Position numbers and translations under genes: made by a program. This document shows positions 1 to 64,000 of a DNA stretch of 64,000 nucleotides, one piece after another. The stretch comes from Pavona decussata (taxonomy: Eukaryota): the NCBI GenBank assembly GCA_977016875.1, contig CDRNST010000123.1:372001-436000 (forward strand). Reading direction: 5' to 3'. Under the pieces are notes generated by a model. The model was not told the origin of the DNA. It did no database searches and saw only the letters and a list, made by a program, of their open reading frames with translations. How positions within the stretch are numbered: the stretch's first letter is position 1; each line of letters starts with the position of its first letter.

Positions 1-132
1 CGTAGGCTAATTCAAACTAAACTACAAGGTCAAAAGAGAACTGCCGCATTAGATTTTTTCCGTGTTCGCGATCTTTTTAAGAGATTATCAGTACCTTGTA
101 TCTAAGCGAACATTTTTTATTTTCTCCTTCAG

Positions 133-1562
133 GACTGGTTGGCGTTTTCACAGAAAATTGCTCAGTTGACTTTCCAAGGAAAACTCCAGTTTGAAAATGG
201 TGGGGCTCCCCTGGAACAAGACAACTTCGCCTTCTGCAAGGTAATGATCATTCCTTCTTGTTTTGTTTTACGAACTTTTGAAGGCGATGAAAAAGCAAAT
301 CAGAGCAGAAAATGAATAAAGAAATAGTTTCTTCCTCAACCAACTACTCAGCATAGAGATTCGATTTAGCTCTCGGGAAATGTTGTTATTTGGAGATATC
401 AAAAGAGCGAGCTGATAACAGGATGGGGCGCTTATTTCTGTTTTGATCTCACACGTGAGAATGCCTGGACTGTAAACTGTAAAAATACCAGAAAACTAAA
501 GTATGACCTGTACAAGTAAAGCAAATCTCAGTTTAATCAGCTTCGCTCTTGCATTTTTCTTTGTGACAGGTGCTTAATTTTACTGAGAAATTTTATGCAC
601 CTCCTGTTGTCGTGGTAACAGTCAATCACCTATACGATAGCAAGAACGTGTACTCTGTTAAGCCGGAAAACAACGTCCTTAACACCTGGATAGAGGTAAG
701 TTATAATCATTCTTGACAAGTAGATTTTTCGGTCTATTTAATACAAGAAAAAAACCTTAAGAATCACAGTCACATGAATTTACAACCTTTAAATTACATT
801 TATGCGCCTTTGCGTTAGACACATTATCAAAACCTGGATCTTAGTAACCATTGCCTTGGTTTTGCTCCGTTTGCTGGGATGGAAGATGACATGACACCGT
901 TTGGCATATTTTGGCCACACACGTGGCCGTTTATTGTTAGCAAATAATGACATAATGAGAGAAGAATAACTCTAAATAAAGCTGTACCCAGCAAAGGTGA
1001 GGGGATACCCGCCACCGACCTAACCATGCTTACAAATTCTGTGGCTTTGAAGGGAGCTAGGGAGGGAGGGAAGTGACGAGTTTCCCTTGGATATGCTTAG
1101 TTCACTGTTGTATGATCTAGGCCAAAGAGGACAAATGATGGTCTAACCGAGCTTTATGTAGGGTAATTAGCTAGAGTATCTCCTTACTACCACCCGAACG
1201 GAAGCCACAGAACAGATGCACTTAAAAGGCGCATAAAATCATTTATTTGTTAAATAAATATCCTGTTAAACCCGGCAGTGTTCCATCAAGCTATTGACTT
1301 CGAAACCTTTCATTAGTTTCATGAAAAACACAAGCCATTCTCCTCGAGACTTTTCAAGTTTCATGAAAAAGAATTGTCTTCAACCTTGAAACCTTGCAAC
1401 AAGTTACTGCTTAGTACATTGATTGCCATTTTACTGATTTGAGTTCATTTCTGCTCTTATCACAGGAAACAACTATTTCTTATGTCCGCATTTGCATAAA
1501 AGACTTGGCAGGAATGAAGAGCCAACATGATCCGGTCAAAGTTGATTACGCAGTTATTGGAG
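133..1562 (+). CDS. Copy A: last three exons of first H-type-lectin-like triplet
   Basis: [20 protein letters not shown]...FAFCK / [20 protein letters not shown]...NTWIE / [14 protein letters not shown]...VDYAVIG. The F-x3-P-x-V, W-x-E, F/V-x2-C, V-x-W/Y-x-A pattern resembles the H-type lectin fold (family assignment inferred). Confidence 0.75.
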
Positions 1563-4500
1563 GTAAATAAGCAACATTATATGACAGTTTTACTTTCTGA
1601 TATTTTTTGAAGTCACCACGAAAGTCACCACGAAGTCACAATGAAAAAAGTACATGTATGTATTACTACATGTAAAAATGAAAATAACATATTTGAAATC
1701 ACTTACTTTTAAACATTCTGATTTTATTAATCCAGTCCTGTTACGAAACTTAACGAACGGACAAAAATGTCGTTTGTGACATAAGGTTAGCTAGAATTTT
1801 CGAAAAGCCAACAGCAGCTCAACTGGCAGATTTTGGGGATTTGAATCTGTTTGCTAAAATTTTGAGCCACTTTCAACAAAAGAATCTGAACAGATTAAAC
1901 GGCGTTTATAATAACAATGCTGTAAAACAGAAAACAGCATCCGAAGTTTTTCTTTTTGTTTGTTAAAATTCCTTCATTGGGTAAAACAGTTGAAATGGAC
2001 AAAAATTTGAAAGTTGTTTGCATGCAGAACATGACCCGGCCTTAGGTGAGGGGCCACAATCGCTTGGCTTCCAAGGAAACAACTACCAATCTATTTTTAA
2101 GTCTCGTTACATAACTTGCGATTTAATAATGCATTTTATAATTGTTTCTTTCGTTTACTTATTCCTTATAAACCCTCTAAAGTTAGAGTACTTAATTTGA
2201 GAAAAACAAAACAAAAAATTCTTTGCATTTCATGTTACAGATGTTGATCCGTGCATTAATGTCTCCTGTAAGTACTTTGCCGTTTGTAAGGCATTTGGTC
2301 CCAGGGACGCGCGGTGCATATGCGTGGATAATTGTCCGTCGTATGAAGAGCCTGTGTGTTCCTCTAATGGTACCACATATGACAACGAGTGTGTGTTCCA
2401 GCGAGAAATGTGCCATCTGAGAGGAAACTTCACTGTCTATCATCCGGGTGATTGTACAGGTAACATCACTGATTTCACTTCTTTCCCACAGCTGTAGATA
2501 AATTTGAAACAAACGTAAAGTGGACGATGACAGTTTATTGTTACACGAGATTCCAACAACACCGCAGCAACACCAAAACACACCATCTACGGTGTCCACG
2601 TCTGATAACAGTAGTCCCATTATAGGATTGAATTGACTTAGTGTTGTTAACTTTTTTGCAGGATTCCCTTCTCAAAAGGGCCGGCATCGCCTCCACCACA
2701 ATCCAGTTTGGGCTGAAGCGGTTTGTGAACAAGTTCCACTGGCTCCTTATGTCTTTTATCCTGACAAACCGGTTCACATACAGGTTTCTGTCAATCACGT
2801 GAACTTCTCAGATCCCTCATATGTCCATGAAGCAGTTGTTGCTTGGGTTGAAGAAATCATGGAGAACAATTTTACAGTTTGCGTTACACAGGCCGGGAGA
2901 AACGAGAAAAGAAATGGAGAAACGTTTGCAACTGTTGACTGGCTTGCCTACCAGGGGGCCCCTGACGGGGGAGTGTCTGGTGAAATGGACATGCCGACTT
3001 GGTGGACTGGAACGAGTTGTCGAACCGTCTCCCTTCCCTCGGTAAGAAGCTAATTGGTATTGGTTCATTTTTAAAACTGAGTTTCAAATTTTGATCTGCT
3101 CCGGTGGTTACAACACAAACCTTCGCACCAGCTTAGTCAGTGTACTGGAAGGTATATTGAACTTATAGACATAATGGGAAAAAGTACGGTCAATTAAATA
3201 ATTTCTCAACCCACAAATCAGAGACTTTCAAGATTCGAATTTAGTTTAGGCAGAAGATATTTTTTTTTACCGCTTCTATTTACATATAAACACTCATAGT
3301 GCCGTTAAAAATTAATCATTTTTTGTTGTCCTTGATTATAGAGCAAGTTTAAGTCGACGCCTACAGTTCTAGTGTCAGCGGAGCATGAAAGGCGTGGTGT
3401 AAAGCACGATGCATCTTCTGTGTGGTTAGAAGATATCACGAAAAATTCTTTTAAGATCTGCGTCCGAGAATTACAGAACTTTGATGGAGTTCACCAAAGT
3501 ATTTACGTTGTAAGTGGTTTTAGTTGTAACTCGTCTTATGATTTCCTCAAGTTCAAACTTCAACCGAGGCCCGTTGTATGAAAAACTGCATCCAATTTAT
3601 ACCTCTTTGTTGGACGGTACGGAAAAGACTAGATGAAAGGAAAACAATTGTTCTTGGAGTTTTTCTTGAAGCATACTCTTGATGTTTTCGATCCGTCTAT
3701 TTCATTTTATCACAAATGGAAATATGCTGCTTTCGATTTATACAGACTTGCACTGGGCATTCTTATAGAAAGATCACCATAGCTATTTTTTCTCTCATAA
3801 ACAATAACCTCTTGGACGGTTTACAAGTGACAACGTGATAACAAACAATGGCTTCTTTGCAGGATTGGATAGCGTTTGAAGAGCTTCACCGACCTCTGTT
3901 TAGAGAGCATGGAGCTATATACTTCTCCAATTCGAACAAGCCATCCCGAGATTTCAACTATGCTTTTTGTGAGGTAGGTAGGCCATTATTGCACTCACGT
4001 TTACAACCTCTGAAGGTCTTTAGACGGTAACGACTTCTTTTATAGATGACCACCCGCACGTCTGATCGGGAACATATGCACTTATCCGTTCACACTTGCA
4101 GTAGTGCCTACATTTGCGCATGCACCCTAACCCACTCATGCAGACAAACTTACGTATGCTAACACTCGCTTTTTCGTTTTTTTTTTTCTATTATTTTGCT
4201 CTTCTACTCTTTTTCTATCAGATGCACTCCTGCCCACTCATACATTCTCAACTTTTAATTTAATCAACCATTCATCTCTCCTTTCCCTATTTTGTCTCTC
4301 CTTTCTTATCTTTCTTCCCCGTTCTTTCATTTCTTCTTCCCTTCCTTTTGTTGTTTCATCCTATAGTTCATAATTGCTTGGTGGACTTTTTCAATTGTTT
4401 ATTTCATTCTTTGTTTGAAAATATTCTAAACTTACAAAAGGTTTGTTTTACCATCATGCACAAACAGTTGAATTTTCTTTCCTTTAGGATGTCGTGTTTA

Positions 4501-7500
4501 AGAAGCATTACAATGACTCTCCCGAAGTCTTGGTGTCAGCAAACCATTCAACAAGCGGAGGAAACCTTAATCCTATGTACAACTCCATTTCAGCTTGGGC
4601 TGAGGTAAGATAACAACGGCATTTGTAAGTTAATCTTAGCTTCACTTGTGTTTTGCGATGCACTGTAAGAGATGTGGGCATACAGTGTAGAGTGATCGTT
4701 AAGAGCTCGTTAGGCGAGAACCTTGGTTTGAGAATTGGTCCTAGCTTGCTGTCTCCTTTTGAACGGGTGAGGGTATTATAGAGGCGAGAACTGAGGTTGC
4801 GATAAACTGGCTTCCTATATAGGGAAGTATAGTTACCCTTTAGTGACTTTATGCCAAGAAAACGGGAGCTCATCTACGCCTTGATGGGCAACTTTAGGAA
4901 CAGACCAACTCTTAAGTTGTCTTTACGGTTGCATGTTACTAATTTCTAAAACATTTTATTTTTCGTATCTTTGCAGTACATAAACAAGACAGGCTTTAGA
5001 GCTTGTGTGAAGGAACTGTTTGTTCAACAACACGACCCTCTCTCAGTGTCTTATGCAGTTTTGCCAGGTAGGCTCTGAGTCATAGCTAATTATAAATAGC
5101 GCTGAAATTCTTCAACTACAAATCGATTCTCAAGAGAATGTTATTAGATGTATCAGATTTGATCTGCTTCTGTATAAAAAATTTCCCCAAGTCTAATTTA
5201 TCTTCTCATGCAAAAGTCCTCTTTTGAAAACAGAAAATTTTATTTCAGCCGGGACAAATATTATTCTCCTACGGAAAAGCTACTGCTAAGGAGGCAAGCC
5301 AAATTATGGGTTGGTTCACAACCTTAAAAGAATTTTAGCTTTTTTTTCCCTTTTTCGATTCGTGAAATAACTTTTTTGTAGCATTGGTCTGTCCTTAAAC
5401 ATTAAGGTAGCGACAACAGCTTCGTAGTTTAATTTATTACTTTATTTTTCAAAGATGTCTGTGAGCCCGGCTGGAGTTTCTACAATGGCTCCTGTTATTT
5501 CACCAGCGAAACATGTGAGACTTGGTCCAATGCAAGTATAACCTGCAGAGCCATGGGCGCTAATCTAGCTGCTATTGAAAACCAGGAAGAGAACGTATAT
5601 ATCCAGCACAGGCACAATGGTGACAAGGCGTGGATCGGTTTAAATGACATTGCCACAGAAGGATTGTTCAGCTGGGTAGATGGATGTCCTGATAAATTTC
5701 GCTACTGGGCTCAAAACCAACCAAACGACTTTAGAGGGGAGGACTGCGTTCACACCCTGGGGGCAGGGCATGGGTACATGTGGAATGACGTGGATTGCTC
5801 TGCCTGTCATCAGTACACATGCAAGAAAGGTAATCAGAAATTAGTTTCTGCCCAACTAGATACATTACCTTCCACTATACTGAGAGTAATATATATTCTC
5901 GAAAGAGACTCTAAAAGAAACAAAGAGATACTATTATTGAATCGGGGGAGATGGGTAGGGAACGGGGGAGGAGAAGGAGGAGGAAGGAAATGGACTTTCT
6001 TATAAGCTGATTAGACTTATGTTTTTTTTTTCTTTTATGTCATAGTAACAATTAATTTCCTTTGAATGCAACTTTCAAACATCTTTCTGCTCAGATTATG
6101 ACGACTGCAGCAGCAATCCGTGTTTGAATGGCGGCACCTGTGTGAACGGCAAAAGGAGATTTACTTGCGTCTGCTCTCGGACACACAAAGGAAGGACATG
6201 TGAAGGTAAATATACAACTCAGTTTTCTGATTTCTCTTTGAACCTATTACGCCTGGGATTTTTCTGAGTTTCTGTGTCAAGGCTGCTCCACCATCACCAC
6301 CGGATCACTAATAACTTCAAGAGTATTGAGAGTGTGACTTCAAACCTTGGAGGATACGAAGTGTTTCCATATCTATTTCCTTTGAGGTCCGCAAAATGGG
6401 ATGCTGACCGCATATGACGTGGATATCACGTCGTTTAACTGCACATCCGCAATATTGGTTTCTCAATTCAGAAAACCATCCGAAACTGATCTCAAAGTCA
6501 TGGAAACCGCTAAACAAAAGTTAAAATAGGTCAAAAATGTGTAAATGTTGCGAGGATAAACTAAAAATTTTTATTAAAAAGTAAGAAATCCAAAGTTTGA
6601 AGCATGGAAATATCAAGTCATTATAAACATATTTTTGCCATTTGATGAAAAGTTTGGTGTTGGTTTCCTTGATATTAAGGACGTTATGAACGTTCAAATC
6701 AAGCGCAGCTACTTTGTGCATCGCAGACATTTAATTGTGCCGTCAAAAGGAGATCCGACAATAAAATTCTTATTTTTTTATTTGTATTTTGTTGTTTTAT
6801 TTTTGTTTTGTTTTCATTATCTAACCTTTTGAAAGCGGACAAAGTTGGGCCGTGCTATATTTTTCTGTTATAGGGATGGAAACTATTAATTCTAATTATT
6901 CGTTGACTTTTTAACGTATTTATTGCCTTTCAGAGTTTGACGAATGCTCGAGCAACCCCTGTATGAATGGAGGCACTTGTACTGATGGAAACAATAACTA
7001 CACATGCGCATGCCCTTCACCGTATTTTGGCAAGCAGTGCCAACGTATGTACAACAAAATGCTTTTAATCATACAAAATATAGATGAGGGATGTTTAGTT
7101 CCATTATCCGTTAAGAACCTTGCACAACTGATGTTCAATTTTGGGGGATGACTTTAGTCTTAGCAATATCTATACCCTCGTTTATTTCGGGAAATAAGGC
7201 TTTCAGTTGCAGTAGCTGCGTTTTGCCGTAAAAAAAAAAAAAAAAAAACGGTTATTTATGATGTGTAAGTTTTCCATATTAGCCAAATTTTGATCGGTTT
7301 GTTGACCAAAATGTACGGATTTTTTGTGTAAAATTCGCTGCTTTGCAATTATTTTGGAATTGTTTTGGATATTGCCTTCCATATTGGCCGATCTAACTGA
7401 AATTTTAAAATACTCTGTAGCCGTCAGGGAGGCATGCGCATGTGATGTGAGCATAAAGTATGTAAAACCTCCTTTAAGACATTCTCGACCCCAGAGCCTC

Positions 7501-9208
7501 TCGGCTTTGACTACGTCATGCGCCAAGGCTGTAGGAAACTCTGCGCAAGACAGCTTTAGAGTAACGTTCCCTAAATTCTTATTTTACAGATACGGATGAA
7601 TGCATATCCAATCCATGTCTAAACGGAGGAACTTGTATAGATGGAGTGTACAATTTTACCTGTGTTTGTCAAGGCGTTTTCATCGGGCATAGATGTGAAG
7701 GTACTTTGTAGAATAGCACCAATGAAATAAGCCGTGTGGTGTTTTATATTCCATTGACCTGAAATGTGTGAGGAGTTATATAGAAGAGTTCAGGAAATCG
7801 TCATTATGATGTTTAAGGTCAAACACAAAGTATAATCTCCGTGAATTTGCTATTTAAATTGTGGAACAACTGAGTTCTTGGGAGAAGTCAGAACTTTACC
7901 CACATAATGATTGTTCAGTTCTAAAACCGCATTCGTAAATGCGATCTTTAGTAAGTTTGTTGATAGATTAGGATAATTGTTCAAAATGTATAGCTCATAA
8001 TGTAAAAATTTCTGATCAGTTTTATGCAATGCGCTACAATTTAAAATTCGTTCAAGTTTGAAAATTTGATAGCAATTAAGTTGATAGTTCTCTTTTAAAA
8101 TAAATCATAGGTGACCCAGTTAGTAAAGACTGACATTGATTGTCTCAATGAAAAAGAGGCTGAAATCATTTTTTTGGAAAACCTTGGCCAATTTTTTTCA
8201 AGTTGCAATACATTTCCATTCTGGCCTTCCCCTGAGTACCAAGGAACTCTCAGAAACTCGTTCAAAGTGTCCTTGCTTCCAGGTCGAATCAGAATTTGGA
8301 AATGTCGGTTTTTGTGGAGGGAGGAGAAGCGAAGTATAAGGGGAGAAACCCTGGGATTAACATCGAAAAGCGTGGAAGAGTGACAGGCACTGTAATTGAA
8401 ATGCAGTGTACCAGCACAGTAACAGTAACAGTGTGCAGGCACTGTAACTGAAATGCAGTGTATCAGTTCAGGTGCAACAGCTGCGTCATTAACAATACAT
8501 TGGTAGCACAACACGCTTTTTCCATGACCGCGTAAGAGAACATATCAATAACGATAACTCCTCCGTTAAAAAAAAAAAAAATATCTCTTCCTGCCAGAAC
8601 AACGACTATAAAGGCATTAATATCAAGATTATTATGAGCGAAAACGATCCCGCTAATCTACGCCTCTACGAAGCATTTTACATTAGAAAATACAAGCCCA
8701 CACTCAATTCACGAGTGGAATGTACTGAATTCGCAGACCTTCTACTTTAATATTGTATTTTAGAGACTACTCTCATACGCTTTTATAGCCCACAACCATC
8801 ATCAAAAAAATTTGTATTCCACTCACAGTTTATTTCTATAGCTTTCACACATACGTCACATTTTTTACACATTTCACCTTTCACCCTACACTCTCTTTGC
8901 GTATGATATATAGCGTGCGCGGAATATTTTCTTATCCCTGATGATGCCGTTGATCGGAGAAAGCTTGGATTTTAGTTTTTACTTTTAAACAGCAGTTTCA
9001 GGCCTCATTAGAACAGTTTTTATATATTCTTAACCATGCTGCTAAAGGACAACATGAACAGATTACTGTAAAAATCGATGACCCAATCAGAAATCGAGCA
9101 TAATTTCCAGGAAAACAATTTTAATTTCCGCTAGAATATGCCCGTTATTTGGATGTTGACTATTTAACAATTATTCCGCGAGCGCGCGTTGGATATGAGA
9201 TGATTGAT

Positions 9209-9241
<33 letters not shown>

Positions 9242-12200
9242 TATCATCTCATATCCAACAAGCGCAAGTGGAATAATTGTTTTATTAAAAACAATCAAGA
9301 AATATTCCTAAATCTTACTGAATTCGCTGCGTAAGAATAACCAGCAGACAATTTAATGGGCGCTATTTCTCGGCCATGGTATAATGGCTAATATACCATG
9401 GCCGCTAAGCCAATCAAATCCCTCGAATTGCATTATACAATGATTGAGTTTTTAATAATGGGGTTTATCGAATTAGAGGTTGTCGTAATTGAGCAACATA
9501 TGTGAACTTATCAGTTTGGAAGTTAGTTTGAGGCTTTTACTATTTTTATCTCGCTAATTTTCCGCTGTTGTTTCTACCTATAAGAATTTTTTTATAATGT
9601 ATTTTAACTTGATTATTTCCACATTTTTTGCGAGATCTGAGTCTTTGTTTTTTTCTCTTTCTTGTTAAGTTGTTGCAGGAGTATCGTGTAAAAATCTCCT
9701 ACAAGCCGGCTACACCTCAAGTGGAACATACTCTTTGAAAGTCAACGGTCATTTTTTCCAGGTTAGTTTATATTCTTTCTGTTTCTTCAACGTTTTCAAT
9801 GTTAATATTGATCAAGTACTAAAATCACTACCTTCTAGTAATTCATAGGTGCAAGATTATCAATGGGATACATTTATATTTTAAACGCTGTGCTATTTAA
9901 AAAAAGCAGTAATTAGTGACGATTCATGTGTGATGTCTGATGCTTGATAATGAATGAGGCATTCATAGACCAAAAAGCAAATTCTCGAAACTATTTGGTT
10001 ATTAGCGTGTCTTATTGAACATTCATTTCGAGAATTTAAATTGATGTCGGCATGAAACTTGCGTCAAAATACAAGCAATGTGTTTATGATTAGACAGGTT
10101 TTATTGGTCAATGTAATGCACTTGAATGGGCTACTATCCCAATAGCCCTTTTCACGGTTAACTCTGCTCATTTGAATTACAGTGAAATCTAGCATGTATG
10201 TGAGGCAATTTCGGACTATTTTGCAGTTTTAGCCCGAAATTACCTCGCATCGACGTTGGATAACATTGTAATGCAAATGAGAAAAATCAATCGTGAAAAT
10301 GGCTGTTATGTCCTGAAAGAATTAATGTAATTATTCCACTCACCTGTCACACAATGGGTAAGGACACACAATGGGTAAGGAAAACTACAGAACAGCAAGT
10401 TAGCAGGAACACTTCTCGTGTTGATTCCTGTAACTTCTTACCAAAAAAAAAAAGATATGTTTTGGCCGTCTTTTCCTTTATTCGAAGTAGGTCGATCTTA
10501 GTAGAAGTGGGAGTCTTAGTACTTCTGCCAAATTACAATAATTTAACCCCAATCGAAACACACGAGGTTCGTTTTCAAAGAACTAGATATCACGTCACAA
10601 AAATTAAGTAAGGCTCTTCCCAGCAGGTTCTTTAATAGTTTTTCTCAAACTTTTCTCTTTCTTAATGAAAAAAAAAAAAAAAAAGACAATAAAATAAGTT
10701 TAACGCCGGTTTTTCAAACGGGAGTTTTCGAGGTTAAAGTTGCTTTTAAAGTTACGTATTGAACAGTCAAACTGTCCTTCTTCAGGCCTGGCGCATCGGA
10801 GGTAAGATCTGAATTTGGTGTGGATTTCGTTTTTAGCATACCAAAAACCACAGAAATTTTGCCACAAAAATTCTTAAATAAAGGGTGCGTTCCGCTCCAA
10901 TAAGAAGCCGCGAGCACCTTAAAGGGACAGTATCACGCTATTTTTAGTAACACATGGAAAATCGGAAAGACGCTATTCGGTTGATAGCAACCAAGATATA
11001 ATGACAGAATTCCATTAAAAGGCTATCAGAATGCAAAGAAACTAGCCACGGATATTTTCGCCGGCAGATGACCAAGATAGAGAGGGGTTCAAATTTGAAA
11101 ACGTCTGGCAGACGTTTTCAAATTTCGCTGTTGTAACGCACTAAAAATCGCCGGTTGTACTATATTTTGGTTCAACCTTTCGTCTTAGAATCACTATTAA
11201 CATTTCTTTAAATTAGCGCTTGAGAAATCAAGTAACACAGTGTTCAAAGTTTAAAGTTAGTGAATTTTGGTCAAAAATCATGTCATCTCCCATGATACTG
11301 CCCCTTTAAGCGTGATCTAAACTTCGTTTAAATAATCAGCCCTGAACACAACACAACCTCCGTGGCCGTGACAACATATAGTTACACTCTCGCCTTGATC
11401 GCGTCCCCCCCCCCCCCCCTCCCCTTTCGCTACATTCAAAGTGTTAAGAAACTTAAACATGAGATGTCGCGTTCCTTGCTCTATCCGGCAAAATAATTTA
11501 TTGCAACTGGGGAAAGGGGGCGGGTGGTCGAACAAATTATGACACTCAAAAACAAAAATTATAACCAAAAGACAACATTGATAACAAAGAATGGAGAGGA
11601 AACCAAACACATGGCTGTCGAAAGAGCAAGCAGAAGAAAACGTAGCTCAAGTAGGTGACTTGGTGAAAAAAGTAGCAATTGTTATACTAACCTGCTAATG
11701 CACACAAGCTAGGGCAAGTGAAACTTCTTTTGCAGCCTAGTATCGGACTATGAATAGTGAACTTCTCGTTTGACTGATTCAATCAATGAAGTACGATTAT
11801 TACAAAACATTTGTACAACCTAAATACCTAGAACAAGAGATAGAGGAAATAAGGCTGTCTTAGGCCCCTTTATGCAAGTTTGTAATCTAAACGAACATCA
11901 CCAGGAGCCGCCCGACGCGAACCGGGTAAACGGTCACTTGAAGTTACAGCTTTGGAACTGAGTGCGTGTGTCATACCTGCCAGCTATAATGGATCGGATC
12001 AGAGAATTAACTCTGCAGCGTTTGTTAAAGTGCTAAGTGAACCCATGAAAATCCTACTGAGGGTCATTCTTAGTAAGGAAATGTAATGGGAGCCACACAA
12101 AACAAAGAAAAACATTTCTGACCTCGGAGGCCTTCACATTTGCCGTAATTACCACCATTATTATCCACGAATTGCTCAGTTCTGTCCTCGTTTTTCAGTT

Positions 12201-13379
12201 CGTAGAGCAACGGACGATCAAATTCCGAGGTCGTGGGTTCGTTTCCCGCCGAGGTCGGAGATTTTTTCTTTGCCTTGTGGGTCTCCCATTTCCTTACTAG
12301 GGCTAACGCTCGGTGGGAAATTCATGGGTTTACGTTGCGTTTCAACATACAGTGCAGAGTTAATTCTCTGGCCATCATTTGTGCCACTAGAACTTAAACA
12401 AGCGGCGCAACATTTATTTGTACCATTCATATCAACTTGGACACAATAAAGCTTTTCAGGCGCTTACAAGTCCACCGTCAATAAACTCAGTTTTGAAGGG
12501 TTTTCGACAAGGTCACAAACAGTGTTTTTTCTTTTCGGATTGCTTGGTAACTATGTTATTGGATGTCAGTAGTGGATGTAGGCTTGACCTTATTTGCATG
12601 GAAATTTAAGGGCCCACTTGTAGATGTTCTCACAGATAAACCGTACTTTTCTCCGTGAATTTTCTTTCTACTTTTTTCCAATGGATTTTAAACGGGGTGT
12701 GGTTTATCTGCCAATTTGGAGGGCAGTACGGAATGCGCAGAGTAATGACAGCTGTAATGAGTCACGCACTGTAATCTAAAACAAAAGTTCTCAACAAAGG
12801 TCCTGGGACTTTTAGTGAGACCTTGTGTGTTGTCTTTTATTGTTGGTGATGTTGTTAAGTTGGGTCTAAGAGCTCTTATTACAGCCTACATGTCTGGAAA
12901 GCTGATATTTGAGTTAGAAGTCCTTGTAGTTCTCATCTCCTTTAGCCCTATACACTGACAACATAAACTTCTGCAGTGAAATTACAGCAGTTTTGCCGCT
13001 GCACGTATTTTCCGTTCCATATATTAGTGCATCACATCTTTCGCCTCCAATTAGTGTCTTATCCATGTCTTTTAAGTCATCAAGCTTCATACAACCTGCA
13101 ATTTGAATCAGAGAAACGTTAGAACAATGTTAACCAGTAATGGTTAGTGTAATTTAGTGTAATTTATAGTGTGCGATACGTTTTTAACTCAGATATTCAA
13201 TTTGTGTACATATTTTTAACTTGCTTTATCACATTTCGTATTTCATACTTCAATATTTTAGTTTTTTAACCTACTGCGACTATCTTAGATGTATTTTAAG
13301 CACTGACTAATTTTTAAGGAGAGAGGGCCACTAGTTAATCAGAAATTCTGTTATGTGTTACCCTCTTTAAATAAAATTG

Positions 13380-13456
<77 letters not shown>

Positions 13457-14677
13457 AATGCAACTCACTCAGCAAAAGAACGAACTACTGGCTTCCCGAC
13501 CCCCTTCCCCCTCCTTACAATTTACACTTAGGGATATCACCTAAGTTGGACAGCATCTGCTATGCAATACAGCCCGCATGCATTTCATTGTAAGCAAATC
13601 ATCTTGGCCACATAATATAAAAACGCAATGGAAATTCCTTTCAATTCTTGACTCAGTACGTTCACGTGATGAATAGGTCTCATTAATGAGCATTAATTTA
13701 ACCAAATTCGCGCCCACCTTATGACGTACCCCCACCTGGACTTACAGACCAGACCATCCTTGACGGCATGCCCCCTATGAAATAATCCGCCATACTTGGT
13801 GGAGCACTGCCTACGGCAGTGTTCCTACTCGAGTTCCCGAGTATAATTTGTCACCTTTTTCAAAATTCCTGGCTTATTTTTTTTATTGTTAGAAAATGTA
13901 GCTATGACTTCCCAATTCAGACGCCAGCATTCTACATTTATGCATCATTCCAGCTTTTGTGTGATTTCTTAGCTAAACGTAGTTCGTAAAATTGGTTTCA
14001 TGCAAGGTACTCAACGATTCCTCTTTGTGCTTTAAGGTCTACTGTGACATGTCCAATGGTGGCTGGACTTTAATCTCACGCTATTCGAATGCTGACACTG
14101 CAAACTGGATGCAGTACAGCGGCAGCTGGTGGTATGACCGAACAACATCGTACGGTAGCGTTACCAGTCCATCAAACAACTATGACATGATATCACCCGC
14201 ATTCTGGCTCGTCCGAGGCAGTTACATTAAAATAACCCGCAGTGATGACAGCTCTAATACAGCCTTGTTGTACCTAGCGGTTGCACAGGTGGAAGAACTT
14301 TCAGAAGCTTTATTACCGGTTTCGGGAACTTTAGATATGGTAACATCTGGAACAGCGACGCATGCCGTGGATCCTGTTATGCATACTTTGGGGGACGCTA
14401 TTCATCAACAGTGGGTTTCAGCCATGCATCCTGCAGCAGCAATCTTCAAAGCTCTTCTTATCTGTCATTCTGGTGTGACTGGGGTGGCGGTGACGGAGCT
14501 GTGATGATGATTGGTGGTGGAGGTGATTATTGCAACAGGGCGGATCATGGGATTGGTATCACAGAGGCTAATCGGGCTCGGTTCGGATCCGGCAACCTCG
14601 ACTGCGGCGGCGATGATGACTTTGGTGATGACTGTACCTCTCCGACTGGTTATTCTCTCAATCTGTGGATAAAGTAG
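133..14677 (+). CDS. Multi-lectin gene copy A (5' part upstream of window): H-type-lectin-like repeats, follistatin/Kazal, CTLD, 3x EGF, fibrinogen-like domain; frameshift in terminal exon
   Basis: Exons with AG/GT boundaries and consistent phases: 133-240, 570-695, 1466-1562, 2241-2459, 2662-3041, 3342-3509, 3863-3973, 4488-4604, 4977-5067, 5455-5829, 6095-6205, 6934-7044, 7590-7700, 9670-9761, 14037-14677. Each has a colinear homologue in copy B. The frame is open until a shift near 14273. Confidence 0.88.
799..1237. mobile_element. Possible MITE in copy A intron
   Basis: 13-bp inverted ends TTTATGCGCCTTT / AAAGGCGCATAAA; not seen in the copy B intron. Confidence 0.45.
2241..2459 (+). CDS. 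Copy A: follistatin (FOLN + Kazal) exon
   Basis: [56 protein letters not shown]...YHPGDC; 10 Cys; PVCxSNGxTYxNxC motif; phase 1-1. Confidence 0.92.
2662..5067 (+). CDS. Copy A: second H-type-lectin-like triplet (5 exons)
   Basis: Three repeats containing [20 protein letters not shown]...[30 protein letters not shown]...DWIAF and [21 protein letters not shown]...VSYAV. Confidence 0.8.
5455..5829 (+). CDS. Copy A: C-type lectin domain exon
   Basis: [13 protein letters not shown]...WSNASITC...[10 protein letters not shown]...WIGLND...WVDG...WAQNQPND...EDCV...WNDVDC...YTCKK. Confidence 0.95.
6095..7700 (+). CDS. Copy A: three 111-bp EGF-like exons (6095-6205, 6934-7044, 7590-7700)
   Basis: D-D/E-C-x-SNPC-x-NGGTC...F/Y-TC-x-C...G-x2-C; all phase 1-1. 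Confidence 0.93.
8510..8985 (+). mobile_element. Penelope-like element 3' fragment (GIY-YIG C-terminus and terminal repeat)
   Basis: [17 protein letters not shown]...[17 protein letters not shown]; downstream CTGATGA...GAAA motif. Confidence 0.75.
8933..8970 (+). ncRNA. Minimal type I hammerhead ribozyme-like motif
   Basis: ATCC...CTGATGA, stem II CCG/CGG, GAAAGCTT, GGAT; lies in a PLE terminal repeat. Confidence 0.5.
9162..9460. repeat. Palindrome-ended non-autonomous repeat (Crypton-type, tentative)
   Basis: AACAATTATTCC...GTTGGATATGAGATGAT / ATCATCTCATATCCAAC...GGAATAATTGTT hairpin of about 115 bp. Confidence 0.6.
9670..14677 (+). CDS. Copy A: fibrinogen/intelectin-like C-terminal domain (exons 9670-9761, 14037-14677), frameshifted
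   Basis: [18 protein letters not shown]...[15 protein letters not shown] is a fibrinogen-like N-terminal motif. Homology to copy B moves to another frame at TACCTAGCGG (14271-14280). Confidence 0.85.
10923..11305. mobile_element. TTAA-flanked MITE (Kolobok-like)
   Basis: TTAA|AGGGACAGTATCA...TGATACTGCCCCT|TTAA. Confidence 0.75.
11990..12380. repeat. Head-to-head pair of tRNA-related repeats (foldback)
   Basis: Arms 11995-12128 and 12250-12375 are diverged inverted copies; tRNA-like GTAGAGCA...GGTCGTGGGTTCG at about 12195-12255. Confidence 0.6.
13380..13456. repeat. (TTAC)n microsatellite, tail of a LINE-like 3' end
   Basis: About 19 perfect units directly after AATAAAATTG. Confidence 0.95.
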
Positions 14678-15141
14678 CTGCTATGTATACCAATTGAACA
14701 TTCTATCAGGTGTAATTAGGGTGAATACCATGTTGAATACCTCATTGCTTGTGCTTTTTTGTGCGTTCTCTGGTTTTTGGGACCTTTGCTATTGTTTTTA
14801 AAGATGGAAAGAACAACCCCCACAAAGGGCTCCTGCAAGTATTTCGGAAAATAGTTATTTCAGTTTTCTTAATTTTACAGTTGTACAACCTATGAATTAT
14901 TCATTATCTGCCATCCGAAGAAATATTTTTGTAATCGGTTCTGGTAGTTTTCGAACTTAGTCATCGCAAGGTACAAAAATATCGACAAATCACAAAATTG
15001 AGTCAATCATCCGCCAAACTTTTGGGCCATACGGTATGCTAACATATATGCAATTCTTCTAATAGCTATTTTCCAGACTATAATTAAACTAGATGAGTTA
15101 CCCAAATTTAATTTAGATGATAAATGAGAGCTAACCTCCTC

Positions 15142-15156
15142 AATAAAAGAAATAAA
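15142..15156 (+). terminator. Candidate polyadenylation signals for copy A
   Basis: Two AATAAA hexamers about 465 bp after the stop codon. Confidence 0.35.
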
Positions 15157-15440
15157 CAAATTTGCAGTCGAATTTGTTAAGCATTGATTTTAGTAGTTAG
15201 GGCTACTGAAGCACTGGTCTTAAAAGTAAGAACCAGTCTTTCATCTTAGCCAAACGTTTTCAACAACTCAATTGACGCTGATAAACTTGCACTTGACAGA
15301 GAACGCTTGAGCACATGAGAAATAAATTTTCATTGTAGAACTGATAATTTATTTTAATATATTTTTTTTTTGCATCTAGTAGGGCCAAAAAACAGATGCT
15401 AGTAAGCAATAAAATCTTTATTAGTGAATTTATGATAACA

Positions 15441-17572
15441 TGATGAGCTTAGGTGAAGAAAAAAATGTATGCTAATGAGCTTACGGTGAGTTGAAATCAC
15501 CAATGGCTTATCATTAACTGCAACAAGAGAAACCGTTTTGCACCTTTGCGTGTTATAATTCATGGTCGGAATGGTCTTTTTTCACACGTGCGGAGTTCCG
15601 ACAGTCACGCAGAGAGAAACAGAATCCCAGACATCGTGGTTTGTGCAGATCAAACGCGCGAGGAATGCTTTCGTTTTATCCACGCGAACGGTAACCAGTA
15701 ACGAAGGTTCTTACGCTTTTTGTAAGACATGGTTCCTTTGCTCGAATAGTAACTCCAGGGCACAGACTTAATATAATATGAATCACTCAAAATAGGCAAC
15801 TGGGCAATTTAGCATTTTAAAAGAACATCGAATCAAAGAACAAACGCAAACAATTGCTGCCAAAAGCAGTAGAATCGCGGCACAGAGTTTGGGACATTTA
15901 TTTACTGTACAAAATGTAACAATATTTATTGTAGCACAAGCCGCGCCAGACACTGTGTTTTTGTGAACGTTGTAACCACATTAAACAAAATTCGGAGTAT
16001 TTTTTCCACAAAAAAAAAAGAAAGAAAGAAAAGTGATACAATTGTACATTGATGATACAAAGCAAGTGATCGTCTCCGCGCGTTGCATTCGGTCGTCCCT
16101 AAAATGGAAGAAAAAAGGAATAGTTTATAAACTGGAGTGCGAGGTTGGTATTCCTCTCATTTAGAGTTATAAAGAATTGGGACTACAAAGCAGTGTTATT
16201 GTATACTACATTTGTACTCGACAGAGCAGCTATGCGCAACGCAGAAGCAAAATATTACAAAGCAGAATATTACAGTAAGCTAGATTAATTAATATCCTGC
16301 CCGACAGATAACAACAGCTCACTGAAAAGAAAGCTGACTACCCAAGTAGAGCAGAATTGGTTATTGCGATATTTATTAGTGGAAGCAGAGAATTCTGCTC
16401 GATAAGCTAAAGCAGAACCTAAGTTAGTGTTCATAGCGCGAGGTTAGCCGGTTAATGTTCTGCTCGACAGATAACAACAGCTTAATAAAGAACTGACTAC
16501 CCAAGTAAAGCAGTTTGCTCGACAGATAACAACAGTTCTGGGAAGAACTGACTACCCAAGTAAAGCAGTCTGCTCGACAGATAACAACAGTTCAATAAAA
16601 ACTGACTACCCAAGTAAATCAGAACAGGATTAATATCGCGCGGTGATGGTTGAATTAATGTGGCGCGCGGTAGATAAAAACAGTGCAGTAAATAAATGGC
16701 TAAGAGCCAAGCTATGCAATACAATAAGTTCAAAAAACCGAATCTTAAAATTGATATAGCCTATTTACAAACTTCACTACTCACCAATGCCTTGCCTTGC
16801 TAGCGCTTTTATATGACCGTGAATCCATGTCGAATACGCGCGAGTTTCCCAACCTCGATCAGTTTCCCGCCATAATAACAAAGATTCAACAAGACTTCGA
16901 CTCTCGGCAATGGTCTGAAGAGGTACGTCCTTCCAAAATATCGTTCTAATTCCTAAACGTATACGTTGCTTTTCGACATTTCAATCCTATGATACTTGCG
17001 TTAAATGCTGAGAGGAAATTTGTTAGCCAAATTCAAAGACAGACAAAGCTGTGTCAATTCACACTAATACAACTCAATTTCAGAAGTACATTATTTTCTC
17101 GAAGCTGGCGTCGATTTATCTGAGCATCGCATTCCCAGGTGAAGAAAATAAAAACGAATGACCCAAGAACTATTTTCCTCGGCTTGATGGTAGATAAAAC
17201 TTACCAAGTCGAATATGCATGTGTAAAGGTCAATCCCCGAGCAGAGGAAGTGGTCTGCTGTTATTCAATAAATTAAATTGCTGCCCGCCGCAATTACTCT
17301 CCGATAAATACAAAAAATTCCATTCCTTTGTGACAGTCTGGGATGGGAAATGTTATGAAAACGAAGGCAAACCAATGGCAAAATCGGCAGTTGACCGTGG
17401 AAAATCATACAATACCACTCCGAAAAACACTGCGCGTCGCAAGGCACGAGTTTGTCTCGAAAGCGCAAGATAAAACTGCGTGACTATAATACACTGTGGC
17501 TGTTTCATGTTACATTTCCAGGCATACGATGACACCTCGCGTACAATATTAAGAGAACCCCTGGGTGGAATT
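15441..17572 (+). mobile_element. About 2.1-kb non-coding interspersed element, copy 1
   Basis: Highly similar inverted copy at about 43566-45648; internal tandem array of about 52 bp; GAGC...GCTC-like ends. Confidence 0.8.
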
Positions 17573-18049
17573 TTTTTCCTGCTCAAAGCTGCTCATGAAA
17601 GAGAAAAAAATATTGATATTCTACAAAATAGATAAAGCCAAATCGAAAGACAAAACATATCGTGTGTAGATTAGAAATTGTGACGATGTCCTGTAGGTAG
17701 GAAGTGTCGTACATTATTTAGCACAAAATAAACATAAACTTAACTTGTAAAAAAGAAATAACATTAAAATCAAAGTCAACTTGCCAAATGTCCTTTTTTT
17801 AAGCACAATGTTTCTCACAGAGACAGATTAACTGTGACGGGGTAGCTGTGGGAAAGGAATGTTAACCCTCGAAACAACTGGAGGCGAAGAGACTGAGCGG
17901 TGATCAACCGATTTAGCTTTGTTCAGACCGAAAAGTTAAACAACGTTTTGTATACATTAAGCACTATTTTTGTCCGTCAAAGTTTTGGTTTTACTCTTTT
18001 TACAAAGTTGAAGGAAAGCGAAGAGGAGTGATTCATCTAGTCAGTCCTG

Positions 18050-19880
18050 GCGTGCGTTTCTCAAAACTCCCGAGAACTTTTCGGGCCCGAAAAGCTCCCC
18101 GTAAAGCTCCTGAAAACGCTTTCTGGTGTTTCTCAAAGCGCACCTGAAATTTTCGGGCCCAAGAAAAGTCACGTAATTTTCCCCGATAATTTTTGGGTGC
18201 TAGAAAGCTCTCGAAATGCGTTTTCGGGAATGCTTTTTCCAGTTAAATGGTTGTATTGCGTTACTATTATCAAGGAAAAAGTTATCCAAAACGAGAGTTT
18301 GAGTTAATTGACAGATACTGGGCTAGACTTAAACTAAAAATGTTTAAAAACAAAGAGAAAATTTCTGAAAATCTCACAGGCTTACATGCGTTAGTGCGCG
18401 CAAGAACTTCGTATAGATGAACTTAAAGATTTTGTTGATTCCAGTAAATTTACGAAGGTAACTCTTACAAATCAGGTATTTTCAGTTGAACTTTCAAAGA
18501 ATGACGACCGAAAAGGCAAAAAAAGTGAAATTTGTACTTAAAAAAACTTGATTTTTGAGAGATTATGGACCAAATAAAGACAGTATGATAGTTTCCTCAG
18601 CGGTTCGCATATTGCCGAGTTTGATAGTGTGGTTAAAGTTTATATTTTAAGTGTATAACGGACAATTAATTGTCTCTTTTAACGTAAATCGGTTGAGAAG
18701 AAGCTCAACTTCAAAACCTACAAATGTAGTCAAATGTTTTCAAACTGAAATTGGCCTATTTACTCGCCGAGATTGCGAAAACTGTAACTGATTCATGGCG
18801 CTCGATTTCGTGCTTTAAGAATTATTAAAGCTCAACTTAAGCTTATTTTATTGTAAAATAGAAAGCTTTCACTTAGGATATAAGTCTTCATGCAGTGGAC
18901 AACGTTGGCCTAAGTTTTGTGTTGACTTAGAACAATTTGATCGCTTTAATCACGAACCGCAACCGAAGGCCTCATTCAAACAGTTATTACCACTCCCCGT
19001 TTGTGCATGCATCCATGGTGCATGGTAAGTAAGCGCTAGCTCAAAAGACACAGGCTACTGAAATTCATCCTCAGTGACTTATATCTAGACTTAGGTATCT
19101 CTTAATTTATCATTTCATCCTCAGGTAATGTAGAAAAAGTATTCGCCAAACAGGTTGTACAGCAACTTCGTAAAAGAAAATCAAAAACAACAACTAAAAA
19201 AACATGAAAGATACCCACCTTGTCTGATTCTGGAAAACTTTCATCGGACAACGCTAAGCTGCAAATGTGATAAGCCATTTTCTTGCGGTACAACTTATTT
19301 CTTATATAATTATCAGCCTCCACCTCGAAATTTTGAGTTCATGGTAATGCAGTGTCCGAGGACGCTAAAACTTGCTCAAAACCAAAACATCCCTTGACTT
19401 GTTTTTATTTTTGGGGGATTTGCGAGCAACGTTTTCAGTTCATTCAAACGAGTAGCCAATAGTATCATGGAAACTTTGACAAGTCTTGACGGTTTGACAG
19501 ATATATGGAAACAGTGACGAACTGCAACAACGGTGAATTTGAAAGGTCAAGATTAAAATAGAAACCAAGCAGTCTTCACGTTGTGAACCAGTTAGCTCAA
19601 TAGTGTCTGCGCTGAAATCTGTAAATCACGTAAATTTATTTTACAAATACAGTTACAGTTTTCCACTGGAAAAAATTAAAATTGTACTATAAAAAAACCG
19701 TGTTCTAAAATAATCTTTTCAGCCTTAACACGAAAAGATTCCCGAAAATATCGGGAGACAATTCGGGGCACTTTCGGGTGCTCTGAGAAACACTTCTCGG
19801 GACCCGAGAAAAACACCAAAAAAGCGCCCCGAAATGTTTTCGGGCCCGAAAAGTTCTCGGGAGTTTTGAGAAACGCACGC
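18050..19880. mobile_element. Non-autonomous PIF/Harbinger-like element
   Basis: About 43-bp perfect TIR GCGTGCGTTTCTCAAAACTCCCGAGAACTTTTCGGGCCCGAAA with extended subterminal inverted similarity; 3-bp TSD CTG. Confidence 0.8.
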
Positions 19881-19994
19881 CTGGTCAAGTAATCGAGCAA
19901 CTGTTCCTCGGCTTGTCCTATTGTTGTCAAGTCAGTCCTAATTTTAATGAACTACTGCAAACGGTGGAGTTTTTTCTCGCACAAGAAAAATAAC

Positions 19995-22408
19995 TGTAGT
20001 ATGTTGTCGAAGACTTTATTTCATCCGACTCCTGCACACAGGCCACGTGTGCTTTCTGCATTTACATAAAACGTGTTAGCCTACTTAAATATGCGTATAC
20101 AAAATATAACATATAATAGTTGCTAATTAGCACATGCATGCTGATATGTTACATCCCCTTCTTTTAAAAAGCTATGTTAATTGAAACGAAAACAAACAAA
20201 ACAAAAACATTCATTCGAAAAGGGTTCACTGTCTAGAGATCATACATCATACTAATAATATCTACTAAAACAAGAGTCAGAGGTTAAGTCTTTCTGGTGC
20301 CTGGACTTCACGTCCCGAGCGAGATTTTTCTTGGACCCCCCTCGGTTTCCGCTAAGGTGGAACATTGTGGATTGGCGCTTGAGGGTCGTGCATTGCTTCT
20401 TCTCTCGTGGATTGGCGCCTGAAGATTGCGTAGCCATACTTCCTTGGGGAATGTAGTTAGACAAGTTGTTTGCCAGATTGTTGGAAGCATTGTTTGGTCT
20501 AAGATGGATCCTATTTCTTCGTAGTTGGGCACCAGCTCTAGTTTGTACAATATATGAGCGGGGTGTGTTTCCTTGATCTATGACTCTAGCACGGCTCCAC
20601 GTTTTTCTCACTGGATCTTGTGCAAAGATGGCATGGTCCATGTGTATTTTAGGGAGATCCCTGGTATGCCTGTTGTAGTAGTAGCTCTGATTGTCTTGTC
20701 TCGCTTTGTGCCAATCTCTAACTTCTTCTTGGTTCTTTGATGGTCCAACAGTACCATTGAAGCATTCTGGGTACATCTCCATCAGTTCTTGCTTATTTCT
20801 GATTGGTGGCCGCTCTTTGAGTGGTACTTGACTTTCGATGTAATTCGGGCGTTTCTTTCGAGTACCTGAGCTTTGAGCTGGGGTCACGAAGCTGTTTGTC
20901 GGAGCAGCCTGGTCTAGTTGATTTGTCTTGAGTGAACAGTGTAATGAGATTAGTTTCAGTGCCGTGCATGCCTTTAGACCGAGAATAGCTGGCCCTGGAG
21001 TATCTGTGACGTAAAAAATGCAGTTTATCTTCTTCTCTTTGTACTTGCAAGGGATGTTTATAGTGCCAAGCTGCTTGACTATAGACCCCCCGTATGCTGA
21101 AAGGACGGCTTTGTTCTTTTCCAGTGCTTCTGGTTTGGGATTTCCTTCGTCGTCAAACTTCTCTGGGGCGATTATGCGCAGTAGCCTTACGGGTAAAACA
21201 TTGCTCTGTGCGCCCGTATCTACTTTACATTGAAGATTAATTTTCCGCTTCTTTTCTGGCTGAGTTATCTCAAGTGTTGCAAAGGCTTCGTCGCGTGTGT
21301 CGTGTATCGAGTGTTGCGTGTCTTCTATGGCGTTAACCTCGATGCTACGGATTGTCAGAATTTCATCGTCGTCGTCGTCGTCGTCTTTATCCTCAATCGC
21401 GTGAATAACTTTTTTGAAGACCGACTTCGTTCCTTGGTTAAGTTGTTTCCGTTTGCCGGATCGGCAAACAGATTGCCAATGATTAGCTTTGCCACATTTT
21501 CGACATGATGTGCCGTAGGCTGGACATTTGTTCCTCGGGTGTTGTTTTCCACAGTTGTTACAGAACTCCCTTTCTTGTTCCCTACGAATGGCATTAATAC
21601 TCCTGTCCTCTTGGAAGTTTCTGCTACTTCCTGCTAGTGTCTTCATGTGTTTACTTGTTGCCTCGTGGCTCCTTGCAATCTCAATAGCGGCCGCAAGGGT
21701 TAGTGATTTGTCTCGACTTATGAGAGCCTTTTGAACATCAGGATTTCTCGATCCCCAAATAAGCTGATCTAGGACTCTGTCTTCAATTTCGGCGTTGTCG
21801 CGAAATTGGCACTTTGCTGCTAGATTTTTTAATCTTGAAATAAAATCATCCACTGGCTCGCCTTGCTCTTGTCGTATTCCTTGAAGCGTGTATCTATGAA
21901 TTCGATGACTTTTTTTTTGGCTCCAATTGATTTTCGAACCGTTCGAAAATAACGTCCGGCTTTTTCCTGTCTTCCTCCTTTGCGAATGCCCAGCTGTTGT
22001 ATATATCCAAGCCTTTTTCTCCTGAACAGAGTAGGATGTAGCTCACTTTTTCTTCGTCGTCGGTGCCTTTGAGAACGCTTGAAAACATAAGCTGGCATTT
22101 TTGTTTGAATCTTGCGAATGCAGTTATTGGGTCAGGGGCGTCCCAGTCCATCTGCGGCGATGCGAAAGGCGTTGCTGCTGTCATCATTCGCTTGTATTGA
22201 CCTCTCTCTACTTAACTTTAAGGATTATTCTTGTAAAACGCTGCCACCATGTAGTATGTTGTCGAAGACTTTATTTCATCCGACTCCTGCACACAGGCCG
22301 CGTGTGCTTTCTGCATTTACATAAAACGTGTTAGCCTACTTAAATATGCGTATACAAAATATAACATATAATAGGTGCTAATTAGCACATGCATGCTGAT
22401 ATGTTACA
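19995..22408 (-). mobile_element. Ty3/Gypsy (Mag-like) LTR retrotransposon, internally deleted (no RT/RNase H/integrase core)
   Basis: 159-bp TG...CA LTRs (19995-20153, 22250-22408; 2 mismatches); 5-bp TSD ATAAC; PBS TGGTGGCAGCG (tRNA-Leu-like); PPT AAAAGAAGGGGA; gag and protease on the minus strand. Confidence 0.95.
20252..22187 (-). CDS. gag-pro: Gag-protease fused in frame to integrase C-terminal tail; +1 frameshift in an A9 run near 21910
   Basis: Tandem zinc knuckles CNNCGKQH..C and CRKCGKANHWQSVC; protease VDTGAQSN; then YYNRHTRDLP...PRSYIV...RRNRIHL (integrase C-terminus). Confidence 0.88.
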
Positions 22409-24504
22409 ATAACTAACCTGACATTTGATGCAGCAACTCAGTCAGCACAATAGGAAGCTTAGGCAGCTTTTTAAAATTATTTCGCTGAGAGAAAAATCTT
22501 GTGTCTTTAGCGAATTTGTGAGAAGTAATGTGTTTGCGCGTGGTAGGAATTTTTTTTATTCAAATAACTAGGGCTTTTTGAGCCTTGAAGTAAATTCTTC
22601 TGAGCTTCACACAACCACAGCTGGCTTTCTTTAAAGCCCTTAGTAAAAGGTTAGTAAAATTGTGATAATGTTCGCACCAGCGCCGTTATTTCTTCCGCTC
22701 CTGGGGCTGAAGAATAGTACGTACATGCCGATTTACTAATTCAATTCAGTTTTTATATGTCATATATAGCAAGTATAACAGGCATGGTTGACGTAAACGT
22801 TTTGCGAGCAGTATTATTTGTTTGGTATTAAACAGGGACACCCAAGCGGGGAAATGGCCTGTTCTGAAGACATACGCCCGGTGGACTTCTCTTTACGGGG
22901 AAATGATTTTGGCGGCTATTTTAACAAAAACAAATCAGTAAACAACTACAGCAGCACATGCTTGTCTTTTTATTTAGTACCTTTAATTTTCACCAAAATC
23001 AAATGGCGAAAAATCTCGACGGATTTTATTCGTCAGCTGGTTTAAATTTCCGTTTGTAGGAAGGTGAATTTCTCATTGAAAGTTCTGTCAACCTTCCGTT
23101 ATAGCAGATTTCCGAGTCAAAATTAAACAGAGCAAGTTTCTGAAAAAAAGAAAGACTATTAAAAAAAATAAGATTACTTTGCAGAATACCAGACAAAGTT
23201 TAACAGTTTATAATGTTTAGTAATGCTCAACTTCAAATATCTCAGAGCTGAAAAGTCAAGGAAACATGGATAATTGGCTGCCTGAGAATTCTTACGTCTT
23301 TTGTTAACTTTAAAAGATTCAGTTTTGAGGTTTTGAGATGCACCTGTTTATGGCATGATTTTATGATCTGCTTTCGCCTTCTAATATAAGCCCCAAGTGC
23401 TTTCCAGTTGCGTTAACACCATCCCCCTTTTTATCCATTTATCGTTGTCCGACCGACCCAAATTTTGACAATTTTCAATTTGCAAAAAGAGAGAAAAAAA
23501 AATCAGTGATAGTACACTAATATTACAATTTCACGGCAGCTAACAGCTAAAAGTTACACAGATCAGGCAAAGGGGCCAGCCAACTTAGTTTCAGCGTAGA
23601 ATTTAAAAGAGAGAACCTTTTTTACCATAAAAAACCCCGTAATTATCGGCCATCGCTACTTTCCGATTTAGTGGCCTCTTACTATAGCGTTAATTTTGGA
23701 TTGCTGCCTTGAGCTAACGTACTTGCGTCCATCTGCCTTTTAAAATCATGACAAATGTTTAAACGTTCACACTCATATATATTTTTTGACCGAACAGGTA
23801 TTCGTAATTTTTATGCTAAGTAAAAGTATTAAGGTTTTTGAGCGAAGGAGTTTCTTTACAGAATACAATACTCTATCCAGGACTATTTTGGCTGAGAGTA
23901 CTAGTCCGCTACGTTAAGTTTTTCAACTGTGATATCGTTACGTTCGGGGAGTCGCTTCGCGAAAGGTTAGCAAGAATGTGCGTTAGCTTCTTAACGAAGA
24001 GACCAACTGTGACTGTGATTTATATGAGCTTGAATTGATCGTCATCATGATTCCCAACACTTTCCAGCATTTCTAGTTGAGGGTTTATGACCAGTCTCGA
24101 CTCAAATTAGGGAATCTGAACAAAAACAATCAGTCACAAAAGGTTGCTTTCATTTTTGGACTTTCTCCCCTCAATGCTCTTGGGGATTAACACTAGCTTA
24201 TAGACGCATACTAAGCGATTTTTTTTTTCTTGTTTCTCCCTCAAGGAATTGGATACAATGCGTAACGTCACGAAACTACCAACCGTGTAAAAGTAAAGCA
24301 TATGACGTAGGTTTAACCCTAGTGATATCAGTCAGTAGCTTTTGTAAGTTAAGTTTTAAGTATAAACTAAGCTATCCTTCAACTCGATGCCCATGACTGA
24401 TTTGATCAAACTCGCAATGCCGGTTTTCAACACCAATAGAATTACCTACCTTAACGGCTACAGGATTCTTTCGGAAAATTCTTAACGTCTTGGAACATTT
24501 AGCC

Positions 24505-27025
24505 TTTATTTATTTATTTATTTATTTATTTATTCACCACGACATACAAACATAGAAAGTTACAATGAATAATAGACTAGGATTACAAGTACATAAGTTT
24601 AGAGTAAATAAAAAATAGTAAAAGAAGTAAGAAGTGGCGAGGAGACCTCAAGAAACCCCCGGGCTTATACTGAGAGGTCTCCTCGGAGATATGTTGGGAC
24701 TTAAAGACCAGTAAAGACATTGTGTTGAGATTTTTTAACATACGGTGGTGGTAAGACTATAAAAACATAACAGAGTCGGACGTTTCATGCAATTAACTGA
24801 GGAAATCAAGAAGCTTTCTTTTGAAGGTGGATAGACTAGGGGAAGACGTAATTGATAATGGCAAAGCATTCCATATTTTTGGCCCTCTATAGAGTATAGT
24901 AAATTGCTTGATATTAGTTCGGCAGGTGTGAGGTCGAAAATGAGCTGAGGTTCTGGTATCATAATTATGAATTTGACCACCAGTCGGAAATAAATTTAGA
25001 AAGGGCGAAGGCAGCAAACGTTGGTGATAGGAAAACATAAATTTTGCAATATAAAAGGAATTCACTTTAAAAATATCTAGGATATTCAGTTGTGCAAATA
25101 AAGGTGCAGAAGGTGCAAGGTGATTAGAATTTGTCATAGCTCGCACAGCTCGTTTTTGAAGAAGAAAAATGCGATTTAAGTTTGTTACATAAGTAGAAGA
25201 CCAAACTGTAGTACAATAAGTTAAATAGGGATAAATTAAGGTATAATACAAAGATTTTTTAGTGTTTGATGACAAAAGGAAACGAAATCTGTACATTATA
25301 CCAACGGACTTAGAGATTTTCTTGCAAATATAACTGATATGCGATTTCCAGGTGAGACCTTCATCAATATAAATACCTAAGAACTTAACTTCTGTTACTT
25401 GCTTGAGGGGTATACTGTCAAGTGAAATTTGGGAGCTCATGCGGACAGATTTTTGTTTGGGTTTAAATATAACATAATTGGTTTTCTTTATGTTAACAGA
25501 AAGTTTGTTTGATTTCATCCATAAGCTAATCTTAGTCAGTTCACTATTCATTACAGAGGCAACATGATCAGGGTCTGAATTGGAGTAAAAGATACTAGTG
25601 TCATCTGCAAAGAGCAGGCATTCTGCCAGTCTGGTTGTTTTGGGAAGATCATTGATATATAATATGAAAAGTAAAGGGCCTAATATGGAACCCTGTGGAA
25701 CACCGCATCTAATTATCTGTTCGGAGGAACGGGTATCGTTGATCTGGACGAATTGGGTACGGTTGGAGAAATAACTTTTAATCCATTGCAATGCTAGTCC
25801 ACAGACACCATAATGTTCAAGTTTCTCAAATAAGATTTGGTGGTCTAGCGTGTCAAACGCTTTAGAAAGGTCAAGAAAAACACCTGCCGTGATTTCATTT
25901 TGGTCAATGGACGTTGCAATTTTATTAACAAGGTAAGTTAGCGACAGCGCAGTGGAATGGTTTTTACGAAAACCAAACTGGAGTTGGTAAAAGATATCAT
26001 GGCTATTTGCGAATTCTACTAGTCGATTGTGCATGACCTTTTCGAAGAATTTCGAAAAATTAGGAAGTAGTGAGATTGGTCTGTAATTAGTGAATAAATC
26101 CGGTTCATCACCTTTAAATACAGGAATCACTTTGGCAAGTTTTAGCTTGTCTGGGAATATTCCTTTGGAAAAGGATAAATTAATAATATTCTTAAGAGGT
26201 TCCGATACTACTTCAAAAGTGTTTTTGATAACATACATAGAAATATCGTCATATCCTGGGGCTTTCCCAGACTTCATGGACATACAGATTCCATTCAGCT
26301 CTTCAACAGTCGTCGGCTTCAAAATCAGAGACTCATTGATCTGATCATTCAAAAAAGAGTGGAAAGAAGAGTTCACCGGAGGTATTTTCGCTGCTAAATT
26401 AGGTCCTACGTTAGCAAAATAATTACAGAATCCATTTGCTATTTCTACAGGGTCGGTAAGAATGCTACCATCAGATCTAAATGACGAAGGAAAAGGAGGT
26501 CTACATTTACGCTTGTTGATAACTTCATTGATTAATTTCCAGGTCTCCTTTAGGTCATTTTTAGCCGAAGCAAACCTTTGGTCATAATAATGGCGTTTGG
26601 CAATTCTAATGAGATGGGTTAATTTGTTTCTGTAAGACTTATATTGTAACTCCCTCGTTGGATTAGGTGATCTCAGTAATTGTCTATACAGCTTGTTTTT
26701 CTTTCGAACAGAAGCTAATAAAGATTTGGTTATCCATGGGGAATAAGGCCTTTTACAATTCTTAACTTTATGAGGCTTCAATGGGAAACATAAATTATAA
26801 AGCCGCGAATATTCGGACAAGAATTTATTGTAAGAATCATTGGGGTCTTTATCATGTAGAAGTTCAGTCCAATCGACTTGAGAGAGGCGAGTTTTGAAAT
26901 TATTTAAATTTGCCGTAGAGAAGTTTCTCACAGGTCGGTTGCCAATTCTTTTATGAACATGAACAAAAGAGTCATCAGAGACATACGCAAATACTGGTAA
27001 ATGATCAGATATGTCACTTATATAA
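24505..27025 (-). mobile_element. 5'-truncated LINE of the L2/CR1 group (Crack/Daphne-like)
   Basis: ORF2 begins at the endonuclease end motif SDHLPVF; 3'UTR hairpin (GAGGAGACCTC...GAGGTCTCCTC); (TAAA)n tail at 24505-24535. Confidence 0.92.
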
Positions 27026-27036
27026 CTCATGCCCAT
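24793..27036 (-). CDS. LINE ORF2 reverse transcriptase (747 aa, uninterrupted)
   Basis: Motifs KAPGYD, NYRPISLL, QFGFR, FLDLSKAFD, GVPQGSILGPLLF, LFADD, KFLGI. Confidence 0.95.
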   Translation of the reverse strand: MGMSYISDISDHLPVFAYVSDDSFVHVHKRIGNRPVRNFSTANLNNFKTRLSQVDWTELLHDKDPNDSYNKFLSEYSRLYNLCFPLKPHKVKNCKRPYSPWITKSLLASVRKKNKLYRQLLRSPNPTRELQYKSYRNKLTHLIRIAKRHYYDQRFASAKNDLKETWKLINEVINKRKCRPPFPSSFRSDGSILTDPVEIANGFCNYFANVGPNLAAKIPPVNSSFHSFLNDQINESLILKPTTVEELNGICMSMKSGKAPGYDDISMYVIKNTFEVVSEPLKNIINLSFSKGIFPDKLKLAKVIPVFKGDEPDLFTNYRPISLLPNFSKFFEKVMHNRLVEFANSHDIFYQLQFGFRKNHSTALSLTYLVNKIATSIDQNEITAGVFLDLSKAFDTLDHQILFEKLEHYGVCGLALQWIKSYFSNRTQFVQINDTRSSEQIIRCGVPQGSILGPLLFILYINDLPKTTRLAECLLFADDTSIFYSNSDPDHVASVMNSELTKISLWMKSNKLSVNIKKTNYVIFKPKQKSVRMSSQISLDSIPLKQVTEVKFLGIYIDEGLTWKSHISYICKKISKSVGIMYRFRFLLSSNTKKSLYYTLIYPYLTYCTTVWSSTYVTNLNRIFLLQKRAVRAMTNSNHLAPSAPLFAQLNILDIFKVNSFYIAKFMFSYHQRLLPSPFLNLFPTGGQIHNYDTRTSAHFRPHTCRTNIKQFTILYRGPKIWNALPLSITSSPSLSTFKRKLLDFLS

Positions 27037-27278
27037 GTCAATCCTCCGGCCAAACCTGTATTAAGTGGACACCCTCAGGACCCTTGCTTATTACAGGGTG
27101 TCCGCAGAAAACTGGCTCCCTTAGAATTCGTCTTAAAAGGGTCATATTAACATTCCTCAGCATTAAAAGGCCTTGAAAGGATTAAATACCATTCCCGTGA
27201 ACGGAAAGGTGTTTGGCAGACCGAAAACCAGATCGAGTTTATTCACCAGCAGAAAAGCCTACAGATCTTATGGAAGTA

Positions 27279-27469
27279 CAGTCAACTCCCTTTATTGCGG
27301 ACACCCTCAGGACCACGAGTTAATTAGTGTCCTTAATAGCGAGAGTCTGTAATAGCGGGAATTTATTTCAGTCAAACGTCTGTAATTTATTTTCGCCGGG
27401 GATTTAGCTGCTGTCCATATTATCGGGGTGTCCGTAATAGCGAGGTGTCAGCAAGGCGAGAGTTGACTG
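27279..27469. mobile_element. TA-flanked Tc1/pogo-type MITE, copy 1
   Basis: TA|CAGTCAACTC...GAGTTGACTG|TA; near-identical copy at 28836-29022. Confidence 0.85.
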
Positions 27470-28635
27470 TAGTTGGGCGCGTTCCAAAGCTCATTAAAGC
27501 GTCCAACAAACCCAGGAAAAGTGAAAATTACTGAAAAGAGGGAGAGCAAAGCGGTTTGGAGCTACCAACTCCATCGGACCCCACGCTACGAAAGGGTTCT
27601 TTCCCTTTCTAGCGTAGTGTCCGGTGGAGAAACCACTGCTCGTAGGGTAGAAGTTACCCTGCGAGTACATTTTTCAAGGGGACACTTTTTCATGTAACTG
27701 GTTGAAACAGAAATTGATTAGGGATTTGTATTATGTACTCGTTTTACAGACATGTCCCTAGGTCTCGGGGGTAGGGGGGTGGGAGGGGGTACCCTCTAGA
27801 GCCCCTGTCCCATCATAGTCTATTTTGTGGCCAGTTATATAGACCCCATCTTAATCACTTTTGGGAAAATGTAATTTTCGCCATCCCAACCAAGTCACTT
27901 TCTATTTATTCATCTTCTTTATCAATCCCTTAAATAGATCATCCTGAATGAATTGACACATTTTTTTTAATTGAATGAAGAACACTTTATTTTTCACCTA
28001 CAAAACAAGCATTCTGGTACGTTTGCTAACCGTATATACAGGCTGGCCCGGTAGGCGGGACGAATTTGGTATTTTGTTCATATGGGAAATTTAATCCCGG
28101 TTACCGAGATGAAAAATGTCCAGAAGGCCCCCAAAACTGACTCGTGGAACCGCGTTCCGACTTGTCAGCGACATTACAAGCCATGTACAGTTGAAAATGT
28201 TTCGTTACGGACAGTCGCCGGTATCCGGGCTGCGGAGTGTTCAGATGGGAAAATTTTTTTAGCTCGGGTACCGAGATCTCGGTTTTTGCGCCGGCCAGCC
28301 CGCCTTCTGATATGAACACATTGAAATTTTTGAAAAGAAAAGAGTCGCGAGGCGCGATGTCGGAAACTGAGCCAGCCCGGTCGGGCTCATATTAAGAGTA
28401 AAAGCCAGCAATTAACTGTGTTTGCAAGAGCTACCGAAACAAAATAAAAGTACCGGATCCTGTAGTGAAGGATCTAATCAGGAAAAAATTGTAAAACAAA
28501 TAATATAAAAAATGAGCAAGGCTGATTTCACGGTAGCGTTATTTTGCTCATGCCTATTTACCAGTTGTATTAACAAAAGAAAGGACCATAAAAGACAAGT
28601 TTAAGGTGTCCGCGTCCGCTTAATAGAGGGGTGTA

Positions 28636-29233
28636 CAGGCCCGCAAATAATCCCCGGACCGGAAATGATCCTCAAATTGAACCGCAAATGATCCCCGGAC
28701 GGGAAATGATCCCCAGATTGGACCGCAAATGATCCCCGATCGCCTCACCATAAATATAGAATGGAATGGACTCAAATTTGGACAGTGGATTTCAACTTTA
28801 TAGAAATCATTTCTTTTCAATAACACCAGTCGTTACAGTCAACTCCCTTTATCGCGGACACCCTCAGGACCACGAGTTAGTGTCCTTAATAGCGAGAGTC
28901 TGTAATAGCGGGAATTTATTTCAGTCAAACGTCTGTAACTTATTTTCGCCGGGGATTTAGTTGCTGTCCGTATTATCGGGGTGTCCGTAATAGCGAGGTG
29001 TCCGCAAGGCAAGAGTTGACTGTATATTTAAACTATCTGCATGCAAATTTCACATCTTTAAAAATTATAATATAGCAGTACAGTACAACAGAACAGTTTA
29101 CCTATAAACTGGAACATACATGTATATGATCGGGGATCATTTGCGGTCCAATCTGGGGATCATTTCCCGTCCAGGGATCATTTGCGGTTCAATTTGGAGA
29201 TCACTTCCGGTCCGGGGATCATTTGCGGGCCTG
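28636..29233. mobile_element. TA-flanked MITE with about 105-bp internally repetitive TIRs, containing nested MITE 28836-29022
   Basis: Arms built of (CCGCAAATGATCCCC)-type subrepeats in inverted orientation. Confidence 0.85.
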
Positions 29234-29699
29234 TACCGGGGGTCCGTTGAATACAGGTATTTTCTACAGTAAACGTGGGTAAAAAAAGAATGGACTTGTG
29301 CTGCTGTCCGCTTAGCAGAGGGTATCCGCTTATTATGGGGTCCGCTTAATACAAGGTTGACTGTGCTATGTTTATACTAGCTTAAAAAACATTTCAAATT
29401 GAAATAAAACCAAAAACGTTTGATTGATTTTGGCTTATCTGCGCACTGTTAATAGCTGGCAAAAATCCATCGTAGAAAATCCGATTTAAGACTGCTTAGC
29501 TTAGGGCCACCTTAAGGCATTTCACCGTAGATTAAATATAAACAGTTAAATGTCAATGTCATGCGGTTGTTCCTTTGCTATTTTTAACATAAACGTGAAG
29601 TTATTTCCCAGAGGTTATTCAATTCCTTGACCCAATTCTACCTGCTTTTCTTTCTATAAATTTGATACTTCATTTGACTGGGTGATTGATCAGCTCAGT

Positions 29700-29995
29700 G
29701 ACTGATTGATCATAGTCTATATTCTCCGGACCTCTGCGAAACTGATCACCCTAAGACACTGTGTATATTCTTACCTTTGTCGGTTCGTTTCCTAGTTACT
29801 TCCGCCTTGTTAAATTCCTAAGTTCTCCCAAACTTTTACCCGGGAAGAAGGAATAAGAATATTAATTTTCGTCAGTTGAAGACATGGACCCTTTATGTAC
29901 AAATTCGATGAGAGATTTAATCAGTGGCGTGTTCGACACCCAGAACGCATAGGTCGGAGTCCTTGTTTCTGCAGTTTTGCTTCTCCTCTGCAAGA
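29700..29995 (+). promoter_or_regulatory. Conserved upstream/5'UTR block of copy B (paralogue at about 62790-63054)
   Basis: Alignable non-coding sequence before both ATGs, including identical TTCCTAGTTACTT and AATATTAATTTTCGTCAGTT. Confidence 0.55.
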
Positions 29996-30068
29996 ATGGG
30001 GGTGTTCCCAGCTGTACAGCTGTTAGCTACGCTCTTAACATCGTGCGCTTTTCCCTATTTGGCCGAAC
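29996..30068 (+). CDS. Copy B first coding exon: signal peptide
   Basis: MGVFPAVQLLATLLTSCAFPYLAE with a phase-1 GTGAG donor, in frame with exon 30313. A homologous 73-bp exon lies at 63055-63127. Confidence 0.8.
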
Positions 30069-30312
30069 GTGAGACCAGTGCAATTATTCTCTTGCCACTA
30101 ATTGCAATTCGTTTTAGCCTTGAAGGTCCGGTTCTTGAACTGAACAACTTGAAATGTTAGAACCATGCGTTTGGCTCCGATACTCAAACGATCACGCCAG
30201 TTTGGATCTGTCACAGGAGAATTTAAAGTCATTCGTTGCTCCTGAAGGTTCATTTCTTTTCTCTTTTGAATCTTTGTTTTAAACTACATTTTCTCATATA
30301 ATTTTCCGTTAG

Positions 30313-30671
30313 GACAAATTGTGTTCCAGCAAGGAAAGGTCAACTTCACTGTGTCATATCCTGACTTGGTCCATTGCAAAACCGTGCAATACCCTCAGGT
30401 ATTTTCCAGCTCTGGCAATATTCGTGTTCTTGCATCTATCAGCCATGAAAATGAACCGCCCAGTGTTCATGATTTAGCAGTAGTGTGGACCGCCGAAGTG
30501 ACGCAGAATAATTTCCGCGTCTGTGTGTTGGAATCAGGAATTGGTTCAAATGGATCTGTTGTTGTGAACTGGGTTGCGTTTCGCGGCACGCCTTCGGGAG
30601 CACTTGGCGGCACCGCCTCCTTCAATGCATTCACCAGCGGAACACAATGTGAAAGGGTTGATTATGCACAG
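30313..30671 (+). CDS. Copy B exon 2: first H-type-lectin-like repeat and start of second
   Basis: QGKVNF...CKTVQYPQVF...HDLAVVWTAEVTQNNFRVCV...VNWVAFRG...FTSGTQCERVDY; internal paralogue of exon 39692-40071. Confidence 0.85.
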
Positions 30672-31849
30672 GTATGACTCCCATTTGATAAGTTAATGAA
30701 GAAAAACTTCATTAAACACAAAGGAAGTAGCATATCAATTGGAGAGCTTTTCTTTTTAGAATTTGGCATTAACAATGACCAGCATACCTCACTACCTGTT
30801 CCATCCCTGTTCCATAAGTACTTGTAAATTAAATCGCTCAAAAATAAGAAGGTGGTTGCTTTGCCATTTAATTAAAACGTCTCGACTCGTTAGTCGAAAA
30901 AACAGACAGAAAACAATTCCAGCTCACATTTAAGTCGTATTTGGCAAATACCCAAGAGCAGTGTTATTCGTGTCTCACGCCAGTTTGGATCTTAAATTCC
31001 ATTTCGTATGAATCAACTATAAACAGATTCACTGACCTTCAAGATGACAACTGCCTACTCCGAGCCAAACCCCTAAACACCAAGTGACCAGTAGTATTAC
31101 TACTCCCCTCTGGAGAAAATGTCAATCCATCGCATGGTATCCCCGAGCGGAGTAGGCAGATACATTAATGATGGCGAGTAGCTAATGCCCTGCATAGACT
31201 TTGAGATTAGCATGGCTTGTAACTCTTTTGGTTGTTCTTTTCCTCCAGGGAACCTTTTTTTTTTGGCGTCTCCACAAAATGATACAAACTGAAGATGATT
31301 GATTTACCATCTTTCAACTAAGCACTTAAGTCTATTCGGATCAAAAAATACCTTAAGATGCAGAAACCAGGGTAAATGGAAATTCTTCTTTGACTTTGAG
31401 TTTAATAAAACAGTTTGGTGGCCCTATTGTTTTTAGAGCAAACCTTAAGAAAGATGATTTGTTTAAATCAGTTTAAAGGTGTCCGACGCTTTTACGAAAT
31501 TCCGCAAGACTGAGCAGGAGAATTGTTTTATTATTCAACACATTGCTAACAAAGCGCAGGTTTATAGAAAAAAGCTGGAGGCGATCTTTATTTGTTAAAA
31601 AAAGAGAGTTTTAACACTGATTTGACCGGGCAAGGACGCGCATGAATGAAAGTGGTTTGACAGATTTATTCATCTCAAAACATTTTAACGCATTTATTCA
31701 ACATAAAAAATGCTTAGAAATGTTTTACTCGTGATAACTGGAACAAAACGGAAGTGTAAAACAAAAACGTTTCTACTCTAAATAGTTTACACGTCCTATT
31801 AAAGGGTTAAATGAGGGTTTCTAAACTTTCTTTGTAACTCAGTAGGAAA

Positions 31850-32740
31850 AAACAAGGGGTGATAGGCCTGCGCGACTTTTAACAATGGAAACATTTTTTA
31901 TGTGTAACTTTTTTATATTTTTGCTCCGACAAGCATATCATTTGGAGATTTTCCTTTTTTGAAGGAAATAAGTGGTTGCTCTTTGAAGATTTCTCTAAAA
32001 AATGTTTGAGGTTGGGCACTGATGGTTGGTATTGTGTTACAAAAGGCAATATTTGTCTGGGGGTGTTGTCTCAGTTTGCTTCAATGCTGATGACCTTTCA
32101 GTAAATTTGACATCTGATAAACTTTTTTCAATCAGATTATTTGGGTAGCCTCCAGCAAGGGTCGTGATTTAATTTTTTAATTATTTTCCTCAAATGTTGT
32201 TTTTGAAGAGTTTGTTCGTAGGCGTCTTAGGGCTTCGCCATTAACAAATCCTTTCTTGTCTCCTGGTGGATGGCTGGAGGAAAAATGCGTGTATTGAAAG
32301 GTTTCAGTCGGCTTGAAATGTGTTTAAATATCCAGAATGGAATGACGATGGAATCGATTGCCTTTGTATGCAACTGTATCCAGAAATGTAGTCTCAGCAT
32401 TTGAGATTTCAGCCGTAAATTTGATAGTTGGATGATATGAGTTTGCTTGTTCAAAGAACCGTTCTATATCGTGTTTATCAGTGTCCCACAGAAACAAGAT
32501 ATCGTCAATGTAACGTTTTCAAACTGTAGGTTTTACGACGCTTTGGTTAACAATATTTGTTTCAATGCCGGCTATAAAAATGTTTGCCCATGGCTGTACC
32601 ATGGATGTGGAGGTAATTCCTTCTATTGAGTTGAAAAGAATATTCTCTGAGAATGACTGTTGGAATTTCTATCAGGTACATGTATGGGGTGCGAATGGGA
32701 GGGTTGTTGCTGTGAAAATTATCGTATGCTTTGAAATGAA
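31850..32740 (-). mobile_element. Degenerate Penelope-like RT fragment
   Basis: KAYDNFHSNNPP...NYLHIHGTAMG, RYIDD, HPTIKFTAEIS...FLD, KPTETFQYTHFSSSHP across frames. Confidence 0.8.
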
Positions 32741-32849
32741 TAAATCTGTCAAAGTTAATGCATTTCCACACACTTAGCATTTTCAATACTTCTCATCTAC
32801 TACACTCCGTACTCCGCATTCCTTATTTTCCGTCCAACCAGCTTCCTTC

Positions 32850-33350
32850 AGAAGTTTTAATGAAATCGAGAGCGTGGATCGCACTTGCATCAAAATTGCG
32901 TACTCGTCTAGTACGCCAACAGCTCTGGCAAACATTTCCACAAAGTTATAGCCTGAAAACAAACATTATTTTGAAGTTGCGAAAGATTTGTTGTGTCAGC
33001 TGGGCCGAACGGAACAGAAAAAGTTTTGCAACGATTTCTCGGGTGAGTGTTTCTTTGTTTTCTGCGCAAGCATTTCACCATCTTTCCTCGGTGTTTTGCC
33101 GACAATTGAAACGCTTCCAGTGCCTTGTTGCTCTCAAGAACTCTGGATCTGTTATGATACTAAACGGTTTTATACAGCCAGCTCTAATTCTTCTAAGAGT
33201 AATTGCTTTGTACTCTATATTTTTGTCTACCAGAGAGATAAAATTTCTCGAGGCACTTTGCGAACTCGGTTTTCTCAGGTGGTTTTCTCCATTCCTTCGA
33301 GACGAGTCAAGAACTCTGTTTGATTGTTTCGAGATGAGGAATCAATCTAA
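32850..33350 (-). mobile_element. Degenerate Crypton-like (DUF3504/KCTD1-related) fragment
   Basis: FAKCLEKFYLSGRQK, KPFSIITDPEF, LTREIVAKLF, GPADTTNLSQLQNNVCF across frames. Confidence 0.6.
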
Positions 33351-34319
33351 GAAAATACTGTTTGTAATTTCTGAGCCTTTACTAGAATACGGGATAATAC
33401 AAAAGTCTAGCGAAAAAAACAAACAAAAACAAAGATGCCCCCTAATGGCATTTACACGGAATGCTTAATGTAGCCTCATTAATTCCCCATTGTATGCTTC
33501 GCAGATTTTTAAAAACTATCCTCCCTTCGCAATTGAAATAATTGAATGATTTTATTCAGAGAGACTGCGTGATATTTTATCGTTGTGTTACTGGAAATCA
33601 TACCGGAAATTACTATGCCATAACGTTATAACCCCCACTTGAACTGGTCTGGTTTCCTTCGCCTTGAATTATTCGATCTGTTTGTGAAAGTGTAGTTTCT
33701 TCGCTGTGAACTCTCCCAATTTCCACCGTTTAAACTGTCGAGTACTACTTAGAAGTTATTTTTTTCGATTTACTGCTTGAAAAACGTTTCTTTTCTTTCT
33801 CAAAACGGCAGATCAGAGTCTTAAATTCATACATGTGGCCGCCATTGACGCTGCATTGAACGAAAACAACCTTCTAAATGATGATTTGCTTTCATGTCAC
33901 ACAGGTAGAGATGACTGGGTCCCCTCCCTCGTGATATACGCGCCGATAATGGATTTTGATTGGGCCGGTTTTGTTTAAGACAATCAGAACAACAGATCCC
34001 TTTTGGGAGAGGGCAGAATTTAATGAAGGTTCAATGAATAAATCAAATAATCAGATTTGACGTCACACAGGAAGGAATGAGTGAGGCCCCTCTCTCGAAA
34101 TATGTGCCTAAATAATAGATTTTAATTGGGCCGCTTCTGTTGAAGACAATTAGAACAATACATCCTTACTAGGAGAGGGGAGAGTTTAATGCATAAATTA
34201 ATGTGCAAATTTGTGGCTACAATGAAGAAAAAAAAAACAAGATGCCTATACTGGCATTTACGCGTGATGCTGTGGCTGATTCATGCCCTGAGGGCATCCC
34301 GTGTAAAAAGGTAAGCAGT

Positions 34320-35350
34320 AAAAGTTTTTGCACTAACCATTACAAATCTTTACAGCAAACTTGGTTGTCTTGGTTGCGTTTTATGAAACATGTACTTGCG
34401 AGGTCGTTACTTTTTGAAAGCGCTCTGCCATACATTTTTCTTCCCGACACACGAAATTACGTATATCGCAGCAGAAAAGGTCTACGACCAAAATATTGAA
34501 AACTATGAACCGGAGGCAGTCAACAAAATTCTCGGGGATTTCCACGCAACAGTGCGTAAAGAAGACGGGAAAGACTATACGAGCATGGCAGTCTTCGCAC
34601 TGCAATTGAACGTTACCTAAGAAGGCAAGGTTACAAATACTCCACAATTAGAAACCGAGAGTAAAAAGGTTCGAAGCAAGTTCTTGAAGGTAAAGCTCGA
34701 CTACTGCGACAACAAGGTTAGCTTAAAGTCAAGCGGCTGAACAAGTCTCAGAAGTCTGACAAACACTGAATTAAATGAGCTGTTGTAAAGCAAAACGCTT
34801 TGAAGCACAAGTTCTGGTACAAACGGTTTGGTAGTTCCTGACTCAATATTTTGGCGTAGAGCATCATGTTGAAGATTTTCATGTCGGCTTGGACGAAAAC
34901 AAATATGAATTCATTGAGAACCAGGTTAAAACACGCCAGTCTGGACTGTCTGCAAAGCCCCGGCTCCTAAGATCCAATCAGTTCGAAAACATGCCGAGGA
35001 CGGTGATCAGACTTCAGACTTCTTTTAACATTGACCTAAAATTATGCTTTGTGATTTGAAAACTTGCTCTTTTTAGAGTGATGGTATTTTTAACATGTTT
35101 TCCGTACGTATGATGTATGTCAATCGAGCTTGTCATTTTTGAAACCAATCAAAGACATGTAGGCGGAGCATTAGCTGACGGACAAGAAATAAACAAAAAC
35201 TCATTTGAAATTTTTGAATGTATATTATTAACAAGTAATCACATGATTTCTCTCGTGCAATTTGGAATAAATAAGCACTTGTAAAATTTTAAAAGGCCAC
35301 AAATTGCACTCGCCCTGCGGGATCGTGGAATTTTGTTAGCCTTTTAAAAT

Positions 35351-35381
<31 letters not shown>

Positions 35382-35405
35382 TCGGAATCATGTGATTACC
35401 TATAC
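34320..35405 (+). mobile_element. Degenerate Crypton-like fragment with terminal palindrome (35232-35405)
   Basis: IENYEPEAVNKILGDFHATVRKEDGKDY...AIERYLRRQGYKYS...QVLEGKARLLRQQG; ends in a hairpin of about 170 bp. Confidence 0.7.
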
Positions 35406-35409
35406 AAAT

Positions 35410-35740
35410 TGTTACCCAGACGGACTGACAACAAATGATTTCTTGAAGAAAATAGGCATCAGAAAAGATAATATGTGCACCTTTTATTGAGGTGGAAAGT
35501 ATAGTCCATCTTTTTTGTTTTTGCGAGGCGACGCCCTGCAGATCTGGCGGTGTTTCAAGCATGGCTTATCACCGAAAAAGCATGACAGATTTAAAGGCTA
35601 TCAACCTTACTCCAGTCATAATATTGGGCTTAAATCCTCATTCTTTTAGAAAATAAATAGGTGCACCTCTTTCCCTTAATTGCAAGCTATTTTATTTGAT
35701 TTAGCAAAATGCAGGATAAGGACCCTGATATACAAAAGCT
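35410..35740 (+). mobile_element. Old L1/Tx1-like LINE 3' fragment (similar fragment about 52270-52660)
   Basis: TNDFLKKIGIRKDNMCTF...ESIVHLFCFC zinc-finger remnant. Confidence 0.55.
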
Positions 35741-36013
35741 TTTTTTTGACTTTCCTAACCTCCTTCCTGTGATGGGAGGTATCAAATTGTCTCGTATAAA
35801 TTGCCTCTCGATTCACGAAGTTAAAATATACTCTCAGCCATGCTTCCTCAAGCCATGTAATTTTTTCCTCCTAAAATTTAATTTAATTTTCCGCAAAAAA
35901 GGTTCTGTGTTGTATTTATTTGACGTGCTTGCTTTAACTGTGGTGTGACAGTAATAGCGTCTCAACTGTACTGCAATGCAAGTATAAAATAATTAATTTA
36001 AAAAGGATCGGGA

Positions 36014-36145
36014 ATATTGTCAGTATTGTAAGTAATGTAGGTATTGTAAGTATTGTTTAGTGTCAGCATTGTTAGTATTGTACGTGTAGTAAGTATTGTC
36101 AGTAGTGCAAGTATTGTTAGTATTGTAAGTAGCTATTTAGTATTG
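36014..36145. repeat. Degenerate 9-10-bp minisatellite (AGTATTGTNA)n
   Basis: About 13 units. Confidence 0.85.
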
Positions 36146-38354
36146 GTAAAATAAAGAAAATAAATTAAAATAATAAAAAAAGATAATTAGTATTGTGGAG
36201 TTCAAGATATAGTGTCGAAGTCGATTTTCTACAGCTTAAAGAACTCTTCCCCCAGCCTCTGTCCTTAGTTTTTCTTTAACACTTAAAGTATAAGGTCAAA
36301 AGGAAAGAATTTGACAAATTGGACAAAAAGAAGTTATTAGTAACATGTAACTAAGCAATTTTTTTAGACTTTTTCTTTCAGGATTGGTTGGCATTTTCAC
36401 AGGGAATTGCTCAGTTGACTCTCCAAGGAAAACTCCAGTTTGAAAATGGTGGGGCTCCCCTGAAACAGGACAACTTCGCCTTCTGCAAGGTAATGATTTT
36501 TCTTTTTAGTTTCTGTTTGCTATTACAAACCTTAAACAGTAAAAAAAAAAAAAAAACAAAAAAAAAAAACGATAACAAACAAACAAACAAACAAAAAAAC
36601 ATAACCCCATCGAGGTAAGGTGTTGATTCCTCCCCAACTAGGTCACTAATATTTAGAGATATCAAAAAAACGTTCTGAGGACACGATGGGACACTATTTC
36701 GTTATGATCTCACTTCTGAAATTACAATACAATACAATACAATACAATTCAATACAATACAACATTTATTTTGCCATATACTCAACATTTACAGATGGAA
36801 AGAAAAATAAAGAAAATTGATGAAAAAAAATAAATGGCCAGAAAACCTGAAAGAAACCACGAGGCTTATAACAAGTCCGGATTCCTCACTTAAAATAACT
36901 AATCTTATATTAGAATTACAATATGGACTTATGGTAATTAACTTTGACCGCGCACACGTACACACACACACACACGCACACTTATATTAAGTAAGTTAGT
37001 TTAGAAATTAAAATAGATGAAAAATATCTGGCACTAAAACTGTAAAAATACCGCGAATGTTCTAAAAACCCTAAAGTATAACCTGTAAATGTAAAGCAAA
37101 TTTTAGGATTTCCTTTAACTTACGTCATCAACTTCGCTGTCACGCTTACATCTCTCAGGACACTTATGGACCTTTAGCCTTTGCATTTTCTTTGTCACAG
37201 GTGTTTAATTTTACGGAAAAGTTTTATGCACCTCCTGTTGTCATGGTAACAGTCAATCATCTATACGATAGCAAGAACGTGTACTCAGTTAAGCCGGAAA
37301 ACAACGTCCTTAACACCTGGAACGAGGTAAGTTACCATTTTTACTAACAAGTAGATTTGAATAGGAAAAGCACCTTCGGTATAAACTACCGTCGCATAAA
37401 TACACAACTTTCAAACTACATGTTAAATCCGGCTGCTATTCCGCTCAAGACGTACCAAGTTTCATGCAATACAATTATCTTCAACCTTGAAACCTTGAAG
37501 AAAGTTATCATTCAGAGCATTGATCGCCATTTTACTTATTTGAGTTCATTTCTGCTCTTATCACAGGAAACAACAATTTCTTATGTTCGCGTGTGCATAA
37601 AAGACTTGGCAGGAATACAGAGCCAACATGATCCGGTCACAGTTGATTACGCAGTTATTGGAGGTAAACAAGTTGTTACGTTACTGTAACAACTAAATTA
37701 CCAAATGGGTACACCTTTGAAAAAATGCACATGCTTGTATTACTTGGTGTATTAAACAAAAGGGACACTCAACGATTCTTTTAAGTGAAGTAGGTCTTCA
37801 AAAGGCCTTTGTTGATGGAAATTATGAGTTTTTTCTGCTATGAAAGTTTTCGAACAGACAAATACGTCGTTTAGCGTGTAATAAAAGGTCAGCTAGGATT
37901 TTTGGAAAGCCAAAAACAGCTCGCAAACTCCGGGAATGGGCTTCTGTTCTCTGAAAGTTTGAGCTACTTAAAAGGTCAGCTCTGAGGTGAATGAATGGAA
38001 GTGTGTTTAGTTACACAAATATCAGTTTGTAAGGTAAGAAAACGCAACCTTTGAAGGGTTTATTTACATTTTCTCGTCTGGTGCCCTTGAAACATTTAAG
38101 GCGGGAAAAATTTGCAAGTTCTGTTTTGACGTACATGCAAAACACGAACCAGCTACAGTTGAAAAGCTTGGACAATTACTTACTGTGATGAAATGTGACA
38201 TTTTAATGGTCCAATTATCCATGTTTGCTCACAAGACGCCCAGTGATGTAATCTAAACCCTCGTAAAGTGACAATGATTTTATGATGCGGGCTATTATCG
38301 GTTCTATCACTTTCTTTTTCCTTATTGCTTTTCCTCTTAATTTATGTTATACAG

Positions 38355-38573
38355 ATGTTGATCCTTGCATTAATGTTTCCTGTAAGTACTTTGCCGTTTG
38401 TAAGGCATTTGGTCCCAGGGACGCGCGATGCATATGCGTGGATAATTGTCCGTCGTATGAAGAGCCTGTGTGTTCCTCTAATGGTATCACATATGACAAT
38501 GTGTGTGTGTTCCAGCGAGAAATGTGCCATCTGAGAGCAAATTTTACTGTCTATCATCCGGGTGACTGTACAG
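38355..38573 (+). CDS. Copy B follistatin/Kazal exon
   Basis: Three aa differences from copy A exon 2241-2459. Confidence 0.9.
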
Positions 38574-39050
38574 GTAACATCGCTGAATTCACTCTCTTTT
38601 CATAGAGGTATTGTAACCCTTTAGTTACCAGGGTAGGGAATTTATTTCCCTTAAAAATGGAAATGCTTACAAAGACACTTGTCGAGCTCATCCTTTTCGA
38701 CAGAATCTTACAAACCCAATATTTTGAGATGGTGCATAAAATGTACTTTGGTATAACATATGGACATTACTGGATCTGTTAAAATTGCGACGTGACGAAC
38801 AGTAAAAATATTCGGAAAACAGTAAAACCTCTTCGTGTAAACTACTGAACTACAGAAAGCTCTAAGATTAAGTGGCTATATATGGCTACTGGTTGTGCAA
38901 AGGGATAATCAATTGCAAGCAATTAAAAGTGGATAGTAACAGTTACACGGAACTAAAGAAAAAAAAAACGACTATACAAACTACAGCTTCTAACGAATGT
39001 CATCATGAGAATCGATATAAGAAGCGTGAACTTCCAAACAGTGTATTTAA

Positions 39051-39131
39051 GGACGGTGTCCACTAATACTGAAACATTTTTGCGCGGTTTATGACTATGC
39101 GGGAAAAGCAGATCTTTGCAAGGGCTATTGG

Positions 39132-39163
<32 letters not shown>

Positions 39164-39444
39164 TTTTTTAGTAAAAAAATAATTAAGCCACAATTATTCT
39201 AAAAAGCCGTAAAATACAAAGCAGTGTATGGCATTATTTTTCCAAATTAAAGCTTTATTATCTCTTAAATGGTTACCACCCAATTTTCATTTTGGATACC
39301 AAGAGCACTTGCTGAGTTCTGCTTTCTCCGCATTGCTTTAAACCGCGCAAAAATACCCCTGTATTAGCAAGTACCACCCAAAGGAAACCCGAGTATCTCC
39401 AGATGCGCAGAATGTATGTGCAGTAACAAAAGTAGGCAACGTCC
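39051..39444. mobile_element. TTAA-flanked MITE (Kolobok-like)
   Basis: TTAA|GGACGGTG...CAACGTCC|TTAA; absent from the homologous intron of copy A. Confidence 0.7.
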
Positions 39445-42400
39445 TTAAACGACAGCTATATCACAAAAAAATGAAGATGTGAAGTAATATGAAGATTTTT
39501 ACAGAATTTGCTGTATTCACTTGAATCATTATAAACTGTTTCACACCAATGAATCTGACAGCAATCTTTAGGCGCATAAGCCTGGTGAAGCTCAAGCAAA
39601 GTATGGCAACTTGACCCTCAATACCTATGGCAACAGCATTGTAGTCCTATTATAAGAAAGAATTGAGATAATGTTGTTAAGTTATTTCCAGGATTTCCAT
39701 CGCAAAAGGGCCGCCATCGCCTCCGCCACTATCCAGTTTGGGCTGAAGCAGTTTGTGAACAATTTCCATTTGCTCCTTACATCTTTTATCCTGACAAACC
39801 GGTTCACATACAGGTTTCCGTCAATCACGTGAACTTCTCAGATCCCAGATATGTCCACGAAGCTGTGGTTGCCTGGGTTGAAGAAATCATGGAGAATAAT
39901 TTTACCGTTTGTGTTACACAGGCTGGGAGAAACGAGAAGAGAAATGGAGAGACGTTTGCTACAGTTGACTGGCTTGCCTACCAGGGGGCCCCTGACGGGG
40001 GAGTGTCTGGTGAAATGGACATGCCGACTTGGTGGACTGGAACGAGTTGTCGTACCGTGCCACTTCCCTCGGTAGGAGGCAAACTGCTATTGGTTTATTT
40101 TTGAAACTGAGTTTCAAAATTTTGATCTGTTCCGGTGGTTTCAACACAAACCTCAACACTAGCTTACTCAGAGTACTGAAAAAAAAAGACTGACGTAATG
40201 GGAAAAAGTACGGTGAATTAAATCATAACTTTAGCCAAAAATCAGAGATTTTCAAGATTTGAGTTCGGTTTAGGTGAAATAAATTTTCATTTACCGCCTT
40301 GATGTGCATAAAAACATTCACATTGCCGTTGAAATTGAGGCCATTTTTTGTTGTCCTTGATTACAGAGCAAGTTTAAGTCGACGCCCAGAGTTCTAGTGT
40401 CAGCGGAGCATGAAAGGCGTGGTGTGAAGCACGATGCATCTTCTGTGTGGTTAGAAGATATCACGAAAACGTCTTTCAAGATCTGCGTTCGAGAATTACA
40501 GAACTTTGATGGAGTTCACCGAAGTATTCATGTTGTGAGTGGTTTAAGTTAATACTCTCTTTATAATTTCTTCAAGTTCAAACTTCGCGTCAAAACTCAG
40601 CCGAAGCCTGTTATATGAAAAACTGCACTCAATTTATCTCTTTGTTGGATGGTACAGTTGGAGGACAGTTGTTATTTGAGTTTTACTAAAGTACGTTTTT
40701 AATGTTTTATCTTAGATCCGTACTTTCCATTATAACACAAAAAGAAATATCGTGCTGTTTGACTTATATAGTCTTGCACTGGGTATTGTTAGGACAGAGG
40801 ATCACTCTTGCTCTTGGAAAATAGTTCTCAGAAAAGTGCCATTAACGTAATAACAAACGATGGCTTCTTTATAGGATTGAATAGCATTTGAAGAGCTTCA
40901 TCGACCTCTGTTTAGAGAGCATGGAGCTATATACTTCTCCAATTCGAACAAGCCATCCCGAGATTTCAACTATGCGTTTTGTGAGGTAAGTAAGTCATTA
41001 TTCTGCTCACAGGTTTGTTACGTTCTCCATCTACCTTTACAACCAATCACGTTTTCTTGTGCGGCTGCAGCGTCATTTTTAGGTGACACACGCGCATCTA
41101 TACATTCACGCTTGCAGTCGCGGCTGCATTTGCGCATGCACACACCCATGGCCACGCATACAAACACGCACTTACGCCTGTGCGCACTAACTTTTTCGTT
41201 TACTTTTTCATTCGTTCTTCTGTTCGTTTTCTTTCAGATGTACTCTTGCCCACTCATACATTCTCAACTCTTAACAGTAATCCTAACCATTCATCTCTCA
41301 TTTCCTTTTTTCTCTCTCCTTCCTTCCCTTCATTCCCTCTTCCTTCCTTTCTTCCTTTCTTCCTTTCTTTCTTTTTGTTCCATCCTCTACTTTTATAATA
41401 GCTCGATTAATTGGTTCACTTGTTTATTTCATTTTTTGTTTAAAATGTTCCAAACTTGCCAAGGCCGGTTTTGTTTTGAACTGTCATTCACAAGCAGTTG
41501 AAATCTCTCTTTTTTTTTTCTAATTTAGGATGTCGTGTTTAAGAAGCATTACAATGACTCTCCCGAAGTCTTAGTGTCAGCAAACCAGTCAACAAGCGGA
41601 GGAAATCTCAATCCTTTGTACAACTCCATTTCAGCATGGTATAAGGTAAGATATCACTTTTTTTGTCAACATGTATCTAGGAAATGAAAACTTTCTGGGA
41701 GTAATATCAAACGGCAGCATTTGAAAGTCAATCTTAGCTTCATTTGTGTTTTGTAGTTAACGTAGAAAGATGTGAAGATACAGTGTAGAGTAAGCGTTAA
41801 TAGCATGTAAGGCGAGGAGATCCTTGGTTTGAGGATTGATCCTAGCTCGCTGAACGGGTGAGGGTATTATAGAGGCGAGAAAGGCCTTGCGATGAACTGA
41901 CTTCCTATATAGCGACGTATAGTTATTCTTTAGTGACTTCACACCAAGAAAACTGGAGGTCAGCTTTGTGCAACTACAGGAACAGCTAGACATACTCTTT
42001 AGTTGTACAGGGAAGCATCCTTAATGCGACCACTTTCTGGACGTAAACGGATGTGAAAGTAATAACGGGGTGGTCGGAATAATGAGGTTGTTAATTTAAG
42101 GGAATGACTGGACTTTTGATTCGTTTGGGGCACAAACAAGTGGTCGATCGCAATAACGAGGTGGTCGTATTACCTAGGGGGTTCTACTGTATTTACTTTA
42201 TTTCCACTGTAGTATTTGCATGTTATTAATTTCTAAAATATTGTATTCTTTGTATCTTTGCAGTACATAAACAAGACGGGCTTTAGAGCCTGTGTGAAGG
42301 AACTATTTGTACAACAACATGACCCTCTGTCAGTGTGTTACGCAGTTTTGCCAGATAGGGCCTTAACCATAGCTAATGTTATAGCGCTGAAATTCTTGAA

Positions 42401-42712
42401 CTGACTAAAAATCGATGTCATATTTCTCACATTATGGAAATGTGATCTTTTCTTAAGGAGAAATTTTTATGTATGATTGCAGACGTGAAATTTTATTCCC
42501 ACCTTGCCAAACTTTAGTCTACCAAAGCTACTGCGTACAAGGCAAGCCAAATTATGGGTCGGCTCAGAATCTTCACAAACGTGTTGTCGGGTTTGTTTGT
42601 TTGTTTTTTTTTTTTTTTCGTCAAACAGCCTTTTCAGTAGCGTTGGACTTCATTTTCAAATTAAGGGAAAATTACAGTAACGACAGCAACATTATCGTTT
42701 TATTTCCCACAG

Positions 42713-43545
42713 ACGTCTGTAAACCCGGCTGGAGTTTCTACAATGGGTCCTGTTACTTCACCAGTGAAACATGCGAGACTTGGTCCAATGCAAGTATAAT
42801 CTGCAGAGCCATGGGTGCAAATCTAGCTGCTATTGAAAGCCAGGAAGAAAACGTATATATCCAGCACAGGCACAATGGCGACAAGGCGTGGATCGGTTTA
42901 AATGAGATTGCCACAGAAGGATTGTTCAGCTGGGTGGATGGATCCCGGGGGGGGGGGGTACTCCCCTATATAAGGTATATAGGTATGTGCCGCCCCAAAG
43001 GGTATGGTTTTTAAGCCGTTTTGGTCTGAAATAGGGTATAGATTTTGACAATTACGGTCTGAAATGGGGTCGGGTTTTTGGGGCCGGGAACATTTACGAA
43101 AGCTTACAAACATATTTTTCTTCTCAGTACGTAACTGGAACGACTAACGGATAGCGAGAAAAAGAAATAGATAAACTATGTCATTCCAGCTTACTTTTAC
43201 TCCTTGCGTCAACTTCCGTTCGGCACTGATGCATAATTATCAGGTCTGAAAACGGGTATAAATTTTAGAGGTCAGGTCTGAAAAAGGGTGTAGAAAATGG
43301 CATGTTTAGGTCTGAAATAGGGTCGGGATTTGAAGACCCGGGCGGCACACCCCCACCAAGAATTCCGAGAAGTACCCCCCCCCCCCCCCCGGGGGATGGA
43401 TGTCCTGATAAATTTCGCTACTGGGCTCAAAACCAACCAAACGACTTTAGAGGGGAGGACTGCGTCCACACGCTCGGGGCAGGGCATGGATACATGTGGA
43501 ATGACGTGGATTGCTCTGCCTGTCATCAGTACTCATGCAAGAAAG
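42713..43545 (+). pseudogene. Copy B C-type lectin exon interrupted by MITE
   Basis: The CTLD reads ...FSWVDG, then a 450-bp insertion, then [17 protein letters not shown]...WND. Confidence 0.92.
42944..43393. mobile_element. 450-bp MITE with CCCGGG(G)nTACT TIRs
   Basis: 8-bp TSD GGATGGAT (42936-42943, 43394-43401); the empty site is visible in copy A. Confidence 0.93.
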
Positions 43546-43551
43546 GTAAAT

Positions 43552-45648
43552 GAGCCAACCGTGACAATTCCACCCAGGGGTCCTCTTGATATTGTGCTCG
43601 ATGTGTCATCGTATGCCTGGAAATGTAAGATGAAACAGACACAGTGTATTAAAGTCGCGCAGTTTCATCTTGCGCTTTCGAGACAAACTCGTGCCTTGCG
43701 ACGCGCAGTGTTTTCCGGAGAGGTATTGTATGATTCCACGATCAACTGCCGATTTTGCCATTGGTTTACCTTCGTTTTCATAACATTTCCTAGCCCAGAC
43801 TGTCACAAAGGAATGGGATTTTTTGTATTTATCGATAATTGCGGCGGGCAGCAATTTAATTTATTGAATAACAGCAGACCACTTCCTCTGCTCGGGGATT
43901 TACCTTTACACATGCATATTCGACTTGGTAAGTTGTATCTACCATAAAGCCGAGGAAAATAGATCTTGGGTCATTCGTTTTTATTTTCTTCACCTGGGAA
44001 TGCGATGCTCAGATGAATCGACGCCAGCCTCGAGAAAATAATGTACTTATGAAATTTCGTTGTATTAGTGTGAATTGTCCCAGCTTTGTCTGTCTTTGAA
44101 TTTGGCTAACACATTTCCTCTCAGCATTTTAATAACGCAAGTATCATAGGATTGAAATGTCGAAAAGCAACGTATACGTTTATGAATTAGAACGATATTT
44201 TGGAAGGATGTACCTCTTTAGACCATTGCCGAGAGTCGAAGTCTTGTTGAATCTTTGTTATTATGGCGGGAAACTGATCGAGGTTGGGAAACTCGCGCGT
44301 ATTCGACATGGATTCACGATCATATAAAAGCAAGGCAAGGCATTTGTGAGTAGTGAAATTTGTAAATAGGCTATATCAATTTTAAGATTCTGTTTTTTGA
44401 ACTTATCAGTTGTATTGCATAGCTTGGCTCTTAGTCATTTATTTACTGCATTGTTTATATCTACCGCGCTACATTAATTCAGCCATCACCGCGAGATATT
44501 AATCCTGTTCTGCTTTACTTGGGTAGTCAGTTTTAATTTTAACTGTTGTTATCTGTCGAGCAGACTGCTTTTCTTGGGTAGTCAGTTCTTCCCAGAACTG
44601 TTCCTATCTGTCGAGCAAACTGCTTTACTTGGGTAGTCAGTTCTTTATTAAGCTGTTGTTATCTGTCGAGCAGAACATTAACCGGCTAACCTCGAGCAGA
44701 ATTTTCTGCTTCCACTAATTAATATCGCAATAACCAATTCTGCTCTACTTGAGTAGTCAGCTTTCTTTTCAGCTAGCTGTTGTTATCTGTCGGGCAGGAT
44801 ATTAATCCAGCTTACTGTAATATTCTGCTTTGTAATATTTTGCTTTTGCGTTGCGCATAGCTGCTCTGTCTAGTACAAATGTAGTATAGAGTAACATTGC
44901 TTTGTAGTCCCAATTCTTTATAACTCTTTATGAGAGGAATACCAACCTCGCACTCCAGTTTATCAACTATTCCTTTTTTCTTCCATTTTAGGGCCGTCCG
45001 AATGCAACGCGCGGAGACTATCACTTGCTTTGTATCATCAATGTACAATTGTATCACTTTTCTTTCTTTCTTTTTTTTGTGTGGAAAAAAGACTCCAATT
45101 TTGTGTAATGTGATAACAACGTTCATAAAAACACAGTGTCTAGCGCGGCTTGTGCTACAATAAATATTGTTACATTTTGTGCAGGAAATAAATGTCCCAA
45201 ACTCTGTGCCGCGATTCTACTGCTTTTGGCAGGAACTGTTTGCGTTCGTTCTTTGATTCGATTTTCTTTTAAAATGCTAAATCTCCCAATTGCCTATTTT
45301 GAGAGGTTCATATTATATTAAGTCTGTGTCTTGGAGTTACTATTCAGACAAAAGAACCATGTCTTACAAAAAGCATAAGAACCTTCGTTACTGGTTACCG
45401 TTCGCGTGGATAAAACGAAAGCATTCCTCGCGCGTTCGATCTGCACAAACCACGATGGCTGGGATTCTGTTTCTCTCTGCGTGACTGCTGGAACTCCGCG
45501 CGTGTGAAAAGAGACCATTCCGACCATGAATTATAACACGCAAAGGTGCCAAACGATTTCTCTTGTTGCAGTTAATGATAAGCCATTGGTGATTTCAACT
45601 CACCGTAAGCTCATTAGCATACATTTTTTTCTTCACCTAAGCTCATCA
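43552..45648 (-). mobile_element. About 2.1-kb interspersed element, inverted copy 2, just after the CTLD donor of copy B
   Basis: Reverse complement of 15441-17572; imperfect TIR GAGCCAACCGTGA / GAGCTTACGGTGA (Sola2-like, uncertain). Confidence 0.8.
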
Positions 45649-46376
45649 GTAAGACGCTGCAAATGTAGTAAGCTTCTCAGCAATAAGATTGCGAACACCA
45701 TGAAAAGGGCATAGTAACTTTGAAGAATAGTATGGTTAATTATGCGACGGTTTTACCGGGAATAAATTTTTACCGGGGCGATTTTCTTGTTTTTCCTTAA
45801 AGGTTACAGATTCTTTTCTTTGTGTACCTTAGTGGTACTAATAATTCGATGGTGGGGTGATCGGGGAACAACTCTTCGTGAAACCTACTTTTTATCAAAA
45901 GTCGCAAAAATTAGAACCCGCAAGCACTGCATACCATACGGTATTTTTAGTCTTTCACGTCTGATTTCCGCGAGCGAGGAGTTCGTAAAAAAGACAGCGG
46001 ATGAGGACATCGCTGGAGTCAAGTACAGTATATATATATTCGGGTGATATTTTGAAGTCTTCGGTTAATGAGCTAATTGGACCTTTGGGCTAAATTAATG
46101 CATGTACCCGAAAAACTCTTCATTTGTTCAATGTTACAGTTATTTCGTACGATTCAAGACTAAATCAAACTCTTATTTTTAACTCTATAGTGAGCTACAT
46201 TCTCCTAAGTTTTACCTCCTCCTAAGTTTTAAGAGTCCCAGTAAAACTTGATTGAATACATTTACTTTGTAGTGTTTGAAATACAAAACATTTATTTACT
46301 AGTCAAGTACAGATAGATATAGCCCGTGGTAAAATTAAGATTATTCAGTTCAGTGATGTTATTTTTCTAAAACTAG

Positions 46377-49300
46377 ATTATGACGAATGCATCAGCAATC
46401 CATGTTTGAATGGAGGTACTTGTGTGAACGGCGAAAGAAAATTCAGCTGCATCTGTCCTCGGACATATAAAGGAAGAACGTGTCAAGGTTAGTTCACTCA
46501 CAAACGTTGAAACAAGAGTAAGGAAAAGTTGGGAACACGGTTTTGAACTGACGGCGACTGCTCCTGTCGTTGTTTTAGAGGTCGAAAACTTGAAAAGATT
46601 TCATAAAATGCTGTGAGTTATTTCCTCAGCTTGAATTAGATGGTATAGTTTTGTCATCTCTGTTCGTATGTATCAGATTTCGGCCATCGTGATTCTTAGC
46701 TCAACGTACTGGCAACATTTTCCTAATCACGCAGTACGTCATTCCAAAAAACGCCCAAGACTTAAATCAGCGGAAAATTTGAGCTAGCAAAGACAGTGAG
46801 TATTTGTCACACAGCCATTGCTAAAAACGTGTTTATGCCGACAGCGGCGCCTATATATAACCGTCGCGCACGAGAGACTGAAATGGGTATAATTGCGGTC
46901 AAGCACGAGGCCAGGATTCACTGAATCACGGATCATTTGTTGGGTTAATTTGGCCACTCACGCGGTGTTTATTTCAAACCATTTAAATGCTAAGGTATCA
47001 AATTAATCAAGTAAACATCGCTTTTTGTAAACTCATAGTATTTGTTTCAGTGAATTAAGTTGGGGCAAAAAATAGCCCAATAAGAGGTAGCAAGAGCAGA
47101 GGAGGAGTCAAGGGGATGGTGGAGAGCCGAATAAAGAAAAGTAACGTAAGCTTTGAAAGCTTAGCAGCTATCACGATCGGCGTTGGCAGAAAAAAGAGGC
47201 GAGAGATTGCTGAGCTCGCGAATTTATAGCTCGCTCTGCGTGTGGCGTCGAGCCTGCTATTGTTAATATCTTGGCTAACAACCTCTGAAGCCATTTACGC
47301 GAAAAAAAAAAACAAAAACAAAAAACAACAATAAAATAACAACAACAACAACAACAACAAAAAAATGTTTATTCACCAGACTTAAAATATAACATCACAC
47401 TTCTTTTCGCATGTACCACACATCGACATTCAAATCTTAGCTGCAGTATGCAGGATGTTTGCCACATGAACCTAGTTTAATGGCCTTAGCTCCCACTAGT
47501 CTCCAGTAGCTCAGTGGTAGAGCATTCGAACTAGTAATCGGATAGTCATAGGTTCGACTCCTTATGGGAGAACTAGGATTTCTGTTTCTGAGTATGCCAC
47601 TAACTGAAAAATACATCTATCAATGTGTGTTGGTAGCTTCTGTTCGTTGTTTATTGTAGAGCTAGCTCCAATTGTTAATTCAAAGAGTGGCTAACTTTAT
47701 ACAGCTGATAAGTCGCTATACCCAGCGGATAAAATGTATTAGCTGGAGTACATCTTATCCGCTCTTTGCGGAATGGCCGGATCCTGATGCCACATTTTCC
47801 CACTCCATCCGTTAGTTTCATTTACCCGGCCGAGGGCTTAATTTTCTGGACGCCATCTTGGTGAGGAATTTCTCTACAATTAACATTTTATAAAAATATA
47901 ACTCTCATTCTGGATGTTTTTTTCTCGTTTCAGCGTTTGACGAATGCTCCAGCAATCCTTGTCTGAATGGAGGCACTTGTACTGATGGAAACAATAACTA
48001 CACATGCGCATGTCCTTCACCATTTTATGAAAGGCAGTGTCTAGGTGAGGGATCAATTTCGCTTAAGGGCCCATTAAAGTATCTTTTGATGCCGTTGCTA
48101 GGGAAAAATCAATTTGCTAGAACTCTGCACGTGTATGTTTCAATTGGGCCAAATTTGGGTGATACCCATAGGGGGTAAATATGGTCCAGTTCGTGACGTC
48201 ATCGGACCACGTCCAATGTAACGTGACCAGAAACAGAAAAAAAATGAGAATGGAAATTGTGCTTCTTTGACCACTCTTTTTCGCATATTTTTTTTGTTTT
48301 TCATTTTGTCGCAAAACCCATGCTTGAATTCCGAGAAAATATGATGTTCTTTCGAATTGTTTTAAAATCCAGCAACTACAATTATCTCTCGAGGAGAAAA
48401 GTTCTTTTTTCGCGGCACCGGAAGTGGTGAGCGAATTTTCAGCAGCCTGGTGCCTAAGCATTGTTGGCCAGGCTGCTCAACCGCTTATCCCTTCCCAGTT
48501 AGCACCTTGGCCGCGCGTTGTTCGGTGTGAGTACGCAATAATTTTGCCAGTCTTCGCATCGTGAACGGTAGCTGAGCTGTTATTCGAATAGTCGAATAGT
48601 GACCCCGAGTCAGATAAAATCCGTCGAACTGGATGTGCAATGACGAGTTATCTCCACGTCGAACTGCTTCAGTTCTTGCTTCTTGCACGCTCCAGTCGGC
48701 GATCCTTTTTACAAACGGTGCGATCCCTTCACTGAATATGGATCCACTGAGTGGAACTGACGTGATCCAGACCGAGAGTCCGGAGAATTTTGTGGTAATC
48801 TTTGGAATATTGCCCATTGACAAGGAATGAAAGAGCAACGAGATTACGAATTGCATATCTTGGATGAGTTGTGGCTTTAACGACAAGAATGCTACTCTTC
48901 AAGTTGACTTTTTTCGCTCATCGACTACACTCGAACTCGAACTCTTCAACTGTGTTTTGTTTTACCGAACGAAATTCGAATTCAGTTTCTTTTTCACAGT
49001 CACAGTGTTGTAGATTACTTAAATTACTGTTAACTAGGTTCTCAAGCGAGGTTGTTGTTGTAAGGAGAAGTTATCCATCACAAGTTTCGAGCTCACCATT
49101 ATCAGTAAGGTTTTCTATCGAGTGGTTAGTATTTTTTTATGTAAGAATGAAGTTCTTGTGCTAGAGCTGCTTTCAAGGATAATTTACAAGCCTCCTTGCT
49201 CACCGTCTACTGCTCCATGCTGTCTTGGGAGAATGGTTGCAATTTAGTGGCCTCGATAGCTTCGTTTATTTGTGTTATATCTAAACAGTGGAGTTTCTCA

Positions 49301-50298
49301 GATTCGGAAGGGCAGTTCACGGACACAGGTTTACAGGGCGTCAGGGAGTTTCGGAGCGGTCAAAAAGGCCGCGGACACAGAGTTTTCTTTGAAGTTTGCA
49401 GGTGATGGTAGCGCAATACTAATTTCAGTTTGTGTCTCCGCATCTTTGAGTTTTCGATTCCCAACCTGACACTGGAAATCTTGTACTGTCATCTTTTCGA
49501 GATTTCCCCATCGACATGCAGCCATCGCTTCGGCGTTCTGTTTACGTCCGTACGTGGATGACATTTTCAAGCAAAACACTCAAGTTTCAAAACTAAAGGC
49601 ACGACTCACATGTTGTAACCTTAAAGCAGAAAATTTATCAATAAAAATGTAAACAAAAAGTTTTTCTTGTGTTTGTTGCAACGAAGTGAAAAAAAAGGTA
49701 CCGGCGACTTGAATTGGCGACGCCGGGCCGGCACCGAAAAAAGGGCGCGAAAAAATTTTGGCTGACCGGAAGTGAATTTGCCCTTGGTTAGCAACCGTGT
49801 AGCTTAGCAACGAGATACTTCAATGGGCCCTTAAAATCAAGAAAAAGTAATTTTTTCTTGACAGTTGGCTTACTTATATTCGTTAGTTTCATCAGTTACG
49901 TTGTTGATAGACAGTTTAAGCTGGTTCATGGTCGTACAGAGCTAAACCTTAATCGTGTTGTTTATGGTGATAACTTTTGGTAAATAAAAATAACGTATTA
50001 AGAATTTTTCGTGGACAAGTGTAAAAGAAAAACAGGATTTCAGTGTGATATTTAACAAACATGACCCACAATGGCCCTCATTTTAACTTTCTTCGCTCCA
50101 TTAAACCTCAAGGTAGAGTCTTCGATGACATTTTTTTACAAGTGCGAGTGACGTTTGTTGAGGTTGATTTTGTTACAATCTTAACAGAAACAAACGAGTG
50201 TCAGTCCAACCCTTGTCAAAACGGTGGAACTTGCGTAGATGATGTGTACAAATTTACTTGTCTGTGTCCAAATGCTTACGCAGGAACATTTTGCCAAG
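46377..50298 (+). CDS. Copy B three EGF exons (46377-46487, 47934-48044, 50188-50298)
   Basis: Intact 111-bp phase 1-1 EGF exons with canonical splice sites. Confidence 0.9.
47395..47610 (+). repeat. tRNA-derived repeat (pseudo-tRNA 47500-47571)
   Basis: A box TAGCTCAGTGG and B box GGTTCGACTCC; imperfect stems; related copy at 54080-54255 on the minus strand. Confidence 0.7.
48067..49830 (-). mobile_element. Kolobok-like DNA transposon, deleted/degenerate transposase
   Basis: TTAA TSD; TIR GGGCCCATTRAAGTATCT; minus-strand remnant [14 protein letters not shown]...[11 protein letters not shown]. Confidence 0.8.
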
Positions 50299-50759
50299 GT
50301 AAGACTAAGTACAATTAATTATTATCCTTGAAGACCATCACTTTTCATTGGTGTATACTCATGACCTTACTCGAATGAGTTGAAATTAGACTTTGACCAA
50401 TCTTGGATTAAGCCTAAGTTCTGCAGACGCCTGAATTGTTTCTCTTATCAGCCATATGGTTTGATATTACCCCAATTGAAGTGCACCTAGCACTTAAATA
50501 ATTCCACCTTAAGTTAAAAAGTTCTTGGACAAATTTTTTGAATTGCTTGCATATGCGATTTTCTGTGGCTCAGCGAAGTTTCGAAACTACCGTCAAAAAC
50601 GGCGCCATTTTGTTACGCGTCTACCAAATTAAACGGAGGACACGGAGCTATCTTATGCGTTCACTAACCTAACGAGGGGCACGCATAAAATGAGCTTAGG
50701 TAGCAAGGCCTACTGAACTGTTCAGCCCTCTGCCGTGGGCTAATATGAAGATTTACAGG

Positions 50760-51100
50760 TCGACTGGTTAGCGGCATCATTTATATCACGGTGGTCGGCT
50801 GTGATTAGTGCATTTCGATCCTCAATGTTCCGGCAAGAAGTTGTTCACTCGGCGGTTCGCTGTTGTACTATTCTCCTATTGTTTCTTGTCCGTGGGCATC
50901 CATGATTCGTGAATTTCAATTCCACTATCCCTGTTGATGTTATTAGGGTGAAGTCTTACGTGGATAGCTTCCATGACCCTACAGGTGTACCAGTGAGAGT
51001 CTCGATCAATAAACTTAACCTCACCCAAAGCGGATAATGGCCGGTCTCGTGGGCGTGCTCAGAAACGGCGGAGGTCTGGATACAAGCGAGTCGTATAACG
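50760..51100 (-). mobile_element. Penelope-like GIY-YIG 3' fragment
   Basis: QTSAVSEHAHETGHYPLW...VKFIDRD...EAIHVRLHPNNINRDSG. Confidence 0.75.
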
Positions 51101-53937
51101 AGTTTTTCTGTTTTTCGGCTTTTCTCTTTGTAGGGAAGAAGTTTGTTTAACACAGATTCATACTTTCTGTTTCAGCAAAAAATAACCGGTTTTCCTTCAC
51201 TGAATGTTTAATTTTTGGAATTTTGTGGTAAAGCACAAATTCTGAAAATTCTAAAGAGAAGCCGTTTACATCCAAGTCTTGTTGGCGATGTGTTCTTTAT
51301 GTCACACCGAAGAAAGGACTTGAGCCACGCAACAACGCAAGCTGTTTATGCAATTTTTTTTTTCAAAGCCATTGGCTCTAGAAATTTTTATAAGACCGGG
51401 TATACATGAGGTTATTTGTTGCCAAAATATAGGATATTATTATAGAAACAAGTTCTCGTTCGTATTCTGAGGTGTGCAATTGCTTTCTGCCCAAGAAATC
51501 GATCCCTTCTTATGGCTTATCATTTCAAGTGGAAAAGTTTGCTTTGGCTATTGTTTCTGTTTTGCGGACAACTTGAACAAGTGGTCGTCTTTTTGTGCTT
51601 TCAGTTAGAAATCGGTCTCGCTTTGTTTTATTATCCTGCTTTAGTGACGCTCTAATTTTCTGCATTGTGCAGGCCGCTTCCTGATGAAATTACTGAGTTA
51701 GACAAAAGTAAAAACGCAATTTCGAGATGTACCTGTCTGTCCCGTTTAAAGAGTAACGAAGGTACCGGGTCAAAACCAGCCTACGCGCCTAAGTAACTGG
51801 ACGATACTGGGTAAGCTCGATCGGTTTCGATTGGACATATAAGCTGTCGAAATGATAAAATAAACAGACTTGATAATAAACCAGCTTAGACTTGTAATTG
51901 AAGAAAAATTAGGTGAAAGTTCGGCAACTGTGCATGGCTAATCGTTCCATTTTGGTACATGCACTTTCATGGCAATTTTTCTTTCAGTCTCAGCGTGTAC
52001 GGGTACTTTGGCTCGACTGCATCGAGGAAAAGTGGAAACGAAACTCATTGATTACCGTCATTGAACATTCGGTGAAGGAAATTGAGGTTTGAAACAAAAC
52101 ATTGTTTCCTAGCCCCCATAATAAAAAGTCGAAGTCGCGGAGAATCACTATTTATTTACTTCTGTGTGAGGAAACCAAACACTTCCTCTAAACATTCAAG
52201 AAAAATGACGAAAAGAATGTGAAACCCAAGCGCAGTTAACTCTTGCTGATTATAAAAGTTTTGCACACATCTACAAAACTCAGAGAGTTCCAATTAGAAT
52301 GTTTACATAAAACCAAAATGTGCAGTTTTTGTGGCATTTCAGAAGAAACTTTTATTCAATCCATTTGTTTTGGGGTTGCATCTCCGTTGATAATATCCGT
52401 GGTGACCACACAGAACTTTAAATGCGTCACCAAATAGTAAGAGGGCTTAACATTTTCAACAAACTCAGTTTGTTCGGATTAAAACCCCACACGGATGACA
52501 TTTTGTTGAATCACTCCTTATCATTGGCCAGATATGACATATTCATCAAATCCTGATTCTATGCATAAATTTGTGTTTAACAGCCGAAAGAACTCAAGGA
52601 AAATTATATCTTTGAATAAGAGGTAGCCAATCAAAACAGACCTATATTTAATTGACAATAATGGTGCCGTATTTAGTCCACGTTCAAAGAAAGGCCATAG
52701 TTCTAGTCAGTTTCTCTTTCCAAACCAGTAATCAGGAATCCAGTGCCTACAATAATTATGATAAAATAGTACCCCCAGGTGCCTTAGGAAATAAGAATCG
52801 CTCTCGATGTTAGTCATGATGTCGTTCAAACAGGTTACACATCTACATTCCCTTCATGTTTCTAACTCTCTCCATTGCAGAGGCCCCTTTCCCACTAGAG
52901 CGGAGACATAACAACATGATACAAGGGACTGAAGAGAGACGTCCCCTGCGCCCCCTTTTTCTCCATTTCCGTTATTCTTCCCATTTCCGACTTTTTGTTC
53001 CCTTCTTTATGAAGGAACCTCTGCGGAGGATAGAGTGTTTCTAAATATAATTTGTCTGTGTATGCTCTCATAATTTGCACTAATCTGTAATAACCAACAC
53101 CATTAATTGTAACGCAGTCTAACTAATCAAGCATAATAAAAACTATTTAAAAATTGATAAATGAATCAATCACGTACCGTAGCAAGCTCTAATGGGGGTT
53201 AGAGTACTGTTCCTCATTATCACAGCCTAGGGTGCCGAAAAATCATCATATCTATTAACATTTTTATTTCGTAGCTTCTGTGCAGGCAGCGGCATCTTGC
53301 AAGAGCCACTATTCAGCTGGGCGACATTCAAATGGATTGTATTACATAAACATCGGAGGTTTTCCTTTCCGAGTGAGTATTTCAATCATTAATTGCTTTG
53401 GCAACTGTAGGTACCCTCATGAAACGATCATTATTACAGATAGTAAATTGATTAAGGGAGTCAAGCTGCTTTTCTGTTTTTCAAGTAGATAAACAACCAG
53501 TGCAGGCACAACCGTTATTAATGATGACAAGCAATTAATATAATGACAACAATTTTCAGGCTTCGTTGCTTTGGTTTTCTCTAAGAATTATTTTTCTGAG
53601 CCTTTAAAACAATACCAACATCAGCGAAATAGAGATGCCATTACTAAGTAATGCAGATATATAAGGTAGGAATATAAGTTTCCACTGTTTCAGCAAATTC
53701 AAAAAAGATTCTGACAGGGCTTCAAAATCCTTGGTATATCTGTGAGAGGCAAGTAGAAGGATTACAAGAAATTCGAATAGCTTTCAAAAAGAAACAAGTT
53801 GACAAAATTATCTACATATAAACAGGATGCTTATAACTGGGAGCCAAATCAATAAAACGCTGTTAACGTTTACACTTGTTACTGAAATTTTTTGTTTTGG
53901 GCCCTTTGGTTGTAAGCGAGGGCAAAAACAAATTTAA

Positions 53938-54735
53938 TATAACAATACAATTGATGTTCGCGAGCGTAAATGTGCTTTTGGCGCGCACTCTGCAGCTCAT
54001 TTAAGTCCGAGCCACAGGCTAAAATGAGTTCTGAGAAGAATCTACTCTATACATGAGGATGATGTATTAATCACTTTATGACACAGGCATACTCGGAAAA
54101 AAAATCCGAGTGCTCCTATCAGGAGTCGAACCTAAGACCTTCCGATTACTAATTCGGATGCTCTACCACTGAGCTACAGGAGAATCGTGGGAACTAAGGC
54201 CATTAATGCTATGTTTGTCCCATGAACCTAGTTTAATGGCCTTAGCTCCCACGCATTACCTTAAAACTTTGGCAGAACACCGCAAATTTTTTCAAAAGAA
54301 TCTTTGCTTCTAAGTTTTCAAAAGGAAAATATAAGAATTTTGTCAACAGCGAAGTGTTAACATTAATTGTGCAATTTCTAAACAGAGCGGGTTTCGCTCA
54401 ACGAAGACAATTTTACATTCACCTCGCCTCCGGCCATGGAGCTACTACAGGCATTATTTCCACCATCACCCACGAGTTTCTGTATTTTAAGAAGTCTTCT
54501 TCATCTAGCTGACACGACTGAGAATTTGCTTCTTCGCTAGGTTTTTCAACCATTTTGTAGCTCAAACAATTTCTTTGTAGATGGCAGCGCTTCCAGTCAA
54601 ACAAGCAAGAAAACGGCGCGAACAGTTGCATGGTTTCCAGTTCTGATTGGCTGGCTATGTTATTTTCTTCTTTCTTATTGGCTTAGCTCATTTTAGCCCG
54701 CAAAATACGCCGAAATGTTCGATGAAATTATTATA
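53938..54735 (+). repeat. Non-autonomous element of about 760 bp with terminal palindrome, copy 1 (interrupted by tRNA-derived repeat)
   Basis: Direct copy at about 57822-58590. Confidence 0.75.
54080..54255 (-). repeat. tRNA-derived repeat (pseudo-tRNA 54112-54183)
   Basis: Cloverleaf-like with an 8-nt anticodon loop; flanks shared with the 47395-47610 copy. Confidence 0.7.
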
Positions 54736-54894
54736 ATAACAAGTTTAAAAACAAGTAATAAGGATTGTTTAGAACATGTACCAAATTAGACTGTAGCACA
54801 GTCCTCATTTGTCATCCATAAGTGTAAACGGTTTATTGAGTTGGCTCCTGAATTTTAATTATGGATTTCAAATAGAAAATAAGAATCAAATTAA

Positions 54895-55497
54895 AGTGCC
54901 CCTAACCCTTCAATTTGTTTTCTTTTGGTAGATTTCCATATCTGTGAAGAACTCATTTTCGTAAAAATTGTTTAGAAATATTGAAACCTTTTTTTTTACG
55001 AGCGCTAAAAGTTACTGAAATTTTTAAATTTTTGCGCGCTTTAAGCCCCGCTGGGCAAAGTTTTGTCTCATGGGCTCATTAGGAATGAGCCAATGAGAAG
55101 CGTCCGATATTTGACACTTTCTTAGCTGTGACGTAAGAAAAGGACACCAGAAGGATTCAGAAGGAATCTTATGCATGCTGATTCCTTTCTCTACATTTCG
55201 AGAGTTGCTGCATCCAAAAACCACACATTTTTCAACCATTTTCTCTGTTTAAATTGAAGCATTACCGCGAATCTCCGGATATTTTTGCGCAATGTCCTTT
55301 TCTTACGTCACGCTCCATATTTGGCCGAGTGGGGGACTAATGCGAACGATAGGTGAAAATATCGACAAGACTGCCTTCACTTCTAGCGCTCGTAAAAAAA
55401 AAAGGATTCAATATTTCTCAAAAAATTTTTCGAAAATGAGTTCTTGAAAGATATGGAAATCTACCAAAAGAAAACAGATTGAAGGGTTAGGGGCACT
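54895..55497 (-). mobile_element. Non-autonomous Kolobok-like element with truncated THAP domain
   Basis: TTAA TSD; TIR of about 110 bp starting AGTGCCCCTAACCCTTCAAT; MVEKCVVFGCSNSRNVEKGISMHKIP is a THAP N-terminus. Confidence 0.85.
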
Positions 55498-57821
55498 TTA
55501 ATGTTATGGCTAAAAATGTGTACAAGTTGCATGTTCCTAAACTATTGCGTACTACGATTGTGAAAAGGGCACCCCCTTTGGGCGAGCCCTATCCTTAAAA
55601 CCCTATTACATGGAGTTTTACCCCTCCACCCCCTCCCCTCACCCCTAAACACGCCCTTCCCCATCCCTCCAAGGCAAATGCATGACTCTCAAAAGTAATG
55701 AAGGCCGGACAGGATAATTTAAACAATCAGCAATGAAGTCGCCTTGGTTACATTCTTTTAAAAAGTTAGACTGTCCCTTATTGAGTACTGACCGTAAATA
55801 AAAAATCATTTTCACAAAAAAAAAAATAAATAAATAAAAAATAAGGAGACGATCAAAATTGCGGCATGAGGGTTTGCTACCAGCGTATTATAAACTTTTT
55901 ACCCACAGCTAGCAGAGGTTTCTTTCTGGCAAGTCTTTTAGCATGTACGAAGTCGCTCGCTCGCGTTTTGAATCACATGACTAAATTTAAAAGCATGTTT
56001 TGCAGTTTTGATCGTCTCCTTATTTTTTTCTGTATAAAATATTGAATTATTTTGGTAGCTGTATGAATTTTGCTGCGGCTCATTAATTAACTAATAAATG
56101 CTTAAGTTGGCTTTGTCCACTTTCCTGTAGTCAGAAACCGTTAATAACTTCCTGCTCGGTTGAATTAAGGGGATCGGAGTATTTGAAAATAATTAACCCA
56201 GTTTTCTCCTTAACCCTTTCCCTACCGAGGGTCCTCAACTCATAACGTGGTCAGTATTTTCTCAATTAGAGAGAGCTTTTGTCAGCAAATTGGTCTTAAA
56301 AAGATCTTTGTATTTCAAAGAAAAAAATGGTACCCTCTGGTATCTACGATGTGGTTCACCACCCAAATGATTTGTTGAATGTTTTCATACACAGACTCTC
56401 ACATATCTCAGAGTATTCTTGCATTAAAAGCTACAAAAGAAGCTACACGTTTGAGGTATACTTATCACCTGAGTCGATTTCTATTATAAGACCTGACATC
56501 CTTCAGTTATATCTTGATTCCAGAAACGAACTTCACTCACCAAGACCTTTTAAATGGTATATTTATTACACTAAGCAAGCTGGGTTTTTCTTCACCGTTT
56601 TGGAAAAATGGGCCAAACAATTTGGTAGGGAATGGTTAACCATATTGTGGGCCATTTCTTTGTCTTCAGAAACTCTATCTTGCTCTTACCTACTATTTCG
56701 TATAAATAAACTGATCCGCTTGTTCATTTGCTATGCCACAAAGAAAGAGATTTGTTAAAATCTACGAATATCTCGTTTGAACATGAATAAAAAGATTTGA
56801 ATGAAGCTTAAACCAACTCCTCGGCCTATACCTTACGTTAGACTGGGACACATTTTTTCTTTCATTTAAATCAATATTTGTACGAGGTGTCCAGTTTAGC
56901 AAGGCTAGTTCAAATGGGGCCCTGATACAGTAACAACACAGTGGTGATAAAGTACATCCTACATGCGCAGACATGGTAAATTGCAGATTAGTGAATGAAA
57001 ACTTTTTAGAGGCGACACTGAGTATCTGCATGCATGGCTATACACCACATTAGAAGTTGTAAGATACTGCCTATTTTTGACCGATGTGATAGTATTCTGA
57101 AATTTTTTATAATCGTAAATTCCAACCTTTGGATTTCAGTTCTGATAAAAAGACCCCTGAGAGGACATGCGCATAGGCAGCTAGTACAGCAAAGAGTTCC
57201 ACCGTACACCCCCACGCCGTCAATTTGATCACGTCATTCATCATTACGCCACTTTTTTTGGCTTCAAACAACGCGTAGGTAGGCATGACAGCCAACTGAC
57301 TGGAACATCGCATTCATTGTTAGTCAGTTAGTCATCATTGTAAGCTATCAGTAGTTCAGAATTATTTTCAGTTATTGTGAGCCACTATCACTGTAATCTA
57401 TTGTGAAGCTGGCTGTATCTTTTATTCCGTGTCTGACGTTGTTGTAACTCTTCAGCTCTTTAAGTCACTGTAAATCAGTCAATGAATAAAAAAAAACAAC
57501 AACAACAACAACAACAATTAAAAAGAAGGCTCTGATTGTGTCACTGCGAGGAAAAGGTAATTTCCTCGTTTCAGCCAAACTCTGAACAAACAAGAGAAAA
57601 TGTGATGCGAACGTATCTCAAACAGTCAGTTAACATGGCGGGGAAAAAACTGACAATCGATATGCTTAATCTGCTCGTGCACGCAAGCTAGAGCAGTAAG
57701 CAAGTGAACTGGGGATCTCAGTGTACGTACGTAGGTTAATGTACGTTTACAGCCAGCGACTGGGAATTGACTATGGCGTTAGCGCACTACTCGACGTGTG
57801 ATTCAATCAGTGAAGTATAAT

Positions 57822-58590
57822 ATAACAATAGAGTTGTTGTTCGCGGGCGTAAATATGTTTTTGGCCCGACTCAGGCTCATTTTAGCCCAAGCCGCAGGCG
57901 AGGGCTAAAATGAGTTCTGAGAAGGGTCAAAAAAATTTTTACGCCCAAGAACATCAACTCTATTACTATTATGATAATTTCAGAAGGCATTCACAACAGG
58001 AATACAAGACAATACAATGAGCGATCGCGATATCTTCTGTGAACGCTGCCGGAATTGCGTCGACGTTTATTTTATTGTACAAAAGCTTTCGTTGTCACAA
58101 AAACTTAAAACTTTGGCAGAACACCGCAAAATTTTGCCTTCTAAGTTTTCAAAAGTAAAATAACAGAATTTTGTAAACAGCGAAGAAATAGTCATTTTCG
58201 ACTATTACAATTAAGGGTTTCGCTAAAAGAAGACAAATGACACTCGCCTCGCCTCCGGCCGTGGAGCTACTACAGGCATTATTTCCACCATCGCCCACGA
58301 GTTTCTGTATTAAAGTCCTCTTCATCTAGCTCAGACGACTGAGAATTTGCTTCTTCGTTAGGTTTTCCTTCGATTTTGTAGCTCAAAACAATTTCTTTGC
58401 AGATGGCAGCCCTTCCAGTCAAACAAGCAAGAAAACGGCGCGAACAGTTGAATGGCTTCCAGTTCTGATTGGCTGGCTACGTTACTTTCTTCTTTCTAAT
58501 TGGCTCAGAGCAGCAGGCTAAAATATATTTTAGCCCGCTGAATTCTTCATTTAGCCTGCAAAATACGCCGTAATACCCGATAAAATTATT
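57822..58590 (+). repeat. Non-autonomous element of about 760 bp with terminal palindrome, copy 2
   Basis: Hairpin 57827-57970; absent at the homologous site in copy A (about 11800). Confidence 0.75.
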
Positions 58591-60500
58591 AAAATTATAA
58601 ATATTTGCACAACTAAATACTTAAGACAAGAGATAAATGAAAAAAGGCTGCCTGAGGCCCCTTTATGCAAGTTTAATCAAGACCAACTCATGAGATCAAC
58701 AGAAGACCCGACACGAACCGGGTAAACGGTCACTTGAAGATATAGCTTTGGAACTGAGCGCGTGTGTCATATCTGCAGTCTACTTAGGCACGATAGAGCT
58801 TTCAACTGCAGGTGCTGATCTGCCGTGAATAAAATTATAGTTTTCGTTCGTATTTTTATATTGCTTGGCAGTCTTGTTGTTGGATGTAGTGCATCGGAAT
58901 GGGCAGTACCTCTTTTGTATGAAAATTTGAGCGAAAAGTTGGCTTTGATCTCGTTTCATTTGTACCATAGGCGTAACCGTGAAAGGTGTGCAGAACGAAC
59001 GCCTTTGTCTCCCTTTGACATGTCTTGATGGTAGCTAATTATAGCACACTTGACAGTCCTTTTACATACATCAAAGTTGTTACGTTATTCCTAGGTGTGT
59101 GTCAAAGGTACCTTTGCACTAGTCAATCAAACATTTGACAACGCTTTTACCCTGCCTTTGATCTTAATCATTGGCGCTTTGCCTTTCACTAGGCCTTAAT
59201 TTACCAAGTTTAACGATGCCAAAAAGCTTAGTAGAGGCGGCGTTACCACGTTTGATATAAGTCAAAGGTGAGTCAAAAGTGAGCGGCGAAAGCAATTTTT
59301 CGTGCACAGGAAGCGACGCACTTTCAGATGTTCTCGCAGATAGCCGCACTTTTCTCAGATCTATGAATTTCAAAACTAAGGTGTGGTCTATATGCCAGTC
59401 TTGGTGGCATTGTTGACTACACAGAGGCAATGGACCATGCACTGTATTTATGGAAAATATTCTCTACAAAGTCTAGGGAATTTTGGTGAGACCTTATGTG
59501 ACTTCTGGTGTTGGTGATGTTGCTATGCTGTGTCTAAAAGCTCTTATTGCAGCTTGTTAGTCTGGAAAGCAGATATTTGAGTTAGAAGTACCTGTAGCCT
59601 TCTTCTTCTGTAGTCCTATACACTGACAGCATAAACATCTGCAGTAAAGTTCGCGCAGATTACTCCTGCACGTATTCCGTTCTGTAATTGTTTTATGTGG
59701 CCACAATATTAGTACACCATATCATCTGTCTCTGAAAGTATTTTCGCAGGATCTGTCTAGGAACAACTTGTCTTGGTGATGTTCAATTTAGTAAATAAGC
59801 CCTTTCGGGCAGCTAGTATATATAAGAGGATCATGGCTGAGGCTGAAAGCATTGTCCGACAAATGAACGATTGGCCGAGAAGCTTCGGTGGCAACTGTGA
59901 AATTTTAAGGAAAGGGGTTCATTTATTTAAAAACTCCGGATTAATTTCAGCCATGGCCAGTCATGGTCAAGACATAATTGTAGGGAAATAAATACTAACT
60001 GACCAGTTTACTCGATTTTAATACAGTCATCATGTCAGTTTAAACTAGAACAGTTAACCAAATATAACATTCTTTCTTTTTTTCTTTGTCGAAAAAATCG
60101 CGGATATCAAATTGAAAGAAAATAGGGGACGACATCCGACGCTATCCGGTTTTGACAGAACTGTCGTTCTATTTCAGCCACTACGATTTTTTACCTAGCA
60201 TACCATTTTATTTCTGAAATTGGTATCGCTTTCTGTGGCAATATCATTTTATTATATACTAATATCTGATTTTACCATGTTTAAATGTTTGTCATTTAAC
60301 TAATAATTAAGTGGTTACCTCCTCGGATGTTAGGGTTGTTATCAAGAAAGCTAGAATCCCAAGAACGCACTACTCTGACTTCCATAATTGGACGCCAGCA
60401 TTCCTTACATTATTCCAACTTTTGATTCCTTTTATAAATATTGTTAGTAAAGTTTATTTCGTGCAAGTCACTAAATGCCTTTATCCTTTTGCATTGTAAG

Positions 60501-61139
60501 GTGTACTGTGACATGTCCAATGGTGGCTGGACTTTAATCTCACGCTTCTCGAATGCTGACAGTGCAAACTGGATGCAGTACAACGCCAGCTGGTGGTATG
60601 ACCGAACAACATCTTACGGCAGCGTCACCAGTCCTTCAGACAACTATGACATGATATCGCCCGCATTCTGGCTTGTTCAGGGCGATTATCTCAAAATAAC
60701 CCGCAGTGATGACAGCTCCCATACATATCTGCTAAACACTCTTAGAGGCTGCACTGGAGGGGTGACCTTCAGGAACTTTGTAACAAGCTTTGGTAACTAC
60801 CGAAATGGTGGCATCTGGAACAGTAACTCATGCAGGCGCAATTGTATAGCGTGGTTTGGTGGTAGTTATTCGTCGACAGGGGGATTTAGTACGGTGGGGT
60901 GCGGCAGTAATCTTGGTATATATGGTGATAACAACTTAGCATTCTGGTGTGACTGGAGTTCCGGTGATGGAGCCGTGACGATGATTGGCGGTAGTGGTGA
61001 CAGTTGTCAAAGGGCGGATCATGGGATTGGTATCACAGAGGCTGATCAGGCTCGGTTCGGTACAGGAGACTGTGATGGAGACTTTGGTGATAATTGCAAT
61101 TTTCCTAACGGCTATTCTCTGAACTTGTGGATTAAATAG
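60501..61139 (+). CDS. Copy B terminal exon: intact fibrinogen/intelectin-like domain
   Basis: [16 protein letters not shown]...FWCDW...DGAVTMIGG...[11 protein letters not shown]...YSLNLWIK*; open frame; preceded by exon 53275-53372 (SCKSHYSAGRHSNGLYYI). Confidence 0.92.
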   Translation: MYCDMSNGGWTLISRFSNADSANWMQYNASWWYDRTTSYGSVTSPSDNYDMISPAFWLVQGDYLKITRSDDSSHTYLLNTLRGCTGGVTFRNFVTSFGNYRNGGIWNSNSCRRNCIAWFGGSYSSTGGFSTVGCGSNLGIYGDNNLAFWCDWSSGDGAVTMIGGSGDSCQRADHGIGITEADQARFGTGDCDGDFGDNCNFPNGYSLNLWIK

Positions 61140-61812
61140 ATTAAGATTAGCCTTTGGCGGTATACTGAATCTATTTAGCTACAGAACACATAAAGACGGA
61201 TTAAAGTGTATCCACAATCCAAAAACAGTATGGTCGCCTATTAAAATTAATAGTAAAAACAAAAGAAATCCCAAGATTTAAAACTCTTAAAAGGAAGTTC
61301 AAGTCGTCCAAAGGGCTGGATGCATAACGTTTTTTGTATTTTTGTATTTCTTTCTTTTTTTTTTTTTTTTTGCAAAGAGCTTCAGAGTGCGGTTTATTGA
61401 TTTCCCAAACTAATTTAAAATAATTCGTGAAGAGAAAACAAAGGAAATAACAACCTTGAAGGAGGTTTGAAAATGTGATTTTAATTATCATAAAACTTGA
61501 TAATGTTTTTCATTTGAATTTTTTCAAGCTTTATTAATGCTTTAGAAGCTATAAAATTCACTCGTAAGGGTACTTTATCAGATTTCCAAATACCCCGAAG
61601 TTGCTTAATAAAGAACTGTGCTGCGCCTCATTTTTCAAGTCACTTTTCAATGTTTAGAACTCAGATGAAACGCAGCTCCTCGTGTTTATTCCATCACTTA
61701 AAGATTATTTGGAACTGTGATGTTACTTATCAAGTGAACTAGTTTTCTTTTGTATTTTTCGATGCTCCGTCCAAACTTATTTCATCGTTGTTAAACCGGC
61801 AATTACGATAGT

Positions 61813-61964
61813 AGGGATTTGCTGAAGCAAAGGCATATAAAAAACCAGGAAAGATTTATTAGTGCTCGACGATTTATTGCTGCATGCTAGTTAACTAGTC
61901 TCTTGATAATGGAGTCAATATGACCCCGAAACGTCGAGCAGCAATAAATCTTTCCTGGTTTTTT
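61813..61964 (+). mobile_element. Tiny Penelope terminal-repeat insertion with inversion and 12-bp TSD
   Basis: TSD AATTACGATAGT (61801-61812, 61965-61976); inverted repeat of about 33 bp; hammerhead-like TTGATAA...CGAAACGTC. Confidence 0.65.
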
Positions 61965-62519
61965 AATTACGATAGTGTCGCGCTTGGAAAAAAGGCAATG
62001 AAAACAGGTTTCAATTGTCGACCTTTCTCTACACCATCTAGGCACTGCTGAAAAGGTTGCCAATTATTTTTAGTATTAGTTTTTGTTATCAAAGAAAACT
62101 ACCAACGATGGTCTATTTTTACGATATGACTCTTAGTTTTGTCAAACAATAAATTAATGCCTTTGGCCATGGATGACTAGGGTGGAATGAATCCCAACAG
62201 AACTTGAAAAAGCTGGACCAAAGTTTTCAAGTTCTACACATTTGTCTTGGAAAAATCGCTCCAATTGATTATGCACGGTTTTTTGTTATGGTATGTATAC
62301 TTTGAAATAGTTATTTCATATCACGTTTTTTTTCCTCGGGTTCTGAGAGCATTGCGTGTAAGATAATTAGTGTATTGTTTTTGTGATTTTCAATATCCTG
62401 TGTTACTGCTAGTATTAGTTCTTAACACTTAACGTGAGGTATCTCCTAAAGGTTATTCCATGCCTTGACCTACTTCCAGTCATAACTGTCATAAATTAAA
62501 TATGTCACTTAGTCAAACG

Positions 62520-62744
62520 TAGACTGCAAGCAGTCCCTTTCTGGTCAGTCGACAGGGTGCGCTTACAGAGCAGCGAGACTGGAGCGAAGAGAAATAAACG
62601 AGAAGAGACTGGAGGGGAATCTTTTCCTTTCCCTTTTTTCCCGCCTCTCCCCAAGCCCCCCTCCGCTCGTTCGCTCCAGTTTTTTCGCGCTCGGCTTTTT
62701 CGCGCGACCTCTCGACTATCCAGAAAGGGACTGCTGGCAGTCTA
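62520..62744. mobile_element. MITE with TAG termini and 9-bp TSD (AcademH-like)
   Basis: TIR TAGACTGC-AGCAGTCCCTTTCTGG; flanks AGTCAAACG and GGTCAAACG. Confidence 0.75.
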
Positions 62745-63054
62745 GGTCAAACGACGTTATTGATCAAATTCTAGGTCCTCAGGACTGGTGCAGATTTGAT
62801 CACTTTCTGACCCTCTGAATTTTCAAACTTGTCGCTTCTTTTCCTAGTTACTTAGTCATACGTCTTGATTAAAATTGAGATTCTCTCAAACTTCCACCTG
62901 GACAGAAGGAATGAAAATATTAATTTTCGTCAGTTTATGGGATGGGCCCTTTATTAGGAGAATTCAACATGAATTTTCGCCAGTGGTATCTAGGATACCG
63001 GAAGAAGACAGGTCGAGACCCTGATTACGGCATTTCGATTGTTCTCTTCCAAGG

Positions 63055-64000
63055 ATGAAGCTTATCACAGATGTTCAGCTGTTAGCTACGCTTTTGATTT
63101 TGTGCACACTTTCCTATTTGGTTGAAGGTAAGTCCATGCAATAATTTGTTAGTAACCGAAATCTATTTTGAGGAGTAAAAATTTGTAAATACTGATAATA
63201 AATACCGCAGCTCGTAACGTGTAGAGATATTTTACCCAAACGCAGTAAATTTTGACTGATTTGGTTAAAACGATTTCTTACCTCCTTTGAAGTATAAGTG
63301 TGCAAACTTATTAACGGACGCTGTCAGCAGATATGCACACACAGTCTCTTGTGGAATTTCTTGCTATTATTTAACGTTAATTCGAATACACCGCCTAAAA
63401 ATATTCGCAACGCTAAACTATACTCTTCGTTTATTACCGAGGGTTACAGTTACACACAAAAAGAATACAACAGCATAAGCTATTTAAACTTAAATTCAAA
63501 CGAAAATACAATAGTTTCAATAACAAAAGAAAATTCACTATTACCAATGGGAAGCTTAATTAAATATTCCTGTGAAGTAATGTCAGTGTGCATACATTAA
63601 AGTTCGAATTAGCAACCGTCAAATCACGTTCTTTTTCACAATAACAACACCGCCCCCATAATTAAAAGTTCAAGAAAAGTTCCAAATTCTGCTTTTATGA
63701 CATTAAAACAAGAAAAATCAAAGGGAAATACAGCCTAACAGATTGGTTGTATTCCAATGGGCTCTCACCCGCCTAATTTCGACATACTGCAAAAGTTAAA
63801 AGCACAGTATATGCAGTGTTTGAATCTAGGATCAAATTGTCACAAAATCGCAGGATTAAGTAAAGTCATAAGTTACTTGGAAACTTAAACGTCACTCTCC
63901 TTTGAGTTGTTTCTTTTTGACGATCACTTGTACAATTTTCCCTCAAGGCAAAATCTCTTCCAGCAAGGAAAGGTCAACTTCACCGTGTCATATCCTGACT
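63055..64000 (+). CDS. Multi-lectin gene copy C, 5' end (signal peptide exon 63055-63127; exon 2 from about 63947, runs off window)
   Basis: MKLITDVQLLATLLILCTLSYLVE with GTAAGT donor; QNLFQQGKVNFTVSYPD matches copy B exon 2. Confidence 0.85.

Follow-up and report, generated by a model that had tools for sequence, protein, structure and literature searches.

Organization of the locus

Can one polypeptide chain stand in for the trimer that H-type lectins assemble from three subunits? The question is raised by positions 2662-5067 of a 64,000-nucleotide stretch of DNA from the coral Pavona decussata (the whole stretch is referred to as the window). A sequence-only reading had interpreted this segment as one of two blocks, each holding three diverged H-type-like repeats of about 95 residues and encoded by a cassette of five exons. 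Both blocks do consist of three repeats on the same exon cassette (Table 1), and the AG acceptors and GT donors found at all five exons of block 2 bear out the exon sizes given in that reading; the one size it had left blank, that of the second exon of block 1, is 165 bp. The introns on either side of block 2 are in phase 1, the four within it in phase 0. The intron positions are identical in the two blocks, with phase 1 occurring only at the block borders. When joined, the exons of block 2 encode 288 residues, forming three repeats of 98, 91 and 99 residues (R1, R2 and R3). The first exon of this block is 96% identical to a database fragment (P0002) and retrieves 324 relatives in a search, and exon 3 of block 1 shows 97% tblastn identity to the spliced model.

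The encoded domains follow the order signal peptide, three H-type repeats, Kazal, three H-type repeats, C-type lectin, three EGF-like domains and a fibrinogen/intelectin-like end. The signal-peptide-like exon (MRLSTDFQLLATLLILGTLSCLVEG) lies upstream of the window, in the sequence denoted L003, and the N-terminus of an 84%-identical homologue (P0001) is a signal-like peptide. The EGF and fibrinogen-like exons were located by ORF listing; in two relatives (P0168 and P0171) the EGF domains are followed by a C-terminal Fibrinogen_C domain. A tblastn search downstream of the C-type lectin domain, using longer relatives as queries, returned no extra conserved exons.

Table 1. Exons and gene copies, in window coordinates unless prefixed L003.
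Feature	Position	Strand	Length	Description
Block 1 exon 1	L003:6932-7290		359 bp	Upstream of window
Block 1 exon 2	L003:9239-9403		165 bp	Upstream of window
Block 1 exon 3	133..240	+	108 bp	AG/GT, phase 0-0; repeat 2 last strand and repeat 3 start
Block 1 exon 4	570..695	+	126 bp	Repeat 3 middle; AG/GT; weak Pfam H_lectin match, E 0.032
Block 1 exon 5	1466..1562	+	97 bp	Repeat 3 end; exit in phase 1
Kazal-type domain exon, between blocks	2241..2459	+	219 bp	Phase 1-1; Pfam Kazal_2 E 2.6e-11, 43.9 bits; splice sites
Block 2 exon 1	2662..3041	+	380 bp	Entire repeat 1 (codons 2664-2957) and first 28 aa of repeat 2
Block 2 exon 2	3342..3509	+	168 bp	Repeat 2 core; Pfam H_lectin E 0.0078, profile positions 9-52; splice sites
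Block 2 exon 3	3863..3973	+	111 bp	Repeat 2 last strand (3863-3883) and repeat 3 start
Block 2 exon 4	4488..4604	+	117 bp	Repeat 3 middle; Pfam H_lectin E 0.062
Block 2 exon 5	4977..5067	+	91 bp	Repeat 3 end; exit in phase 1
C-type lectin domain exon	5455..5829	+	375 bp	Phase 1-1; Pfam Lectin_C E 1.4e-18; splice sites
EGF-like exons (three)	6097..7702 (~6097-6207, 6943-7053, 7592-7702)	+		Pfam EGF E 6e-9, 7.5e-10, 7.5e-7
Fibrinogen/intelectin-like domain, probable last exon	13983..14674	+		Two overlapping frames; weak Fibrinogen_C match, E 0.0017
Copy B of the gene (both blocks with Kazal)	30315..42353	+		tblastn, query = copy A model

The gene belongs to a ~33.5-kb tandem array with at least 15 copies. 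With the copy A model as tblastn query, a third copy was found to begin at 63949; in copy B a conserved Trp codon is changed to TGA at 40878-40880. Block 2 is open over 867 nt in 14 paralogues with an overall dN/dS of 0.09, and diversifying selection in its loops was ruled out in the same set, the loops giving a value of 0.12. The D8C_UMOD family, found in one relative (P0010), is hugely expanded in other parts of the genome; the 150 matches listed in the genome search all lie on other contigs than the window's.

Relationship to LePin

The gene that contains positions 2662-5067 is a scleractinian LePin-like secreted lectin and belongs to a known family. According to Hu et al. (Nature 2020, PMC7332420; bioRxiv 10.1101/2022.12.13.520278), LePin of the soft coral Xenia is a secreted protein that combines H_lectin, C-type lectin, EGF and Kazal domains and binds algae, and its relatives in Nematostella lack both the C-type lectin and the EGF part. 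Further traits of this lectin class are a BLASTP match over at least 60% of Xenia LePin and expression in endosymbiotic cells. The same set is present here: a signal-like exon, Kazal, Lectin_C, three EGF domains, and H_lectin as judged from the relatives and the fold, corresponding to the signal peptide and the four kinds of domain in the Xenia protein. The Nematostella relatives (P0014 = A7RGA2) were found to have neither C-type lectin nor EGF domains, in agreement with Hu et al.; a literature search under the Nematostella accession numbers found nothing.

Repeat 3 aligns in order with two 15-residue antibody peptides of Xenia LePin, NKNHPTSENNYAYCK at exon 3 and KHNTSNNNVDPKYNA at exon 4 of block 2; they score 46 and 47, where the best of 300 shuffles gave 40 and 37. 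Compared with Xenia LePin, the Pavona gene has the additional fibrinogen/intelectin-like end and the tandem array. In the parts of the Xenia papers considered here, H_lectin appears as boxes taken from CDD, without the six repeats in a 3+3 arrangement or a built-in trimer. Membership of the LePin family had not been recognised in the sequence-only reading.

Assignment of the repeats to the H-type fold

The six repeats are related to one another well above chance (local-alignment z-scores of 3-43 against 200 shuffles), with identities of 18-27% within a block and of 32-36% between repeats in the same position of the two blocks. Two cysteines and one tryptophan are kept in each. Searches with the Pfam H_lectin profile (PF09458, curated cut-off 24 bits) were made with the exons singly and with P0001 as a stand-in for the spliced protein. 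Single exons of the window stay below the threshold (E 0.008-0.06, 13.9-16.8 bits); for repeat 1 alone the profile reports no match. Full-length relatives exceed the cut-off, among them P0001 (68 bits), P0151 and P0168; Pfam sees only two of the six repeats in P0001. A whole-genome search with PF09458 gave no match, nor did the control genomes; this null is uninformative because introns split the domain.

In the predicted model of a homologue (see below) every repeat has six strands. Its repeats align structurally with discoidin I (2w94; Z 6.0, 81 aa aligned), HPA (2ccv; Z 5.7, 91/99 aa, rmsd 2.4) and SLL-2 (3wmp; Z 5.7, 85/94 aa), all of which rank in the top seven among 48,161 PDB chains searched with VIA-align. 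By sequence, searches of the PDB for HPA, SLL-2 and discoidin with exon 2 and with a 51-repeat profile produced chance matches only. On the Pfam matches of full-length relatives and on the predicted fold, the repeats are assigned as H-type-lectin domains, in line with what had been proposed. They correspond to the ~95-100-residue six-stranded β-sandwich, H_lectin, of the homotrimeric lectins HPA (2CCV), SLL-2 of the octocoral Sinularia (3WMP) and discoidins I and II (2W94, 2VME). Whereas those lectins are made of three identical chains, the Pavona gene encodes three diverged domains (22-27% identical) in one chain.

Predicted structure of a three-repeat block

For the AlphaFold2 modelling of one block, an Oculina homologue with 87% identity took the place of the window's own spliced protein; the model reached a pLDDT of 92.1 and a pTM of 0.91, with a pLDDT of at least 91.6 in all five models. 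The one triplet modelled is thus confidently predicted as a compact single-chain body. In the model the last strand of one repeat leads to the first strand of the next through linkers of 6-9 residues. AlphaFold2 and ESMFold have training data in common and could carry remembered trimer packing onto tandem repeats.

A Foldseek search of the block model against the PDB gave no match below E 0.001; the structural matches came from VIA-align. Those to the whole model span 174-202 aligned residues with Z-scores of 3.1-5.4, and all structural Z-scores are modest (<8). The whole-model neighbours are herpesvirus dUTPase-like proteins, a single-chain C1q head (5hzf), the Cbln1 trimer (5kca), single-chain APRIL-BAFF-BAFF (4zch) and the PCSK9 C-terminal domain. 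The resistin-like PCSK9 domain, the monomeric dUTPase-like proteins of herpesviruses and the engineered single-chain C1q/TNF-family heads share with the block three β-sandwich modules around a pseudo-threefold axis. These mimics of homotrimers have other domain folds and no sequence relation to the block, and since the whole-model Z-scores are only 3.1-5.4 the likeness is architectural, not familial.

In the ESM Atlas, a cnidarian Kazal/H_lectin cluster matches the whole block with a TM-score of 0.90, and matches of 0.71-0.75 over 249-263 residues come from clusters of bacteria, archaea and fungi, H_lectin being present in most. The H_lectin proteins that superpose on the whole block include fusions to glycosyl hydrolase, reprolysin and MACPF domains, and thus differ in partner domains and kingdom, the comparison being of one prediction with another. 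No solved single-chain H-type trimer was found among the 48,161 PDB representatives, and in the literature searched no account of a tandem, triple or pseudo-trimeric H-type lectin turned up. The compact, confident model, its single-chain neighbours and the recurrence of the same shape in the Atlas support, at the level of prediction, the intrachain pseudo-trimer put forward in the sequence-only reading over beads on a string.

The triplet as an evolutionary unit

The triplet behaves as a single evolutionary unit. Exactly three or six repeats are present in 27 of the 43 relatives of at least 270 residues, and several others are visibly shortened or have a repeat-sized gap. Across species the repeats group by position (5 label changes against 37 when shuffled), with block-specific subclades common to Nematostella and corals. 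Because as many as 15 of the 43 have one triad only, a triad functions without a partner.

Proposed arrangement and function

We consider it probable that positions 2662-5067 encode the second of two H-type triads in a secreted, LePin-like mosaic lectin, each triad being a single-chain mimic of a homotrimer. Three six-stranded H-type β-sandwiches, joined by the short linkers, would be arranged about a pseudo-threefold axis, so that a single chain copies the homotrimer that HPA, SLL-2 and the discoidins assemble from three subunits. Being separate sequences now, R1, R2 and R3 have diverged in a position-specific manner, and any inter-domain grooves are therefore no longer equivalent.

It has been reported that H-type lectins place the sugar between protomers, and that W235 and Y241 of DscA are conserved aromatic pocket residues (bioRxiv 10.64898/2026.06.18.733164). 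By analogy with these lectins and with Xenia LePin, the triads may bind sugar at the inter-domain interfaces and would be the glycan-binding heads, holding surface glycans of microbes or Symbiodiniaceae, with the C-type lectin and fibrinogen-like domains contributing extra specificities.

Alternatively, the triads might be genuine pseudo-trimers in which classical sugar binding has been lost, acting instead as a rigid scaffold or as a module that binds proteins, with glycan recognition left to the C-type lectin and fibrinogen-like domains. The best-conserved positions of the repeats are core Cys, Trp, Phe and Ala, which are structural, with no obvious sugar-binding residues among them, yet a histidine in the strand 5-6 loop is retained in R2 and R3 of both blocks. 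The same alternative would suit the lack of a sequence match to solved sugar-binding H-type lectins, and the strong purifying selection on block 2, which has no variable loops in the 14 paralogues; it fits poorly with the algal binding of Xenia LePin and with a fold family known mainly as Gal/GalNAc-type lectins with interface sites (bioRxiv 10.64898/2026.06.18.733164). Moreover, the Nematostella homologues consist only of three H-type repeats, a Kazal domain and three further repeats, so the triads must bear any lectin function there. We regard loss of sugar binding as unlikely.

Tandem repeats are common in invertebrate lectins, and the H-type domains might be independent beads on a string, acting singly or as inter-chain trimers, the compact model then being an artefact. 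The compact packing comes from prediction and the structural Z-scores are modest, which would suit such an arrangement. It is nevertheless improbable given the pTM of 0.91 for the three domains together, the linkers of just 6-9 residues, the restriction of copy number to three or six, the position-specific clades kept from sea anemone to stony corals, and introns that interrupt the repeats and heed no boundaries other than those of the blocks.

HPA and SLL-2 are reported to be hexamers, and the sequence-only reading had extended the likeness to a pseudo-hexamer made by the two blocks. For this to form within one chain the two triads would dock on each other, with the Kazal domain as a clasp; we give this little credence, since the model of the two blocks with the Kazal domain between them (13 aligned sequences) has a pLDDT of 82 and a pTM of 0.59, which gives no confident placement of the blocks relative to each other, and 15 of the 43 relatives have one triad, even though short linkers flank the Kazal domain on both sides and this pTM is somewhat above a rough estimate of ~0.45 for two independent rigid bodies (650 aa).

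Implications

To our knowledge, LePin is among the few coral proteins with experimental support for a role in the uptake of symbiotic algae. The published domain maps, in the parts considered here, show scattered H_lectin boxes only. The reading as two built-in trimers defines the unit to express, crystallise and array on glycans, and predicts asymmetric binding grooves, which are impossible in a homotrimeric lectin. As the same module is seen in the predicted structures of many unrelated H_lectin proteins, the point may extend to the whole family. More tentatively, the three-repeat block might be an ancient, self-contained single-chain trimer, recurring in archaea, bacteria, fungi and cnidarians, whose three non-equivalent inter-repeat grooves in LePin-like proteins are the sites of alga or microbe recognition; if so, it would give structural access to the way in which corals select their symbionts.

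Exon organization of the gene and of the array

The window maps to G000:C123:372001-436000, a contig stretch within a 602-Mb eukaryotic assembly. Block 2 of copy A, the gene that enters from upstream, is encoded by five exons, and the lengths reported for them in the sequence-only reading match the splice-bounded exons exactly. The product is 288 aa long and comprises three repeats of 98, 91 and 99 aa. Block 1 shares the five-exon cassette, and the one exon length that had been left blank for it is 165 bp. The two blocks are followed by further domains, ending in a fibrinogen/intelectin-like exon which is the counterpart of the Fibrinogen_C end of the database relatives P0168 and P0171; these show the full architecture of H×3, Kazal, H×3, C-type lectin, EGF×3 and Fibrinogen_C (H, H-type lectin repeat). 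Phase-1 junctions bound each block as well as the Kazal and C-type lectin exons; the four introns inside each block are all in phase 0, cutting through the repeats and not between them; the shuffled module is therefore the block rather than the repeat. The last exon of copy A contains two overlapping frames (13983-14501 and 14258-14674), an apparent frameshift; the upstream neighbour's equivalent exon, L004:8831-9529, is a single open frame of 233 aa.

Features of copy A and its surroundings (window positions unless marked L003, DNA upstream of the window)
Feature	Position	Strand	Remarks
Block 1 exon 1	L003:6932-7290		359 bp
Block 1 exon 2	L003:9239-9403		165 bp
Block 1 exon 3	133-240		
Block 1 exon 4	570-695		
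Block 1 exon 5	1466-1562		
Kazal exon	2241-2459		219 bp, between blocks; Kazal_2, E 2.6e-11
Block 2 exon 1	2662-3041	+	380 bp, AG acceptor / GT donor
Block 2 exon 2	3342-3509	+	168 bp, AG acceptor / GT donor
Block 2 exon 3	3863-3973	+	111 bp, AG acceptor / GT donor
Block 2 exon 4	4488-4604	+	117 bp, AG acceptor / GT donor
Block 2 exon 5	4977-5067	+	91 bp, AG acceptor / GT donor
C-type lectin exon	5455-5829		downstream of block 2; Lectin_C, E 1.4e-18
Three EGF exons			downstream of block 2
Fibrinogen/intelectin-like last exon	13983-14674		
Copy A	starts upstream of window		
Copy B	30315-42353 and beyond		tblastn
Copy C	starts at 63949		tblastn
Long open frame, 596 aa	20255-22042	-	between gene copies
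Long open frame, 755 aa	24796-27060	-	between gene copies

The gene recurs in tandem every ~33.5 kb as one unit of an array; contigs C123 and C88 of the same assembly carry at least 15 more copies. In block 2 exon 3 of copy B, the codon for the conserved Trp of the last repeat 2 strand is changed from TGG to TGA (40878-40880), so that GAT TGG of copy A becomes GAT TGA. This may mark copy B as a pseudogene or reflect an assembly error; block 2 is open in the other 14 copies examined. Searched by tblastn with the copy A model, copy B (30671-36382) yielded no equivalent of block 1 exon 2, which may have been lost or have diverged strongly.

A second block 1 exon 1 and a second signal-peptide-like stretch are located at L003:2013-2426 and L003:1393-1529, ~8-10 kb upstream of the window. 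This extra exon is near-identical to the used one, lies ~4.8 kb upstream of it and ends in TAG instead of CAG; together the two elements suggest that the 5' end of the gene was duplicated locally as a segment. The two long open frames between gene copies were classed, by eye only, as gag/pol-like and reverse-transcriptase-like retrotransposon ORFs. At least 150 above-threshold matches to the uromodulin-type D8C domain (PF23283) are spread over many contigs of the assembly, many of them in dense tandem arrays (e.g. C20:4.55-4.84 Mb); none of the matches listed falls on the window's contig.

Identity of the repeats

Aligned locally, the six repeats score 3 to 43 standard deviations over shuffled controls, and each carries two cysteines and one tryptophan that hardly vary across an alignment of 32 blocks taken from many proteins. 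Exon-by-exon Pfam searches gave sub-threshold H_lectin matches at consistent profile positions, with none for repeat 1, which is wholly contained in one exon. With exon 1 as query, 324 relatives were retrieved from 1.84 billion representative proteins. The closest is P0001, a hypothetical protein of the stony coral Oculina patagonica (KAL9984804.1), which is 84% identical to the spliced model of the window gene (87% over block 2 alone) and has an H_lectin score of 68 bits against a cut-off of 24, with just two of its six repeats detected. Neither the exon 2 query nor a 51-repeat profile found a solved H-type lectin by sequence.

Predicted structure of one block

Each block had been proposed to fold as an intrachain pseudo-trimer. 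Block 2 of P0001 (residues 382-673), modelled with an alignment of 32 triplet blocks, gave a mean pLDDT of 92.1 and a pTM of 0.91, with pLDDT at least 91.6 in all five models. The model has 18 strands, six per repeat, and just 6-9 residues connect the last strand of a repeat to the first strand of the next; the predicted block is compact and not a string of beads.

A Foldseek search of the PDB with this model returned no significant match. The sub-significant list is dominated by the C-terminal domain of PCSK9, which consists of three β-sandwiches with resistin-like quasi-threefold symmetry, while the highest probability belongs to discoidin II. The matches from an exhaustive VIA-align search fall into two groups. 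Single repeats match phage tailspike and pyocin-fibre end domains, as well as H-type lectins: discoidin I (2w94, Z 6.0), HPA (2ccv, repeat 3, Z 5.7, 91 of 99 residues, rmsd 2.4 Å) and SLL-2 (3wmp, repeat 2, Z 5.7). The whole model matches, over 174-202 aligned residues, herpesvirus dUTPase-like proteins, a single-chain C1q head (5hzf), the Cbln1 C1q trimer (5kca, a fused single-chain construct), a single-chain APRIL-BAFF-BAFF trimer (4zch) and the PCSK9 C-terminal domain. The dUTPase of Epstein-Barr virus is a monomer mimicking a trimeric enzyme. These whole-model matches form a very specific class, in which one chain imitates a β-sandwich homotrimer, at modest Z-scores (3.1-5.4).

In the ESM Atlas, the whole 292-residue model reaches TM 0.90 to a cnidarian Kazal/H_lectin cluster and TM 0.71-0.75, over 249-263 residues, to clusters from Bacteroidota, Planctomycetota, Pseudomonadota, Bathyarchaeota and Mucoromycota, most of which carry H_lectin. 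The three-domain shape is therefore widely recurrent in predicted H_lectin proteins.

Evolution of the triplet

Position-matched repeats of the two blocks share 32-36% identity, and repeats of one block 22-27%; the triplication is therefore older than the block duplication. Three repeats occur in 15, and six in 12, of the 43 relatives that are 270 aa or longer; some of those with four or five show a repeat-sized undetected gap or evident truncation. In a maximum-likelihood tree of 78 repeats, the position labels (R1, R2, R3) require 5 changes, compared with 37 for shuffled labels, and the R2 and R3 clades are well supported within anthozoan proteins. Since block-1 and block-2 subclades are common to Nematostella and stony corals, the 3+3 design is older than the split between sea anemones and stony corals.

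Several proteins (P0058, P0086, P0090, P0107 and others) have three or six repeats and no Kazal domain; they derive from metagenome contigs of 1-6 kb. Their repeats likewise group by position, which suggests that the triplet is older than the anthozoan proteins.

In 14 paralogues within this genome, block 2 remains open over 867 nt and its exon lengths are identical (mean dN 0.016, mean dS 0.175, ratio 0.09), and no excess change was found in their block 2 loops.

Arrangement of the two blocks and putative sugar sites

When both blocks and the Kazal domain were modelled together (650 aa, 13 sequences), each block again had 18 strands and the model reached pLDDT 82 and pTM 0.59; how the blocks are placed relative to each other is not confidently predicted. 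The prediction and the evolutionary pattern support a built-in trimer within each block, and the further proposal, that two such blocks form a pseudo-hexamer, gained no support from the model. Given the many relatives with a single triplet, a hexamer is probably not obligatory.

The sugar site of discoidin lies between adjacent H-type domains and depends on Trp and Tyr (bioRxiv 10.64898/2026.06.18.733164). The best-conserved positions of the present repeats are core residues. In both blocks, R2 and R3 retain a histidine in the strand 5-6 loop and R1 does not, a pattern that fits non-equivalent putative sites and proves nothing.

Relationship to LePin

The gene family and the domain fold are already known. 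A literature search for tandem, triple or pseudo-trimeric H-type lectins found no description, and neither the 3+3 arrangement nor a built-in trimer is described in the accessible text of the LePin papers or of a 2026 Palythoa preprint, where LePin homologues are handled as domain boxes only. The single-chain trimer arrangement of H-type domains appears undescribed in the literature searched.

According to the LePin preprint (bioRxiv 10.1101/2022.12.13.520278), C-type lectin and EGF domains are missing from the nearest Nematostella proteins; P0014 (A7RGA2) and its cluster mates consist of H×3-Kazal-H×3 only and fit that description exactly. Of the three published peptides used for LePin antibodies, two can be aligned collinearly with repeat 3 of block 2, and their scores (46 and 47) exceed those of all 300 shuffles. 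The domain lack in Nematostella and the two peptide alignments tie the window gene to the LePin family. In the soft coral Xenia, LePin marks the endosymbiotic cell type (PMC7332420); later work showed it to be a secreted, alga-binding lectin that helps alga-containing cells to form (bioRxiv 10.1101/2022.12.13.520278).

Follow-up and report, generated by a model that had tools for sequence, protein, structure and literature searches.

Mosaic divergence of LePin-like multi-lectin genes in the coral Pavona decussata probably reflects recombination between tandem paralogues

The LePin family has been linked to the recognition of symbiotic algae, and LePin is so far the only lectin with knock-down evidence for helping coral algal uptake (bioRxiv 10.1101/2022.12.13.520278). 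In the publications compared, LePin is treated as a single gene, or as a small number of genes, in each species. The two neighbouring LePin-like multi-lectin copies considered here, A and B on contig CDRNST010000123.1 of Pavona decussata, resemble LePin in combining H-type lectin repeats (here predicted), Kazal, C-type lectin and EGF modules in one gene of predicted secreted type in an anthozoan host. They differ in ending in an extra intelectin-like head, missed by Pfam, and in belonging to a tandem set of about 21–23 members, several of them pseudogenes, whose 3′ modules have been re-assorted; none of these features, neither the number of copies nor the mosaicism nor the head, is described in the LePin publications compared. 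Expression in symbiont-bearing cells and algal binding are features of LePin in this comparison. Diversified fibrinogen-related lectin families of invertebrates, such as Biomphalaria FREPs, and tandem immune-receptor families, which evolve by birth and death combined with gene conversion, provide a further parallel. There too a constant N-terminal region precedes recognition domains of fibrinogen type that vary, and large tandem arrays contain pseudogenes and show exchange between paralogues. However, the FREP scaffold is IgSF, whereas the coral one is built of H-type, Kazal and C-type lectin modules, and the coral variation is germline variation between old module lineages. The mosaic coral array is a well-supported instance of a type of evolution already known.

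The features of both copies within the window, i.e., the whole 64,000-nucleotide stretch analysed, are collected in Table 1; gene A is partial, its 5′ end lying before the window start, and putative further exons of B lie upstream of its e1, e.g., at 30321–30677. The genes are predicted to encode secreted, presumably sugar-binding LePin-like multi-lectins with the domain order H-type lectin repeats (predicted), Kazal, H-type repeats, C-type lectin, three EGF modules and an intelectin-like head. Pfam supports the Kazal module (PF07648, 43.4 bits, cut-off 22.8, window 2201–2494), the C-type lectin (PF00059, 67.7 bits, cut-off 22.6, window 5433–5831) and EGF (PF00008, 33.9 bits on EGF1 of A), of which each copy has three 111-nt exons. 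The H-type lectin family PF09458 gave weak single-exon matches (E 0.013–0.068, below the 24-bit cut-off) and none on the 126-aa exon. Transcription of A is indicated by spliced contigs from two probable RNA runs, and the junction between the head N-terminal exon (FBG-N) and the last exon, 9761|14037, is a GT..AG joint in two spliced contigs, from X5 and X7.

Table 1. Features of copies A and B (positions within the window; AG/GT, exon model with AG/GT borders; dS, A versus B)
Feature	Position	Strand	Remarks
A e1	133–240	+	H-lectin block 1; AG/GT; 93.5% nt identity to B
A e2	570–695	+	AG/GT; weak PF09458 match
A e3	1466–1562	+	AG/GT
A Kazal exon	2241–2459	+	dS 0.17
A e5, first exon of block 2	2662–3041	+	7/7 aa differences private to B
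A e6	3342–3509	+	AG/GT
A e7	3863–3973	+	Trp codon intact at site of B's stop
A e8	4488–4604	+	AG/GT
A e9	4977–5067	+	GT donor intact
A C-type lectin (CTLD) exon	5455–5829	+	dS 0.23; final homologous sequence ahead of the break
Deep block 1	5830–11660	+	encloses EGF1–3 and FBG-N exons; introns 10–13 and first 1.9 kb of intron 14 without homology to B-type copies
A EGF1 exon	6095–6205	+	dS 0.84
A EGF2 exon	6934–7044	+	dS 0.39, not significantly above 5′ level
A EGF3 exon	7590–7700	+	dS 2.07; equally similar to each of the three B EGFs
A head N-terminal exon (FBG-N)	9679–9761	+	spliced to 14037
Shallow block 2	11660–14255	+	3′ part of last intron and last-exon codons 1–73; dS 0.38 (codons 1–73)
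A last exon, intelectin-like head	14037–14677	+	stop codon TAG at 14675–14677
Deep block 2	14256–14677	+	head codons 74–end; dS 1.90, dN/dS 0.12
A last-exon frameshift	14273–14274	+	1-nt deletion after 14273 (head codon 78); premature stop 14502–14504
Dispersed 2.1-kb repeat downstream of A	15441–17572	+	at least 40 genomic copies at 93–98%
B e1	36382–36489	+	AG/GT
B e2	37201–37326	+	AG/GT
B e3	37567–37663	+	AG/GT
B Kazal exon	38355–38573	+	AG/GT
B e5	39692–40071	+	AG/GT
B e6	40367–40534	+	AG/GT
B e7	40875–40985	+	in-frame TGA at 40878–40880
B e8	41529–41645	+	AG/GT
B e9	42264–42354	+	next donor (intron 9, 42355–42356) AT, not GT
B C-type lectin exon	42713–43545	+	split by MITE
MITE in B CTLD exon	42944–43394	.	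451 bp; terminal inverted repeats
MITE target-site duplication GATGGAT	42937–42943 and 43395–43401		
2.1-kb dispersed repeat (transposon)	43566–45648	-	inserted 17 bp into B intron 10
B EGF1 exon	46377–46487	+	AG/GT
B EGF2 exon	47934–48044	+	AG/GT
B EGF3 exon	50188–50298	+	AG/GT
B head N-terminal exon	53275–53372	+	5 codons more than A's
B last exon, intelectin-like head	60501–61139	+	open frame; private changes at family-invariant sites

The earlier note on this DNA spoke of a fibrinogen N-exon, but the head is predicted to be intelectin-like and not a canonical fibrinogen domain. The fibrinogen C-terminal family PF00147 has no match at E ≤ 10 on A-type and B-type heads, and its sole match (E 0.028 over 29 residues) lies in a distant paralogue. 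The six best Foldseek matches for the predicted head are all intelectin-1, XEEL or LSVL (E 3e-7 to 9e-6, probability 1.00, TM 0.55–0.59), canonical fibrinogen domains reaching only E ≥ 0.05. The head model, of moderate quality (pLDDT 67.8, pTM 0.76, with pLDDT below 50 in residues 164–202 and in the region relevant to calcium and diol binding), thus predicts an intelectin-like (X-type lectin) fold. With human intelectin-1, Xenopus XEEL and lamprey LSVL, its best structural matches, the coral head shares the conserved stretch IGGGG and, at the N-terminus, the fibrinogen-like motif VYCDM..GGW. Sequence identity is only 13–15%, however, with no phmmer match among PDB sequences at E ≤ 1, and the coral domain ends a long multi-lectin chain, whereas intelectins are free trimers.

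Divergence between A and B is distributed in blocks. Amino acid differences amount to 3/72 in the Kazal exon, 7/126 in the first exon of block 2 and 5/124 in the CTLD exon; over 36 full codons each, EGF1, EGF2 and EGF3 differ at 9, 6 and 15 positions (7 and 16 for the latter two when the split codon is counted), FBG-N at 17/27, codons 1–73 of the last exon at 8/73, and the rest of that exon at 44/134 (33%) with three indels. The per-exon hand counts of the earlier note, which had 16/26 for FBG-N and roughly 35–40% for the end of the head, are thereby reproduced. Synonymous divergence is far from uniform: dS is 0.23 over the ten 5′ exons, jumps to 0.8–2 and comes back (Table 1), although values from 36-codon exons are noisy. 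Third codon positions are homogeneous across the 5′ exons (80/594 differences, 0.135; p = 0.58) and heterogeneous inside the 3′ part (p = 1e-5), where the fractions are 0.33, 0.19 and 0.53 for EGF1–3, 0.59 for FBG-N, 0.18 for head codons 1–73 and 0.46 from codon 74 to the end. The A/B block pattern exceeds chance (MaxChi permutation test, p ≤ 0.001). Since dN/dS is only about 0.12–0.15 in the deep blocks, next to about 0.1 in the 5′ exons, the deep blocks are old module lineages under purifying selection, not fast-evolving sequence.

The introns follow the same blocks. Positions 2611–5685 of A align to B at 76–79%, and introns 8 and 9 give local-alignment z scores of 121 and 28 against shuffles, whereas introns 10–12 show no similarity (z about 0 against shuffles), even in comparison with g5, a B-type copy without the transposon of B. 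Intron homology ends exactly at the end of the CTLD exon, just where a sharp break had been proposed. Parts of the last intron had also been said to align again, and five collinear patches of 70–85% identity (A 11662–11716, 11805–11980, 12615–12653, 12763–13017 and 13902–14014) were found close to the positions then given.

Both copies belong to a tandem array in which about 21–23 LePin-like genes occupy roughly 1 Mb of the contig; the contig holds 23 matches to the 5′ segment and 21 of the at least 50 head-exon matches in the genome; further copies occur elsewhere. Nine of the approximately 23 copies, some of them pseudogenes, were compared at full length. The 5′ 3.3 kb of A is 88–92% identical to nine other copies and only 76–79% to B; at the 3′ end its nearest relatives are g17 (88%), h1 and g10. 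B is 92–99% identical to g5 and h2 along its whole length. A and B are members of different array lineages and are nowhere each other's closest relatives. Across the nine copies the N-terminal exons retain 92–100% protein identity with dS at most 0.33, and the modules for EGF and head form deep lineages, dS running from 1 to saturation. Among 19 heads, dS in codons 1–73 never exceeds 0.46, whereas from codon 74 onwards it reaches saturation; within lineages the two portions differ as well (0.15 vs 0.34), and a local rate or constraint effect could be part of this contrast.

Phylogenies of the segments are incongruent, with strong support on each side. The 5′ block tree groups {A,g10,g4,g16}, {B,g5} and {g17,h1}, all at 100/100, and the head-exon tree groups {g16,B,g5} at 100/100 and {A,g17} at 98/98. 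By the AU test, the 5′ clade is incompatible with the head exon (p 3.7e-62), and so are the clades of the head with the 5′ block (p 8.5e-58 and 1.7e-8), which argues that the pattern stems from recombination between paralogues. In per-exon trees g4 and g16 stand on the A side for EGF1 and on the B side for EGF3, and g16 combines a head of B type (dS 0.07) with a 5′ half of A type, whose dS to B is 0.22. No near-identical conversion tract was found between A and B themselves, so no single event can be dated or assigned a donor. The unequal crossover or gene conversion suggested earlier is therefore upheld by trees and dS at the level of the family, but as exchange between array lineages and not between A and B. 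Uniform dS and congruent per-exon trees, which would have spoken against it, are both contradicted.

We consider it probable that the patchwork was left by non-allelic recombination, which occurred repeatedly among the tandem LePin-like paralogues and re-assorted old EGF and head modules on a common front. Gene conversion or unequal crossing-over, or both, would be the route. All copies would coalesce recently over the 5′ 5.8 kb, in exons and introns, as far as the final base of the CTLD exon (K about 0.1–0.3). Beyond it, beginning with the first base of intron 10, a minimum of three old lineages of EGF/head modules (dS 0.8 to saturation) would persist, re-assorted onto this front half. Given where homology ends, conversion tracts begun in the shared 5′ half would have to stop at the end of the CTLD exon. 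Smaller patches within the 3′ part, e.g., the second half of the last intron with head codons 1–73, may have been converted as well, and selection may also hold the head types apart. Uniform 5′ exons combined with deep EGF and head lineages mean that the idea of recombination keeping the N-terminus constant and the head variable holds at the family level, as seen in nine copies; the deep blocks themselves are old and, to judge by their dN/dS, not rapidly diversifying.

Neither copy is intact in this haplotype. B is a pseudogene: the stop in exon 7 replaces a Trp codon found in every other copy, the lost intron-9 donor is GT in the other eight copies, and the MITE in the CTLD exon is absent from g5 and h2. 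This MITE family has at least 2688 first-look candidates, the 40 scored being 96–98% identical; the 2.1-kb repeat in intron 10 of B is present in h2 and absent in g5. The 1-nt deletion in the head of A is absent from the eight other copies. Contigs of X1 and X3 confirm the window sequence at this site, and an RNA-derived contig of X5, from another sample, carries an extra A and lacks the frameshift, so the lesion is polymorphic. With B dead in this haplotype and A bearing a polymorphic frameshift, the array evolves by birth and death as well.

These lesions raise the question of whether the profile is mainly pseudogene decay, i.e., unconstrained drift in two broken copies with no constant/variable design. 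The three lesions of B, its changes at family-invariant residues, the 19 of 35 amino acid differences in the 5′ exons that are private to B, and the frameshift of A would all fit. Decay, however, should lift divergence evenly and not dS eightfold in specific blocks, and only 25 of the 99 differences in the 3′ part are private to A or B; at the other 74, either A and B each have a state also present in other copies or both are unique, and at most of them each residue recurs elsewhere. The expressed allele without the frameshift, and a dN/dS of 0.23–0.38 against relatives for the A head past it, also speak against decay, which we regard as very unlikely. Still less credible is one duplication of the whole gene, equally old throughout, after which the 3′ exons evolved faster through relaxed or positive selection, without recombination. 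The strong purifying selection on the 5′ exons would suit it, as would a hypervariable patch in young B-type heads (head dN/dS about 0.95, B vs g16), but the excess extends to synonymous sites (dS 0.23 vs 1.9–2.1) and to the non-homologous introns 10–12, the low dN/dS of the deep blocks does not suit it, and the tree conflict (AU p below 1e-7) contradicts it.

The base-sharp border with zero similarity beyond it, present in all three lineages, could instead suggest module capture by illegitimate exon shuffling, in which EGF and head cassettes from other families were joined at the intron-10 border; the same head domain does occur in clusters on contigs C382 and C53. Yet all lineages agree in exon number and in the 111-nt length and the phases of their EGF exons, their head exons are homologous, and heads within the array are nearer to each other (65–98% protein identity to the head of B) than to those of other clusters (47–59%). 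As g4 and g16 change lineage within the 3′ module, a switch that calls for homologous exchange, capture seems unlikely, and recombination among the array paralogues is the preferred reading.

A striking constant/variable profile between neighbouring genes can evidently be real though both copies are disabled. It is tempting, if speculative, to view the array as a germline recognition repertoire, part constant and part variable, directed at symbionts of the coral or at microbes: recombination between the tandem paralogues would keep the scaffold uniform and shuffle a few ancient EGF/intelectin-like cassettes, the short hypervariable loop CR[RH][NY]C[ILH][AVT][WYH]F would diversify among young copies, and polymorphic null alleles such as that of A would possibly lead to colony-specific glycan specificities. 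If a stony coral does have some two dozen tandem genes with a uniform front half, several old interchangeable intelectin-like heads and presence/absence polymorphism, paralogues would be confounded in expression or knock-down studies in which "LePin" stands for one gene, and partner or microbe specificity could be combinatorial and could differ between colonies.

Two collinear gene copies on the plus strand, A (~79-14677) and B (~36328-61139), were found by self-comparison of the window, and 15 exons with AG/GT borders were delimited in each. Comparison of ORF fragments together with Pfam recognised a Kazal exon, a C-type lectin (CTLD) exon and EGF exons, and gave weak H-type-lectin similarity in several exons. 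LePin from the soft coral Xenia is a secreted lectin that combines H-type, C-type, Kazal and EGF domains; it marks alga-hosting cells and contributes to forming them. The splice from the head N-terminal exon (FBG-N) to the last exon, joining 9761 to 14037 (GT..AG), was present in contigs from two runs that are probably RNA and missing from those of two that are probably DNA. The searches were run exon by exon, and pooled statistics are sums of per-exon counts. An open 118-aa stretch at 30321-30677 (+) resembles an H-type lectin repeat and is probably an upstream exon of B, which would therefore begin at least 6 kb ahead of its first modelled exon. Another, related stretch (62759-63146; 70% to 29705-30088) may be part of the gene that follows downstream. 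Between A and B lie an LTR-type retroelement remnant (19995-22408), whose direct repeats (19995-20153 and 22250-22408, 98.7% identical) enclose a minus-strand ORF of 533 aa resembling gag/protease (20252-21853), and a 747-aa ORF at 24793-27036 (-) resembling a non-LTR (LINE) reverse transcriptase.

A and B belong to an array and are not sisters. Genome-wide, 50 matches to the head exon, which encodes the intelectin-like head, were found: 21 on the window contig (C123) between 0.24 and 1.2 Mb and others on C88, C382 and C53; the 5' 3.3 kb of A matches 23 places on the window contig. Array copies extend over about 0.18-1.21 Mb of C123 and 0-0.2 Mb of C88. Beyond A and B, seven additional copies were retrieved for comparison: g4, g5, g10, g16 and g17, and h1 and h2 on C88. 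Counting introns, the 5' part of A shares 88-92% identity with nine other copies and just 76-79% with B, while B is 92-99% identical over its whole length to g5, the gene directly upstream of A, and to h2. At its 3' end A is closest to g17 (88%), h1 (84-85%) and g10 (82-84%); it matches g10 at 92%, but only to ~6436, and g4 and g16 at 89-90%, but only to 7047. The C88 copies were considered as alleles of A and B and rejected as such, h1 being only 75-92% identical to A, and h2 93-99% identical to B but missing three exons; both were handled as paralogues. In another species, locus L044 of P0005 carries a related head, with LePin-type exons absent within 10 kb upstream.

The amino-acid differences between A and B counted exon by exon in the earlier note were all reproduced (table), as was its description of the introns. 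Over A 2611-5685 the alignment with B is unbroken at 76-79%, no alignment outside exons was found from 5834 to ~11660, and in the last intron alignment resumes in five collinear patches at 70-85%. The many dispersed genome-wide matches in this intron fall at 11978-12432, outside the five patches, so the patches appear to be homologous intron sequence and not a high-copy repeat. The dispersed repeat at 11978-12432 has an internal inverted pair (12000-12130 and 12246-12370) and occurs many times in the genome at 76-86% identity. Another small mosaic patch lies at 11560-12276 in the last intron of A; it shares 89-90% identity with the last introns of the gene directly downstream of B (C123:460930-461650) and of a C88 gene, two genes with heads just 54-57% identical to that of B. 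The last base of the EGF2 exon of A (7044) is C, where the remaining phase-1 exons of both copies end in G, so that the split codon is altered and the donor context weakened.

Features compared between copies A and B, with positions in the window and divergence by block (5' exons, the ten exons through the CTLD exon; n.s., not significant)
Feature	Position	Amino-acid differences	dS	Third-position differences	p against 5' exons
Kazal exon		3/72			
First exon of block 2		7/126			
CTLD exon		5/124			
Ten 5' exons, pooled			0.23 (74.5/376 sites)	0.135 (80/594)	
EGF1		9/36	0.84	0.33	0.003
EGF2		6/36 (7/37 including split codon)	0.39	0.19	n.s.
EGF3		15/36 (16/37 including split codon)	2.07	0.53	1e-7
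FBG-N, small penultimate exon, located via conservation across paralogues	A 9679-9761, B 53275-53372 (+)	17/27		0.59	1e-7
Last (head) exon, codons 1-73		8/73	0.38	0.18	n.s.
Last (head) exon, codons 74-end		44/134, three indels	1.90	0.46	1e-15
Last-intron A-B patches	11662-11716, 11805-11980, 12615-12653, 12763-13017, 13902-14014				
Inverted 2.1-kb match	A flank 15441-17572, B intron 10 43566-45648				
B lesion, TGA replacing Trp codon	40878-40880, exon 7				
B lesion, intron-9 donor AT, not GT	42355-42356				
B lesion, 451-bp MITE with terminal inverted repeats and GATGGAT target duplication	inside CTLD exon				

Synonymous divergence is far from uniform along the gene, ranging from 0.23 to 2.07. 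The 5' exons are mutually homogeneous (p=0.58), and their dS is about the distance expected given the 76-79% intron identity. The MaxChi permutation test between A and B gave p<=0.001. Deep (highly divergent) blocks have dN/dS of 0.12-0.15, which indicates that they are old and not fast-evolving. The compared copies show the same pattern: in block-wise dS matrices the 5' exons stay at or below 0.33 in every pair, and EGF1, EGF3 with FBG-N, and head codons 74-end each hold lineages separated by dS from 1 to saturation. Among 19 array heads, dS in codons 1-73 is always <=0.46 and in codons 74-end reaches saturation; the 65 head pairs with dS >1 in codons 74-end have a median of 0.38 in codons 1-73.

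The sharp break after the CTLD exon proposed in the earlier note is real; two other explanations of it were rejected. B carries a 2.1-kb insertion in intron 10, only 17 bp past the CTLD exon. Its reverse complement occurs downstream of A, and the match could be read as the scar of a rearrangement or inversion; at least 40 copies at 93-98% show the insertion to be a dispersed repeat, which rules out that reading. The break could likewise be an artefact of the transposon, but it persists against g5, a B-type copy without the insertion: local alignment of A with g5 gave z = 121 and 28 over shuffles for introns 8 and 9, and z ~0, with no similarity, for introns 10, 11 and 12. Homology between A and the B-type copies thus ends at the final base of the CTLD exon.

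Trees of different parts of the gene are incongruent. The 5' block (2.2 kb, exon 6 through the CTLD exon with their introns) resolves three lineages, alpha {A,g10,g4,g16}, beta {B,g5} and gamma {g17,h1}, each with support of 100/100; the head exon instead groups {g16,B,g5} (100/100) and {A,g17} (98/98). AU tests rejected the alpha clade for the head exon (p 3.7e-62), and {g16,B,g5} and {A,g17} for the 5' block (p 8.5e-58 and 1.7e-8, respectively). The EGF1 tree has the 5' topology with long branches, g4 and g16 shift to the beta side in the EGF2 and EGF3 trees, and the CTLD exon tree is star-like.

Recombination among tandem paralogues in the same orientation is therefore established, and the kind of event may be suggested by the shape of the tracts. 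A 2.6-kb shallow patch (low A-B divergence) with deep sequence on either side looks like gene conversion, while chimeras such as g16, with an alpha 5' part and a beta head at dS 0.07, could have arisen by gene conversion or by unequal crossing-over. The border between the 5' and 3' parts lies at the identical base position in all three lineages. It would be explained by homology ending there, as tracts begun in the shared half would stop at this point, and selection against homogenising heads possibly helps to fix it.

Both copies in the window are damaged. None of the three lesions of B (table) was found in g5 or h2. Its MITE has at least 2688 first-look genomic candidates, of which 40 scored were 96-98% identical. 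B also has private changes at two family-invariant head positions (M161T, G166S). In the 5' exons A and B differ at 35 amino acids, and in 19 cases the change is private to B, so what little divergence the "constant" part shows is largely due to decay of B. In A, one base is missing after 14273 (TAC-CTAG compared with TACACTAG in relatives), which shifts the frame at head codon 78 and leads to a stop at 14502-14504. Contigs of sequencing runs X1 and X3, from the same species and probably the source material, match the window at this deletion, and a contig of X5, a third sample, is identical over 14228-14387 apart from an extra A. The frameshift is thus real in this individual but polymorphic, and as the X5 contig is spliced, hence RNA-derived, the intact A allele is transcribed. 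At 14037-14040, a loose end in an RNA-derived contig of X5 places a different preceding exon, of g4 type, before the conserved beginning of the last exon, so at least one other paralogue is transcribed in that sample. Other array members look degenerate too. In g17 (G000:C123:917301-930772) the end of the CTLD is frameshifted, three codons of Kazal are deleted and EGF3 could not be detected; in h2 (G000:C88:59329-80500) the Kazal exon is missing together with the two that follow it, and the exon-2 donor reads CT.

The last exon was recognised neither by Pfam nor by PDB sequence search, and the fold search alone was informative. A head model built from a 30-sequence alignment (pLDDT 67.8, pTM 0.76) matched human intelectin-1, Xenopus XEEL and lamprey LSVL (E 3e-7 to 9e-6, TM 0.55-0.59), and canonical fibrinogen domains reached E >= 0.05 at best. 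The closest cluster in ESM-Atlas, a cnidarian "fibrinogen C-terminal domain-containing" group, is unannotated; a word search with the head returned 1235 relatives, and both named hits were from Stylophora pistillata. The calcium and ligand site of intelectins is located in the C-terminal portion. Codons 74-end, which are deep and variable, form the C-terminal portion of the head, where the model is poor. Within the B-type head clade (dS <=0.1; head exons L001-L007), amino-acid changes concentrate in the short hypervariable patch CR[RH][NY]C[ILH][AVT][WYH]F, which varies between copies that are nearly identical elsewhere and may be a specificity loop. Together with the dN/dS of 0.95 between the B and g16 heads, this is suggestive of local diversification in young B-type heads.

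The earlier note had proposed that unequal crossing-over or gene conversion produced a constant N-terminus and a variable head. It named uniform dS and congruent exon trees as refuting observations, and neither was found. For the array, the dS values and the trees support this reading; for A and B as a functional pair it does not hold, as they are one dead gene and one polymorphic null from two different lineages. In the literature searched, no description was found of a LePin-type scaffold with an intelectin-like head, of an array of this size, or of a base-sharp constant/variable border. As a kind of phenomenon, birth-and-death evolution accompanied by exchange among tandem lectin genes of immune type is already known.
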